Source: Selaginella moellendorffii (taxonomy: Eukaryota; Plantae; Lycopodiophyta). Taken from it: DNA of 64,000 nt. Location of the stretch: positions 1,416,330 through 1,480,329 of the forward strand of contig NW_003314283.1 in the NCBI RefSeq assembly GCF_000143415.4. The letters are read 5' to 3'. The notes below the pieces were generated by a model. That model did no database searches. It was not told the DNA's origin and saw only the letters and a list, made by a program, of their open reading frames with translations. This document shows positions 1 through 64,000 of the stretch, one piece after another. The position numbers and the translations under genes were made by a program. Position 1 is the first letter of the stretch. Every line of letters starts with the position of its first letter.

Positions 1-1133
1 CCGAGGTCGAGTCCGAAGTTGAGTCCGAGTTCGAGACCGAGTTCGAGACCGAGTCCGAGGTCGAGTCCGAAGTCGAGTCCGAGTTCAAGACTGAGTTCGA
101 GACCGAGTCCGAAGTCGAGTCCGAGTTCAAGACTGAGTTCGAGACCGAGTCCGAAGTCGAGTCCGAGTTCAAGACTGAGTTCGAGACCGAGTCCGAAGTC
201 GAGTCCGAGTTCAAGATTGAGTTCGAGACCGAGTCCGAAGTCGAGTCCGAGATCAGGTCCGAGATCATGTCCGAGATCAAGTCCGAGACCGAATCCAAAG
301 TCGGGTCCGAGATCGAGTCTGAGACCGAGTCCAAGTACTAATACAAGTCAAAGGGTGAAAACCCAAAGTGTGTGTCTCCGGGGGGGGGGGGGGGAGGGCT
401 GGAGGGGGTTCCAAAAGTATAGTAGGGATAGTGAGGTCCAAGAACCAGTCTTGAAGGAACTCTCCAGTGGTACTTCCAAACTGACTTGAGGTTGAGACTG
501 GGGCCGAGGGGCTTTAGGTGGGAGTGAGCATAGACTTGGGTGGTGCCGGAGGGGCCACCCCAGAAAGTGCTCAAGAGCAGCTCCCACTCCCGAAAGGGAA
601 ACCGACTACAATGCTCCCAGCTCATGTGGAATGGTGCCCCATTTGAGTACCTTGTGGCTCATCAGTCCTTGCCCTTCCTAAAGGCTTGGGCCTTCCCTTC
701 GGGATGGAGGTGGGGGGGTAGAAGTACCCATACCGAGCTGTTAAGCCACGGTGTTTCGCCCCGGCGTCCCGAAGCAAGTGTTGCACCCAAGACTTGGGAT
801 TTAGAGGGTCCTATGATCAAGTCTTGTGGTACCAAGGGATGTTAAGAACCTAGAGGTTTGGTGTGCTTGGCTGCTTGTGCCTGCGGGGAGTGTAGCCGAA
901 CCTTAAGTCCAATCTAACCCGGGGAGGGGGATTGGGAGAGATTTGGGAATCTATGGATGGATGACTAACATTCCGTTGTTTGTGCAGTGAGTAGTTGAAA
1001 CCAAGTAGGACCAAGTAGGAGCTAGTACCATAGGTGGGAACCTTGGTGAGGGAACTTAGCAAAAGCTAGGGTAGTGTTGGACGGATAGACGAGGTAAGCT
1101 GGCAAATTGGAAAGGAAAAATTTTTGGCTTACA
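1..1133 (+). repeat. 5' LTR of outer Gypsy element (start lies outside the window)
   Basis: Colinear with 24600-25660. Ends in CA just before the PBS. Contains a GAGTCCGA-type tandem array at 1-335. Confidence 0.92.
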
Positions 1134-1136
1134 ATT

Positions 1137-1148
1137 TGGTATCAGAGC
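1137..1148 (+). promoter_or_regulatory. Primer-binding site (initiator tRNA-Met)
   Basis: TGGTATCAGAGC, 3 nt after the LTR end. Confidence 0.95.
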
Positions 1149-4100
1149 CTTTTCCTCAGTTCTAGCGAAGGATAGAGGCAGATTGCTGAGAGATGGCAAA
1201 GGCAGGGTGCAAACGAACCAAGGCAAAGATAAAACTTCCGCTAGAGCTGGAGCCTCTGGTTGAACAAGAGGCTATGGATGAGGAATCCTTGCATGAGGAG
1301 GACTCCAGTGAGGAAACTTCCAAACAGGAGTCTGGTGGCAAGGTTTGGTCGTCCAAGTCTCGATTGGACGTTTTAAAAGGACAATTGGCACAGACCAATG
1401 CCTTGTTGGAGACTCTCGTATGCAAGCTAAAGCGTGACGAGAAGCGGAAAAAAAAGCGAAAGACTGCGGATGCTAGCAGCGCAGAAGGTGCGGACCCTTT
1501 GGTAGAGATTGAGGCAGAACCAAACAAGGTCGAACAAATCGAAGTGGAATCAGTCCCTCAGGCAGTTCCCAAGTACAAACCAAAGCCCCCACTGGTCTTC
1601 AAGGGAGTGAACGACTATAAAGTGGTGGAGGATTGGTTTTACGATATGGAGGATTACTTTCGAGCGTTGCAGTTACCGAGGTCCCATGTGCAAAACCATA
1701 CTTGGCAGATAATGCCAAGTCTTGGTGGAGAACGATAGAGGCCAACAAAAGACCAGTGGCCACTTGGGAAATGATGAAGGTGAGGATCTGCACGACATAC
1801 GTTCCTCCGAATGCTACTCTGCATCTAAGAGATGAGCTGAGTAGGCTGAAGCAGACCGGAACCATTCAGGAGTATGTGAATGGGTTTATAGCAAAGAGGA
1901 TACTTATCACGGACATGGGGGATATGGTTGCGTTCCATGCCTTCATATCTGGCTTGCAAACCTAGGTTCGCGATGAGGTGATGCGTTGGAACTCGACCAA
2001 TTACAAAGAAGCGTTGGATGTGGCTATTAAGGTGCATTTCAATGATAACCTGCGAAAGGGGAACATGATGGGGTTGGGGTCCACATTTAGCAAGGGGGCC
2101 AAACCAAGGGGAATATATAGCAAAGGGAAATTCAAGAAGAATTTCTTTAAGAATGAGTCCTCGGGGTTCCGGAAAGGCAGATCCGGTGGCCAGCGATTGA
2201 GTACGTGGGGGAGTCAAGCAAAAAGAGACAAACCCATAGATAAGAAGGGCAAGTCGGTTAGCAGCATGGGAAACAACGTATGCTACAACTGCGGTGAAGT
2301 GAGACACTTCTCGAGGGAATGTCCCTACCTGAAAAAGGCCAGAGCCAATATGGCCATTAAGTCGGGTGAAATCCAAACTGAGGTGTGTGATCTAGTCCCT
2401 AGCTCAAAGTTACTCATTACGCAAGCAACTTTGGTAGAGAGTCATTCACGATATCTACTAGCCTTCCGAGGGAAGCTTGAAGGTAGCTTTGTTAAGATCC
2501 TTATTAACACGGGTGTTTCAGATAATTTTGTGGCTGCAAACATAATCTGGCAAGCCGGACTAACGGTGCAGCGGCTGGGCGAACCAAAGACTATAGAGTT
2601 TATTCAAGGCAGCCAAAGCACTGATGAGGTACTTTGATAAACGAAAGTCGAAGTAGGGACATGGAAAGTAGACATGGATTTCACCATGTTGGACATGGCA
2701 GGATTTGACGTAATCTTCGGGATGGATTTGTTCAATCGGTTTGTGGTAGCCCTGCATGGACAAGGTAGGAACCTTGTGGTACTAGCGAATGCCCAAGGAA
2801 GAAGATCTAGAGTGGAGGCCCAAAATCTAAAAGTAGGGCAATACAAGGCCAAAGATTCCTGCCTAAACCTGGTGTCCACGAGAGGATAACTCACTAAAGG
2901 AACCAAGGTAACATTTTTGTGTTTACTTTTGGTGAAGAGTGACAAAAAGATGGGAATGGAAGAAGTACTTTTAGTGATCCAGCGGGTGTTAGACCAATTC
3001 TAGGATACCATGCCAGAGGAGCTACCGGTGGGGTTGCCCCCTACACGACCGATAGAATATAAAATTGAGCTGGTCAAAGGTGCTAAGGCGGTAGTTCACC
3101 CCCGCTATCATTTGAATGAAAAGGAACTCGAGGAGCTTAAGTGCCAACTAGAGGAGTTGGTGGACAAAGGGTATGTTAGGTTGAGCAAGTCGCCATATGG
3201 GGCACCGGTGTTATTTGTGAAAAAGAAAGATGGATCTATGCACATGTGTATAGACTACCGGTTGCTCAACAAGTATACAAAGAAGAACAAGTACCCTTTG
3301 CCAAGGATTGAGGACCTATTCGATAGGTTGGGAAAGGCAAAATACTTCTCGAGGATTGACCTAAGGTCAAGATACTACCAGATCGGGGTAGCATAGGAAG
3401 ATGTCAAGAAGACAACCTGTCAAACAAAGTATGGGAGCTTTGAGTTTCTGGTGATGCCTTTTGGGCTATGCAATGCGCCGGCAACGTTTTTGGCGTTGAT
3501 GAACCACATCTTTGTACCCTATCTGGATCACTTTGTGGTCATCTATATTGACGACATCCTGATCTATAATGAAACGCTAGAGGAGCATGCCGAACACTTC
3601 ACGAAGGTGTTTGAGAAACTAAGGGAGCACCAGCTATATGCTAAAGAGAGCAAATGTGACTTTGCTCAACAAGAGGTAAAGTTTCTCGGGCATGTGGTGA
3701 GCAAGGATGGGCTCAAAGTGGACCCTGAGAAGGTCCAAGTGATCCAGGATTGGGAGCGACCATCAAATGTACGCGAGTTAAGGGCATTCTTGGGGCTATG
3801 CAACTACTACCGAAAGTTTATCAGACACTATTCGAGAGTAACCCTGCCTTTAATGGACCAAACGGGAAAAGGGAAGATGGTATGGACAGCAAAATGCGAG
3901 ACAACATTTGCCCACCTCAAAGGGAAATTGAGGAAGACTCCCGTGTTGGCATTACTAAACTTTGGTAAGGACTTTGAGGTAGAAACGGATGCTTTAGACT
4001 TTGCGTTGGGCACAGTTTTGAAGCAAGACAACCATCCAGTAGCATTCTTCTCGAACAAGTTGGACAAGGCTCAAAGGAAGTGGTCTGCCCATGAGAAAGA

Positions 4101-5058
4101 ATTATTTGCGGTGGTTAAGGCGCTCAAGGAGTGGTGACACTACCTTGGGAGACACTTCAAGGTTTACACGAACAATGTGGCAACGAAACACTTCTTGTCA
4201 CAGCCTGACCTGAGAGGGAAACAAAGTCGGTGGGCCAATGCTTTGGCCGAGTTTGATTGCGAGATTCTGTACAAGTCTAGGAAGAGCAACATCCTGGCAG
4301 ATGTGCTAAGTAAAAAAGCGAGCTTGAAGTTGGCAATATCTAGTGCGACAGTAACCTTTTGGGATGATGTGCGGACAGCATATGAGAACGATGGTCTAGC
4401 ACAAAAAGTGTTGCTAAGGAATCTAGAGGCACGGGAAGCTCACCAAAGAGGTGAGCTACCAACGGAAGAGAAAACGGGTTATGTGAAACACAATGGACTC
4501 ATTTATTACAAGCAAACGAGGGTGTATGTTCCAAAAAGGGAATTAAGGAAGGTAGCCTTAGAAGAGTGTCATGGCGGACCTCTTGTGGGACACAGCAGAG
4601 TGCCCAAGAGATGATGGGCTTACTCAAGAGGAAGTACCACTGGCCAAATATGGCTAAAGACGTCCAAGACTATGTAAAGACATGTCCAACATGTCAGCAG
4701 ATCAAAGCGGTGACTAAGGCTAGTGAGGGCTTGTTACAAAGCATCCCAATTCCAGATCATCCGTGGAAATGTCTTACGATGGACTTCATCATGGGACTCC
4801 CCCCAAGCAAGGGGTTCGATGCGATATTTGTGGTGGTGGATCGATTTTCGAAGATGGCACATTTCATACCCACCATAACGGAAGTGGATGCGGAAGGTGT
4901 GGCCAAGTTGTTCTTCGAACAAGTGGTTCGAGTGCGGAGAAGGCCAGAGGAGATTATCTCAGATCGAGATAAGATCTTCACCAGCAGGTTCTGGAAAACT
5001 CTCCTGGAACAGTATTGCACCAAATTGAAATTCAGCACAACCTATCACCCACAAACAG

Positions 5059-5105
5059 GTATTGGGTATTAAGTCAAGTTTGATAGCACTAACACTTCTT
5101 GACAG
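5059..5105 (+). other. Putative 47-nt spliceosomal intron in the integrase core
   Basis: GTATTG...CTAAC...TTGACAG. Removal restores YHPQT-D-GQTERVN. Confidence 0.8.
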
Positions 5106-5523
5106 ATGGACAAACAGAAAGGGTGAATAGGCAGCTGAAGGATTATTTGCGATGTTATGTCTCAGGAGACCAGACCGATTGGGTAAATCATTTGGGACTT
5201 TCGGAAATGTGCTATAACAACTCACCACATTCGAGTATCAGGGTGAGTCCATGGGAAGTCATCAATGGGCGAGCTATTGAAGGTCCTGTGGAACTCGGCG
5301 TGGCCGAGTATCATGGAGAGCTACCCGCAATGGAGGCTTCCATGACGGAAAGATTCAACATTTGGAATCTAGTGAGGGATTCCTTAAAATGGGCTCAACA
5401 AAGGCAAACCAAGTATGCGAACCAGAAGCGCCGGGATGTAGAGTTCCAAGCCGGGGAGAAGGTGTGGCTAAACACCAAGAACCTCAGGCTACCAAGTGGG
5501 ATCAGCCGGAAGTTGACCTAAAG

Positions 5524-5575
5524 GTAAAAATGCATGTATTCTTGTAAATGAATTGATCTTGACTTCCTTGAGCAG
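5524..5575 (+). other. Putative 52-nt spliceosomal intron in the integrase C-terminal region
   Basis: GTAAAA...TTGAC...GAGCAG. Removal restores RKLT*RFTRPYEIEARIGKVAYRLRLP..MHPVFHV (GPY/F module). Confidence 0.75.
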
Positions 5576-6753
5576 GTTCACGAGGCCTTACGAGATTGAG
5601 GCACGAATCGGTAAAGTGGCTTACCGTCTCCGACTTCCTCGAGAGATGGGGAAAATGCACCCAGTTGTAAGCGATTAAATTTTCCATTCTACTTTAGTCA
5701 CTTAACCACACCTCCAACCACTTAGAGGAGTCTCACTCACAACCTCCATAAGTCCTATTTTAGACTTGGGCTTGCTAGCCCTGAGAATGGCATCCCCGCC
5801 ACTCAACCTTTGCACTTGATCCAAGTGCTCCACGTGTCCGATCCCATGACCGACACCCCAAGGTACCACCAACATATCAGGCCGTTACGCTAAGGCCATG
5901 CCCCTTTACCTTGGTCACACCGGTGGTCTAACACCACCTGCATCACAGTCCCATCTCTCAAGGACTGGGCCATCCGTCCATGAGTGATCATTCCAGATCC
6001 ACTCCTTTGCATCCTTAGGATGCCCACAGACATGGGGAATAGCCTTCCCCAATATCCCTTTTCCGGTCTTCACCAAGTCCCTTTCTGCCCATGGCCGTGC
6101 TCGCCAACACTGCCACTGGATCGAGGCCCACAGGCCTGACCACTAAGTCCCACGGTCCTCTGGGACTCTCTCACCACTCGACTGTATCCTTAGTCACTAC
6201 ACCAGAGGACTATTCCTCTTCCTTTCTATAGTCTAGGCCTTTGGGACAACATTTCGGAACACCGTGGCCCTACGCGGGCCTCATGGAAGCTTTATTTCGT
6301 TAAAGTGGGAATTTTCATTATCCCACTTGTAAAATAAGGTTTCCAAACCTTTATATAGTATATAAATATAACAAAATTCAACTGCATTGAGGCACATGCC
6401 ATTTTATTTTAAACAAGGAAATGTCTACTCAATCACTTCTCCTCCCCCTGCCACTGCTTCACCTCTCTCTTTTCCTTGTCATCGTCGTCCAATTTCTTTC
6501 CATCCTTTTAATATTGGCTCAGTTGCTTCGAGTCTAGGTGGAGCCCAAGTCCCCATTCAATCTTTACTTTCCCCTTATTAATAAAACAACTTCGTAGACT
6601 TCCAATAACATGCTGTAACACGCTGTAACACTTCTAGTATAATGCAAATCCTCTCAAAGAATTGTCTTTTAATATTAATACAATGGCATGGAACCCCATG
6701 CCATAATAAGTTACATTTTTAAATAAATACATGCCATCTCAGACTGTTATTTT

Positions 6754-7623
6754 TTACCTCCAACGCCTATACAATAATCTTGGAATTTCATCACTCTCCA
6801 CACTATCAGGATTTAAACCCAATAGTAATGCCATCTCTTCTCTAATACGTCCACGCTCATGTTCAGTGGTCGAAGAACCCATCCGGTTGAGCAAATTATG
6901 GAGATGCGGATAGTGCTTGGCTAGACAATATACATGCCATAAATGATGACTGGTGTCTGTCCGATCAAATGGCTTCTGATATACCGTTCCATCTGCCATT
7001 TGGTTGATTTCTACAACCACCTCCTGGACTGGCCGGTTCTCTATCACCATCGCTCCAAGCCGTTTTGCAAGGTCCCCCAGAACATACGGTTTCTTCTCCC
7101 TAGTTTCCATACTGCAAGAGATGGGGTGTACTGAATATGTGTGTGTGTTCGCTGCAGTTTTAATCGGCGAGTCATCGATGATGAGGATTTCACTTGACCT
7201 AGCAGTCCGGTTCATCACTACAGCCTCTGGCTTGACGAAGATGGGCTTGCTACCCCTCACATGGACCATAGTCAAGCAATCCTCCTGCGTTAGGAGAAAG
7301 TCAAATGGTAATATTACTCGTGTCTGATCGTGCATCATCTGTAGCAACGTTAATGTATTGTGGCGCATCATGGATGTCCAAACTCCCAATTGCAAATTGA
7401 ACCCGGCCCTCTGTTTTAAGTGTCGCATGGTCATTATTAGATCCCGCAATTTCTCCCGTGTGATTAATGTGAATCTGTCTCTTTTGACCAACTTGCGACC
7501 GCAGGCTTTGGAGGGTGCAGTGACATTCGAGGACGAGCCACGCTCATGGGAGAAAAGGACACCGTTCAGATCAAAAACGATACAGTACCTTCGCCGTGAC
7601 TCTGAAATGAAATACGTCAGCAT
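6754..7623 (-). CDS. FCP1/NIF-like HAD-superfamily phosphatase domain (transposon cargo; probably the last exon of a larger gene)
   Basis: IVFDLNGVLF (motif I variant), LGVWTSMM (motif II), LTQEDC, PIFVKP, LIIDDSPIKTAAN (motif IV). Confidence 0.75.
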   Translation of the reverse strand: MLTYFISESRRRYCIVFDLNGVLFSHERGSSSNVTAPSKACGRKLVKRDRFTLITREKLRDLIMTMRHLKQRAGFNLQLGVWTSMMRHNTLTLLQMMHDQTRVILPFDFLLTQEDCLTMVHVRGSKPIFVKPEAVVMNRTARSSEILIIDDSPIKTAANTHTYSVHPISCSMETREKKPYVLGDLAKRLGAMVIENRPVQEVVVEINQMADGTVYQKPFDRTDTSHHLWHVYCLAKHYPHLHNLLNRMGSSTTEHERGRIREEMALLLGLNPDSVESDEIPRLLYRRWR

Positions 7624-7646
7624 AAAAAATGGTACAAGTCAATTTT

Positions 7647-10213
7647 ACCATCTACAATATTAGCGAATGGTGCTCCCGATGGTCGTTGAGAGGGTTTTGG
7701 TCGAGGAAACGTGAAGGGCGGAAATACTCTCCTCTGCAATGTGGGGTCAATCGCATCCGATGGCGTGTGGGCACATGCCATTTCAGCTGTAGACTCTGGT
7801 ACAACTGGCTCAACAGTGGCATGGGGTGGTTCCGATGGCATGTGATCACACGCCATTTCAGCTGGTGCCTCCGTTGGCAAAGTGGACATGACCGAACAGG
7901 CAGCAAGGGCGGTGTAGGGAGGTTCCAACGGCGCGTAGTCAGACGATTGGGCACACGTTGAGTCCGTTGGAAATGAGGATACGACCGGCTTGGCGGCTGG
8001 GGCGGCCTCATGCGGGTCCAATGGCGCCTGGTCACCATCAGTTGGATACGTGGACAAGATTGACTCAGTGGTATGGGCAGCATCAAGTGGAGCGTGGTCA
8101 GCTTGCTTGGCGTTGATATGGATAGTAGCCTCCACCAGCTCTGATGACTCTTGCAGGCAAGTAGAGTCCACTGGCGGATCCATATGCATGTCCAAATATC
8201 TCCCTTCGATTGAGATGGTATCCTCCCGTGCTACTAAAAACAAACTCATTAGCACATTGAATCGACTATACTGTATTTACCATCAACTGCTATTGAGGAA
8301 CTAGGACCGATATCACTTGGGCGCACTGCTGATTCTGAAGGATTGGATATACGTTTCGACCCTTACTTGGCACTATCCTTCCTCGACACTAAAGGCTAGA
8401 GTTTGTATCTTAATTCAACTGAATAATCTCTACTTACCATTTGCTCTGCGACCTACATGGACAATGTTAGAAATGGTAAAAGGTTAGGAATGGATGTACT
8501 ATTATTTACCTGATGGTTTGTTTTTTATGACCTTCCTCCGCTGCTCTTTGGCCACCTTAGGCTGGCCATCGTCGTCATCATCGTCGTTGTCGTTATTGTG
8601 ATCGTTACCATTGTGAGGACCATCCAAGTCCTCTTCGTCCTCCTCTTCTTTGTCCTCCTCTTCATCCTTCTGCTCTTCCTGCTCATTATCTTTCTCTGGC
8701 TCCTCATCCCCCTCCTGCATTTCTTCCATAGGCTGCTCAGGCTGGATGGCTTGTTCTTCCAGGACCATCTTGGGAAAATCATCTGGCCGAGTCTCCATCT
8801 CAAAATACAAGACATCCATAGCCTGTTTTAGTGCGTGACCTAGGACCGTATCCTCACCCGACTGTCTTAACATGGTTTCTGCACGTTCTTGCACCCTTCG
8901 AAGACGACGAGATGAGAAAAACATGGCCCTGACTTGAAAAGCATCCCTCATCCATTGTACCTCTCCATTGAGATTGGGGAAGGGGAGTCCGCCATAGGAA
9001 TTTGAGTCAGGAGGTGGTGATTGGCTGCTTTCACTCAGCCCTTGATCTGCAATGAATGGCATGAGCACACACGCCATAACCGCGAGGCATTACCTATCAT
9101 CTTTTCGTTGCCCTTCTTCCTTTTCGAATCAAACGCCTTTGATCCCAACGACTGTCCAACGTGTTTTCGCTTTTTATGACCACTGTCAGTTTGAGCTTGA
9201 TCTGCAAGAAATGGCATGAGGACCCACACAATAACCATGACGCTTTACTTCCCGTCCTTGGAGGCTCTGTCGTGCCTTCCGCATCCTCAGGTGCCTGCTC
9301 CTCAATTCCCTTTCGCTTTCGTTTCTTATGCGCCCGTTCTATAGAAATAGCATGAGGACATACGCGATAAGCACACAAATGCTTTTACCCTTCCTCCTCT
9401 GCCCTGGTCGGTTGTCCATCTTTTTGTCTACAGCGTCTGAAAGTTGTTTTGCAGGTAGCCTAATTCGAGGTTCACGACGTCTCCTTGGCACTTGAATTGT
9501 ATATTATTGCATCAACACATGCAACATCCCATAATATTTTTAAGTTACCTTTCATAAAGTTTTACATTGGTTCAACTCGTTCCCCTGAAATACAAACTTA
9601 GATAAGTGCATGGGGCCATATGTCATGATCGTACCTGTTTCGGAACTCTCCTTATCACTCTCCGAGGCCTCCCCCTCCTCCACTGGAGGCACGTTGTTTC
9701 GTTCGATTTCCTCGACGTGATCTGCAAGAACATTAGTTAATTGCGTGGGGCCACACGCCATCAAACCTTCAGGTTCTTGTCATGAGGTCTGCGCTACTTG
9801 CCCTAGTCTCTTTGGAATTTGAGCTGCAAGAAGCAATGGCATGAGAATTCACGTATAACAAAAATGATTGGTACCTCTCGTCCGTTGTACTTGGCTGGTG
9901 CTTGCCTGTTTTGCCTTTGAAGAAGTGTCTCCTGCAAGGAATGGCATGAGACCACACGCCATTGCAAATATAATTTGTACCTCCTTTTTTTTTATTGCTT
10001 GTCTGTTTGTCCTTCTTCAACGCGCCACCAGTGCGCTTTTCAGTCCTTGTGTCTGAATATTCACAACGATCTATAATCAAAATGGCGTGAGGCCTCACGT
10101 GACCTTACGTTGTGCAGGTTGTGAGCTCGGCCCAACAGTAGCTGTTAACGCCGTTTCAGCATCTGGGGGTGGCCACGCTCCTGCATACAGAGCTTGTGAG
10201 ATAACATTTAAAC
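7647..10213 (-). CDS. Series of short low-complexity exons (acidic, Lys-rich, Pro-rich) linking the cargo domains
   Basis: Repeated ~47-56-nt GT..AG introns on the minus strand, e.g. 9047-9093 and 9932-9980. Acidic ORF at 8502-9077 and Pro/Ala-rich ORF at 7617-8255. Exact exon chain not resolved. Confidence 0.5.
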
Positions 10214-12804
10214 TTAAAGTGCGTACTCACCAGGTTCGCAGAGAAGATACTGTTTTTCTTTGGCAACTGTAATTATATGCTTCATTGAAGTCACCTCTTC
10301 AATGGAATTTGTCACCGCAACACACGGGACACCCTTGAGTAGTGTGGCTCGAAAGAATAGTCCGCCGCAGTTGTACTCGACAACGCATTTGCCCTTGGAG
10401 TCGGAAGCAGGTGACCCACCCGCTATTGCATTGAAGACCCAGCTGAGCATTTCCCATGCTGCACCTGGAGCTTTCTCTGGATTCGAAAGCTCCATAGCCG
10501 TCTTCAGTTCCTCAGGCACGGGTAAATTGACCTCCCTCAGATCAATTCGATCGGCCTTGTCGAACGAAGCTGGGAAGTCACTCCAGTCCCACTCTGCTGC
10601 AGGACCAATAACAAGGGCGAGTGTGAAGATGCAGACATTCGTCGGTATCTTCTTCTTAGCCATTATCCCATGGATCTCCCGCATCTCCTTGCCTTTCAAC
10701 GGAGCCTTCACCTCGTTCAAGGCCTTCCAGAACTTGTGATAGGATTCGGAGTCGTAGATCATATAGTGGACTGAAGATTCCACCTCCGCAAGTCCCACCA
10801 TTAAGTCAATGATGGAGCTGACTTCGTCTGCATGAGTGATCTCCTCGTTTGTGAAGTCCATCACACAAAAGATGTTCTTGACCTGCTCATCTCCGCGGGA
10901 AACGATGCTCCTCCACCTTTGATCCTCATCCGAATTCATGTATACCCGGTAAGGTTCTCGATAGGCCTCTGCTGCAGGGTTGAGCTGTTTCTGAAGCCGG
11001 CGGTCGACATCCCTCTTAATGAAATTTGGATACTGAACTTCTCAGCTTTACTTTTCGTGGCATCCCGCAGCAGATCGATGAACTTGGGGGCCCCCTTAAC
11101 GTACTTGTCGATATCTTCATTTGACAACTCCAGCTCTTCCATCATCTCTTGCGTGGTGTCGATGCTCACCCTCTCCACGGCCACTTGCTCGAAGATCCAA
11201 TCCTTCAATAGCGCACGAGCTCTCAGAGTCGTGCACAAGTCCTCATATGTCACAATATGGCCGGGAGTCATTTTGGTCTTGTTGAAGACTACCTCACCAC
11301 GTAGAAGAGCATTAGTCACTGTCAGAAGGTCGTCGTTGTCTAGAGACCGCGAGAAACGCAAGGTGTCGAGCTTCAAATCATTGGGCTTCCGGCCATCCTC
11401 CACACCCATTGAGTTTAGCAACTCCCCGTCATGGTACCTCCTCAGGACATCTACCCATTTGTCAAAAACAACTTTTGTCGCGAGTAGAATGTTATGGATG
11501 CTGAGTGTGTCATTGACCCCCAGTGTTTTCGAGAGAAGACTCGAGAATTCCTGCAATGGAAATGGCGTGAGGCCACATGCTATGCCACATGCAACGAGGC
11601 TTACCTGCCAGGCGCTAGTTGCTAGTGCACGTCCTTGTCCTGGTTTTTGTGGCTTCTTCAGTTGAACCCAGAGCTTCCGTGTTCGTGCCAATGTCTCGTG
11701 CAGACTCGATTTGTAACACGTTTCTTGCTTAACATTCTGCGCGTGGGAGATGTATATGATAGATCGGAGGGGTGAGTTGCCTTTTATCAGGCGGACAACT
11801 CTTGTCTTGAAGACTTTCTTCACCTCCTCGCCCACCATAATATCCACAACTATCTCTTGCATCGCCAAGCTAGAATGCTGCCCGGAGACGGCATAGAACC
11901 GGATGTTCTAATCGTCCAACACCTTCCTATTGATCAAGTCTGGAAACCTCGTCTCACCCTTCATTGTTCGGTAGTAGGGGATCACGTCTGCGATGTCGGG
12001 TGTTACTGGACTTGCCAGCATCTTCTGCTTCAGTTTCTCCACCCACTCATCAGATAGTAGCCTGTGGTTGTATTTGCTTTGGATGTCAATGTGGCTCACG
12101 TCAATTGTATATACTTTGTTGGAATAGTAACAAGTACTATTATTTGCGACGATTTTTGCTGCCTCTTCTTGCTCTTTCTGCTCTTTGCGGCTCTTCTTTT
12201 TGGTGGGTGTAGTGTTCGAACCCGAGGCAATGGCATCACCGAGTAGCTTCTTTTTTGGAGCAGGAGAGTCGGACGTCGGCTTGAGCTTGACCACCCTTTT
12301 CTGCTTCGGGGTAGTTTCCAGATCGACCCCCTTCCCCTTCGCTTCGCGAACTGGAGTCACTCTCAACGGCTCAATGTTGGAATATAGTTTTTGAACATCG
12401 CCGTAGGTGAGGTCCGTGGATTCCATGTGATCTTCATAGACCCGCAGCGTCTTTGAAATTGTGGGCCTCCTGGACAACCTCTCCCTAGCTCCCTCTAGGA
12501 ATTCCTCATAGCCGCTACCCCCCTCCGGGAAGCCGCTAGGATGTGCAAGGTGGATCTTGAAGGCGGACGCTGTCTCTACCACAAGTGCCAGTCCATATTC
12601 TTGCATGGAACTGCATGGAGTGTCTGTCACTTGGATGAGGATCCCCATGCATTCTTTTCTCCCACCATCTGTGTTGTACAGCCTCAGATCCTCGCCTTCC
12701 ATCCCGAAAGTCCAACTGATGAGCTCCTCCCCCTTCTCTGCATCCACATTGACAGTGGCTGGAAGAAGAACGCAATTCCTCGCCTGTTCAGAAATGCACA
12801 ACAA
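10214..12804 (-). pseudogene. Large cargo gene with ParB/Srx-like domain and a degenerate C-terminal N4/N6-DNA-methyltransferase-like region
   Basis: ORFs 11908-12804 and 10936-11868 are in one frame separated by a single TAG; read-through gives IDVSHIDIQSKYNHRLLSDEWVEKLK...FYAVSGQHSSLAMQEI. In-frame 54-nt intron at 11551-11604. A frameshift near 11030 joins ORF 10214-10939 (PEKAPGAAWEML...KCVVEYNCGGLFFRATLLKGVPCVAV). Domain calls are motif-level only. Confidence 0.55.
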
Positions 12805-15089
12805 TTAGAGTTGACAGATGAAAAGCTAGCAGCTGGAAATAACGTGAGGCTACACGCCATTCACCACTGCATCAGATGTCTTGAGGCTGCATCCTAAGAT
12901 GACGTGAGGCTACACGCCATCTGTAACCGGACTGCACTCGAGAGCCCAATTGGTGCATGCCAATGTTGCTACTGAATGGCATGTAGCCTCATGCCATTTT
13001 CTACTTGGCCTAAAAGACTTACCATTTGAAGCCGAATGGAGGCGTGACAATCGAGGCCGAACTCGCTGGCAAATGTGCACTGTGTGTGCAGCAGATCGTA
13101 GCAGCAAGGCTACTCTGCCACTTACAGTTGGAGAGTGGCGCTGAAATCTCCCGGGACGCCAAGTGGGTTGCGTGTGGGTGGTGGAGTGGGCGGCGGAGTT
13201 GGCGGCGAAGTTATAAATTGGGTGTGTCTTGAAGTGGACGCCGATGCACACGAGCGCGATGCGAGCGCGAGTGTGATGCAAGCGCGAGTGGACGCCGATG
13301 CACACGAGAAACCTGTAGAGAAGGTAGATGAGCGCGAATGTGAGCGTGATCGCGAGTGGGAGCGCGATGCGAGCGCGAGTACGAAGCAAAATGCAAAACC
13401 TAACCTCACACGCGCGAAATGTCACGACGGTTGGTAATCCCGCAACGTCATCATTCCTCGGACTTGGGCGCCACCATTAATTTTTGGATCGCCGCGCGCA
13501 TGCATGCACGTGAAATCCAAAAGAAATCCGCAACGTCATCATTCCTCGGACTGCATACACGCGAAATCCAAAAGAAAGATGATGATTGGGATATCATTTA
13601 ATACCCTCGCTATATTTATACCATGCATGATTGGATATTCCAAAGCATCTTGTATTTCCAAAAATGCCAGATGTTCAGCTAAATAAAGAATGGTATACAA
13701 TGTCCTTCTTGATGACCCTGCAAAGAAGCATCTCGATCGGACACCACATGAGACCACACGAGCCTTATAATGTTTCAAGGGCATTTGCCATAGATCCGAC
13801 CGTTATTTTGCTCCAAGATTCTACAGTTTGGTGTGCATTGACCTTTCCATCGACACTGCAAAGGGACATCACAATCAGATGCGGGATCACAAGAAACCAA
13901 CTTCACTAACTCTGGTTTCACCAAGATCTACGTAAGGAGTTATGAAATGAAAGGACCCTCTCTATTGAAATGTGTTTATGGTCCTAGGGGCATTGTGACA
14001 TATCAAAGGATTTTGCATCAAGTTCTGTATTTGCATGTTTATCAAGCTACTAAATTGCTAAACCCTATACCCTCCCTAAATATGTGGCAAATGCTGCGTG
14101 AAGAAAGATGCCCTTTCTGGGCAAATGCTGTAAGAGGCAGATGCCGAGCAGATGTATCTCAGGCTAGCGAAGGGGACAAACGAAAGCTAACTATAAACAT
14201 GACGGGATGCAAATAGATTACTAGGCTAGTCTTGCGAAAATCAAAAACCATAATTGAAAACATTGAAAATGCAATAAAAAAGGTTTATAATATTTTTGAA
14301 TTTTAAACAACCAAAGGAATGTAAGTAGGGCATGTGTTTGTAAGTTTAAAAATGCCTCAACCACTTAAATTCCCAAGTAAATAAAGTTGTTTCTATTTTT
14401 GGTACAGGTAAACTTTATAGCGTGTGGGCTCATGCAATTTTGAACCCAAAAATGCACCAAAAAATGCTCGACTAGCATTATTCTTTGAATGGCGTGTGGC
14501 CTTATATTGCCATAAATGGACGTACACACAGCATAATTATTCCTTTACACGGCGAATAATCTTGGCACGGATCGCTGACATGACATAGCAAAGTTCGAAT
14601 CACTGACATGGCACAGCTAGATCGAGGCAAGGACATGATGTGACAAAGTTCAACGTCCGACAGCAAAGTCTAGAAGCTACTCAGTTTGAAATTTGTCAGA
14701 GGAATTATAAGATCTAGTTTGTCAGAGGATTTGATGTGACGTTCAAGCGTGTGTTATTTTTGAATTCTCGAACTCATTCCTAGGTCTATCATTTTTGTGC
14801 GCCGTGTTCTTGGTTCCGCTGAGCGCAGTGAGCGCTGCTTGTGTAAGCGGCGTTGTGAGCTGTGGTTTATGCGTCTACGAGCGGTTGCGGCATTGCGAGC
14901 GCCATTGCGAGCGGCAGTTTATGCGAGTGGCAGTTTGTGCGAGCGGCGCTATGAGCAGTTGCGGTGGTGCGAGCGGCGCTACGGTACCACTAATGGTATG
15001 AGGGCTCATGCCATCTTGGGGATTGCAAGTTCATCACTAGCATATTGCCAATAGTTTCTTTACCTGCCTGTAGCTGTGTGTTTATCAAG

Positions 15090-15281
15090 ATGGCATGAGG
15101 CCTTATGCCATCTTTGGCCCCTGCTAGCCTATTGCCATATTCCTTTTGCCTTGCTGCAACTGTATATATTTTTGTATGGGTGACTAGTCACGCACACAAA
15201 AATATATACAATTGCAGCAAGGCAAAAGGAATATAGCAACAGGCTAGCAGGGGCCAAAGATAGCGTGAGGCCTCATGCCAT
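15090..15281. repeat. ~190-bp near-perfect inverted repeat (hairpin)
   Basis: Arms ATGGCATGAGGCC..CTTTGGCCCCTGCTAGCCT..TTCCTTTTGCCTTGCTGCAA..TATATATTTTTGT are mirrored around GTGACTAGTCAC (15180-15191). Confidence 0.92.
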
Positions 15282-15469
15282 TAATGGTACCACTAATGGC
15301 ATGAGGGCTCATGCCAATTTTGTGAATGCGAAATTTCACATGGGTGTCAATAGCATGTTTGAATAATGGCATGTGGCCTCATGCTATTGAGGTTGTTTGG
15401 TATGTTATGATTTAGGCCATTCTCTAATCATTTTTTGTATGGTCTTAACTTCTTTTCTGCACTTTCAGA

Positions 15470-16461
15470 ATGGCCTCCGCAAGTGCGACGCATGTTCCCT
15501 CCGTGGATCTTAAGAACCGTGCTACATGGATTCAGGCAAAGGTGTTTCTAAACAACCCCGAGGGGGAGGTGGTAGCTGAGGGCTTAGCCACAGTTGTCGA
15601 TCCAAGAGATGCGGTTGCTAATCAAGAATTGGGCTGGGATGATATTGGAGTTGCGATTTTAGAGGTTGTTGACACAGAAGAAAACAGTTTGACTATTGGA
15701 AGCATTGTGCGGTGGAAATTGAGGCACTTAGTGTTTGAGAATGTGAAGGATTCACAATCAAACACCACTACAACTGATGACAGAACATCTCTTCATGGGA
15801 AAAGAAAGTACACCTTCCTAAAGCGCAGCCAAAGGGATCTGAGCAACGAACCGAAAAGGCAGAAAATGGCGATGGAGGTTCGAATGGTCTCGACAGTTGC
15901 TTGTTGCAAAAGGAGGTGCTGTCAACATGCTGATTGGGATGCTATTGAATCAAAACTGAGTTTGAGGAACAAAGGGTTCAACAGGCAGCCCATGGGAACG
16001 ACGGTACTCACAAAACCAGGGGTCATGTTGTATATGGAGAGGCAATCTTCAAGAGGTTTGTCGAGACATGTAGCGAGCAGCAACCACATAAAACCCGCCT
16101 CTTGGAAGATGGAACTCGAGACACCCAACGAGTTCTCCCTTCCATGTATACCAAGGGGGCCATATTGGAAGATGTGAATCGGGAACTCCAGAGTAATGGC
16201 TACAGGAAGCTGAGCCAATCTAGATTTAGTAGATTGTGGAGCAACAGGTTCAGGGATGTGAGTATAGGAAAGTACTCCAGCTTTTCAAAGTGTGACGAGT
16301 GCACTGCTATCAAAATGGCTTTGTCGAAGAATTCTTGCATCGCTCAAGAGCGAGAGACGTTGGTTAGAAGGTGGCTCGACCACAACATCGAGCAGAGAAG
16401 CTGCAGGACTGCATATTATCATAACTCTTCTTTAGCTTCAGATTCGGCTTGTTCACCTTGA
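15470..16461 (+). pseudogene. Truncated, frameshifted transposase N-terminus (Sola-like Cys motifs; N-terminal Tnp1/En/Spm-like domain)
   Basis: VVAEG...DP...LG...IGVAI...IGSIVRW, then CCKRRCC, then FSRLWSNRFRDVSIGKYSSFSKCDEC. Ends ~165 bp before the right TIR with no catalytic acidic triad. ATG is preceded by acceptor TTTCAG. Confidence 0.65.
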
Positions 16462-19400
16462 CAATGAGATTTATTATACAACCAGATGGACTCAGTCTGG
16501 ACACAAAGTCACCGCGCTAGTCACCATGCCCCAGATATGTCTAGCCCCTGGACAAAAAACATATAATTTCACGTCATTTTCAAATACTTGAAAATTTGTA
16601 CCTAGTCCCATTTTACTGAATAAATCCCACTTTAACGAAATAGAGCTTATGGGTACTTTCCCCGCCTTCCGCCTTTGGGTGCTCTAGCCATGGGCTTAGA
16701 GCGAGGTTCCATTGAGCCACACCAGGTATCCAAGTAGGTAGTGCCACCCACACTTGGACTGGGAGCATTGGTCAGTCGATCTCCACGGGGGAACTAGAGC
16801 CGACTCTTGACACTTCACCAAGCTACCCCGCTTGTTGTCCGAATCCCCCTTAGTTTGGGACTCCCCGGGGGCCAGTCCCCCCCCCCCCCCTGGGTAGGCC
16901 CTCCCGGGGCCAAAAGGCCCTTTCCGGGCCAAATGGGCTCCAGGGGGTTCCAACCCCCCCCATTTCCCCTAAAAAATTTTGGGAACCCCCGGGAGCCCCC
17001 CCCCCCCCCCCCCCCTTGGGGGACGATCGCTTTGGGCTTTCACCCAACTGCCTGTATTAGTATTCGGACTCGGACTCGGGCTCGAACTCGGACTCGGACT
17101 CGGTCTCGGTCCCAGTTTCGGACTCGAACTCGATCTCGGTCTCGGTCTTGGCCTCAGTCTCGGTTTCGGTCTCGGTTCCATCTCAGACTCCATCTCGGAC
17201 TCCATCTCGGGTCCATCTCGGGTCCATCTCGGACTCCATCTCGGACTCCATCTCGAGTCCATCTCGGGTCCATCTCGGACTCCATTTCGAGTCCATCTAG
17301 GGTCCATCTCAGACTCCATCTCGGGTCCATCTCGGACTCCATCTCGGGTCCATATTGGACTCCATCTCGGACTCCATCTCGGACTCCATCTCGGGTCCAT
17401 CTCGAGTCCCATCTCGGACACTTCCACGTGTCATGTGTTTGGTCCTTTTGGGTCCCTTTTTGGAGCCTTGCTTATTGCTCACTTCGTGCTCGTTCCTCGA
17501 GCACTTTGTTAGGAGTTCCACTCCCACTCTCGACCTTTTCAAGTCGGAGCTTTTTAGTCCAAACGTGTTACGTTCGTTTGGTTTTCGCTTCGGCCTCCAC
17601 CACATGGCACCCTTCTGGCTCCACTTTGGGGCCTAGGGATTTTGTGTCTCACAACTCCACCACCCATAGACGAAGTTCGATGTCCTCATTGAACGGTAAA
17701 CCCTCTTATAAAGTAACATCCGCATGTATTACCAGTTCCATCCTTGGCACTCAGCCAATATTTGTCTATGGTTTGACACCAAAGGCTCACCATGCCTTGT
17801 CCATCCTCTAAGGAGCAGAGTCTCTCCAACATAGAGACTCATTCGGCCACCTGAGGTGGTTTGCTCCCTTTTATTGGTTCAGTTCTCGCTAAACCCTTTA
17901 GAGACATCGTCTCTAACTCAATTCCACTACTCATTCTCGAGTAGTCTCAGATTCTATCGACATAACCTTTGCACTTTGGAACGTTTACTTTTGACTTCTT
18001 GAAGTCAATTTCCTAGGTGTCTCCGACAGCTTCCATTGCACATATTGTGCAAGTCCACTTCCCTATCCTAGGAAGTTCTCTACTTGAGGGCACCATCATC
18101 CTCTTTTCTATTTTGTGCCACCCTTGGCACTACGTTCCAATTATCATCATTTGTGCCAGAGCTGTCCACAGCCCTATCTTTTGGCTACTTTGCCGCTCCT
18201 CACTTGGAGCTTTTACTTTGCCAAATTGGAGCACTTGGGAATCTAACCTTGGAAGTCCACTTACTTTCCCACAATCCATTAGTATTAAACACATTAGTGT
18301 TCTTTGGCTAACTTTGCCATTTGGATTCCTCCCATTAAATTCTATGGCCCAAACTTGGCCACTAGTCTTTTGCTCCTATCCATTAATTGTTGCATCAAGC
18401 AACAAAGGATCACTACCTCCTTCCTTGAGGTATTCTTTTGGTTTCATGGCAAAGCTCCACTTTGCCAAGTCCAGAGGGTGCTCACCCCTAGTAGGTCTCT
18501 TTAGCAACTTCTGCTATGGGCCCCTTCCACGGCCCAACATTGTGACCCTCTCATAGGTCCTTTCTAGAGACTACTATCTTGAACTCACAATACCATTGTA
18601 TCATCGTAGATCTAGGTGTCCTTCCCACTTGGTCACCTTGACCAAGCCACACCATTATCAATAGTTCAAACCAACGCTTTGAACTAGGAACCTTGTTCCT
18701 TAACCTCAAAAGGACCTCATCCTTGTTTAGCCATACGATCACCTAGTGATCTAATCTTGACACCTTAACAGGTTTGCCAATAGGTACTAGGTCTCCCAGA
18801 CCTTTAACTTGTTGACTATGACCTCGGGGGCATCCCCCACACTTGGCGGTGTGCCCAAGCTAGCCCTTCCGGCCAAGGGTCCATAGCAACTGAGACTGGG
18901 TGTCCCCATCTCATTCACCACGTCCTTGGTGCCTGGCGGTGTGCCCAAGCCAGTCTCCTCACTGAGAGTCCATGACCACCGAAATATGAGTGTCCTCATA
19001 TTCCAAACCATCACCACGCCCTAGTGATTTGGGACTCGAACCCAAGCACTAGAGGGTCGGGACTCGAACCCAACCTCCGTATATGCATCTACGGATGGCA
19101 TCACACCGGATGCCTGGCATGACTCCCCACGCCGGTGCACCAACTTATATTTAAAGCGCGTTACAGATCACAGCTTAGGAACCTAATTCCTCTACACTGC
19201 CAAGTCCTCTCACTTGACATGTTTTGTGATCATGCATAGACTCTTCCATGCTCGGCCCCCTGGGCCACCCCTTTGAAGTTGGCTCCTTCAACTAGGGTAT
19301 TCGTTCCCCCCGACTTGCCAATCTCACTTAGCAAGTCATTTGGCCATCGTAACATGGTTCATGCATAAGTGTGAAAGTCCTTAACCATCGACTTTCGTTT

Positions 19401-21245
19401 AAAGCCCTCTCTTTGAACACTCGGGAACTACTTCCCCAATCTTGATAGCCTTGCCTCATGGCCAGCTTCAAGACCACACTTCTGCTATGCCACTCTAATT
19501 TTGCGCATCCTATGAACCATTTACACTTGGCTAGTTAGGTACTTATCTACCTAGGGGAATGTTCAAGGAACTCTATTCCTTGGCTTGCTAAAGTCTCTCC
19601 TTTCGCAAGCTTTCCAATTACCATATAATCTAACATGGACAATTCCATGTTTTAGACTCTCCATGGCATCCCGGTCGCTAGTAACAACATGTTTGAGCAC
19701 CCACTTGATTTTCCACTCCCAACTTGCATAACCACCCTTGGTCATGCTTATCAATTCCTATGGTTTGGTTTTATCTCTATACTACTTGCCTTTTGGCCTC
19801 ATACATTTCCTTTGGTTATTCTCCTCCAGACTAGGAGGATAGCTTTGCACATTTTACCATGCCTTAGCAAGTATTCTTAGGGATGAACCTACCTGATAGC
19901 CTAGGGAGTGGTTCTTCAATCTTGGGCATGCTCACCTTATAATCCCACACATCGGGATTAATATTGTTGCTTATGGGCCTTTATATGCCCATCACTAGCC
20001 TTGCCAAAATTCCATTTTTGACTTTATCCAATTCGGGTAAACAATCTTTTCCTGTCTCCACAACCTTGGACATTTGGATAGCACCTACTATCCATCATTC
20101 ACTAGGGACTTAGTCCCTTGGGCCTTATCTATTGCTCTTGCGACACGAAACACCACCTCTTGGTGTTCTAGAATGTTTGGGTGTCCCAATTATGGCTTCC
20201 TGACAATGAGCATTCTCGTTTACAACATTGACTTACTATATCGCAACATAAGCAATTTATCCCCTGTAAAGGTATATCTAACTTCCTTATGCTATTAAGA
20301 AGTTTTGGGTAGCTACTTTTTACCCATTTAACCAATTATCTTGCACGTCTTGCTTAGTTGCCCCATAGTTGTCAAGTTCTACAACTCATTGCTTGGTGCT
20401 TCCACACCTCCATCATTGTTTTCGTCACCACACTCTACCACATGCCTTCCAGCTTTAGGCTATGCCATTCCCATTTCCGTTGGGATTCCCTTTGGCAAGG
20501 GGTTCTTATAAACCCATTAACATAACCTCAAGGTATCACACTTTGGCACATTTGGTGTCTCCACACCATTGGCCCCACAAGCCTATCCTTATGACACTAC
20601 TTATTAATGTCTAGGTCTTTGCCAAGACCAATATAGTTGTTCCCCATGCTAACTATCCGTTAGCACCCCACCATAGTGTTTGCACCCAACTCTAGGCCAA
20701 AGTTGCTTTCTTCTGGGAACATTTTTCCCACAACTTTAGTATGACACATTCTGCCATCAATGAGATACCTACTATTCTCATACTTGGATCTTATGATCCT
20801 CCCCATACCTCATGGGGCACCATACACCTCAGTCCAAATGCTCCAACCAATCCCTTAGGACCATTCCCTGACTCCGCTTGAGTCATCCAGCATTTTGGAC
20901 TTTGCTAATCCAACAACCTGCAAGGTCTCAGTCTTAGAGGTGCCAACTCACTGGAATACAACTTCTTGTATTCATGTCCTACTCACAAGGACAATCTTTG
21001 CAAGTGTTACTCTGACACTTGAGTATTTTCTTGGGGCTAACCTTTGCCCCTTAGGACTACTTGTCCATGTAATGAGAATAGCAACTCATCTTTAAGTACA
21101 CCCCCAACTCCTTGGGTTGTTCCAACATTTATTAGAGGTAGCCTCGGCTACCATTTCAAGGACTGGTGTCCTCTTCTGTATTTGACCTCTCACGGTCAAC
21201 AATTATAGTCTCAAATTTATGAGTACTAACCTCAACTATATAAGG

Positions 21246-22330
21246 GTAATCTTGTGACTCCTTTATTGTTTTGGAGTCCGCATCTTTCCCGTGATCCCAA
21301 CTGTAATTGTTTACCACAACTACATCAGCCCGTTTGCTACGTCAAACGCTCATCTGGATCACATCCTCAACTCTCTGAGGAAACCCTCATACTATTCCCA
21401 AGATCCCAAAGTCATTCCCTTATTGGCCCTTTTCCATCCACCACATCATGCACAAGTTCACACATGAACTCAAGTGGAGAGCCATGTCCTCTCGACATGC
21501 TACTCCTCGAGGATAGGTCCATAGCTAGGACTTTCCAATTCCAATGTAAGTGGTGATATACTTGCCCACCAATAAAAGTCGGACTAAAGAACGGCTCTGA
21601 TACCAAATTGTAAGCGACTAATTTTTTCCATTCTACTTTAGTCACTTAACCACACCTCCGACTACTTGGAGGAGTCTCATTCACAACCTCCATAAGTCCC
21701 TCTCAGGACTTGGGGCTTGCTAGCCCCGAGAATGGCATCCATGCCACTCAACTTTTGCACTTGGTCCAAGTGCTCCACGTGTCCGGTCCGGTAATCTCGT
21801 GACTCCTTTATTGTTTTGGAGTCTGCATCTTTCCCATGATCCCAACTATAGTTGTTTACCACAACTACATTAACTCGTTTGCTGCGTCAAACGCTCATCT
21901 GGATCACATCCTCAGCTCTCTGAGGAAACCCTTATACTGTTCCCAAGATCCCAAAGTCGTTCCCTTATTGGCCCTTTTTCATCCACCATATCGTGCATAA
22001 GTTCATGCATGAACTTGAGTGGAGAGCCATATCCTTTCGACATGCTACTCCTCAGGGGTAGGTCCATATCTAGGACCTTCTGATTCCCATACAAGCGGTG
22101 ATATATTTGGCCACCAATAAGAGTCGGACTAAGGAACAGCTCTGATACCAAGTTGTAAGCGACTAAATTTTCCATTCTACTTTAGTCACTTAACCACACC
22201 TCCAACCACTTAGAGGAGTCTCACTCACAACCTCCATAAGTCCTATTTTAGACTTGGGCTTGCTAGCCCTGAGAATGGCATCCCCGCCACTCAACCTTTG
22301 CACTTGATCCAAGTGCTCCACGTGTCCGAT
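21246..22330 (-). repeat. Tandem duplication (~545-bp unit) of LTR end + PBS + leader
   Basis: GTAATCTYGTGACTCCTTTATTGTTTTGGAGTC at ~21247 and ~21791. A second GCTCTGATACCA plus TGTAAGCGACTAA at ~21594-21620. Confidence 0.85.
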
Positions 22331-23830
22331 CCCATGACCGACACCCCAAGGTACCACCAACATATCAGGCCGTTACGCTAAGGCCATGCCCCTTTACCTT
22401 GGTCACACCGGTGGTCTAACACCACCTGCATCACAGTCCCATCTCTCAAGGACTGGGCCATCCGTCCATGAGTGATCATTCCAGATCCACTCCTTTGCAT
22501 CCTTAGGATGCCCACAGACATGGGGAATAGCCTTCCCCAATATCCCTTTTCCGGTCTTCACCAAGTCCCTTTCTGCCCATGGCCGTGCTCGCCAACACTG
22601 CCACTAGATCAAGGCCCACAGGCCTGACCACTAAGTCCCATAGGCCTGACCACTAAGTCCCACAAGCTTGACCACTAAGTCCCACGGTCCTCTAGGACTC
22701 CCTCACCACTCGACTGTATCCTTAGTCACTACACCAGAGGACTACTCCTCTTCCTTTCCACAGTCTGGGCCTTTGGGACAACATTTCGGAACACCGTGGC
22801 CCTACGCGGGCCTCATGGGTACTCTCCCCGCCTTCCGCCTTTGGGTGCTATAGCCATGGGCTTAGAGCGAGGTTCCATTGAGCCACACCAGGTATCCAAG
22901 TAGGTAGTGCCACCCACACTTGGACTGGGAGCATCGGTCAGTCGATCTCCCGGGGGAACTAGAGCCGACTCTTGAACACTTCACCAAGCTACCCCGCTTG
23001 TTGGTCCGTATTCACTCTAGTCTTGGACTTCCCAGTGGTCAGTTCATCACCCAACACTGGGTATGGCCTTCCTGGGCCAAATTGGCCTTTCCTAGCCAAA
23101 CTGGCTCCACTGGGCTCCAACCCCCCACACTCTCCCTACTATACTTTTGGAACCCCCTGTAGCCCACCCACCCCCCCCCCCTTGGGGGATGATCGCTTTG
23201 GGCTTTCACCCAACTGCCTGTATTAGTATTCGGACTCGGACTCGGGCTCGAACTCGGACTCGGACTCGGTCTCGGTCCCAGTTTCGGACTCAAACTCGGT
23301 CTCGGTTTCGATCTCAGTTCCATCTCGGACTCTATCTCGGACTCCATTTCGGGTCCATCTTGGGTCCATCTCGGACTCCATCTCAGACTCCATCTCGAAC
23401 TCCATCTCGGGTCCATCTCAGACTCCATCTCGGACTCCATTTCGGGTCCATCTAGGGTCCATCTCAGACTCCATCTCGGGTCCATCTCGGGTCCATCTCG
23501 GACTCCATCTCGGGTCCATCTTGGACTCCATCTCGGACTCCATCTCGAACTCCATCTCGGGTCCATCTCGGGTCCATCTCAGGTCCCATCTCGGACACTT
23601 CCACGTGTCATGTGTTTGGTCCTTTTGGGTCCCTTTTTGGAGCCTCGGTTATTGCTCACTTCGTGCTCATTCCTCGAGCACTTCGTTAGGAGTTCCACTC
23701 CCACTCTTGACCTTTTCAAGTCGGAGCTTTTTAGTCCAAACGTGTTACGCTCGTTTGGTTTTCGCTTCGGCCTCCACCACATGGCACCCTTTCGGCTCCA
23801 CTTTAGGGCCTAGGGATTTTGTGTCTCACA
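22154..23830 (-). repeat. 5' LTR of the nested element (~1.68 kb)
   Basis: Matches 5666-6286 plus 16649-17653. Contains a 12-bp CCATCTCGGACT tandem array at ~23230-23600. Confidence 0.92.
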
Positions 23831-23835
23831 CCAGT

Positions 23836-24095
23836 GTTCCACGTGAACTTACTCAAGCCGTACTTTGAGGATCCGCTTCGCAAGGACCAAAAGACTCTTA
23901 CCTGAGGTTATCCAAGGGGAAGAGGAATACGAAGTCGAGGCCATCCTCAATGCGTGCAAGAGCAAGCGATAAGGACGCGAGGTGAGAAAGTTCCATGTGA
24001 AGTGGAAAGGATTTCCACATTGCGAGGCAACATGGGAACCAAAGGAGAACCTAGCGAACACGCGAGATCTAGTGGAGGAATTTCTACAAGGCAAA
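23836..24095 (+). pseudogene. Integrase C-terminus and chromodomain of the outer Gypsy element
   Basis: VFHVNLLKPY, then EEEYEVEAIL...FHVKWKGFPHCEATWEPKENL. Continues the frame broken at 5665. Confidence 0.9.
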
Positions 24096-24526
24096 ACTCT
24101 ATGTACTTATGCAAAGTTTGATTAAAGTATCGATTTGTGAAGTTGAGCAATAGCATATGTTAAGACCCAAAGGCACGCCAAAAGTAAGCTAATTAGCATA
24201 GGTTAGCTAGGTTGACCAGGCATAGAGAACTACGCTTGACTCCCCGCGGGGATGTCGAATCCATAAACGTATTCTACGGAGGTTGGGTTCGAGTCCCAAC
24301 CCCCTAGTAAAGCAAGGCTGGGTTCAAGTCCCGACCCCATACTAGGGCGTGGTGAGGTGAGGGGTATAGGGACACTTATATTCCGTTGTCATGGGCTTTT
24401 GGCCAGGGAAGCTAACTTAGGCACACCGCTAAGTGGGGGGATGCCCCCAGAGACATAGTCAACAAGTCGTAGGATAAAAAGAGACGTTCGATGTGGGCAT
24501 TGAACTTCTTCTATGGGTGGTGGAGT

Positions 24527-25660
24527 TATAAGGAACCAACTCCCTGAGGTGTTGTAGGCTAAAGGATCCCCGAAAGCATGACCAAAATGACAAAGAGTTC
24601 ATCGAATGGGACCGAGTCTGAGATCGAGTCCAAGACCGACTTTGAGACTGAGTTCGAGATAGAGTCCAAAATTAAGTCCCACGCCGACTCGGAGACCAAG
24701 TTCGAGACGGAGTCCGAGATCCGAGATTGGGTCTGAGACCGAGTCTGAGGTCGAGTCCAAAGTCGAGTATGAGATCGGGTCCAAGATCAAGTCCGAGATC
24801 GAGTCCGAGACTGAATCCGAAGTCGGGTTCGAGATTGAGTCCGAGATTGAGTCCAAGACCAAGTCCGAGTACTAATACAAGTCAAGGGGTGAAAGCCCAA
24901 AGCGTGTGTCTCCTAGAGGGGGGGGGTTGCAGAGGGTTCCAAAAGTATAGTAGGGATAGTGAGGTCCAGGAACCAGTCTTAAAGGAACTCTCTAGTGGTA
25001 CTTCCAAACTGACTTGAGGTTGAGACTGGGGCCGAGGGGCCTTGGGTGGGAGCGAGCATGGACTTAGGTGGTGCCGAAAGGGCCACCCCAGAAAGTGCTC
25101 AAGAGCAGCTCCCATTCCCGAAAGGGAAACCGACTGCGGTGTTCCCGGCTCATGTGGAGTGGTGCCCCATTTGAGTACTTTGCGGCTCATCGGTCCTCGC
25201 CCTTCCTAGGGGCTTGGGCTTTCCCTTTAGGATGGAGGTGGGGGGTAGAGGTACCCATACCAGGCTGTTAAGCCACGATGTTTCACCCTGGCTTCCTGAA
25301 GCAAATGTTGCATCCAAAACTTGGGATTTAGAGGGTCCCATGATCAAATTTTGTGGTACCAAGGGATGTTAAGAACCTGGAGGTTTGGTGTGATTGGCTG
25401 CTTGTGCTTGCGAGGAGTGTAGTCGAACCTTAAGTCCAGTCTAACCCAGGAAGGGGGATTGGGAGAGATTTGGGAATTTGTGGATAGATGGCTAACACTC
25501 TATTGCTCGTGCAGTGAATAGTTGAAACCAAGTAGGACTAAATAGGAGCTGATACCATAGATGGGAACCTTGGCGACGGAACTTAGCAAAAACTAAGGTA
25601 GTGTTGGACAGATAGACAAGGTAAACTGGCAAATTGGAAAGGAAAAATTTTTGGCTTACA
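24527..25660 (+). repeat. 3' LTR of outer Gypsy element
   Basis: Follows PPT GGGTGGTGGAGT (24515-24526). Ends TTGGCTTACA. Visibly diverged from the 5' LTR. Confidence 0.9.
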
Positions 25661-28600
25661 GAGAAAACCTTGCATATCTTCCATCATTCCGAGAGGACGG
25701 GATGATGTAAGGTTTAGTGTATGGCTATGATGTCATACACTAATATTAGCATAGTTTGATTTTAGTAGCAGTTGGATTGGTTTTAATTCGGATCACTCAT
25801 TCCTGTATATAAGCTAGAGTTTTTGGGCTAATTGATATGCACATTTCTGTATTCTCCTTTCATATTCCATACACTCAAAATATATAAAATTTAAATCAGT
25901 TTTAAATAGAAGAATTAGTTTTGTGTGAAAGCAAGTGTCTTAATATTATATTATAAAATAATTTCTGTATTTTCTTGTACTCATTCGAAAAAAATACTAA
26001 AAATTCTTTTATTTTTTCTCTAAACTCATGATTATATAATAAATATATATTATTGTTTTAAAGTTTTACTATCTATAAAAAATTAGTAAACACATGTCAT
26101 GACTTATAATTTCTTACCATTTTATTAATTAGTAATAATAAAAAATTTAGAATGAATTTTTTCATTATTTTAAAAGTTTTTTTTAAAAGAAAAAAGTAAT
26201 ATTTAAAATTAATAAAAGAGAATAGTGTTTAAAGGAAATTTCTACTCCTAATATAAAGGGTAGGCATTTTGTATCAAAACATGTTTTAGGGTTTATTTTG
26301 GAGTATTGCGGTAGTGATGATTGTTTCGGGGTGGCAGGTGGTTCTTCAATGCCAAGCACATAGAGATGTCCCATCCTGTTTGAAAGTGCAAAATGATATT
26401 TATGTTGAATGAGGTGTTGCAATTTACAAATCATAGTTAATAGTTAAATTGTGTATTTTGTTTTAAAACATAAATTTTATTTTTATATATTGGAGGAGTT
26501 TGTTAATCTAGATTAAGACCTTGACTAAAGAGAAATAATTGATTCAGGAAGTTAAATCTTACTATTAAGTATTGGCCGAGGAAAATATTTCAAAGCCTAT
26601 TTTTCGTTAATAAAAATTTGGTAAAGGCATTCTTTGGGTCGCATATCAATGTAAATTTTAGTGCTAATGTAATGTTTTTCTTAGTTATAGTATTAAGTTC
26701 ATGATTATAATATTTTTTGTATTAAAGATTTATTTTTAATCTAAAATCAATAAGTCTATTATAAAGATAATTTTATGCTAAAGTGGTGCATATATATATG
26801 ATAAAAAATCAGAAATTAAAATTGCAATAAATCTATTTCATAATGTTTAGGATATTTGTTTTTTCTTATTTATGAAAATCTTTGATAATATGGATATGTA
26901 TTTTCAGAATAAAATCTAATAATTTTTTTATATTTGAATAAAAATGAGTTGAAGTTTTTATATAAACTGTAAAATCTTTTATTATCTTACAGACTTTAAT
27001 GTACTTTGGTAGCATACTTCTACCCAATCAAAATATTTTTAAATTAGAAGTTATTTAAAAATTTCATAGTATTTAAAATTAATATATATAATTTAACCAC
27101 TCCATAAAATCATATTTGGATTTTAAATGTTTATAAAGTACCAAATTTACATTACTTTAAATTTAAAATATTAATTGCATAAAAATTATAGTTTCATTTA
27201 AAAGGTTTAATATAACTAGTTTTGATATATATAAAAATCTTTATATTTGATTATGTGTGTAGCATTTTTTTGCATAAATTCTTTTTGCCATAATAGTGAT
27301 ATCTAAACGTTGAGAATTACTGATGTTTTTTAGATAAATATTTTCAATTTAATTTTGAAGTGTTTACTTTTTTACTGTTAGGATTTAGTTGCTTTAGTGA
27401 AATCCATTTAAGAATTTCATTTGAGTCTAAACTCATATGACTGCATATTTTGCATACATGGTTTGATATAGTTAAATATCTATATAGCTTAATTTACTTT
27501 TTTTGTACGGAAATTACTCTTTTAAGTACTCTTCATTACTTTAATATATATAGAAGTTTTATTTGGTTTGGCATTGTCATTTATGTTATTATTCAAAATT
27601 AAAAATAATAAATTTAAAATTTTTTAGTAACTAACAAAATTTAAATTAATATAAAATTAAGATAATGGTCATATTTGTTTTCTAGAATATCTATTTATGG
27701 ATAAATATTATAAAATTGTTTATATAGCATCATGAAAATAATCTAAATAATTAAAAAAACATTATACCTTCTTTGAAAGAAATAATTTATTATTTTAATT
27801 ATAAATTCTGAATATTATTATTCCTATATTATGTTTTATAATAATTTCCTTTACCACTGTTACATATTGAAAAACTATTAAAGAGTAATTATAACTCATT
27901 TTAAGCAATCCTAATAATTCATAACTAAAATAATATTAATTTAATATTTTATTTTTATCTTTTTGGTTTGTTTAAGCAAATCTATAGGGGGACTAAATAT
28001 ATCTAGAATATGCTTGGATATTCTATCTTCCAATGGTGGTTAATTAATTTCATAATTTGGTTATAATTTATAAACTTTTCTAACCACTTTGTGTCATCAT
28101 GAGCATGTGTGGTTTTTGGAGCATGAGCCAAAGACACCATATAATGTACAGTGCATTGGTTGGGTTTTATGTCAAGAATGGCAATTGCAAAGGAGCTCTC
28201 AAAGTTCCATTGCTGAGGTCCTCAATCCAGCCACCACCATGAAGCAGAGAATCTGGACCTCCAGGGGTGGATGGACAAGGCAGCCAGTGATCCACATGAA
28301 GGGAAGAATGAAAAAGAGGAGGACCGCTCATAGGGGGCTCCCAGCCTCAATTGCGACACATGAAGTATTAAAACCAGCTCAAGGATTTGAGCAGGACCCC
28401 TTCGAGATCAATCACGATGCTATTGTCATTCCCAGCCGCTGCATTCTCCATTGGCTCCAATGGATTGCTCTTGTACCTGGGAAGTGTCAAGAAAAACATA
28501 TTTGGATTAGTGAATTGATTAAAGATTGCCTCTCCTTAGAGGTTTGAGCTGAGAGCCACGATCCAGGATCAGAAACCCACCACAGCAGTATTGATTGATT

Positions 28601-30919
28601 GCCTGGAATCAATCAATCAACCTAGAACGCATCCATGGATGGAGCTTAGATCTTCCTCCGTATGGCCCTATTATGTGAGTGGGCAGTGGGTAGAAAACAA
28701 AGATCACCGGAGGAGGGAGAGTCTTTTCAAAGAGGAGTTGTTGGAGGAAATTGAGGCTCAATTGATGGACAATGACTGAACCTTGAGTTTTGGAGGAAAC
28801 CATGACATAAACATTGGGCTTTGACTTGGATGCATGAGTCCATGCAAATGACAATCTTTCTATTCCTATTCCTTCCTCTTTTTTAAAGTGATAGACAGAG
28901 GGAGATTGTAGCAGCCAAAGAGTGCAGTCAGGCTGCTTCTAGCTTCAGCTTGGACGATGATGAGAAGTATCTGGTGAGGATGTTTACAATAAGGAGAGTT
29001 AGTGCATGAAAAGGTTGAAAAGGTTGAAAAAGTTTGTCACCTACAGAATTGGTTTATTGTCTACCCTAAGTTTGGCAAGTTGACGGACAACAAAAGCACC
29101 ATAGCAAATTGATTTAATAGATTTACATGTATGCAAGAAGTAAGAACACAAAAACATGAGGATTTATATTTTAATAAATATAAATCATATATACATGAAC
29201 AACCCCCACATATAGCAATATTGCATACAAATGATAAATCAGAAATAGTAGAACATTTAAAAACAGAAACAATGGCAATGTCATATGTATCACTAGAAAA
29301 AAAAATTAAAAATTACAGATAATAAATTTACAAAGAAAACCTGGAACAAATATACAAATATTCATAAAACAACTACAAAAATATATACAGAATATAGATA
29401 TAAAAAACCAGTAATAATTACAGGAGATTTTAATATTGACTACCAAAAAGAAGAAGCAAAACCACTTCAAACAACAACAGAGAAAGAAGGATACATACAA
29501 AAAATAAAACACAATACATGTAATAATGAATTAATAGAGCATATATGGATAAAATATATAATATATATAAAAGCAGGAATAGCACCTGCATATTGGACAG
29601 ATTATAACAAACTATATATCCTAATAAAAAATATTTAAAAACAAAAGTAAATCAAGCATTGCTGCAATGCAACGCACAGCAATTTTATTTGTTAATATAC
29701 CTTCTATAAAGTTTTGAATACTACTTAAATGAGAACAAAATAGGGGAGTTGTATTCATATACAAAATTATTGATAATTAGTATTTTAAGAAATTAAATTC
29801 TTAAGTAGGCAAAGAAATGGTGGAGAAGTTTATATCTATTTTATTTATGTTATGGATATAAATCCTTTAAGGTTTTTGAATTCAAATGATAACAAAAACC
29901 TAATCTTTATAACTAAATGTGACAAATTTTTTAAACTTTAGAATAATTTTGCATTTATAATATAAAAATTAAATCAGATAAATTTTTCTACATTTATTCA
30001 TTTGAGTCTTGATTGTATTTAAATGATGATGAATGTGAAATCTCTCTAAGGGAGGTAATTTGTTTTTCAAAATATTTAACAATTTATATAAATGCCATCT
30101 TTTTTCTTTTGTGAGAAAATGTATGATATAGTGGTAAAATGTTATTAAATTTGTGTTCATGTATTTTTTTGTTTTAGAATATTTTTGTATAAACATTTAT
30201 AAGGTATTTTTAATGTTATTTCAGATATTGTTTTAATGCATTTCTCCCATTACAGTTAAAACGTTAAAAAGCTAGTTGAGGGAGGCATATCAACTATGTG
30301 AGTTCTTGTTAAGCTTTCCATCAACCTAAACTGCAATATGGACTGTAGCAGTGGGCACAACTGAACACCATCGAGATAAACTGTTTGCACAAGAATGCCA
30401 TCACCAATTGCCTTAAGCACTGTGTCCATCTTAAGAAGTGGATTTGAGCCATTCAGGCTGTTGATGCAGTCAATGATGATCCCCTTGAGCTCAGGTGAGT
30501 ACCCAACAACGTTCCGAATCATTTGGTCATATTCTTTTGACACCAAGACCCACTTCTTTACTTGTCCACCCCTCACCAGCTCCTGCCACTGTTCAAACGA
30601 CCTTACACTCCTCCGTTGTAAAACTTCACAACAGCATCCCATGAGTCCCTTGTGCCCTCATGTCAAGGAATATATGCCGATCTCAGCACTTCTTCATGCT
30701 CGCATTTGTCTGGAATACCCTCTGCCTTTGAGAAAACTATGCCAGTTAGAGGCATACATCGAAGACCATTGACAGAATCTCCAGGAAGCTTAGACGATTC
30801 CACCAAACGCTATGTCAAACTAAACCCTAAACCTTTCTTCTTTCTCCTTTTAAGCTATAGTTATCGGACAACTTTTATCGAATTTTAAAAATTGGGCGGG
30901 ACTGTGGAATTTAGGGCAA

Positions 30920-32345
30920 ATGGCAGACGAGGAGGAAGCCGCGGCGCCACCGTCGCCGCCACCGCCCCGCCAGGGCATCACTGTTGCCTCTTCTCCCGCT
31001 CTCGCGCGCCGCCCGTCCCAGCGCGGCGTCCTCATGGCAATGCAGCAGCGCAGCCGGAACGCGGCTCTCACGGGATTGCTCCAGGCTAGGGTAATGTGGT
31101 CGGTCATCAATCTCCCCACTGGCGTGATCCGCCGGAGCTCCAGCCTCGTCCACAATGCCGTGGGATTGGCTGAGGGCGCACTGGGCGCGCTGAGCGATCT
31201 CGCCAAGAACACCGGCGCCACTGGCGGATTCGTGGTCCAGCAGGCGATCCAGGGCGGCCGCCTCCTCCTCGATGCCGGCGGCATCGGCCGCGGCCAGTCG
31301 CGAGCGCCGCCGGTGCGCAGGACCTTCGCCGGCTCCATGGAAGCCATGACGTTCGTGCGCAACTTCGACATGGAATTCGGCCATGGCCGACCGGATTTCG
31401 AGAAGTCGAGCTTCGTGGAGGCGGTGTCCCGGGCCGTCCAGGATTACAAGCTCATGTTTGCGTACCTCCACTCATCCGAGAACGCGGGATCTCTCGAGTT
31501 TTGCCGGAGAACTCTGTGCTCGCAGGAGGTGGTGGAGTTTGTCAACGCCAACTTTGTGTCGTGGGGAGCGGACGTCCGGAGCAGCGAAGGCTTCCAGATG
31601 AGCATAAGCTTGCGAGCTCCTGGTTTTCCTTTTTGCGCTGTCGTTGGAGCGTCCTCGCCACAGCATTTGTTGGTGTTGCAACAGGCAGGTACTTGGCTCG
31701 CTTTTTCCACGCTTTCTTTTTTTTTTTTTTTCGTCCTGATTCTTTGTGATATTTTTCCCTGGCCAACTTTTGCTTTGTGTTCTTTGTTGGTCTTCTTCCC
31801 TTTGTCTGACGCCTAGCTTTTTCTCCTCTGTTTTATTGTTCTTCCCCTTGGCTTGGCTGGCTGGTTTTTCATGTTATTTTTCTCATGTGTTTCCTTTTTC
31901 AAAGGTGAATGGTCAAATGTCTGGGCTGGAGCTGATTTCCACGCTGCGACGAGTCCTAAAACAGCACGGTGGAGCCCTCTCGGTTGCACGATCTGAGCAA
32001 GCCGAGATTGCAAAGTACCGGCGTTTACGTGATGCAGCAGCGAATCAGGCCTTGTTGGTCCAAGTAAGATATACAATTCCTTCTTTCTGTCCTTGTCTCG
32101 TTCTTTTCTTCCTTTCTCATGGAGAGATAGAAACAAAAGAGAAAAAGATGATATCTTCGCTATCTTAGTATTATATGTCTCGGCACTTCTCACCTCGTTG
32201 CTCCTGCTCGTGGTTGGAACAGGCGCGGTCACCGCAGCAGAGGGTCCACGACAAGAAAGCCAGTGATTCCGAGGAGAGCAACAACAAGAAGAAGAGCGTG
32301 GCTCCTGCACCGAGGCGGCGGAAATGGTTCTTTCTCAAGAGCTGA
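30920..32345 (+). CDS. UAS (thioredoxin-like) domain protein, PUX10/FAF2-like, with no UBX domain visible
   Basis: FVRNFDMEFG..RPDF...LMFAYLHS...FCRRTLC...FVNANFVSWGADVRSSEGFQMS. Exons approx 30920-31685, 31905-32063, 32223-32345 (stop TGA). Confidence 0.75.
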
Positions 32346-34314
32346 GGCAAGCTTCGATCAAGGTGAGAGTTTGTTCGCATGGTTAGAAACTAAGTTTGTT
32401 TTCTCTCTCGGTGTTTCTACCGCTGCAGTGATCATGCGTCGGGTAAAAGAATGTCCGGCTCCAATTGGGGCGCGATTAAAGAAAGGCCGGTCAAACAAGC
32501 AAGCACAGCTAAGCTCGATTGATTTGAGCGGGCGAGCGAGCAAGGGAACAAAAAAAAAAGGAAAAGGTTGTAAGTTGCTCGCTAAAAGCTGGGTCGAGTT
32601 GGTTGCTCGAGAACTTAACTCGCACTGAATTTGGATCTCGTCGCAACTGCCAATGAAGAACACATGCGCTGAATTGATTGGACGATTCTTCTCTCGTCTC
32701 GCAACTTTCTCCGCATTATAGAGAGATGTACGCTTTGGAGCTAATGCTGGTACGGCCGTCGCCTAGTTGCCCCAGCCACGGCCGTATGGTTCTATCTCCA
32801 CGCACAGTTCATTGAACGATTCAACCATTTTTTTTCTCGCTTTGGTTTTGCTTGCTTTGGACAAAGAGAAAAAGGGGATACACATTGATATCTCGGCTCA
32901 TCATCGCATCGCAGCCTCCCCCGTGGCCACTTTGACTCTGAACTCCGCCACCTTACTTGATGCCGGGGTGATCAGCGACATGCATGACGTAGCAAGCAAG
33001 CCCCTGCCACCTTTTACATTATTAAATAGAATTTCCTGGTTCATTGTCAACACAAACACCATCATCATCTTGCATAGCAATTGCAATCCCTCGTCAGGCT
33101 TGAATGGGGAGGAAGTAGAAGAAGAATGAGAAGCTTTTGCTTGTGGGCAAGAAAGAGCATCACTTTCTCTGGGAATTTGACTTTGATTTGTTGCAAGAGA
33201 GGGGGATTTCAAGGAAAGGCCTGCTACTTTCTGCTACTGTTGTTGCTGCTGCTGTTGCTGGCTGGAAGAAGAAAGAGAAAAAAGAGAAAGCAAGAAAATA
33301 AAAGGTGGTGTGCAATTAAGTAAATGGGGGACTTCCAAAAGCAGGTCTCTTTCCAGCTCATGCACTGTTGTGTTTAATCCAGACCACCATTAATCCAGAG
33401 GGTTTGGTTGGAGTACCATTTTACCACTAGATAGCCCCCCCAGCCCCCCTTTCTGAAGCAAGTTACCACACCAGTCAACATTGTCTCTTCACTTTTGAAG
33501 TGGACTCTCCATCCATTCCATTCCACATTTCATGGGAAAAAAATCTGCAGAGAAAGGCCAGCATTTTGCTTAAGAGCAGGAGTGTGAGCATACAATTGGG
33601 CTAGTTCAATTGTTTCAATGTTGGCTATCAAACTTGGCCATGACCCTTCTCAAGTTACTTCTTCGTGGGCAACTATGTGAACTATGCCACTTTCAATTCT
33701 GCAACTCCCCCAAGAAGCTTCTATAGGGACTTAGCATTGTCACTGTGTGTCTTCACTCATGAAACTATAACCAAATTTACTACATTGCTCGAATTCCATG
33801 AATTCTAACAAGTTTCACTCCCTCTCTTGCTTGCTTGCTTATAAGTTGTAATAACTCTCTCCCATCCCACCAAACTCTGAAAGCTCTGTGGACTTTCTTT
33901 GCGTCTTGCCCTAGACAAAGCTTGGGAAAAAGTCCCATGCGCGTCCAATGTGGCCTGGCTGGCTGGCTACACAACACACACACGAGCTTTTGTCTTGGTG
34001 TTTAAGCATTAGGGCGCCATACGTGTTGGTCACGTGGCAAGTATCATGCCCACGTCACTTCTACGTGGACCAGCCAAGATTTCGAGCTCTCGTTTGAATC
34101 TCATCTCAATATATCCAAACAAACGAGCATCCATGTAAAACAAGCTTTGTAGCATATCAAGATCCAGGCTATGATCCAAAGCATGATGATATTATAGATT
34201 TCAAAGTTTTTTAGTATGGTTGGTGGTCTGGACATTTCATTTTCTTTTTGCCAAATCATGCCATGCTGCTGCTGGGATATCGATCGATCGATCGATCGAG
34301 AGGGTGTCTATCAG

Positions 34315-34345
<31 letters not shown>

Positions 34346-34442
34346 TGTGCATACAGTGAGATCTCTTCTCTCTCTCTCTCGCTCGCTCGATCGATCCATC
34401 CATCCAAAAGAAGAGGATGGTTCTAATCCAAGCTCTCGATGA

Positions 34443-35165
34443 TCAATGCACGCCATTGGAGTTCGCCCACTGCGGCCGCACGGGCGACCACTTTGGCAAC
34501 CGGGGACTGAAGTAGCTGCTCACCACCCGGGCATTGAGGAGCTCCACGATGGGCGTGAACTTGACGCAGCGCGGGGTCTTGTACTGGTTGATGGAAGCCC
34601 CGCGGCTGAGCGCGTAGTCCATGAGCTGATCGAAAGTCCCCGGCTTCACCACCTTGATCTCTAGAGGACCGATGCTTCGATCCGAGACTCTCCCCTGCCG
34701 GTAGACGCTGTCCAGCGATTCCTCGATGGCCAGGCAGCACTCCTCGAGCACGTCCTTCGGGATGGGCGAGGAGCTCCGGAGCTCCCAGAAGAGGACGTAG
34801 TGGCCGGGGATGGTGGTGGTGTCGGCGTAGCTCGTGTACTCGATGAGCCGGGCGCCGTAGCTGGACTCGATGCCCGCGGTGGCGCTGCGCACGGCCTTGG
34901 CCAGATCCTCCTCGCCCGTCTTGTCCGAGTCGATGCTCAGCACGACGTTCTTGCGGCACACGAAGGCGAATTGGGGCGCCGAGTTGTGGAAGCCCGTGAC
35001 GCGGAGGATGTCGCCCACGCGGTACCGGCACAGCCCTGTCGAATCACAGGCGTGATCATCAGCCTTGGAGGATCCCCACAAAAGAAGAGAGAAAGCAAAG
35101 GTGGTGACCAGAGTAAACTCAGCTATGGCTGCCAAGAACACACATATAGCACACCCACTGTCACG

Positions 35166-35196
<31 letters not shown>

Positions 35197-36690
35197 CGCC
35201 AAAGGAGAGCTTAGAAGCTTCCCTCTATCAGTCGAGATCGATGATCTTACCTGCGTAGGTGGTGATGACGAGCTCGTACTCGTGGCCCATCTTCACGTCC
35301 ACGAGCTCCACCAGCTCGGACGGATCCGGCACCCTGGGCGCCTTGCTCTTGCCGCTCTTGGGCTTGATCTTCTTCTTGGCAACGTTATCGTCCTGGTCGG
35401 ATGAGGAGGAAGCCGCGGAGTCCTCGTCGGAATCATGGTGGAGCACGGGCAAGAACTCAAAGTACGCCATGTTGGGCAGCAGAGTGTACGAGACTTCCGA
35501 TGGCGGGCACAGCGGCTGGAGATTGATCCCAAAGTAGCACTCAGAGGAAGCGTACATGGTGCACACGAGCGGCAGCCCCCCGGAGTAGTAATCGAGCGTG
35601 GGGATGTACTGCGCCATGGTGCCGGTGACGATCACGTCGATATACTTGGTGTTTGGCCACAGCCGCGCGATGATGCCGGCCCACGACTCCTTGCGGCACT
35701 GCTCGGCGATGTCGTCGGCCAGCGCCGGGTCGGGGCGCGGCATGAGCGCCAGCACCGCGCGGCGCGCCGCTGCGTCCACAACCAGCTCGTTGAGCCCGCC
35801 CGCGCGGATGTCGTCGCACAGCTCCCGCCAGTGGGTCTCGAGGAAGCGGATGGCGCGCAGGAATCCCGAGGCGAAGACCGCGCCCATGCGAAGAACTTCA
35901 TGGCGCTGGAGGAGGCCGCACAGGAGCTGGCAGTACATGCTCTGGTGCGCGTCGGGGCAGAGCACGGTCTCGTTGGGGCTCGTGTAGACGTTGCAGGGAT
36001 CGTAGGGGCGCTCCGTGAAGTAGCGGCTCTTGTAGTAGCTGGTGAGCACTGGGCGCGCGAGGAGGCCGCCCGGGGTCTTGGCCTCGGATTTGATGAAGAA
36101 GAGGTACATCCCTTTGCCTTGATCCAGTCCCGGGAGATACCTGCGCAGCGCATGCACGAGTTTGTCAATCGCTAGCTCGAGCACGATCAAGCTCGAGACC
36201 ACACTCACTGGTTCATCACGGGCATGAGGAGGCTGTAGAGCAGGCAGCGGCGCTCGAATTCTTCCGAGATGGTGGGCATGAGTTTCCTCTGGCCAGCCGA
36301 CGTTCCCGAGCTGAGAGGAGCAAAATTGTGAGTACCAACATCGAGATCGCCATCGCCCAACATCGCAAATGGAAAGAAGGATCGAGAATTTCTTTCTTAC
36401 CTGGTGAGGAACTCGGAGATGGGATGGGCGGAGAGGATGGGCGAGGTGTCGCCATTGGCAATGCGTTGGATCTCGGGCTCGAGGTCCTCGTAGGTGATGA
36501 CGGGCAGGCATTGGCGGAACGAGGTCTTGTCGGTGCGGCCATTGAGGCCGTGGCGTTTGAGGTACTCGGTGTGAGCATTGCGCTCCAGGATGGCCGACAG
36601 CACCGCCGACTGGACTTCTGCCGCCTCGCTCGTCACCTTCTCGATGAACTGCAAGGCTTGCTTCTCCCGCTCCTTGTGCTCCAGATTCAT
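34443..36690 (-). CDS. GH3: GH3 acyl-acid amido synthetase (auxin-conjugating group II-like)
   Basis: Exons 36690-36401, 36310-36209, 36140-35251, 35035-34443. Motifs [31 protein letters not shown]. Confidence 0.95.
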
Positions 36691-36920
36691 CTTGCCTTTG
36701 CGAAGTTGCTGCGAGTTTTGCGGGGCGCGTGTGATCTTCTCTCCTCTGCAACACTATATAGAGCTCAGATTATCGTTCCAGCGGTGAAATGCTTCATGCA
36801 ATTCTCTTGACCCCTTCCACCACCATTACCAGCACCACCACACCACCACAGACAATGGATCAACAAGGAATGGATGTTCCAAATGATGAGGGGAGCCTAA
36901 AGGAGGGGCGCCAAGCACAA

Positions 36921-36926
36921 GAGACA
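36921..36926 (-). promoter_or_regulatory. Candidate auxin-response element (TGTCTC) upstream of GH3
   Basis: GAGACA ~230 bp upstream of the ATG. Further TGTCTC/TGTCGG at 39112, 40385, 40621. Hexamers can occur by chance. Confidence 0.4.
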
Positions 36927-39900
36927 TACCACCACCACTAGCAAAAGAAAAGTGTGGAGGAAAAGAGAAGAGATCTCTATTGGCGAGCAGACGAGCGAGC
37001 AAGGGTGTTTGGCAGCCTATCTATGCCTAGAGCGTCGCTTTGTGTATAGACTAGAGCGTGTATATGTACGATCCAGTGGAGCGAGCGTGTGTGTTGTATT
37101 TGTAGGTAGTCCACGAGACCAAAAGCCCAGGGAAAAGCACACCGGCAAAGGGAGAAAAAGAGTGCTAGCGTCTTTGACAACAAGCAAGGGATATGGAGTG
37201 ATCGCTCAACTCGAGCTCTAACTTATTCACTCTGGGAAGAAAGATCACACACAAGCCTGAGAGATGGAAGAGAAAGAAGAGATAAAAAGAGAAGAGTGTT
37301 TGAGCGAGGTGTTTACCACAAGGACGGATTTTATAGAGATGACGGAGGGACCCTTCGTGAAAAAAAAAATAAAAAAGAGAGAGAAAAAGAGCTTTTTTTT
37401 TTTCTTCTTCTCGTTGCGGTGGGACCGAAGCGAACTAACACCAAACCAAAGTACCACAGACCAAGGACTCGTATTACTCTCTCTCGCTCTCCCAGCAAAA
37501 GAAAGTCGCAATTTTCAAAGGGGGCTAAAACAGCTTTTGGCGAGCTCCGGTGAGTGAGTGAGTGAGTGATGAATGAATGAATGAATGAATGAATGAATGC
37601 AACCGGGGAGCGAGCGAGCGAATTGTTGAGAAATTTTTATACGCGCAAGGAGGAGGAGCCCAGAGAGATTTCCCTGAATCCAAAAACCTCTTTTGACCAT
37701 TCAAAGAGAGGAGTCATGGGGGTGTGTTCTTGCTTGGCGAGATCTCGCGCGCAGAGCTAGCTGGGATGTTGGAGGACTGACCGACTTTATAAAAACACGC
37801 TCTTTTGTTTGGAGAGCATTGTTTATACAATTGAGGAGCGCGAGATGGAAGAAGAAGAAGAAGACGACGAGGAAGAATGAAAACAATGCAGGGCTTCTTA
37901 ATGCACAGCACAGATTATGCTGCTGCCAGGAGCCAGTGCGTGCAAATCGCGAAGAAAAACAAACCATGTTTTAGAGAACCCATGACACAAAACACCCACC
38001 TTTAGCGAGAGATCTTCCTTAGAACTTGTGAACGTAAGAGTCGGGATTTGTTATCTTTGTTTGATCCGGATCTCTTAGGAGATCGAGAGCGAGCGAGCGA
38101 ACAAGCGCGTGATCGATCGAGAAAGAGAGAAGACCGGAAAGGCTCTTGATGCAAAGCTAACATCTCCTCCATGGTTTATATAGTCCCCGTCTCTTGGAGG
38201 CTGGGATATTCGTGGGCGAATATGCTGCTGGCTTGCACAGGGACATGATCATCATCGTTATCAGGCAACAAGGAAGCATTGTTGGAAATTGTTTCAGTGT
38301 TTTGCCGCTGTTCACCCATGTCGTCACGACTCCATCTTCCTCGTTCCCTCTCACTTGCATGGCCCGGCACCAGACACGGACTAGTTCGTCTATAAACGCC
38401 ACCGCCACCGCCGCCACAGCCACCGCCAATTTACAAAGTAAAAACTTCTTCCATTCCATTCCTCTCGCCACGGATCGAAGGAGAGAACCGAAGTTCCACC
38501 ACCCAAGTTTAAAGGAGGTGGCCCAGATTTACATGCGTAAGACACCAAGCACAAGTTTCTATCTCACTTGATGACCCAAGGGTGGCATTTAATGACCAGG
38601 GGACCAAACCCAAAAGAAAAATAAAAAAAAATTCACTCGGGGAGGCTTTGACTGGTCTACCCATTGACCGCGTAGAATGGACGACACGACCTCCTCCAAA
38701 TCTAGGAGGCCTACCGCACGTGAGATGGGCCACTCCGCCAGCCACAGCCAGCCAAACAAATGCCCTAATTACTCTCACTCCGCCACCCTGCAGCGTGGAT
38801 TTATGGCAAATGCTTTTGCGCAGCGTCGCAGGAAACACGAGAGGAGGAGTTGTGCAAGCGAGCTAGCGAGCGCCGAGGAGGAACAAAAGTAACAGCGACT
38901 GGAATGGAGAAGGATTGCCAGGAATGCGACCACCATTTTTCTTTCCACCACCTTTTCTCTTCTTTGTTTTCTCTGTTTGTTTGTGATATGAACTATCTTT
39001 TTAAGCATGGTCCGGGGACCCCGGGATTGCATGAGTGATCCACTCAACCGAAATCTCTCCCCGCCTTGTTTGTGTTGTGTTGTTTATTGGTACGGAGGGC
39101 TCTTTCTTTGGGAGACAGGATCCCCGTCCTGGGGATGGATCGAATCTAGCGAGAGAGATTGAATAATACTCCGCGAGCTCTAAAGGGGGGCCAGCAGCAC
39201 GCGTTTACAGGATGAGGATTACAGGCTCACAGCAGCTCTGGCCGGACGGGCTTTGGTGATAGTTACGGAAACTCACGGAACATTCGTTTGTTTTGTGGAG
39301 AAAATGGTCCTTTTCATCAGAAGCGTAATCTATTCAAGTTATTATATAAGGTTGTGCAACATGAGATGAACACAGTGTTGCTGCTGCTGTTGTTGTTGTT
39401 GAGTTTGTGCTGTTGCTGTTTGTCCAATCCAGCCAAGCGTGCAAGTGATGTACCACTGTTGCAATTGACATCGTCCTAGGTGCTTTTTGCACAACCACCG
39501 TTGACACATCAAATGGTGGAAAAAGCCCCGTGCTGTCAGCATGCCACCCAACAACCGGCAAACAATAGGCAGCCACGGCAACCCCCCCCCCCCCCCCCCC
39601 TCCCTCCACAGCGCCCACGCTCGCCTCCAAAAACCTCTAAACTTACAAAACCACTAAGCAAAACAGTGGGCTGATCAAGGGCGGTGGAGATGATTACGTG
39701 AATGATTGGGTTGGCATGCATGATTGGTGGCATAGTATAGCCTAACACGATGTGTGTGAAGCTTGTGTGTGCCAAGCCAGGAACCCCACTCGGTGGATCC
39801 CTTTTCGTTTCTTCCAGTGCGGTTCAATGAAATGCACAGTTGATTCATGAGTTTGCACAGCCCCCACCGATGGATGGATGGATGAACGCTCGCCAACGAC

Positions 39901-41739
39901 GTGATAGCTATCTTGTCGTATAGCGAGTACGGCACGACGGGAATTGGAGTGCATTGAAGCATAGCGGAGGAACAGGCCGTACCATATTCTTCCTGTCTAT
40001 ATGGGTTTTGTTGTTGTTGTTGTTGATGATGATGATGAAGAAGCGGGATGCTTTTTGGTAATAGTACTAGTTGCTGTGTTGCTGCTGGCTGCTGCTGGCT
40101 GCTGCGGCTGGCTGCTCTGGTGCTGTCGCTGCTGCTCTCGCTATACGCCGATTTTTTTACACAGTGGTGGTGTGTGTTTTTGTGGTTGGCTGGTTTTTAT
40201 GAGGGGGAAAGATCGGCCGGCCCAGACGTGGAATCTTGAATAGTCGCGTTCGTCCAAGTGTTGTGCTTTCTTATGTGAGGCTCTTTAGCAGACAAGTCTT
40301 GCAAGGCCAGCCAACAAAGCGATGTCTTTTACGCATTTGGAAGTGGGGGAAATGTCTGGCTGTGCCGGCAGAAAAGACGGGGCTTGTCGGGTGTGTACCC
40401 AACGTGCCCAGCTGGTCTGGCAGGGCAGGCCCCGGGCAATGGACCCCCTCGCTCGCCCATGAACCCTATTCGCGCCCTCGTCGCCTCCGCCACCTTTTGT
40501 TCTAATGCGGGTCAACCCCCTGTGGACATTGTTGAGATTCCGCGGGGGCGCAATTTGCTGGTGGAGGAGCAAGCAAGCACAGAGAAACATGTAGATGGCG
40601 CAGTAACTTGTGTGTTGTCCTGTCTCTTTGACCCCGTGATCTTGTACAGCTTCGTCGATTCGCAAATCACCTCTTGCGGAGGGGAGAATCTTTGAGTTTT
40701 CGCGCTTGGCGGTTGCTTGGAACTCTGGATCTTCTATTGCGACGAATTCTCTTCTCTTTCTAAGTTCCTGTGCTGGCTACTTGAGAGCCTTAAAGTTGGT
40801 CGTTTTTTTCTTTCTTTTTCTTTCCAGGTTGATGTGAGCTGCCCTTGTTTGATCCGAACCGAGCACATCGATCCATTCGGGCTCGAAACTTCTGGGCGCG
40901 CACGAAAACGATGTGAGAGGGGAGCAGTAAATTTGTGCTGTGCTCCCTCACTTTCTTCGCCTTGATGGCGTCGAGGAGAGTACGGTGGTCCTGCGTGTCG
41001 ACGGCCGAAAGCGGACGTGCAGAGAACTAAGGAATCACGCCTTTGAAACTCAGCAAACTCACCAGTGCCAAACTTTTTCTTACACACACAAGGGCTTAAT
41101 GTTACGTACCCGGAACAACAAAGAAGTCATCCCGCCATGGAATCGTCCCGTACTTAGGTACGGACCCCTGAAAGAGCAATGTTGGAAACGCTTTTGCGGC
41201 GTTTTGAGGAAGTTCCTCCGCAGTTCGAGTTGATCACGCTGTACGTTTGCCCCCGCCTTCCCCCAACATTGACTCCGCATCCATAGGCCTGCTAAGTTTA
41301 AGCCGTCGATCGACACACGACTCTTGTGGATTCCATTGGAAAGGAGAAAAAGTCCAATGCTTTTGTTTCTCCACGATCACCGATCGGCTAGTGGGCCTTG
41401 ATCCCCCAGGGTCCATGTCTAGCTGTGTCAAACACGATCAAAGGCTTACGAATCAAAGCAATATCCGCGGACAAACGAAAGTCTCCCATTCCAAAGTTGA
41501 ATCGCGAGCATTCGCTTGCGCATGGCTTCGGTCATTCTCAACACGTGGTTTGAAAGTGGATCTAGATTGTTTGGAAGTCAAGATTGGAGAAAGGTCAGAG
41601 CTTTTTACGTGCTAAGTGTCAATCCACAACTTGCAAGACTAGCACTTGCAAGACTAGCCTAAAACTTATGTGTACGTGCCAACTTGAAAGATGGCCATGC
41701 ATGGCATTTGCTGTAGCCTAAAACGTCCGCACGTGTTTA

Positions 41740-43290
41740 GTGAATAAGTCGTCCATCGTCTCGCTCCTTCCACAGCTCAACTAGATCCACGCCGCGCTCA
41801 TCATCGATCGAGACCACGATGTGTTCGTTGCCAATCTCCTCCTCCAAGCCTACGCCGACGATGCTTTCCACATCTTCCTGGCGATGTGGCAAAGGAACGT
41901 CTTCTCCGGTCTCTTGGATATCCTGTTCGTGTGTTGGAACGGGATGATTAGGAGCTCCAGCCCGGATTCCATTGCTAATCTCTTCCTCAGGATTGTGGCA
42001 ATGATCCGGAATCGCGGAGGCGATGGAATTCTTTTTGGGGATGCCAGATGGTAGCGAACTGTCCTGGAATCTAGCAATCGCAGCAGTTGCCATGAATGGG
42101 CAAATTTCTGCAAGCGTTTCTTTCCTTTTTACGATGACAATGTGGAGTTTGATTGCTTTTAACACGATCCTCCACTCTTGTGTTGCGCACTGCAATTACG
42201 AGTCAGCGCTTGATCTCTTGAAAAAAATGCCAATTGTGAATGAAATCTCAGGCAGCGCTGCAATCACAGCATTGCCGCGAAGGGGCAAATGGATAACGCT
42301 TGTGCAATTGTTTGGGCGATCATCCAGCGGAGCGTGATGCTGTGGATGACCATGGCTGTCGCACTGTTTCGTTTCGAAAGCATAGATCTTGGATGAACTG
42401 TTCTTGATGCGATGCCGCTGTGGACAAGTTCTTCCTGGAACTCGTTTCTTCCAGCAAGTGCCAGGAGAGGGCATCTTGTTCCAGATCTTTCCGAGAGGAT
42501 TTTCAAGGAGCTGCTTCCTGCCAGAGATTTGATATCGTGGAACACGATACTGATGGCGCTGTGCGATCACCAACGCGTGGATCGAGTGTGGCGATCTTCG
42601 AAAGAGCTCCAATGGGGGGGTCTTGTGACCTGGAACACGATGCTCGGGGCATCGGGCGAGAGGATGACGACGATGTTTGATTCGATGCCACAGAGAGACA
42701 TGATCTCCTGGCGTTTTGATCACTACGGCCTTGGCGCAATCGATCTTCGAGAAGATGCCGCAAGCGTCGTGTCGTGGACAGCAATGATCCAAGCCTTTGC
42801 CAATCGAGGGGATTTGCATCGAGCAAGAGATTGCTTCGAGCAAATGCCCGAGTACAATCTGGAACGCGATGATCCACGCGTGTGGAAGCGCGCACTCGAG
42901 GGCATGTGGATGGAGCTTCGTGGCCGTGCTGCTCGGCCGATCACGCCACCGGCGGCTTGATTCTCGACGAGATCACGAGCATAAATTGGATCACAGGTCG
43001 CCATGGCAATGCTCTGGGCCAGATCCACAGCTCTTCCAGCGACTGCAATCCATCCATCCCAATCCGGCGCTGTGGTCCGTTCTGATGGTGTCACATTCTT
43101 GGCGCTTCTCCCGTGCTGCGCTCACACGGGTCTGGTCGATCGAGGCGTGGAGCTGCTGCGGTCCATGGCGGGCGATTTCGGGGTTGGCTGTGCTGGATCT
43201 GCTGCGGCGATCGTAGAAGAAGCCATGAGCCGGGCGAGTGGCTTAAGCGACGCAGCTCGCGATCGATCGGGGACGATGCTACAAAGCCCT
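41740..43290 (+). pseudogene. Degenerate PLS-class pentatricopeptide-repeat gene
   Basis: Fragments in shifting frames: VFVANLLLQAY, DLISWNTIL, FDSMPQRDMISW, VVSWTAMIQAFA, DGVTFLALL..CAHTGLVDRG. Confidence 0.85.
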
Positions 43291-43325
43291 AACGTGTAGA
43301 ACCCTAATTAGGGTTCTTGCGGGCG

Positions 43326-46300
43326 ATGGAGAAGCCGATGCTGCTCCTTACGCTGCTCGTGCTGCTGCTTCTGGGATCGATCGACGCGCAGATCTCCAAG
43401 CCGATTGCTCACGACTCCAATGTGGAGGAGAGCGTCAAGCAGAACAAATTCCGCAGCCGCGAGGCCAGCGACGATCTTCTCGGCTATCCAAACCTGTGAG
43501 TACTTCTTTAGCTCGCTTTCTTGCTTAGCTGCATTCGTTGATCGATTGGAAATTTTCCTCTTACCAATAGTTTTTTTTTTTCCCATCTAGAGACGAAGAA
43601 GCTTTGGCGAACACGCAGTGTCCTAGGAACTTAGAATTGCGATGGCAGGCAGAAGCGAGCGCAAGCATCTACGCTGCTCCTCTCATCGCAGACATCAACG
43701 GGTGAGTATCCTTGTTTCTTTCTCTTGATGCGAAGAAAAATGTGGATTGATTTGATACAAGGGATGGGAAACTGGACATTGTTGTGCCGTCTTTCGTTCA
43801 CTACCTCGATGTTCTTGAAGGAGCAGATGGTGAAAAAATGCAAGGTGTGTTGAGTCGTGGAGCTTGATGGTGCTACTGATTTATGCTTGTCCTCGCTGCT
43901 TAGGATGGCCGGCTTATCACCAATCCACAGTGCATTCCAGTCCCTTGCTTTACGACATTGACAAGGATGGATATAAGGAAATTCTTTTGCCGACTTACAA
44001 CGGAGAAGTTCTTATGTTCCGGTAAGTTGAAGCAAAAGTTTGAAGCTCAAAACAAGGTTTTCTCTTTTTTTTTCTTTGTCAAGTTCGTCGGGCTATCAGA
44101 TAAATGAGAAGATCACAGTTCCAAGGTTACGGGTTCGAAAGGACTGGTATGTTGGATTGAGTCCTGACCATGTGGACCGATCTCATCCTGATGTTCACGA
44201 TGATGGTTTAGTGATTCCTTCTCCTCCTGGTACGTATCAATGTCTCTGTGTAAAATCCATTCGCTCTTGTTTAGCTCTTGCGGCTTGCAGGCGTGTCAAG
44301 TGACCACGCGGTAGCGAATGCTTCTAGTACCATCGCCACGAAGGATGGACAGAACGGTTCTAGTACTATCGAGACGAAGGATGGACAGAACGGTAGCTCT
44401 CCCGGCAATGTTTCGGCAAAACTGGACAACTCAACCTTAAGCAACACTCCGGAGACATTGAACGTTTCAGCAACTGCAACTGCAGGGAATGGATCGGCTA
44501 CTTTGAAAGTTAGCGACGTCGCTGAAGCTGGGTCAGAACTTCGCATGGGTACTACAAGTCCGAATAACACGCAGGGAACACAGAGACGGCTTCTCCAACA
44601 GGAAGCCACAGCCGGTGACAACCGAGAGAAACTGGAAGCGGATGCAGAGGCCACGTTTGATGTTTTCCGTGATAAGGGAGGGCTGAGTGACGAGTATGCT
44701 TACGATTATGACGACTACGTAGACGAATCGATGTGGACCGATGATCACTGGGTTCGGGCTGTCCACGAAAGGGAAGAAGACTTTATCGACATAGACGCAC
44801 ATATTCTTTGCACACCGGTAAGTGTGTCTTGTTTGGTTTTTGGCAGATGGCTAACATTGCCACTGTCTCCAGGTGATTGCAGACATTGACAAGGATGGAG
44901 TCGACGAACTTATTGTTGCTGCTTCCTTTTTCTTTGATCGTGAGTAAGCTCTCCTGCCGCTTTTCAACCTTGCATTTGGTAGCACAGGTATTCATTCTTT
45001 CTTTGCAGGTATTACGAAGCAAATCCTGACTTGCTCAGCAAGGATGTCGATATTAGCAAATACGTTGCTGGAGCCATCTTCGTTTTTAGTTTGGACACGA
45101 AACAAGTCAAGTGGAAAATACATTTCGACCTTAGTACCGATTCTGTGGCGTTCCGTGCGTATATCTATTCATCGCCGACGGTAGTCGACCTGGATGGCGA
45201 TGGATACCTCAGTATCGTAGTTGGGACATCCTTCGGATTCGTTTATGCTCTGCATTACAACGGTAATACTTGTTTTTTTTTCTGTTCTCTCGCAGGCCTC
45301 AGAAACTTTTCCTTGTTTTGTTTGCAATCCAGGTATTGTAAGGAAAAACTTCCCGCTACAAATGGGAGAGATTCACGCCCAGGTTGTTGCGGCTGACGTA
45401 AACGACGATGGGAAAGTCGAGATTGTCACCGCTGACACAAGAGGCAATGTTGTTGCCTGGGAGACCGATGGCAAGCTATTGTGGGAAGTTCATCTCAAGA
45501 GTATGATAGCTCAAGTAAGTTTTTGGTTCGTTTCTCTAGTTTTTGAAACAAACTTGTCTTTGCAGGCGCCGACTGTGGGCGATGTGAATGGCGATGGAAT
45601 AACTGACGTGGTTGTTCCGACTGCTTCAGGCAACATCTACGTTTTGAAGGGCACCGACGGCTCATATGTTCCCCCGTTTCCGTTCCGTACGCATGGCCGG
45701 ATCATGGCTTCGGTGTTGCTACTTGATTTTGGTAACAAGGAATCGGAGCAAGCCGACGTGGTCTTGGTTGCAACTTCGTTCGATGGCTACCTGTACATTA
45801 TCGATGGGAAAACTGGCTGTGCCGACGCAACAGATATTGGAGAAACATCGTAAGCCTCGAGAGCTGCTCGTGATTACGTACTGATTTCTTTTTTTCGTTA
45901 CAGATATACCATGGTTTTAGCGGAGAATGTTGACGGAGGCGACGATCTCGATCTGATAGTTACAACCATGAATGGAAACGTCTACTGTTTCCAAACCCCA
46001 GTGAAACACCACCCCTTGAAGGTATGAATGTGCATAGCCTCGTGTATTCAAAGTGATCTTATCTCCATTTGCAGGCATGGCCGACAGCAAACCACGGGAG
46101 GAACGTCCTGTCACCTCGCTACAATCGCGAAGGCGTTTATGCTCTACCTTCGTCCAGAAAGTTTCGAGACGAAGCCGGCGAGAGCTTCTGGGTGGTGTTT
46201 AAAATCGTGGATCAGCACAACTTGCACGGGCCTTACAACGTGACTGTAAGTTCCTCCTCGAAGCTCGGCCTTTCCATTTCTCCAAAACTTATCCTTTGTT

Positions 46301-46636
46301 TCTCTCGCACAGCTGACGCTCTTGGTCCCGGGGAACTACCACGAGCCTCGAAGGATCATGCAGTGGCATCGCTACGATCAACCGGGGGTCCAGAAGCTCA
46401 AAGTCCCGTGCGTGCCAATCCGGAGCACTGGAACAGTGACGCTGGAGATGGTGGACAGGCACGGCCTCGCTTTCACCGACGAATTCTCGCTAACGTTCCA
46501 TATGCACTACTATCGACTCCTCAAATGGTTCGTGGTTCTACCATTGCTGGGAATGCTTGTAGCCATCGTTGGTCTTCATCCCGAAGATCACGTCTCGCTA
46601 CCTTCTTTCTCTTCCAATGGTAGGCACCAAATGTAG
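43326..46636 (+). CDS. DEX1: DEFECTIVE IN EXINE FORMATION 1 homolog (FG-GAP repeat membrane protein), multi-exon
   Basis: Signal peptide, [23 protein letters not shown], repeated DxxxDG motifs (DLDGDG, DVNDDG, DVNGDG), C-terminal [11 protein letters not shown] plus TM helix. Confidence 0.93.
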
Positions 46637-46748
46637 GAACCATGGTTGAAGTTAACTCTAGTCAAGGTTTAAAAGTAAACTCTAGTTAATTTTTCCTAAA
46701 GCCCTAGCTATGGCGGCCATTTGACGAGCGCTCTCTCTGGCGGTCGCG

Positions 46749-49264
46749 ATGGCGCCTCTCCCACTTATCGGTGAGTTTCTTCGCAGATCTCTCGAGGTTA
46801 AACTGATTCGTCGCGGCGATCGCAGTGCGGAGCGCCGAAGGGCTGACGCTGCTAGGCGGCGAGAGCGAGAAGCTGCAGAGGTAGAATTTTGGTTTCTTGA
46901 CGTCCTAGCTCTCACACATTCTTCGCATTCTTCCATTTGCGAAGGCTTGCTTGCGCTGGAGCATCGGTTAGCAAGGATGGAAGCGAGCTAGCTGTGATCA
47001 CTGGCGATGGGGTGGATGTCTTTGATCCAGTGACTTGCAACAAAATCCAATCTTTTCGGTTGGATGGTGTTGTTGCTGCTGTCTTCTCGTCGGCCGGATC
47101 GTTTCTACAGATCTTTCGAAAGGCAACCGGTCCGGAAGACAAGAATGTTGGCATCTGGGACGTGAAAACTGGGGAGGCAGTGGTTCTCTTATATCAGAAA
47201 AACTTTTCAAAGTCAAGCTGGTAAGAAAACTTTTTTCTTCCTTTCTTTTTGTTTATAGTCTTGAATTCGTTTGGTTGTGTTTACAGGCCGATTCTCCAGT
47301 TCAGCGACGACGATTCTGTGGCTTGCCGGCTTGCAACCAACTCGGTCCAGATCTACGATGCCAAAGACTTTGCAAAGGGTGTCGTCGATCATTTGCATTT
47401 GCCTGGAATTCAAGCTGTGAAACTTTCTCCAGCTCCTCCGTCCTATCTCGCAACGTTTATTCCGGAGAGCAAGGTTTTAACTTACGACGATCTTTCTCAT
47501 ATCTTACATGGTTTTCTGGTTTTATCAGGGACAACCGGCCGTGGTGCAAATATATGAAAGTAAAGAGGCTAGCAAATGTCAGGCACTGGCTCGACGTAGC
47601 TTCTTTAAGTCGAGTAGCGTCACCATGACTTGGAACGCGGGCTCGACCGGATTGCTTGTGCTAGCGGTCACTGACGACGATAAATCCAACCAAAGCTACT
47701 ATGGCGACACCAAATTGTATTACTTGAAAAGCGATGGGACTTGTGAAGGGACGGTTCCTCTGAGTAAGTTCATGTTTGTTCTAGCTCGTTAATGTGATGA
47801 ATCTTGTGCAGACAAAGAGGGGCCTATCCATGACGCTCAGTGGTCCCCGACCGGGAAAGAGTTTATTGTCGTCTATGGCTGTATCCTTTCAAGCGTTTTA
47901 TATCTATACTGTATCACTTAACGAGACTTCCAGACATGCCTGCTAAAGCTGCTCTCTTCGATACACAATGCCGGCAGGTTTTTGATTTTGGATCTGGACC
48001 TTATAACACCGTGCGGTGGAATCCCTTTGGAAGCTGTATCCTTGTGGCGTTTCTTTTCTTTTTTGTACTTTGGCTAGTTCTTCCTGACAGGTTCAAGTTA
48101 TCTGTTTGGCTGGGTTCGGGAATCTTCCGGGTGATATGGTAAACAATAAGTGTTTTATGATACACTGCTTATCTTTTCCACTTCTTCTTCAGGTGTTTTG
48201 GGACCGGAACACGCTAAAATCGATTGGAAACACGAAATCTCCCTGCTCAGTAACGTGTGAATGGGCACCCGATGGCCGGCTACTGATGACGGCCACGACC
48301 GCTCCACGAATGCGAGTCGATAACGGGTATATGTTTGCTATTTTACGTGAGCGGCGATTACCTCGACTTGCAACATCAGGATAAGGATCTTCAAGTACAC
48401 GGGAGCTCTGTTGGAGGAACAAAAGATCAACGATCTTTATCAAGTGAGTGCTTGGTTATATTTTGCTTTAGATGTAATATTTCCTCGTTTGTTTCATCAG
48501 GCGGACTGGCTACCTGGACAGTATGTTGAGAGGCCAGCTTCGCCAGTTTCTGCCAAGAGTTCACAAAAAGAGAAACAACCATCTGGTATGTTTTTGATTA
48601 TAAAAGAAATAAAAATTCTTTACTCGGCTTGTTCTATGCTTTTTAGCGGCTGCTATAGCCAAATCTGCAGCTTACCGTCCACCTCATTCAAGCATGTCGG
48701 CGTCAGTGCGTGCTCAGGTAAGTAATCAGAACAAATCGGGCTGTATTACGTGATGGAAAACTCTGTTGCAGCTATTTGGTGAAGAGGACTCCAATGCTGG
48801 AAGGTTTGGAGCAAATCCTTTTGTCTGAACTTTTTCTAACGTTTTTTTTTTTTTTTTTGCGAACCCAGTGGGTTGAGCAAATCGGCTCTTAAGAACAAAA
48901 AGCGACGTGAGAAACAGAAAGAAAAGTCTGAAACACTTCCCGACGCACCAGTGAGTAGTAGTTCATTCTTTTTCTGCAGCTAACTCCTTTCGTCCCTGGT
49001 TGTAGGAAGTCGTGAAGGAGGTCAACAGTGAGACATCTTCAGGTGAGACTGAGTCGTTTAAACTGCCTTTTGCTGTGCTCAGAAATTTAGCTTACAGGAG
49101 ATGAGTTTGCGAAGAAAATTCGAGCTCTGAACAAGAAGCTGCGGCAGATAGAGGAACTCAAGAACAAGTTAAGTGGGCAGACGCCATCTCAAGAACAGAA
49201 GAGCAAGCTTCAGCAGGAGGCGTTATTGAGGGAAGAAATCAGGAAATTGGAGCTCTCTTCATAG
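46749..49264 (+). CDS. eIF2A: Eukaryotic translation initiation factor 2A, multi-exon
   Basis: NQSYYG, GPIHDAQWSP, VYGYMPAKA, LAGFGNLPG, TATTAPRMRVDNG, AAYRPPH, C-terminal KKIRALNKKLRQIEELK. Confidence 0.93.
47881..47933 (+). other. U12-type (minor spliceosome) GT-AG intron, 53 nt
   Basis: 5' site GTATCCTTT, branch TCACTTAAC close to the AG. Splicing gives VYG-Y-MPAKA. Confidence 0.85.
48036..48097 (+). other. U12-type GT-AG intron, 62 nt
   Basis: 5' site GTATCCTT, branch-like TTCCTGAC. Splicing gives GS-F-ICLAGFGN. Confidence 0.75.
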
Positions 49265-49787
49265 ATGGTTCTGCCTGGAGTGAAGTTTTCTTTCGACAGT
49301 TAACGGAAACTCAAACGCGATCAAGCGTGTACAGGTTCTTGAATTTCTTTCTCTGTCTTTATTCATTCTTACGGTTTGTTTATTGTTCAGGATGAAGCAG
49401 CGCGTCCTAGTACCAATCTACAAAGCTGAAGAGAGATTTCTAATGACATAGCCTTTTCAATTCGAACAATTTTTAGTCATTACAGCTTGACTTGGCTGGT
49501 TCTCATTTTGGTTTTAGCTTGCCTGGCAGGTCCAAAAGTTCTTGTACCATGGAGCACTAGACGAGGTAGAGATCGATTTATGGAAGGCTTCTCAATTGTT
49601 TTTTCTCCCTTTTTCCAGTGCAAGGATACTACTCTCCAGGAAGTGACAACACTCATGCTAGTTTTTTAAGTCAACGGGATTTTATTCGCAAGGAAAAAAG
49701 ATCGCACTGCCTTCCCAGGTCGGTAGGGTTTGATAGTTTTTGATATGAAGAGGTGCTAGCTCGACTGATTTTCCCATTGGCAGTGCT

Positions 49788-51245
49788 ATGGCGATTGTAG
49801 GAACGACGAGCTTTCCTCGTGTTTACGCAAATGGAGATAAGGGGAGAATTAGGGAAAGTGGTAGCATGGCGGTGACAAGTCGTCCGCGAACTTCATGGCT
49901 GTCGGTTTACAAGATCTCCGACACCATCTGGAAGAGGATCATCCACTTCCGGGGGCAGCCAACTTCGTCGAGTGTCACAATTGTCACGGACAAAAGGAGC
50001 AAGAGCGATGAGAAGCAGGAGGACAAGATTGCGTCCGTGGTAGCCGACCAAGCCGACCCTTCGGTCGCTTGGGAGCAAAGGGTCAAAGACGTGGAAGCCG
50101 AGAAGCGGCGTCGAGCGCTGCTCAACCCGGGATTTAGCTTCTCAGCTGCTGGGCTTTTGTTCCCTTACCACCTGGGCGTGTGCCAGTGCCTCATGGAGCG
50201 GAACTATATCACGGTACGATCGAGCTCCAACTCTTCTCCATTTTCTGCAACTTTTCCTTTCTATCTTCGCAGGTGGATACTCCTTTAGCTGGATCGTCGG
50301 CTGGAGCGCTCGTTTGCGCTGTTGTAGCTGCAGGGATGAGCATGCAAGACGCACTGGTCGCAACCAAGGATCTAGCACAAGATTGTCGTGCCAACGGGAC
50401 CGCTTTCAGGCTCGGGGTAAGAGAGATCTCTCGAGGTACTGAGTCTGATTCTAGTTTTCTGAGAGCTCCTCTTTATTGTCTCCGTCACTAGGCTGTGCTG
50501 AGGAGAGTTTTGTACAAAGTTATGCCCGATGATGCGCACGTTAAGGCGAGCGGGAGGATCAGAGGTATGGAGCTGTCTCTTTTCTCTCTCCCTTGTGTCA
50601 TGCTAAGTTCACTACTTCTCTCTGCAGTTGCAATCACGCAACTCTTTCGAGTACCAAGAGGCCTGCTCGTTGACCAGTTTGATTCCAAAGAAGATCTGAT
50701 CAACGCTTTGCTTACGTCGTGTTTCATTCCCGGGTAAGTAGTTTGCTCTTGCGTTCCATTAAGATGGGAGCTTGACTGGGTTTTAGTTATCTAGCACCAC
50801 GACCTGTTACCGTCTTCAAGAACAGACTGTGCATCGACGGCGGGTTCACGCTCTTCATGCCCCCTTCAGCTGCTGAAACAACGGTTCTTTCGTGTCACTT
50901 GCTAAGATTCGAGTTGGCTTCTGAAACTTTCGCTTTGCTTTTACACAGGTACGAGTGTGTGCCTTTTCTGCCAAGCGCCTCGGTCTTCAAGACACAGTGG
51001 GTATCAGCCCGGACTGTAATCCCGACAACCGAGCCTCTCCAAGACAGGTACAGAAATAATAAGAAGCTACAAGGTACATAGCTAAGTTCTCGACTGTTTT
51101 GCAGCTTTTAAACTGGGCTTTAGAACCGGCTGGAGATGCAGTATTAGATGAGCTCTATGTGTTGGGCTACAAGGATGCTGCAGTGTGGGCAAATGCAAAT
51201 CCTTTGATCAGTTTTAGAGGCAAGGGAACAGCTGCTCCAGTTTGA
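49788..51245 (+). CDS. Patatin-like phospholipase (PNPLA/ATGL-like), multi-exon
   Basis: GFSFSAAGLLFPYHLGV, lipase motif GSSAG, DGG motif. Last exon LLNWALEP...PV* (stop 51243-51245). Confidence 0.9.
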
Positions 51246-51688
51246 AGATGCAACAAACGATTGCTGTATCATACTAGAGGCATTCATGCGAAGGTAAGAA
51301 AGGAAATACAGAGATTCTTTGGGACACCATTCTCTAAGCATTTGTACACAAAGAAGAAGAACACAAAGAAGAAGAGAAGAAAAACCAGGCATTGACAAAA
51401 GTTCCTTGTTCTACATGGTTGTCAAAAGAATCAAACGTTGTCAAAAGAAACAAACAAGAAACTACTTGTGAAGCTTCATGATCAGTTGTGTGACTTTGTC
51501 AATAGCGTTCTATTTTCCCAGCCCACGTTTGAGAATTTTCCAGTCAAGCGCGTAGGTACCGGGAAGGCGGGCGGCTTCCTGGTATAAAAGCCCAACCAGG
51601 GAAACCCAGGCAATTCATCGATCCCAGTCTACAATCTTCCATCCTCTAGCCTGAAATTTGAGATTTTTCTCTTTTTCTCATAACACCC

Positions 51689-52498
51689 ATGGCAAGTTCA
51701 TATCCAAAGGACAAGATTGCATTCCTGTACATCCACAGAGAGAGTGGTGAGATTGGCTTCGTCTCACAATCTGCGTCTAGGCATGTCCCAGTACTAGCAG
51801 CCAAGTGCGATTTCTTGTTCTCCTCCATGGTCGCGAGCGACAAGGCGGAAGATTTAGAGGCGGCAAAGCAGGCCACACGCTCAGTTGCTCCAGATATGAA
51901 CAAGTACACCATTTCCATGCTTGGAGCAGCAGCTGACCAGGAGTGGACAGCCACCGTCTACGAGAGATACATTGGGAACGGGTTCGAGGGCGTGGTTTTC
52001 ATCCAGGATCCCAATCTCCAGGAGGAGGACAGCGAGAGCATGAGCTATCTGGCCTCTCTGCTGCTGGACAACGGCGTCATGACCAGAGATTGCCTTCTGG
52101 AGCCCTTCAGCTCGCACACACCTCAAGAGGTGGACGACATCACCTCCCAAGTTGTGGACATCATCGAGAAGAATTACATCCACTTCCCAAAGCACGACCA
52201 GTGGTTCACAAGTGGGGGCAAGCAGAGGTTTGCGGACAAGGTGAGGTACCACGTCGCAAGAAACATTCCACTCGAGTTCGTCTTGCCCGCATTTCCAGTC
52301 AAGTCGTGCAATCCCGACAAGACTCTGGGAAAGTGCCCGGACAAGGCCGAGGAGCTGGCCATCCATTCCATGAAGATTGTTGCGGATCTCATCAAGGCCG
52401 TGTATGCTCCAGGCGTGCACTACAACGTCGCCTCGGATGGCCATGTCTTCTCTGATCTCGTCGGCTCGGACGACGCTGCTGTGGATTCTTACGGCGAG
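51689..52498 (+). pseudogene. Partial copy of the DIT1/PvcA isocyanide-synthase gene, broken just before an assembly gap
   Basis: Protein identical to the first 270 aa of 59505-61070. Diverges at ~52499 (TGTTG...), ~25 nt before the N run. Confidence 0.8.
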
Positions 52499-52624
52499 TG
52501 TTGAAGCACTGGATTTGCCCAGACNNNNNNNNNNNNNNNNNNNNNNNNNNNNNNNNNNNNNNNNNNNNNNNNNNNNNNNNNNNNNNNNNNNNNNNNNNNN
52601 NNNNNNNNNNNNNNNNNNNNNNNN

Positions 52625-55600
52625 TTGTAGGCGCAGGCCTTCTCAAGAATTTGACATAATAGGTAATGACCGTGGGATAGATAAAGACACAGAGTCTTTC
52701 TAAGGGGAGCCAAAGTTACCTTAAATAAATGTTGGAACAACCCAAGGAGTTAGGGGTGTATTTAAAAGATAAGTTGATATTCTCATTATATGGACAAATA
52801 GTTCTAAAAAGCAAAGATAGCCCATATAGAACAAAGGATAATTAAATGTTAGAGTAACACTTGCCAAAATGGTCTTTGAAAGTAGGACATGAATACAAAA
52901 AGTTATATTCTAATGAGTTAACACCTTAAAAGTAGCTATGATGTTAGGACTTTACAGGTCATCGGATTAGCAAAGTCCAAAGCCTGGATGATTTAGTGGA
53001 GTCAAGGGATGGTCCTAAAAGGATGGTGAAAGCTGTTAGACTAAGGTGGGTTTTACATTACAAAGGACTATAAGGATTATGAGATTTAAGTATGAGAACA
53101 ATAGGTATTTTATTGATAGTAAAATATGCCATACTAAAGTTGTGGGAAAGGTGTTCCTAGAAGAAAACAACTTTGGCATAAAGTTGTATATAAACACCAT
53201 GGTGTAGTACTAACTGATAGTTGGCATGAGAAATAACTACTTTGGTCTTGGCAAAAACCTAAACACGAGTGAAAAGTGTCGTAAAAGTAGGCTCATGGAA
53301 TTGATGGGGTGGAGACCCCAAATGTTTCAAGAGATGAGGCTTTGAAGTCAAGTTTGCTAATTCATGAGGACCCTTTGTCAAAGGAATTCCACTGGAAATG
53401 AGATTAGCATAGCCTAAACTAAAAAGCATGCAATTCAAATGTATGGACCCAAATAATAATGAAAGTGTGAAAGCATTAACAATGAGTTGTAGGATTTGAT
53501 GACTATGAAGCAGCTAAACAAATATGTGGCATAATTGATTCGATTGATAGAGGTTAACTTGTCAAGATTTCTTATTAGGATAAGAAGGTTAGATATATCC
53601 CACAGGGGGGTAAATTGCTTATGTTACAAAATAATAAGTTAATATCATAAAGGGAAATGCTCATTGTTAAAGAAGGTCATCATTGGGACACCTAAACATT
53701 CAAAAACATCAGAAAGTTGTTATTAATATTATAAGAGTATTAGATAAGGCATTAGACAAATCCAAAAGGGATTTTGGCAAGGTTAGTCACGGGCATATAA
53801 AAGCCCATAAGTAGCAATATTAATCCTGGTATATGGGATTATNNNNNNNNNNNNNNNNNNNNNNNNNNNNNNNNNNNNNNNNNNNNNNNNNNNNNNNNNN
53901 NNNNNNNNNNNNNNNNNNNNNNNNNNNNNNNNNNNNNNNNNNAGACATAATAAAAAGCGCAAAGCTATCCTTCTAGCATGAAGGAAAATAACCAAAAAAA
54001 ACATGTGAGGCCAAAAGCAAGTAGTAAAATAAGAGGACCGAACTATAGTAATCAAAAAGCATAACCGAGAGTAATTATCCAAGTTGGGATTGGAAAATTA
54101 AGTAGATACTCAAAGGTGTTGTTACTGGCAATTGTGATGCCATGGAGAGTCTAGAGTATGGAATTATCTATGTTAGAACATATGACAATTAGAAAGTTTG
54201 TGAAAAAAGAGGTTTTAGCAATAAAGTCCCTTCAAAATTCCCAAAAACAATTCTAAATAAGTTAGTACCTAAAAAGATAAGTGTAAATGGTTCATAAAAT
54301 ACATGAAATTAAAGTGGCACAAGTGCCAGAAGTGTAGTTTTGAAGCTTGCCATAAGGCGAGGCTATCAAAGTTGGGGAAGTAGTTCCTGAGTGTTTAAAG
54401 AGATGGTTTTGAACAAAAATTGATGGTTAAGAATTTTCATGCTTATGCATGAAACTATGTTACACTAGTTGAATGACTTGTAAGAGAGATTGGCAAGTCG
54501 GGGGAACAAAAACCCTAGTTGAAGGTGTTGACTTCAAAAAGAAGTGGCCTATGGGGCTAAGCATGGAAGAATCTATGCATAATCACAAACTTGTCAAGTG
54601 AGAGGATTTGACAATTCAGAGAAACTAGGTTTTTAAGCGTGATCCGTAACATACTTTATGTATAAATTGGTGCACCGACATGGGGAGTCACGCTAGGCAT
54701 CTTGGAGTTGTGAGACACAAATCCCTAAACCCTAAAGTGGAGCTAAAAAGGTGCCATGTGGTAGTGGCTAAAGCAGAAGCGAAATAAACATAATACATTT
54801 GGACTAAAAGTTTTGACTTGGACAATCGAGAGTGGGAGTGGAATTCCCAACAAAGTGGTCAAGGAACGAGCATGAAATAAGTAGTAAGTGAATCTCTAGA
54901 AAAGGGACACAAGAGGATCAATACATGACATGTGGAAGTGTCGAGATAGAGTCCGAGATGGAGTCCAAGAATGTCGCGCATGTGACTTCGGGTATCGAAA
55001 GTTACCTGTCGACCTGTCCTTACGGACACTCTTACCTTACTGCCACGATGGCAGGAGGTCGGTATTGCTGGACCCGTTATCAGTCTCCGCCTAAGCTAGT
55101 TGAGAAACTGGTCTTCGCGTGTGCACTTGACCAGATGAGCATAAGGAAGGAATTCCTAAGTGTCTATTTAGTCAAGCATACTTGACCTGGTTAGAGAAAC
55201 TCATTCGTTGACTTGCACTTGCTAGTGTTGGGAACCCCCGTGATATTGAGCTTGGTCCCTCAATATCGCAAGATGATAGCTTACCGTGTCTGCCAAACAC
55301 CCTCGCTATCATGCCCTTTGTGTTAGTCTCATTTCGGTCCCAAATGCTATTTATGGAAAGTGTCCAGATTTGCTCATTTGGCATATCTACGGAATGTAGA
55401 GATCGTCCTGAACACAATGGTGTTCGTCCCATGTCCAAATTCGCAATCTAAAGACATTCCATATTTAGTAAGTTTCGAGCTTGTCCCAGAGACTAACTCC
55501 TAATACTAAGGGAGGCTTGGGGTGAAAGCCCAAAGCGTGTGTTCCTCAAGGGGGGGGGGCTGTGGGGGGTTCCAAATGTATAGTAGGGATAGTGGGTAGG

Positions 55601-57851
55601 TCGGGCATGGCCGACCAACCTGAGGCATAGTCTAGCTCCCGCTTGCGTGCCTGTCCTTGTTCTGCGTCCGGCTTGGGTCTAAGCCCAAGTTCCATTCCAT
55701 GCTAGTTGGTGGAGTACCCATATCCTCAAAAGAGTGGCCCATGGGGCTAAGTATGGAAGAATCTATGATTAATCACAAACTTGTCAAGTGAGAGGATTTG
55801 ACAATTCAGAGAAACTAGGTTTTTAAGCGTGATCCGTAACATACTTTATGTATAAATTGGTGCCGCGACATGGGGAGTCACGCTAGGCATCTTGGAGTTG
55901 TGAGACACAAATCCCTAAACCCTAAAGTGGAGCTAAAAAGGTGCCATGTGGTAGTGGCTAAAGCAGAAGCGAAAAGAACATAATACTCTTGGACTAAAAG
56001 TTTTGACTTGGACAATCGAGAGTGGGAGTGGAATTCCCAACAAAGTGGTCAAGGCATGAGCATGAAATAAGTAGTAAGTGAATCTCTAGAAAAGGGACAC
56101 AAGAGGATCAATACATGACATGTGGAAGTGTCGAGATAGATGCCGAGATGGAGTCCAAGAAGGAGTTTAACATGGACCCAAGACGAAGTCTGAGATGGAG
56201 TTCAAGATGGAGTCCAAGAAGGAGTTTAAGATGGACCCAAGACAAAGTCTGAGATGGAGTCTGAAATAAACATGAGATGGAGTTCGATATGGACCCAAGA
56301 TAGAGTCTAAGATGGAGTCTGATATGGACCCAAGATGGACCCAAAATAGAGTCTGAGATGGAGTCTAAAATGGATCTAAGATGGACCCAAGATAAAGTCT
56401 GAGATGGACCTAAGATGGAATCCAAGATAGACCCGAGATGGACTCCGAGATGGACCCAAGATGGAGTTCGAGATGGAGTCCGAGATGGAATAATGACGGA
56501 GTCAAAGGTCAAATCCGAGATGGACCTAAAATAGAGTTCGAGGTTGAGGCCGAGAAAGAGACCAATATCGAGACAAAGATTGAGAAAGAGACCAAGACCG
56601 AAACCAAGACTAAGATTAAGACCAAGTTTGAGTTCGAGTCCAAGTCCGAGGATGAAAGCCCAAAGCATTTGTCTCCCAAACCCTAGGGGGTTTGGTGAAC
56701 TCTAAAAGTATAATAGGGGGAAGACTTTAGTGGAGCCAGTTTGGTCAGGAAAAGCCAATGTGACCAAAGAAGGCTATACCCATGTGTTAGGTGATGGTAT
56801 ATTCACTAAGGGGTCTAAAGCTAAAGTAAATATAGATAAACAAACTAGGTAGCTTGGTGAAGTGTTCAAGAATTAGCTCTAGCTCCTTTGGGAGATTGAA
56901 TGGTAGATGTTCCCAATCCAAGTGTGGGTAACACTACCTACTTAGATACCTAGCATGGCTCATCAAAACCTCGCTCTAGCCATATAGCTAGGGCACCTAA
57001 GGGCAAAAGGTGTAAAGATGTTGCGAATGTGACTTTGGGTATCGAAAGATACTTGTCAACTAATCCTTACGGACACTCTTTTTTTACTACTATGACGGCA
57101 AGAGGTCAATATAGTTGGATGGTAGTCTCTTTTGTGCTAGTAGAGTTAATTAAGCATTTAAAGTGTACTTAGACCAGACAAGTAAGTACTTTTTGATACT
57201 TAAAATCACATTTGCAATAAAAAAGTACCTATAAAACTTGTGTAGAGCCACAGTGTTTCGAAATGTCATGTTAAAGTCCTAAACCGTGGAAAGGAAGTAG
57301 AAGAGTTCTCTAGTGTAGTGACCAAAGACACAATCATATGATGAGGATATCCCAGAGGATAGTGGGATTTAATGGTTGAGCCTTTGGGCCTTGACCCAAT
57401 GGCAAGGTTAACGAGCATGGCCCTAGATGAAAAGGGACTTAATAGGGATAAAAGAAGGAATATTAGGGAAAAATGTTTCCCATGTCTTTAAGCATCCTAA
57501 GGGTGTTAAGGTGTGGTCAAAAGGTGACCACTCATGGATGGATGGCTTAGTCTTTGATAGATGGGATTATGATGTAGGTGGTTTTAGATTACGAATATGA
57601 CAATGGTGAATGAGCATGGTTTTAATGTAATAGGCTAATATGTCAATGGTACATTTGGGTGTCAATTATAAAATTGGACACATAGAGCATTTGGACCAAG
57701 TGCAAAGGTTAAATTTTATAAATCCCATTTATGGGGCTAGCATATCCCCAAGTCTTGAATAAGACTTATAGAAATTGTGAGTGAGACTCTTCTAAATAAT
57801 CAAAAGTGTGTTTAAGTGATTAAAATAGAATGGAAAAATTAATTGCTTACA
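52625..57851 (+). mobile_element. Older, rearranged copy of the LARD-like LTR family (with assembly gaps)
   Basis: Interior matches the reverse complement of ~19100-21200. LTR starts TGTGAGACACAAATCCCTA at ~54709 and ~55900. Tandem array at 56130-56650. Ends ...TTGCTTACA at 57851. Confidence 0.85.
57019..57219. mobile_element. ~200-bp MITE-like insertion with ~36-bp imperfect TIRs
   Basis: TGTTGCGAATGTGACTTTGGGTATCGAAAGATACTT vs the inverse of AAGTACTTTTTGATACTTAAAATCACATTTGCAATA. Absent from sister LTRs. A related left end starts at 54972. Confidence 0.7.
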
Positions 57852-58434
57852 ATGCCCAATAGTAAACATCACGACCATGATTACATCCTTGCTCTTGTCT
57901 ATAAACTTGGGAAGCAACAACATCAACCTCCATTCAAATAAAACTATCTCCCACAAAAAGATAAAAAGAGGTGATGTTTTATAACATTGTGCCAGGCAAA
58001 GAGCATTATTTGGCTCTGCAAAAACCAAGAGGCTCAGAAATAAACACTAATTTACATCATTAACTTACATGCTCCTTGATGAATACAAACCAATTGCTAA
58101 ATTACATCATCACAATCATCAACATGTTCAAATGTGCATTTGAAAATGTTTGAGAGAATGCTCCAATCTGCATATGTGTCACAAATTTTTGGGATCATAT
58201 TTAGCATTTATATGAGTTTCCCACGTGTCTCCAAAAGATGATGTTCCAATGGTATAATAATTTGAGTGCCAAAGATGATTGCTATCTTTGTTGGGAAGTG
58301 TATGATTATCTCAAGTGATTTGCCAAAATATAAAGAATATTAGCAGAAAGAAGGGGGCAATCCACTTAAGTAATTAAACCTCCAAGGATTAGACCATTCT
58401 CTAGTACAAAAATTCTAGATAAAACGGCTAGCAT

Positions 58435-59061
58435 CTGTCTCTCTGCAGTTGCAATCATGCAACTCTTTTGAGTGCCAAGAGGCCTGCTTGTTGACCAGTT
58501 TGATTCCAAGGATGATCTGATGAACGTGTTGCTTGCGTCGTGTTTCAGAGCAGTTTGCTCTTGCATTCCATTCAGATGGGAGCTTGACTGGTTTTTAGTT
58601 ATCTAGCACCACAATCTGTTACCGTCTTTAACAACAGACTGTGCATCCACGGCAGGTTCACGCTCTTCATGCCCCCTTCAGCTGCTGAAACAACGGTTCT
58701 TTCGTGTCACTCACTAAGATTTTAGTTTTGGCTTCTGAAGCTTTTGTTTTGCTCTTACACGGGTAAGAGTATGTGCCTTTTCTGCCAAGGACCTCGGTCT
58801 TCAAGACACAGTGGGTATCAGCCCGGACTGTAATCCCGACAACCGAGCCTCTCCAAATAATAAGAAGTTAAAAGGTACATACCTAAGTTCTTGACTGTTT
58901 CGCAGCTTTTAAACAGGAAGTCGCCCTCTTGAAGATGGTAAGAAACCCGCAGATTTTTCTTTGATGAGCTCTATGTGTTGGGCTACAAGGATGCTGCAGT
59001 GTGGGCAAATGCAAATCCTTTGATCAGTTTTAGAGGCAAGGGAACAGCTGCTCCAGTTTGA
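58435..59061 (+). pseudogene. Duplicated, decayed 3' fragment of the patatin-like gene
   Basis: Colinear with ~50620-51245. Has a premature stop (TTTTGA), deletions and lost splice sites. Confidence 0.85.
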
Positions 59062-59398
59062 AGATGCAACAAACGATTGCTGTATCATACTAGAGGCATT
59101 CATGCGAAGGTAAGAAAGGAAATACAGAGATTCTTTGGGACACCATTCTCTAAGCATTTGTACACAAAGAAGAAGAACACAAAGAAGAAGAGAAGAAAAA
59201 CCAGGCATTGACAAAAGTTCCTTGTTCTACATGGTTGTCAAAAGAATCAAACGTTGTCAAAAGAAACAAACAAGAAACTACTTGTGAAGCTTCATGATCA
59301 GTTGTGTGACTTTGTCAATAGCGTTCTATTTTCCCAGCCCACGTTTGAGAATTTTCCAGTCAAGCGCGTAGGTACCGGGAAGGCAGGCGGCTTCCTGG

Positions 59399-59406
59399 TA
59401 TAAAAG
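59399..59406 (+). promoter_or_regulatory. TATA box of the isocyanide-synthase-like gene (second copy at ~51583)
   Basis: TATAAAAG ~100 bp upstream of the ATG. Confidence 0.65.
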
Positions 59407-59504
59407 CCCAACCAGGGAAACCCAGGCAATTCATCGATCCCAGTCTACAATCTTCCATCCTCTAGCCTGAAATTTGAGATTTTTCTCTTTTTCTCATAAC
59501 ACCC

Positions 59505-61070
59505 ATGGCAAGTTCATATCCAAAGGACAAGATTGCATTCCTGTACATCCACAGAGAGAGTGGTGAGATTGGCTTCGTCTCACAATCTGCGTCCAGGCAT
59601 GTCCCAGTACTAGCAGCCAAGTGCGATTTCTTGTTCTCCTCCATGGTCGCGAGCGACAAGGCGGAAGATTTAGAGGCGGCAAAGCAGGCCACACGCTCAG
59701 TTGCTCCAGATATGAACAAGTACACCATTTCCATGCTTGGAGCAGCAGCTGACCAGGAGTGGACAGCCACCGTCTACGAGAGATACATTGGGAACGGGTT
59801 CGAGGGCGTGGTTTTCATCCAGGATCCCAATCTCCAGGAGGAGGACAGCGAGAGCATGAGCTATCTGGCCTCTCTGCTGCTGGACAACGGCGTCATGACC
59901 AGAGATTGCCTTCTGGAGCCCTTCAGCTCGCACACACCTCAAGAGGTGGACGACATCACCTCCCAAGTTGTGGACATCATCGAGAAGAATTACATCCACT
60001 TCCCAAAGCACGACCAGTGGTTCACAAGTGGGGGCAAGCAGAGGTTTGCGGACAAGGTGAGGTACCACGTCGCAAGAAACATTCCACTCGAGTTCGTCTT
60101 GCCCGCATTTCCAGTCAAGTCGTGCAATCCCGACAAGACTCTGGGAAAGTGCCCGGACAAGGCCGAGGAGCTGGCCATCCATTCCATGAAGATTGTTGCG
60201 GATCTCATCAAGGCCGTGTATGCTCCAGGCGTGCACTACAACGTCGCCTCGGATGGCCATGTCTTCTCTGATCTCGTCGGCTCGGACGACGCTGCTGTGG
60301 ATTCTTACGGCGAGATGTTTTGGGAGATGGCACACAATCTGTATCCCGGCCTTGTCAATTTCTTTCGCCTGGATGAGTTTCTGCTGGACAACCACAGTGA
60401 CAAAGACATTGCAAAGCTTATCTCCAACACCACCGTGGAGCATCCCGTTGCGACTGAGCTCACCGCCAATGCAGAGAATGCCAGGCGAGCTCTCATGTGC
60501 TTGTTTGGATGTGACGAGTCCACCGTCACCAAGGAGATCAAGGAGGAGCCGGAGACACGCAATCTATATCGTGGCTTCTCCAGGTTCATGCTCGAGGACT
60601 TGTACGAACACAAGAGCTGCAAGAATCTCCCGTCAAAGTCGGCCAAGAAGAAGCTGTGCAGCCAGGTTGCCTTCCTCATGATCCTCAGGAACCGTGCATA
60701 CTCGGCCATGGTGGAGTGGCTCTTCCCTTTGCAGCTGCGCATTTCCATCCACCCGCATCCAAACAGAGGTCCCAAGTATGGCATCAACATCATCCATTCC
60801 TCTCTAGTGGCAGCGCAGCGTTCTTCCGAGGAGAAGAACTTCCACATCCCAACACCATGGCACAACGCGGTGGTGGAGCTGGCAGATGGCAAGTTCATGC
60901 TGCTGCACTCCAAAGTCATCCGAGGTTCGAGTATGCAGGCCAGAGAAATGGCCTGTGAGCAGCTCGACTTGAGTCAACAGTTGCTTCTCAAGCGTCAAGG
61001 CTACAGAATGACGCTGGTGACATATCCAGACGGCAGACCCAGCCACTACAGGCAGGTCAGTGTCTGCTAA
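59505..61070 (+). CDS. DIT1/PvcA-family isocyanide synthase-like protein, intronless, 521 aa
   Basis: LPAFPVKSCN..KTLG..PDKAEELA, SDGHVFSDLVG, YRGFSRFMLEDL, RNRAYS, LRISIHPH...PKYGI, HIPTPWHNAVV. Confidence 0.9.
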   Translation: MASSYPKDKIAFLYIHRESGEIGFVSQSASRHVPVLAAKCDFLFSSMVASDKAEDLEAAKQATRSVAPDMNKYTISMLGAAADQEWTATVYERYIGNGFEGVVFIQDPNLQEEDSESMSYLASLLLDNGVMTRDCLLEPFSSHTPQEVDDITSQVVDIIEKNYIHFPKHDQWFTSGGKQRFADKVRYHVARNIPLEFVLPAFPVKSCNPDKTLGKCPDKAEELAIHSMKIVADLIKAVYAPGVHYNVASDGHVFSDLVGSDDAAVDSYGEMFWEMAHNLYPGLVNFFRLDEFLLDNHSDKDIAKLISNTTVEHPVATELTANAENARRALMCLFGCDESTVTKEIKEEPETRNLYRGFSRFMLEDLYEHKSCKNLPSKSAKKKLCSQVAFLMILRNRAYSAMVEWLFPLQLRISIHPHPNRGPKYGINIIHSSLVAAQRSSEEKNFHIPTPWHNAVVELADGKFMLLHSKVIRGSSMQAREMACEQLDLSQQLLLKRQGYRMTLVTYPDGRPSHYRQVSVC

Positions 61071-63099
61071 TATGTGATAGACGGTTTTGATTCTGGGTAA
61101 ATTCCCTCAGGCCCATTTTTTTGTAAATTTTAAAAAGAGTAAATACCATTTTTTCTCTCACTTCTTTGTCTCCATCTGGGATTCTAAAAATGAACCGTAC
61201 AAACAGAAGAAATAGAGAACATATTGTTGACTGTATAGTGCTTCCTCTGTTACTACAAATATATGAATACCATTACAGCAGTATAGGAGTCACTACTAAC
61301 TTTGACAATCTTTTACTTCTGCTCCTTCTCTGGATCAATGTTGTGAAGAAGAAACCCTGGATCGAAAATTCCTCAATACCGACACTATTCACCGCCTAAG
61401 TTTTACGCTGTGTATTTTTCAGTCCAATTTTGTAAGCGGCTCAAGCTGCACAACACGTTACATGCTTCGCTCCAGCGTAGGCCATCCTGTCTCCAAAAGG
61501 ACGAGACGTGGTCTTTGGCAACTTGAGAACTTTAGGATGTGTTTGACAAGCCTTCTTTTTGAAACAAAGGTTTTTGCAAGACAATGTCATACGTCAAGTG
61601 GAATTTGTGGTCAAAGAATGTTTGCTACTTGTTTTGCATTATACTGTATTTATGCATCATTTTAAACACGTGTTTTAAGAGCAGGAAAGCAGCAAGAAGC
61701 TACCTTCTTTCTTTATGCAAAGTCTCAACCGCCTGATATATAAAATGTAACTATAGTTCTTGTCAGAATTAGATGGCCTGACTTTCTATGGCAAGTTTGG
61801 ATTCACATCAGATTCTCTTCTTTTTATGGAACTTGCTTCCCTGGTATTTGTTTTCTTCTTTGTTGACTTACATAGTTCACGTGTAAGTTCCAGTGCAAAC
61901 TATCAGAGCGAGATATGTACTGTAGGCCCGTGCTTTGCCACCATCGCCTCCATCATACCAGTGCTTCACCCCTGCATTCAGCTCCATCGTCATACGACTC
62001 AGACCACGCTAGCCAAAATTCGAACGACTGCATATTAGGTAAAGTCATACTGCTGCCAATGGCTGACCTGTCCATTCTTTTTCTTGGCCGTATATCATGT
62101 ACCTCCTCCATGATTAACAATTTTATTCATAAACATTCACATGGTTTTGTTTGTGTGGCTTATATTAAATTATTATGAATATACCTTGAAAGCATACAAG
62201 GCCTGTGCCAAACACCCATGTGGAAATAGCAGACATTTTGTGTCATCAAGATGTATGTGAAGCATTCAGTGTGGAATCAAAAGTGAAATAGGGCTTCCCA
62301 GGGACATGAGGAGTGGCCTCGTTTGCATTGAGGACTTGGGGCCCCAGTATTCTCAACCTCATGCCACAGACAACACTTTCAATGCTGTTGGAGAAAAACT
62401 TTTGTCCTTCTGCGATGCAGTATAGGAATGTCAGTGGCCTGGACACACACTGGGAGGCTACACTTGTGAGGCATGGATCCTTGCAAGGCTTACATAGTCT
62501 CATACTGTGTGCTGCCTCAGAAACTCTGGATGAGGAGCTCAGCACAGCCTGGATCAGGGTGCGAGGATTCTCAATGTGAGTGGTGTTGTTGCTGAGATCT
62601 TAGGCAATTGCACTGCATACAATGGCAAATCCAGCATGAGCTAGAGCAGACTTGCTGCAAGCTGCAGCTCGTCTCACTGTGGGTTCCAGCTTTGGAGCGT
62701 TGCCTCCTGTGAGCTGCACTGCTCAGGGCAGGAATGCTGTGCCTTTATAGAGATTCATGAGTGTGGTTAGCTCTAGTAGATCCAACAACGAGGTATCCTT
62801 GGAACATGGCATATGTCCACATGCCAGGTCCACTCAAACTTCTAGCACACCCAAGAGCTGTCTTGAGATGGGATTAGTTCCCCAGGACCTTTAGAGTGAG
62901 GCCAACCAAGGGGTTTCCCACCACCTCTCTACCTATGCAAAACAGAAGAAATTCATCTACCCTTTGGCAGAAAAACATATATTATTATTCATTATACTAT
63001 TTATAACATTATAATATCCAAACAATAGATCTCTAAGAAGAATATGATGCCATTAGCAACTGTGGGATTCTGAAGTTAGCTCTATTTTTTGTGGCTAAA

Positions 63100-64000
63100 T
63101 GTAAGTGACTAATTTTTCCATTTTACTTTAATCATTTAACCACACCTCTGACCATTTGGAGGAGTCTCATTCACAACCTCCATAACTTCAATCTAGGACT
63201 TGGGCTTGATAGCCCCAAGAATGGCATCCATGCCACTAAACCTTTGCATTTGGTTCAAGTGCTCCATGTGTCCAATTCCATGACCCGACACCCCAAGGTA
63301 CCACCAACATATTAACCTATTACGCTAAGGCCTTGCCCATTCACCTTAGTCACACCGATGGTTCAACGCCACCTACATCGCAATCCTATCTCTCAAAGAC
63401 TGGGGCATTCGTCCATGAGTGATTATTCGAGATCCACTCTTTAGCATCCTTAAGATACCTGCAGGTATGGAGAACAACCTTCCCCAATATCCCTTTTACA
63501 GTCCCCACTAAGTCCTTTTTTTGTCCATGGCCGTGTTCGCCAACATTGCCACTGGGACAAGGCCTACAGACCCGACCACTAAGTCTCACTGTCCTCTGGG
63601 ACTTCCTCCTCACATGACTGTATCTTTGGTCATTACACCAAAGGACCACTCGTATTCCTTTCTATAGTCTGGGACTTTAGTACAACATTTTGGAACACTG
63701 TGGCCCTACGCAAGCCTCATAGGTACTCTCCCCACCTTCCGCTTTTGGGTGTTCTAACCATGGGCTTAGAGCAAGGTTTTGTTGAGTTACGCCAGGTATC
63801 CGAGTAAGTAGTGCCACCCACGCTTGGACTGGGAGCATCAACCATTCGATCTCCCGGGGGAACTAAAGCTGGCTCTTGAACATTTCACCAAGCTGCCCCA
63901 CTTGTCGATCCGTATTCACTCTAGTCTTGGACTTCCCAGTGGTCAGTTCATCACCCAACACCTGGGTACAGCCTTCCTGGGCCAAACTCGCCTTTCCTAG
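63100..64000 (-). repeat. LTR of the LARD-like family, running off the window end
   Basis: TGTAAGTGACTAATTTTTCCATT..., colinear with 22154-23090. Has no insertion at the site occupied by the DNA transposon. Confidence 0.9.

Follow-up and report, generated by a model that had tools for sequence, protein, structure and literature searches.

A palindromic 22-mer in short predicted introns of a transposon cargo gene of Selaginella moellendorffii, a candidate protein-binding site

The locus studied here raises the question of why one palindromic word should stand once in each of several short predicted introns of a single gene. It lies in a stretch of 64,000 nucleotides of the Selaginella moellendorffii genome (the window), and the word is the palindromic 22-mer ATGGCRTGWGGCCWCAYGCCAT. 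The gene is the cargo of a Sola-like DNA transposon, a decayed copy of 10,362 bp that sits within an LTR-like repeat and shows the following parts:

6287 to 16648: Sola-like DNA transposon
6287 to 6310, plus strand: left terminal inverted repeat (TIR), 24 bp, 23/24 identical to the right TIR
16625 to 16648, minus strand: right TIR, 23/24 match to the left TIR
6283 to 6286, plus strand: 4-bp target site duplication (TSD) ATGG, second copy at 16649 to 16652, single ATGG at the empty site
15470 to 16461, plus strand: transposase gene remnant, DUF7869/Sola-like, with internal deletion and truncation, 95% to P0001
6754 to 12783, minus strand: predicted cargo gene, 16 exons, 15 introns, 1,756 codons, start provisional

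The empty site is located at 22787-22850 of the window, and empty-site joints are also seen in contigs. The transposase gene, longer in other family copies, is of the DUF7869 type, which we take to be the Sola type. Among the transposase relatives scanned, 13 of 18 show a DUF7869 match (11 above the cut-off); DUF7869 of the relatives contains HDKMDQ, DN..K.NKN and GHTHED blocks, and the window copy stops before them. Sola ends are GRG/GAG, from which the AAG..CTT of this element differs. These ends and the TSD ATGG also differ from the AWWT target described for Sola, a comparison of one insertion (n = 1), and the subgroup (Sola1, 2 or 3) was left unassigned because of this single insertion. 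A 4-bp TSD is a feature of Sola2 (PMC3627910), and the element has both a 4-bp TSD and TIRs. The TIR pattern gave 0 matches against metagenome contigs, and the available text of the GingerRoot paper (PMC6839031) and of PMC5751038 offers no specific parallel.

The window contains 23 palindrome sites with a score of at least 15, against 0.0 in 20 shuffles; at a score of at least 12, 23 sites are inside the element and one is in the 39 kb of 25001-64000. Nine copies are intronic, two are exonic and 12 are beyond the predicted coding span, which are distributed as follows:

6381 to 6704, no strand: two palindromes (6381, 6683) from the left end to the cargo stop, by motif scan
7760 to 7856, minus strand: two exonic palindromes (7760, 7835), in frame, in a 75-nt duplication, read AEMACxHxPS
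12839 to 12997, no strand: three palindromes (12839, 12899, 12976) on the 5' side of the cargo coding span, perhaps within a first intron
14417 to 15387, no strand: seven palindromes that precede the transposase, including a 192-bp perfect-spacer hairpin at 15090-15281

A donor-like site is located 25 nt upstream of palindrome 12976. Rfam gave sub-threshold matches only, 10 of miRNA type and all within the hairpin region 14987-15315.

The nine intronic copies are in minus-strand GT..AG segments of 45-56 nt between 9047 and 11604, with exactly one 22-mer in each. These segments and the other predicted introns are, all on the minus strand:

11551 to 11604: 54 nt, phase 0, near-perfect palindrome at 11562-11583
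10053 to 10108: 56 nt, phase 1, palindrome at 10082-10103, weakest sites
9932 to 9980: 49 nt, phase 1, palindrome at 9941-9962
9824 to 9874: 51 nt, phase 1, palindrome at 9836-9857, left arm weak
9722 to 9766: 45 nt, phase 1, palindrome at 9740-9761, separate CTAAT downstream
9585 to 9634: 50 nt, phase 1, palindrome at 9605-9626, separate CTAAG downstream
9339 to 9388: 50 nt, phase 1, palindrome at 9347-9368
9202 to 9248: 47 nt, phase 1, palindrome at 9211-9232
9047 to 9093: 47 nt, phase 1, palindrome at 9056-9077
9491 to 9548: 58 nt, phase 1, degenerate palindrome at about 9505-9526, predicted from frame and below the strong-site threshold
10181 to 10230, 8453 to 8509, 8389 to 8437, 8231 to 8280 and 7602 to 7648: five phase-1 predicted introns without palindrome

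An in-frame AG at 10071 would shorten intron 10053-10108 to 38 nt. An earlier note on this DNA had named eight palindrome introns; all are present (10053-10108 was given as about 10052-10107), and a ninth, 9585-9634, had been overlooked. Its observation is partly confirmed: one 22-mer per intron holds for nine of the 15 predicted introns, five having no copy and one a degenerate copy. The introns are short, as the term micro-introns implied, but ordinary for the host, in which all seven introns of one gene measure 51-70 nt. The spacing, put there at about 100-200 bp, is irregular: the palindromes are 96-258 bp apart within the cluster and the next follows after 1,480 bp. That the sites spare coding sequence is true of 21 of the 23, which are not in predicted exons, and untrue of the two in frame at 7760 and 7835.

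Each of the nine segments is bounded by a strong GT and a strong AG signal, and the frame closes across all of them. The minus-strand acceptor score is at least 3.8 in 9/9, a level of 3-4 being reached by 4-6% of 2,930 control positions, and a site choice blind to frame returns all nine. All six exons with a palindrome intron immediately on either side have a length that is a multiple of three (chance 1 in 729), and 14 of the 15 predicted introns are phase 1, including all eight palindrome introns of the cluster. With GT..AG consensus context, host-typical length and frame closure, as in U2 introns, the predicted introns are very probably spliced.

The cargo gene is on the strand opposite the transposase, within the TIRs, and its window copy is broken by stops at 11910, 9782, 9564 and 8365 and a frameshift near 11035. 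Three regions were distinguished in its product:

11605 to 12140, minus strand: predicted ParB/DUF3723-like region (..AVSGQHS..), ESM Atlas
10231 to 10950, minus strand: predicted methyltransferase-like region without DPPY-type motif, ESM Atlas
6757 to 7601, minus strand: NIF/FCP1-like phosphatase domain in the last exon, Pfam PF03031, 24 bits (cut-off 21.8)

The first two labels are predictions from ESM Atlas features. The top match of the first region is DUF3723 at 0.93, with 173/256 features and recognition below threshold, and its ..AVSGQHS.. motif is presumably ParB-like. The second matches an automatically named trimethylguanosine-synthase-like cluster at 0.93 and, at 0.87, a cluster in which 39% of the members have PF01555; DPPY, NPPY and SPPY catalytic motifs are absent from the translation of ORF 10214-11041. 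In Pfam, NCBIfam, PHROGs, PADLOC and PDB sequences the ParB-like region has no match and the methyltransferase-like region nothing credible, NIF being the only Pfam match of the gene. Cargo homologs were found neither in three homolog searches of up to 5.8 billion proteins nor, by tblastn and phmmer, in 34 related loci, though several of these bear palindrome arrays. Single-sequence folds of the two parts were unusable (pLDDT 39.5 and 32.7), and the fold search returned noise.

We give about an even chance to the reading that the 22-mer is a site in double-stranded DNA on which one of the element's own proteins lands, most likely the predicted ParB-like cargo product, and that the introns hold such sites without change to the protein. 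A dimeric protein would read the two 8-bp arms, and the cargo product, as reader, might mark or shield its own copies against silencing, as has been proposed for the algal relatives and demonstrated for VANC. Shielding by occupancy or spreading would be likelier than methylation, because the methyltransferase-like part has no DPPY-type motif. This reading, which partly supports the interpretation in the earlier note, fits the retention of the motif over its flanks, the absence of an RNA hairpin, the copies outside introns and the arrays of the relatives. Mean identity among the nine introns is 0.71 in the motif, inflated because the copies were chosen by motif, against 0.27 in the 5' flanks and 0.48 on the 3' side, so that the rest of the intron is dissimilar, as had been stated, on its 5' side and less so on its 3' side. 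An RNA-hairpin role was rejected: no steady hairpin is formed, and z is below -1.7 in just 3/9 introns. Each intronic site is dispensable, because five of the nine are missing from most of the family copies sampled.

A gene of this design has been described in Ectocarpus, and the logic in VANC/VANDAL; the new, branch-point-like feature is CTCAY in the 3' arm of the palindrome in 7/9 introns. Sola1-1_Ec32 of Ectocarpus carries an opposite-strand accessory gene, ParB-like plus N4C/N6A methyltransferase, proposed to bind and modify its own sequence (PMC12477816). The present element is likewise of Sola type with an accessory gene opposite the transposase and inside the TIRs, but it is from a land plant, measures 10.4 kb, has 1,756 codons and an added FCP1-like domain, has apparently lost the methyltransferase motifs and shows sites one per intron, while the word 'palindrom' does not occur in the available text of PMC12477816. 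VANDAL introns contain motifs to which VANC21 binds (PMC5735166); the VANDAL21 motif is 9 bp, non-palindromic and in tandem arrays, binding was found by ChIP and EMSA, and VANC exon-intron structure is shaped by tandem repeats (PMC5735166, PMC10398659). Both systems show an encoded accessory protein and a family-specific motif in non-coding DNA, be it intronic, intergenic or terminal; here 21/23 sites are outside predicted exons. VANDAL21 is Mutator-like, whereas the transposase here is of DUF7869 type, and no relation to VANC is seen among the Pfam matches. Plavaka PAG3 of Bostrychia combines a ParB-like accessory gene with inverted-repeat arrays, for which self-binding is proposed (10.1101/2025.02.11.637652); according to the available text, its repeats are tandem and adjoin the gene, the transposase is another and the partner is a 2OG-oxygenase. 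As in ParB-parS, a palindromic site accompanies a predicted ParB-like protein; unlike the bacterial system, ParA is absent, the site is 22 instead of 16 bp and the ParB fold is a prediction. The proposal made in the algal papers is that a ParB-like accessory protein binds and shields the transposon encoding it; their available text names no intragenic site. The element supplies a sharp 22-bp candidate site in 23 copies, which makes the ParB self-binding idea testable by one binding assay; this value is tempered by the window copy being dead and by splicing and binding being predictions from sequence.

It is also possible, though on the unlikely side, that the transposase and not the cargo product reads the palindrome, the copies being dispersed subterminal-type repeats for synapsis or self-activation and the introns no more than the cargo gene's non-coding space. 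Seven palindromes cluster ahead of the transposase start, and transposases are described as sequence-specific activators (10.64898/2026.08.24.746577). The refined array scan covered 16 of the 34 related loci: seven show 10-18 palindrome copies against 0-6 in shuffles, and in the other nine the array is weak or not clearly above shuffles. The arrays of the relatives consist of family-specific words at a spacing of about 140 bp, similar to the element. Locus L004 has a GGCC-bearing palindrome of its own in 12 copies, of which 11 stand about 140 bp apart upstream of an intact transposase, which is its sole ORF above 100 aa. Six loci (L011, L018, L020, L022, L030 and L033) carry the word TGGTGGCCACCA upstream and downstream of the transposase gene and also within a 250-300-nt intron-like gap of it. 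A cargo match is absent from these relative loci, a search of low power because the cargo has no homolog even among 5.8 billion proteins. Against a transposase reader, the L004 sequence stops 525 bp past its array, and a search for left ends and TIRs in the related loci found none, although a conserved segment, now decayed, is present upstream in them, so that these loci need not be cargo-free. The palindrome is also unlike the TIR and shows no concentration at the element ends, and the published pairing of ParB with repeats crosses transposase types (10.1101/2025.02.11.637652).

Quite unlikely is the explanation that no protein reads the intronic copies, which would derive from a tandem-copied palindrome intron-exon unit and persist in introns only because the 3' arm is the branch point. 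The exon-intron unit duplication considered in the earlier note draws on the shared phase 1 of the eight cluster introns and on 77 nt around two palindrome introns that are 73% identical, exon flanks included; the exons are otherwise unrelated, in 35/36 pairs on each side, and the phase-0 intron 1.5 kb away has a near-perfect palindrome. TTGCAG ends six of the nine introns, and 4/21 pairs of 5' parts resemble each other at p<0.02. A common ancestry of the shared intron start GTAAGCCTCG was rejected, as a host intron has an identical beginning. Under the binding-site reading, the run of phase-1 exons was probably extended by the copying of intron-exon units, whose exons drifted afterwards. The loss of five sites from most copies favours the absence of a reader, and the 14 further copies outside the nine introns speak against it. 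As for the branch point, the 3' arm matches the consensus at 7.6/8 and the 5' arm at 6.4/8, but the 5' arm, which has no splicing role, still stands at 80% of consensus with neighbouring bases at chance.

The 3' arm reads CTCAY in the sense direction in 7/9 introns and in the antisense direction in 2/9. An adenine is at -15 to -19 in six palindrome introns, and host branch-like adenines are at -14 to -22 in 5/7 introns. Two introns have CCCAY with a longer spacer and their own CTAA[TG]; the association of CTCAY with the spacer is not significant (Fisher p 0.083), and YTNAY is also read in 14/30 orientations of non-intron copies. In most introns the 3' arm would likely double as branch point, a role that would explain the distance of 8-12 nt from the AG and the better-kept 3' arm. 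We tentatively propose, as an unlikely extension, a dual code in which a self-recognition site in DNA is a branch point in RNA and drives intron gain. A site landing in coding DNA would supply a branch point and a pyrimidine start and be spliced out via nearby GT and AG, so that an intron is gained at that place; if additional landing sites along the element were selected for, this would drive intron gain and the run of symmetric phase-1 micro-exons. If the 3' arm does serve as branch point, a DNA-binding code would be seen to give rise to new introns in this way.

It is improbable that the segments are unspliced, that is, decayed non-coding DNA in which repeats resemble introns by chance. No spliced junction was seen in three raw RNA runs or five contig sets; of the raw runs (X8-X10), 12% of each was read, without a host-gene control and without cover of 9016-12535, with partial matches only at 8629-8669 (low complexity) and 13089-13128. 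The intron cluster is not reached by contig sets X12 and X17, which are presumed to be RNA. X1 contigs, RNA by guess and probably DNA, run unspliced through 7602-7648 and also enter 11551-11604, an X12 contig extends 23 nt into intron 8453-8509, and the 54-nt intron could be coding because it is in frame without a stop. Frame closure and shared phase argue against this explanation, as does a frame-blind scan of 6750-12800, with 13 strong minus-strand candidates of 44-62 nt (eight with palindrome) against one on the plus strand. Family alleles point the same way: in related copies position 8365, within a predicted micro-exon, has a sense codon instead of the stop, four more bases are present at 11035, and 0/55 of the family coding alleles listed create a stop. 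Most sampled family copies also lack one segment:

9196 to 9889, no strand: 694-bp deletion, five palindromes and 393 predicted coding bases lost

The depth of the deletion joint is 93-99, against 5-7 for the undeleted form, and the deletion is in frame only after splicing (393 coding bases).

Introner-like mobile units built on the palindrome, also suggested earlier, are disfavoured as very improbable. In their favour, the same word is found in nine similar-sized introns and 4-5-nt direct repeats at three junctions. Against them, the palindrome lies inside the intron at distances that vary (5-21 nt from GT, 8-29 nt from AG), inverted repeats are missing from the intron ends and the flanks differ; the palindrome is absent from all seven host introns, and one copy is present in 39 kb outside the element. 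Introners are families of whole introns, symmetrical at their ends and scattered among host genes. The symmetrical sister (stw)introns of Hypoxylaceae are short introns sharing an inverted-repeat element (PMC8469720). Unlike both, the introns described here have only the internal 22-mer in common and are inside one transposon gene.

The element carries a 22-bp imperfect palindrome with the consensus ATGGCRTGWGGCCWCAYGCCAT, and a profile scan of the whole window found 23 sites scoring at least 15, compared with 0.0 in 20 shuffles. Twenty-two of these sites, together with one weak copy (9836), are within 6381-15387, and nine copies are inside 9047-11604. The remaining site (62806-62827) is a solitary 22-mer matching 19 of 22 consensus bases, in decayed DNA close to an LTR-like repeat, and no element ends were seen nearby. 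Among the alleles listed, four fall in palindromes (7840, 12851, 12902 and 12985), and at each of them the other copy agrees with the consensus. The transposon housing the palindromes shows these features:

6287-16648: insertion bounded by 24-bp TIRs (identical at 23 of 24 positions) and flanked by the 4-bp duplication ATGG
15470-16461, plus strand: transposase remnant with 74 relatives at E<=0.001

A 4-bp target duplication is described as a Sola2 trait (PMC3627910), and the target repeat without the insertion was found at 22787-22850. DUF7869 is matched by 13 of 18 scanned transposase relatives, 11 of them above the cut-off, and two relatives are named from the liverwort Riccia. The transposase motifs, which we take to be Sola-type, and the 4-bp duplication lead us to read the family as Sola-like. 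Two sequence runs, of unspecified type, yielded contigs over the element with 97-99% identity. Of their 139 and 136 differences from the window copy, about 100 are A>G or T>C, which shows that this copy has decayed by C-to-T change. Loose ends or joints of these family contigs lie at or next to palindromes (10081, 14419, 14499, 14992 and 16425), the sequence past 16425 contains another palindrome copy, and element rearrangements may pass through this word. Family contigs also break at 13089-13128, a 40-nt piece matched by abundant RNA reads which then diverge on both sides; it resembles the 3' part of large-subunit rRNA. Just 5' of the transposase, 15090-15281 is a loopless 192-bp hairpin (96-nt arms, 92% complementary) with a palindrome at each boundary, a possible small-RNA source showing only sub-threshold matches to Rfam.

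The earlier note proposed that each minus-strand micro-intron of the cargo gene houses one palindrome. This feature is real and its description partly right: nine of the 15 predicted introns contain one clear palindrome, one contains a degenerate copy and five have none, while two palindromes are in frame within an exon and 12 are beyond the cargo coding span. The intron coordinates given there are accurate to within one base, and the introns it named in 9047-11604 are recovered as predicted introns, but 9585-9634 was overlooked. Intronic copies are nine of the 11 within-gene palindromes, with 7% of positions expected (p 3e-9), a partly circular statistic, yet eight of the nine introns were detected without using the motif. 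Using general plant splice-site frequencies, the minus-strand acceptor score is at least 3.8 at all nine palindromes of 9047-11604, at none of the other 14 copies and at 4-6% of 2,930 control positions. A scan of 6750-12800 blind to frame and motif shows 13 strong candidates of 44-62 nt on the minus strand, with palindromes in eight, and a single plus-strand candidate.

Joining 12783..6754 through the 15 introns gives 1,756 codons, interrupted by four internal stops and a frameshift. Intron phase is 0 for the first and 1 for the following 14 (p 2e-6 at one third per phase, 5e-4 at one half). This model is independently supported by the lengths of the six exons that have a palindrome intron immediately on either side (72, 57, 57, 87, 90 and 108 nt, from frame-blind sites), by four extra bases at the frameshift in other copies, by their 15-nt in-frame indels at 8631, 10132 and 10402, by a sense codon in them at the micro-exon stop 8365, and by an in-frame skip. 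The skipped segment, 9196-9889, is missing from most sampled copies (joint depth 93-99 vs 5-7, depth being a poor proxy for copy number); this 694-bp, non-GT..AG skip takes out 393 model coding bases and keeps the frame, as chance alone would do one time in three. Of 56 alleles tested among those listed (40 of 76 and 40 of 163 differences), 55 are coding, 21 are synonymous and none creates a stop. Other copies have a sense codon at the position of the terminal stop (6754-6756), so the family protein would be longer by a few codons. The small size of the cargo introns is ordinary, since seven introns of one host gene measure 51-70 nt; none of these has a palindrome.

We favour, at even confidence, the palindromes as landing sites in double-stranded DNA for a protein of the element, likely the ParB-like cargo, with the 3' arm likely doubling as branch point. 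Introns, as free space, would be where the gene retains its landing sites. The number and spacing of the sites are not strict, since five are lost in most sampled copies. Known systems include a ParB-like and methyltransferase gene on the opposite strand of Ectocarpus Sola1-1_Ec32 (PMC12477816), inverted-repeat arrays adjoining a ParB-like gene in Bostrychia Plavaka elements (10.1101/2025.02.11.637652) and VANDAL introns containing motifs bound by VANC21 (PMC5735166, PMC10398659). In the open-access literature, no report was found of a Sola cargo gene whose introns each hold a single palindrome, or of such a site serving as branch point. In the ESM Atlas, 10939-11904 is nearest to DUF3723 (0.93, recognition below threshold) and 10217-11038 to methyltransferase-like clusters (0.93; a PF01555 cluster, 0.87), and no DPPY-type motif was found in the methyltransferase-like ORF. 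Both labels are only leads, because homolog, profile and fold tests of these parts were blank or unusable; the last cargo exon encodes a NIF/FCP1-like domain exceeding the Pfam cut-off.

That the transposase reads the palindromes is unlikely, though the strongest of the other explanations. An alignment of 11 transposases retrieved 34 related loci, 16 of which were scanned with a refined palindrome search. Seven (L004, L011, L012, L018, L022, L030 and L033, the last two near-identical) have their own palindrome in 10-18 copies, compared with 0-6 in three shuffles each. L004 contains 11 palindromes with a median spacing of 140 bp (136 bp in the window intron cluster) ahead of a single long ORF. 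In this array (525-1850) a second short repeated word follows each palindrome, and the 1,070-codon transposase ORF that comes after it is intact; L022 (1997-2929) and L030 (7127-7756) show arrays 5' of the transposase with a period of 46-47 bp. In six loci the word is also within a putative 250-300-nt intron-like gap of the decayed transposase gene. Because relatives carry their own arrays, family-specific palindromes in non-coding space are a trait of the lineage independent of these introns. No cargo was found in the related loci, but their left ends were looked for and not found either.

Tandem copying of units, with the palindrome retained through splicing alone, is rather improbable. Some intron-exon unit copying likely took place, since 4 of 21 pairs of intron 5' parts are alike at p<0.02 (1 of 36 for each exon flank) and one palindrome-intron pair is alike over 77 nt at 73%, exon flanks included; the duplication alternative of the earlier note would hold to that extent, but fails to account for motif retention. 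The motif is better kept than flanking intron bases, with pairwise identity over the nine introns of 0.71, against 0.27 in the 8 nt before and 0.48 in the 5 nt after.

Regarding the branch-point part of the landing-site reading, the 3' arm matches the consensus at 7.6 of 8 positions and the 5' arm at 6.4. CTCAY is present in the 3' arm of seven of the nine introns (antisense, two), and for six introns the adenine of this arm lies 15-19 nt before the intron end. The remaining two introns read CCCAY, and their spacers are longer and include CTAAT or CTAAG. Five of the seven host introns show branch-like adenines at 14-22 nt. CUCAY deviates at the third base from the plant consensus CURAY given in PMC12746065 and is accommodated by the human yUnAy of PMC2367711. 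The link between CTCAY and spacer (p 0.083, YTNAY also being in 14 of 30 orientations of non-intron copies) is suggestive only. RNA folding of the nine introns is not consistently strong (z below -1.7 in three).

That the predicted introns are not spliced is very improbable. Against the gene model, no spliced read was found: a 12% sample of three raw RNA runs, without host-gene control, gave zero cover of 9016-12535. That the introns are introners is the remotest explanation.

Nested Gypsy-like retroelement DNA surrounds the transposon (1-6286 and 16649-25500), with gag, RT and integrase ORFs at 1190-5521 and long LTR-like repeats with tandem arrays of 12 and 23 nt units; one LTR-like copy holds the transposon. 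The region 25000-30000, adjoining an LTR-like end, is highly AT-rich (GC as low as 0.20). A near-identical gene pair is at 51346-52504, which contains an N gap, and 59162-61070; its product, which we take to resemble an isocyanide synthase (PvcA/Dit1 type), is unusual for a land plant, and the pair may reflect a transfer or a duplication in the assembly.

What the first reader, a model, noticed from the sequence alone, without database searches (positions are those of the whole stretch)
59505..61070. Intronless fungal-type isocyanide synthase (DIT1/PvcA family) in a plant genome
Seen: an intact 521-aa ORF with all family motifs, a TATA box and no introns, lying beside intron-rich plant genes (patatin, eIF2A, DEX1). 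Known: DIT1/PvcA/IsnA enzymes convert an amino-acid amine into an isocyanide in bacteria and fungi, and yeast Dit1 makes the dityrosine spore-wall precursor. I do not know them as a standard plant family. The N-terminal extension and HIPTPWHN resemble fungal Dit1-type proteins. Inference: horizontal transfer from fungi, implying undescribed isocyanide or N-formyl amino-acid chemistry (metal chelation, defence or spore wall) in a plant.
Basis: partly seen in the sequence, partly recalled or inferred. Interest (0 to 1): 0.88.

Follow-up and report, generated by a model that had tools for sequence, protein, structure and literature searches.

The report
Fungal-type isocyanide synthase in spikemoss
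The spikemoss Selaginella moellendorffii carries an intact, transcribed, selectively maintained gene for a Dit1-type isocyanide synthase that most likely came from a chytrid-like fungus; the gene family is already catalogued, but what it makes in the plant is unknown.

Summary
Window 59505-61070 (+) is an intact 521-aa ORF of the DIT1/PvcA isocyanide synthase family (Pfam 278 bits). The model is confident and superposes on PvcA/PIsnA at Z 34-35. All 44 conserved family columns are kept. The organism is Selaginella moellendorffii (99% identical to an NCBI protein named 'spore wall maturation protein DIT1'). The gene lies in real plant DNA: DEX1, GH3 and PPR genes are in the window, and paralogues sit in gap-free plant loci. 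RNA-like runs cover it collinearly, and dN/dS among paralogues is 0.13-0.20. The nearest relatives are chytrid fungi (44-49% identity; bacteria at most 35%). A careful tree joins Selaginella and chytrids (95/93), but an AU test does not reject fungal monophyly (p 0.35). New here: four deeply diverged Selaginella paralogues and two chytrid genera share a phase-1 intron at the same codon after GHVFSDL. That argues for transfer as fungal genomic DNA and means this window's intronless state is secondary. The N-terminal ~110 residues form a PAS-like domain shared with chytrid proteins. The family's presence in Selaginella is already on record (Lim et al. 2018 and NCBI), and this scan has reported it several times. 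The product and its role in the plant remain untested.

The parts
59505..61070 (+). Intact intronless ORF, 521 aa, Dit1-type isocyanide synthase (stop codon included)
59511..59834 (+). N-terminal PAS-like domain (residues ~3-110)
   Evidence: Model pLDDT mostly 75-93 here. VIA-align Z ~12, rmsd ~2.1 A over ~103 residues against ARNT/HIF2a PAS-B and LOV2. Collinear with the N-terminus of Geranomyces Dit1, E 7e-07.
59931..61058 (+). Isocyanide synthase catalytic domain (residues ~143-518)
   Evidence: PvcA 3e59 Z 34.9, rmsd 2.2 A, 302 of 305 residues; PIsnA 9dh4 Z 33.8, 311 of 315 residues. Pfam PF05141.
60276..60278 (+). Codon Val258 after GHVFSDL. A phase-1 intron sits at this site in paralogues P0005, P0006, P0007 and P0010 and in two chytrids. 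It is absent here, a secondary loss.
59399..59405 (+). TATAAAA, a candidate TATA box
   Evidence: Read directly from the sequence. The RNA-like contig of run X2 begins at 59453.
59453..61214 (+). Span covered by contigs of RNA-like runs: the ORF plus at least 52 nt 5' and at least 144 nt 3'
   Evidence: tables 2 and 8. Runs X1 and X2 have 0 mismatches, and there are no joints within the ORF.
51689..52504 (+). Partial second copy (codons 1-270, then a stop), ending 22 nt before the N gap
50617..51688 (+). Duplicated upstream region of the partial copy, 91.7% identical to 58438-59504
52525..52624 (.). Assembly gap (100 N). A second gap lies at 53843-53942.
45221..46620 (+). Context: exons of a plant DEX1 gene, on the same gap-free stretch as the partial ICS copy

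Best explanation
The ORF encodes a functional Dit1-type isocyanide (isonitrile) synthase of Selaginella moellendorffii. Established knowledge of the IsnA/PvcA/Dit1 family gives the likely reaction. The enzyme condenses the alpha-amino nitrogen of an aromatic L-amino acid, most likely tyrosine, with a carbon from ribulose-5-phosphate to give an alpha-isocyano acid. That product can end up as the N-formyl amino acid, as in yeast Dit1. This step is inferred, not shown. Shown here: the gene belongs to a family of a dozen or more Selaginella copies that form one clade. The clade descends from a single gene most likely acquired from a chytrid-like fungus as genomic DNA, because the fungal phase-1 intron after GHVFSDL and the N-terminal PAS-like domain came along with it. 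The family then diversified under purifying selection. The subclade containing this window's gene lost the intron precisely and was amplified locally. There is a partial copy 7.8 kb upstream, and the reference scaffold has two copies about 14 kb apart. No conserved partner enzyme accompanies the gene, so any downstream tailoring would be done by plant enzymes and is unknown.
For: Family and fold. All 44 conserved columns are kept. Species and paralogues: (99% to the NCBI protein; paralogues on at least 10 scaffolds). Plant integration: for the window. Searches show five 21-kb reference loci without gaps, in which the ICS gene lies beside PPR-DYW, zf-LSD1, cellulose synthase and kinase genes. 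GC3 is 0.70, within the range of neighbouring plant exons. Transcription: (14 RNA-like runs from at least 9 studies; coverage confined to the ORF plus UTR-sized flanks, collinear). Selection: dN/dS 0.13-0.20 at dS 0.37-1.13. Fungal/chytrid origin: the top non-plant hits are all chytrids at 44-49%, bacteria reach at most 35%, and metagenome contigs at most 40%. Trees give Selaginella+chytrids at SH-aLRT 94 and UFBoot/SH-aLRT 95/93. The N-terminus is collinear with the Geranomyces protein. The shared phase-1 intron occurs in P0005, P0006, P0007 and P0010, and in Phlyctochytrium and Geranomyces. It is absent in a basidiomycete and an ascomycete.
Against: The AU test does not reject a tree with the named fungi monophyletic and Selaginella outside them (p 0.41 and 0.35). 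Only two chytrid and two Dikarya gene structures were examined. The run type 'RNA' is a guess by the tool, and contigs cannot give strand or expression level. No enzymatic or metabolite evidence exists. No paper in the held library links Selaginella to isocyanides. Other lycophyte genomes could not be searched, so the age and the restriction to Selaginella are untested. The full copy is separated from DEX1 by two assembly gaps. Only the partial copy is gap-free with DEX1.
Confidence: 0.8

Rival explanations
1. Ancient vertical inheritance. The gene was present in an early eukaryote ancestor and survives only in fungi, Selaginella and a few other lineages after massive loss.
For: The AU test allows Selaginella to sit outside a monophyletic fungal group. 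Lim et al. 2018 report sporadic ICS genes in oomycetes and one amoebozoan.
Against: Among the named hits of two very large protein searches, Selaginella moellendorffii is the only plant. Bootstrap support joins Selaginella to chytrids inside the fungal Dit1 clade. The intron and the N-terminal domain are shared specifically with chytrids and not with the sampled Dikarya.
Confidence: 0.07
2. Transfer from a fungus other than a chytrid, from an unsampled early-diverging fungus or another eukaryote, or in the reverse direction from plant to chytrid.
For: Chytrid monophyly relative to Selaginella is weakly resolved (80-83). An unidentified RefSeq protein, P0123, branches nearby. The long Selaginella stem (0.66-1.07) could distort its placement.
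Against: Five chytrid genera from several orders carry the gene, and two of them hold it in a conserved cluster. The family is widespread in fungi but occurs in only one plant, so the fungus-to-plant direction needs fewer events.
Confidence: 0.1
3. Direct acquisition from bacteria, as a PvcA/IsnA-type gene.
For: The family is abundant in Actinomycetota, Cyanobacteria and Proteobacteria (450 confirmed loci).
Against: Bacterial identity is at most 35%, against 44-49% for chytrids. The score against the NCBIfam PvcA equivalog is 118.8, far under the 600 cut-off. The bacterial matches cover only the catalytic domain (query residues ~180-480) and, as bacterial genes, have no spliceosomal intron. 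The bacteria form the outgroup in both trees.
Confidence: 0.02
4. Fungal contamination or a chimeric assembly.
For: Two N gaps separate the full copy from the DEX1 gene in this window.
Against: The partial copy is gap-free with DEX1. Five reference loci of 21 kb have no gaps and carry plant genes on both sides of the ICS gene. The Selaginella introns are short (55-67 nt), which I recall as typical of this genome. GC3 is plant-like. The gene occurs in many independent runs. The closest fungal protein is only 49% identical.
Confidence: 0.01

Closest known systems
Chytrid Dit1-like isocyanide synthases (Blyttiomyces, Cladochytrium, Phlyctochytrium, Zopfochytrium, Geranomyces, Irineochytrium)
   Same: They have the highest identity (44-49%), the same two-domain layout with a homologous N-terminal domain, and the same phase-1 intron after GHVFSDL. 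They are the sister group in the trees.
   Different: The chytrid genes lie in a conserved cluster with an OPT transporter, an AMP-binding enzyme and a beta-lactamase-family gene (plus an NRPS-like gene in Geranomyces), and they have a further intron at ..[D]EW. None of this is seen at the Selaginella loci.
Saccharomyces Dit1 and the ascomycete dit1-dit2 cluster (N-formyl-tyrosine, then the dityrosine spore-wall precursor)
   Same: Same Pfam family and the same overall length class with an N-terminal extension. NCBI names the Selaginella proteins after it. About 41% identity in the domain.
   Different: No Dit2-type P450 lies beside any Selaginella copy examined, whereas Podospora dit1 sits next to a P450 and a Ctr transporter. 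The N-terminal region shows no pairwise similarity to yeast Dit1. The ascomycete Dit1 proteins form a separate clade (100/99).
Bacterial PvcA / IsnA / PIsnA (PDB 3e59, 9dh4, 9dhm)
   Same: Same catalytic fold over essentially the whole bacterial protein (Z 34-35, rmsd 2.2-2.6 A) and the same invariant residues.
   Different: The bacterial enzymes are single-domain proteins of about 310-330 aa without the PAS-like N-terminal domain. They share 24-29% identity in the structural alignment. The plant protein scores below the PvcA equivalog cut-off.

Membership tests
DIT1/PvcA/IsnA isocyanide synthase family (PF05141) | Pfam domain above the gathering score | tested here: met
   277.8 bits against 26.4, covering 268 of 273 profile positions
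DIT1/PvcA/IsnA isocyanide synthase family (PF05141) | PvcA/IsnA three-dimensional fold | tested here: met
   Model pLDDT 89.3, pTM 0.91. Foldseek E 1e-21, target TM 0.83-0.87. VIA-align Z 33.5-34.9.
DIT1/PvcA/IsnA isocyanide synthase family (PF05141) | Family-invariant residues (K205, P217, D218, E221, SDGHVFSD, R412/S414/H416, TPWH) | tested here: met
   44 of 44 conserved columns are retained. Which of them are catalytic could not be taken from a paper, because the PIsnA paper is not held.
DIT1/PvcA/IsnA isocyanide synthase family (PF05141) | Isonitrile formation from an amino acid and ribulose-5-phosphate | not testable with these tools
   Needs an enzyme assay
Fungal Dit1-type (dit1-dit2 spore-wall pathway) | N-terminal extension before the ICS domain | tested here: met
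   Collinear with Geranomyces over residues 6-174 against 3-176, E 7e-07. Not detectable against yeast Dit1.
Fungal Dit1-type (dit1-dit2 spore-wall pathway) | Adjacent Dit2-type cytochrome P450 partner | tested here: not met
   No P450 within 10 kb at 8 Selaginella loci, and none among the window ORFs scanned. A P450 is present at Podospora and near the Violaceomyces gene. An unlinked Dit2-like P450 elsewhere in the genome was not searched for.
Fungal Dit1-type (dit1-dit2 spore-wall pathway) | Placement inside the fungal Dit1 clade | tested here: inconclusive
   Best trees: Selaginella+chytrids at 94 and 95/93. The AU test does not reject fungal monophyly, p 0.41 and 0.35.
Bacterial L-tyrosine isonitrile synthase PvcA (NCBIfam NF045653 equivalog) | Score above the equivalog cut-off | tested here: not met
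   118.8 bits against a cut-off of 600
Fungus-to-plant horizontal gene transfer | Gene physically integrated in the recipient genome | tested here: met
   Gap-free loci with plant genes on both sides; window context
Fungus-to-plant horizontal gene transfer | Shared rare genomic character with the donor lineage (intron position and phase) | tested here: met
   A phase-1 intron in the codon after GHVFSDL occurs in 4 Selaginella paralogues and 2 chytrids, and is absent in 1 basidiomycete and 1 ascomycete
Fungus-to-plant horizontal gene transfer | Absence from other plant lineages | tested here: inconclusive
   Among named hits, S. moellendorffii is the only plant. Unannotated lycophyte genomes could not be searched with these tools.

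The most novel reading that the evidence does not exclude
Selaginella makes isonitrile or N-formyl-tyrosine-type metabolites with a chytrid-derived family of isocyanide synthases that carry a PAS-like domain. That would be a land-plant isocyanide pathway not described in any paper I could find. Because the gene entered as fungal genomic DNA with its intron still in place, the family would also be an unusually well-marked case of eukaryote-to-eukaryote transfer into a vascular plant.
Probability: 0.45. Interest if true: 0.75.

Novelty: new member of a known kind. Interest (0 to 1): 0.55.

Why it matters
Isocyanide natural products are known from bacteria, fungi and marine animals. In microbes they act in metal binding and uptake and in virulence (PMC5974471, PMC7949033). 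I found no paper describing an isocyanide synthase pathway in a land plant. Selaginella keeps a dozen or more copies under purifying selection and transcribes at least this one, which argues that the enzyme does something useful in the plant. The shared intron and N-terminal domain are concrete, checkable markers of a fungus-to-plant transfer and point to chytrids, which include plant parasites, as the donors. The claim can be tested directly by expressing this intronless ORF and looking for the product. The value is tempered because the sequences are already annotated by NCBI and were listed, without analysis, by Lim et al. 2018.

Tried and rejected
(1) A conserved, divergently transcribed partner gene upstream of the ICS, by analogy with dit1-dit2. 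The Pfam-less 573- and 578-aa neighbours at L084 and L087, the window's upstream region and four other upstream regions share no similarity by tblastx. Rejected.
(2) A conserved biosynthetic neighbourhood. A BAHD transferase (PF02458) occurs at 2 of 7 loci, plant-type 2OG oxygenases at 1, and a head-to-head second ICS at 1. This is too inconsistent to call a cluster.
(3) Exact look-up of the window protein: not on record. The window differs from reference scaffold GL377593.1 (gene region 95-98% identical, flanks 80-86%; 7 amino-acid differences; dS 0.018), so it is another haplotype, assembly or array member.
(4) Naming bacterial and unnamed representatives through cluster look-up gave no names. 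I used GTDB loci instead.
(5) Literature. There were no hits for Selaginella with isocyanide synthase, pyoverdine or dityrosine, and the three hits with 'isocyanide' were irrelevant. The PIsnA structure paper was not found. The id I recalled for Richards et al. 2009 is not held.
(6) The metagenome scan for closer donors found nothing above 40% identity over the domain.
(7) A search for a Dit2-like P450 elsewhere in the genome was not attempted.
(8) The patatin and eIF2A neighbours were not found among the 30 long ORFs scanned.
(9) The stretch upstream of the ORF (54-59.5 kb) has no convincing ORF.

Full report
OBSERVATION. It matches Pfam PF05141 (DIT1_PvcA) at 277.8 bits against a gathering score of 26.4. 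It also matches the solved isonitrile synthases PIsnA (9dh4/9dhm, E 3e-28) and PvcA (3e59, E 1e-25) by sequence. Against the NCBIfam PvcA equivalog it scores 118.8, far below the 600 cut-off, so it is not a PvcA orthologue. A TATAAAA lies at 59399-59405.

ORGANISM AND CONTEXT. The best database hit is a 521-aa NCBI protein named 'spore wall maturation protein DIT1 [Selaginella moellendorffii]', 99% identical, with 7 amino-acid differences and dS 0.018. The window is not identical to that reference scaffold. The gene region is 95-98% identical and the flanks 80-86%, so it is another haplotype, another assembly or another member of a local array. The window holds ordinary plant genes:
- multi-exon DEX1 (FG-GAP and DEX1 beta-sandwich domains);
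- GH3;
- a PPR gene;
- a FAF1-like gene and a NIF phosphatase;
- a Ty3/gypsy element.
A second, partial ICS copy lies at 51689-52504. Its coding part is 809/810 nt identical to the full copy, but its upstream kilobase is only 91.7% identical. It breaks at codon 271, 22 nt before a 100-N gap, and no 3' half follows. The reference scaffold encodes the identical protein twice, about 14 kb apart.

NOT CONTAMINATION. Paralogues lie on at least ten large S. moellendorffii scaffolds. Five 21-kb reference loci have no gaps and carry plant genes on both sides of the ICS gene: PPR-DYW, zf-LSD1, cellulose synthase, kinases and aldehyde dehydrogenase. In the window, the partial copy is gap-free with DEX1. 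GC3 of the ORF (0.70) lies within the range of neighbouring plant exons (0.47-0.83).

EXPRESSION AND CONSTRAINT. Fourteen small, RNA-like runs from at least nine studies hold 35-58% of the sampled words of a 3.2-kb stretch in which the ORF makes up 49%. The RNA label is the tool's guess. In three of these runs the contigs cover only 59453/59494 to 61117/61214. Two of them show zero mismatches, and none has a joint inside the ORF. A large DNA-like run also has thin coverage outside that span. This fits an unspliced mRNA with short UTRs. Contigs give no strand or expression level. Pairwise dN/dS among the window gene and six paralogues is 0.13-0.20 at dS 0.37-1.13, which shows lasting purifying selection on several copies.

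FOLD. An AlphaFold2 model built on a 76-sequence alignment has mean pLDDT 89.3 and pTM 0.91. Residues ~143-518 superpose on PvcA (Z 34.9, rmsd 2.2 A, 302 of 305 residues) and on PIsnA (Z 33.8, 311 of 315 residues). All 44 invariant or near-invariant family columns are kept. Residues ~3-110 form a PAS-like domain, with Z ~12 and rmsd ~2.1 A over ~103 residues, spanning whole ARNT/HIF2a PAS-B or LOV2 domains. This N-terminal region aligns collinearly with the Geranomyces protein (residues 6-174 against 3-176, E 7e-07). Pairwise BLAST does not detect it in yeast Dit1.

ORIGIN. In a word-indexed search of 5.8 billion proteins and an exhaustive HMMER search of 1.84 billion cluster representatives, every named hit above 50% identity is S. 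moellendorffii. The next best hits are all chytrids at 43-49%: Blyttiomyces, Cladochytrium, Phlyctochytrium, Zopfochytrium, Geranomyces and Irineochytrium. Ascomycete Dit1 proteins follow at about 40%. Bacteria reach at most 35% (450 confirmed GTDB loci), and metagenome contigs at most 40% over the domain.

A quick ML tree of the domain (86 rows, LG+C20) shows:
- Selaginella as one clade (100) on a long stem;
- that clade sister to chytrids (SH-aLRT 94);
- both inside a clade with basidiomycete and ascomycete Dit1 (95);
- bacteria outside.
A careful full-length tree (51 rows, 530 columns) gives Selaginella plus chytrids 95/93. AU tests, however, do not reject a tree that keeps the named fungi together and Selaginella outside them (p 0.41 and 0.35). 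The sequence phylogeny therefore favours nesting within fungi but does not compel it.

The family is not intronless as a whole. Paralogues P0006 and P0005 have a GT..AG intron of 55 and 57 nt, phase 1, in the Val codon after GHVFSDL. P0007, which is about 50% identical to the window protein, has a 67-nt intron at the same codon and phase. The annotated P0010 protein simply reads through the same intron. Phlyctochytrium (60 nt) and Geranomyces (77 nt) have a phase-1 intron in the homologous Ile codon after GHVFSDL. The basidiomycete Violaceomyces has one exon running through this motif, and Podospora dit1 has no intron at all. The intron-bearing paralogues span the deepest splits of the Selaginella clade, so the ancestral plant gene had the intron. 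The window's subclade (the window gene, P0001-P0004 and the second gene in L086) lost it precisely. By my rough estimate, a chance coincidence of position and phase is about 4 in 1,560 positions. With the shared N-terminal domain, this supports transfer of fungal genomic DNA from a chytrid-like donor. It excludes a bacterial source and shows that the intronless state is secondary.

PARTNERS. The chytrid genes lie in a conserved cluster of a beta-lactamase-family gene, an OPT transporter, an AMP-binding enzyme and the ICS, with an NRPS-like gene as well in Geranomyces. There is no P450. None of these accompanies the Selaginella genes. The Selaginella neighbourhoods differ from locus to locus (BAHD transferase at 2 of 7, 2OG oxygenases at 1), and the upstream neighbours are unrelated to each other. 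Only the synthase seems to have been kept.

WHAT IS KNOWN. Lim et al. 2018 (PMC5974471) state that eukaryotic ICS proteins occur outside fungi in ten oomycetes, one amoebozoan and 'one species of moss'. Their supplement lists the SELMODRAFT proteins under Streptophyta. NCBI annotates the proteins as DIT1. I found no paper in the held library on their origin, expression or chemistry. Earlier reports of this scan reached the same reading on other windows of this genome, including arrays about 28 kb before and about 12 kb beyond this window. None of the summaries shown mentions the shared intron. I reached my reading before opening those notes, and they are not independent evidence.

VERDICT. The gene is real, intact, transcribed and constrained. 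It is a Dit1-type isocyanide synthase of probable chytrid origin in Selaginella. It is a further copy of a family that is catalogued but unstudied. Its product and role in the plant are unknown and can be tested directly.

Noticed in passing
window 51689-52504 and gaps 52525-52624, 53843-53942: The partial ICS copy is 809/810 nt identical to the full copy in the coding part, but its upstream kilobase is only 91.7% identical. It ends in a stop 22 nt before an assembly gap. This could be gene conversion, a truncated duplicate or an assembly break.
   Followed up: partly
window 58447-59249: A 3283-nt contig in two RNA-like runs (X1, X3) matches this stretch just upstream of the ICS gene in four pieces, with small replacements and 2-10 mismatches per piece. 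It looks like a transcript from a paralogous copy of the repeated upstream region. No convincing ORF was found.
   Followed up: partly
window 59511-59834 (residues ~3-110): The N-terminal extension of this Dit1-type protein is predicted to be a PAS-like domain (Z ~12 against ARNT/HIF2a PAS-B and LOV2). It is homologous to the N-terminus of the chytrid proteins. Its ligand or role is unknown.
   Followed up: partly
L088:11378-11445 (P0007) and protein P0010: P0007 reads SDSHGFSD where the family has the near-invariant SDGHVFSD, so this paralogue may be catalytically altered. The annotated P0010 protein reads through the conserved intron, so the reference gene model appears to be wrong.
   Followed up: partly
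L089 and L090 (Geranomyces, Phlyctochytrium): The chytrid ICS genes sit in a conserved cluster: a beta-lactamase-family gene, an OPT oligopeptide transporter, an AMP-binding enzyme and the ICS, plus an NRPS-like gene in Geranomyces. I found no description of this cluster. The ICS-cluster survey I opened (PMC10153163) never mentions chytrids.
   Followed up: no
L083:6346-8027, L084:5858-7239, L087:15331-20999: BAHD-type transferases (PF02458) lie 2-3 kb upstream of two diverged ICS paralogues, and two plant-type 2OG oxygenases lie downstream of a third. These are possible tailoring enzymes or chance neighbours.
   Followed up: partly
window 44278-47628: A DEX1 gene lies about 4 kb from the partial ICS copy. 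From memory, DEX1 is needed for exine (spore/pollen wall) patterning in Arabidopsis, and the ICS family's yeast namesake makes a spore-wall precursor. This is probably a coincidence.
   Followed up: no
window 26001-30000: A stretch of about 2-4 kb is very AT-rich (GC 0.20-0.34) and non-tandem, unlike the rest of the window (GC about 0.45-0.55). Its origin is unknown.
   Followed up: partly
window 1978-5521; repeats at 5659-6284, 22147-23095 and 63100-64000: There is a Ty3/gypsy retroelement (zinc knuckle, RT, RNase H) and dispersed repeats. One repeat family recurs just downstream of the ICS gene, which ties that contig to the rest of the plant window.
   Followed up: partly
L086:7324-9143 (minus strand): A second ICS gene lies head-to-head with P0004 on reference scaffold GL377587.1. 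It is 94% identical to the window protein over residues 118-520 and also lacks the intron.
   Followed up: partly
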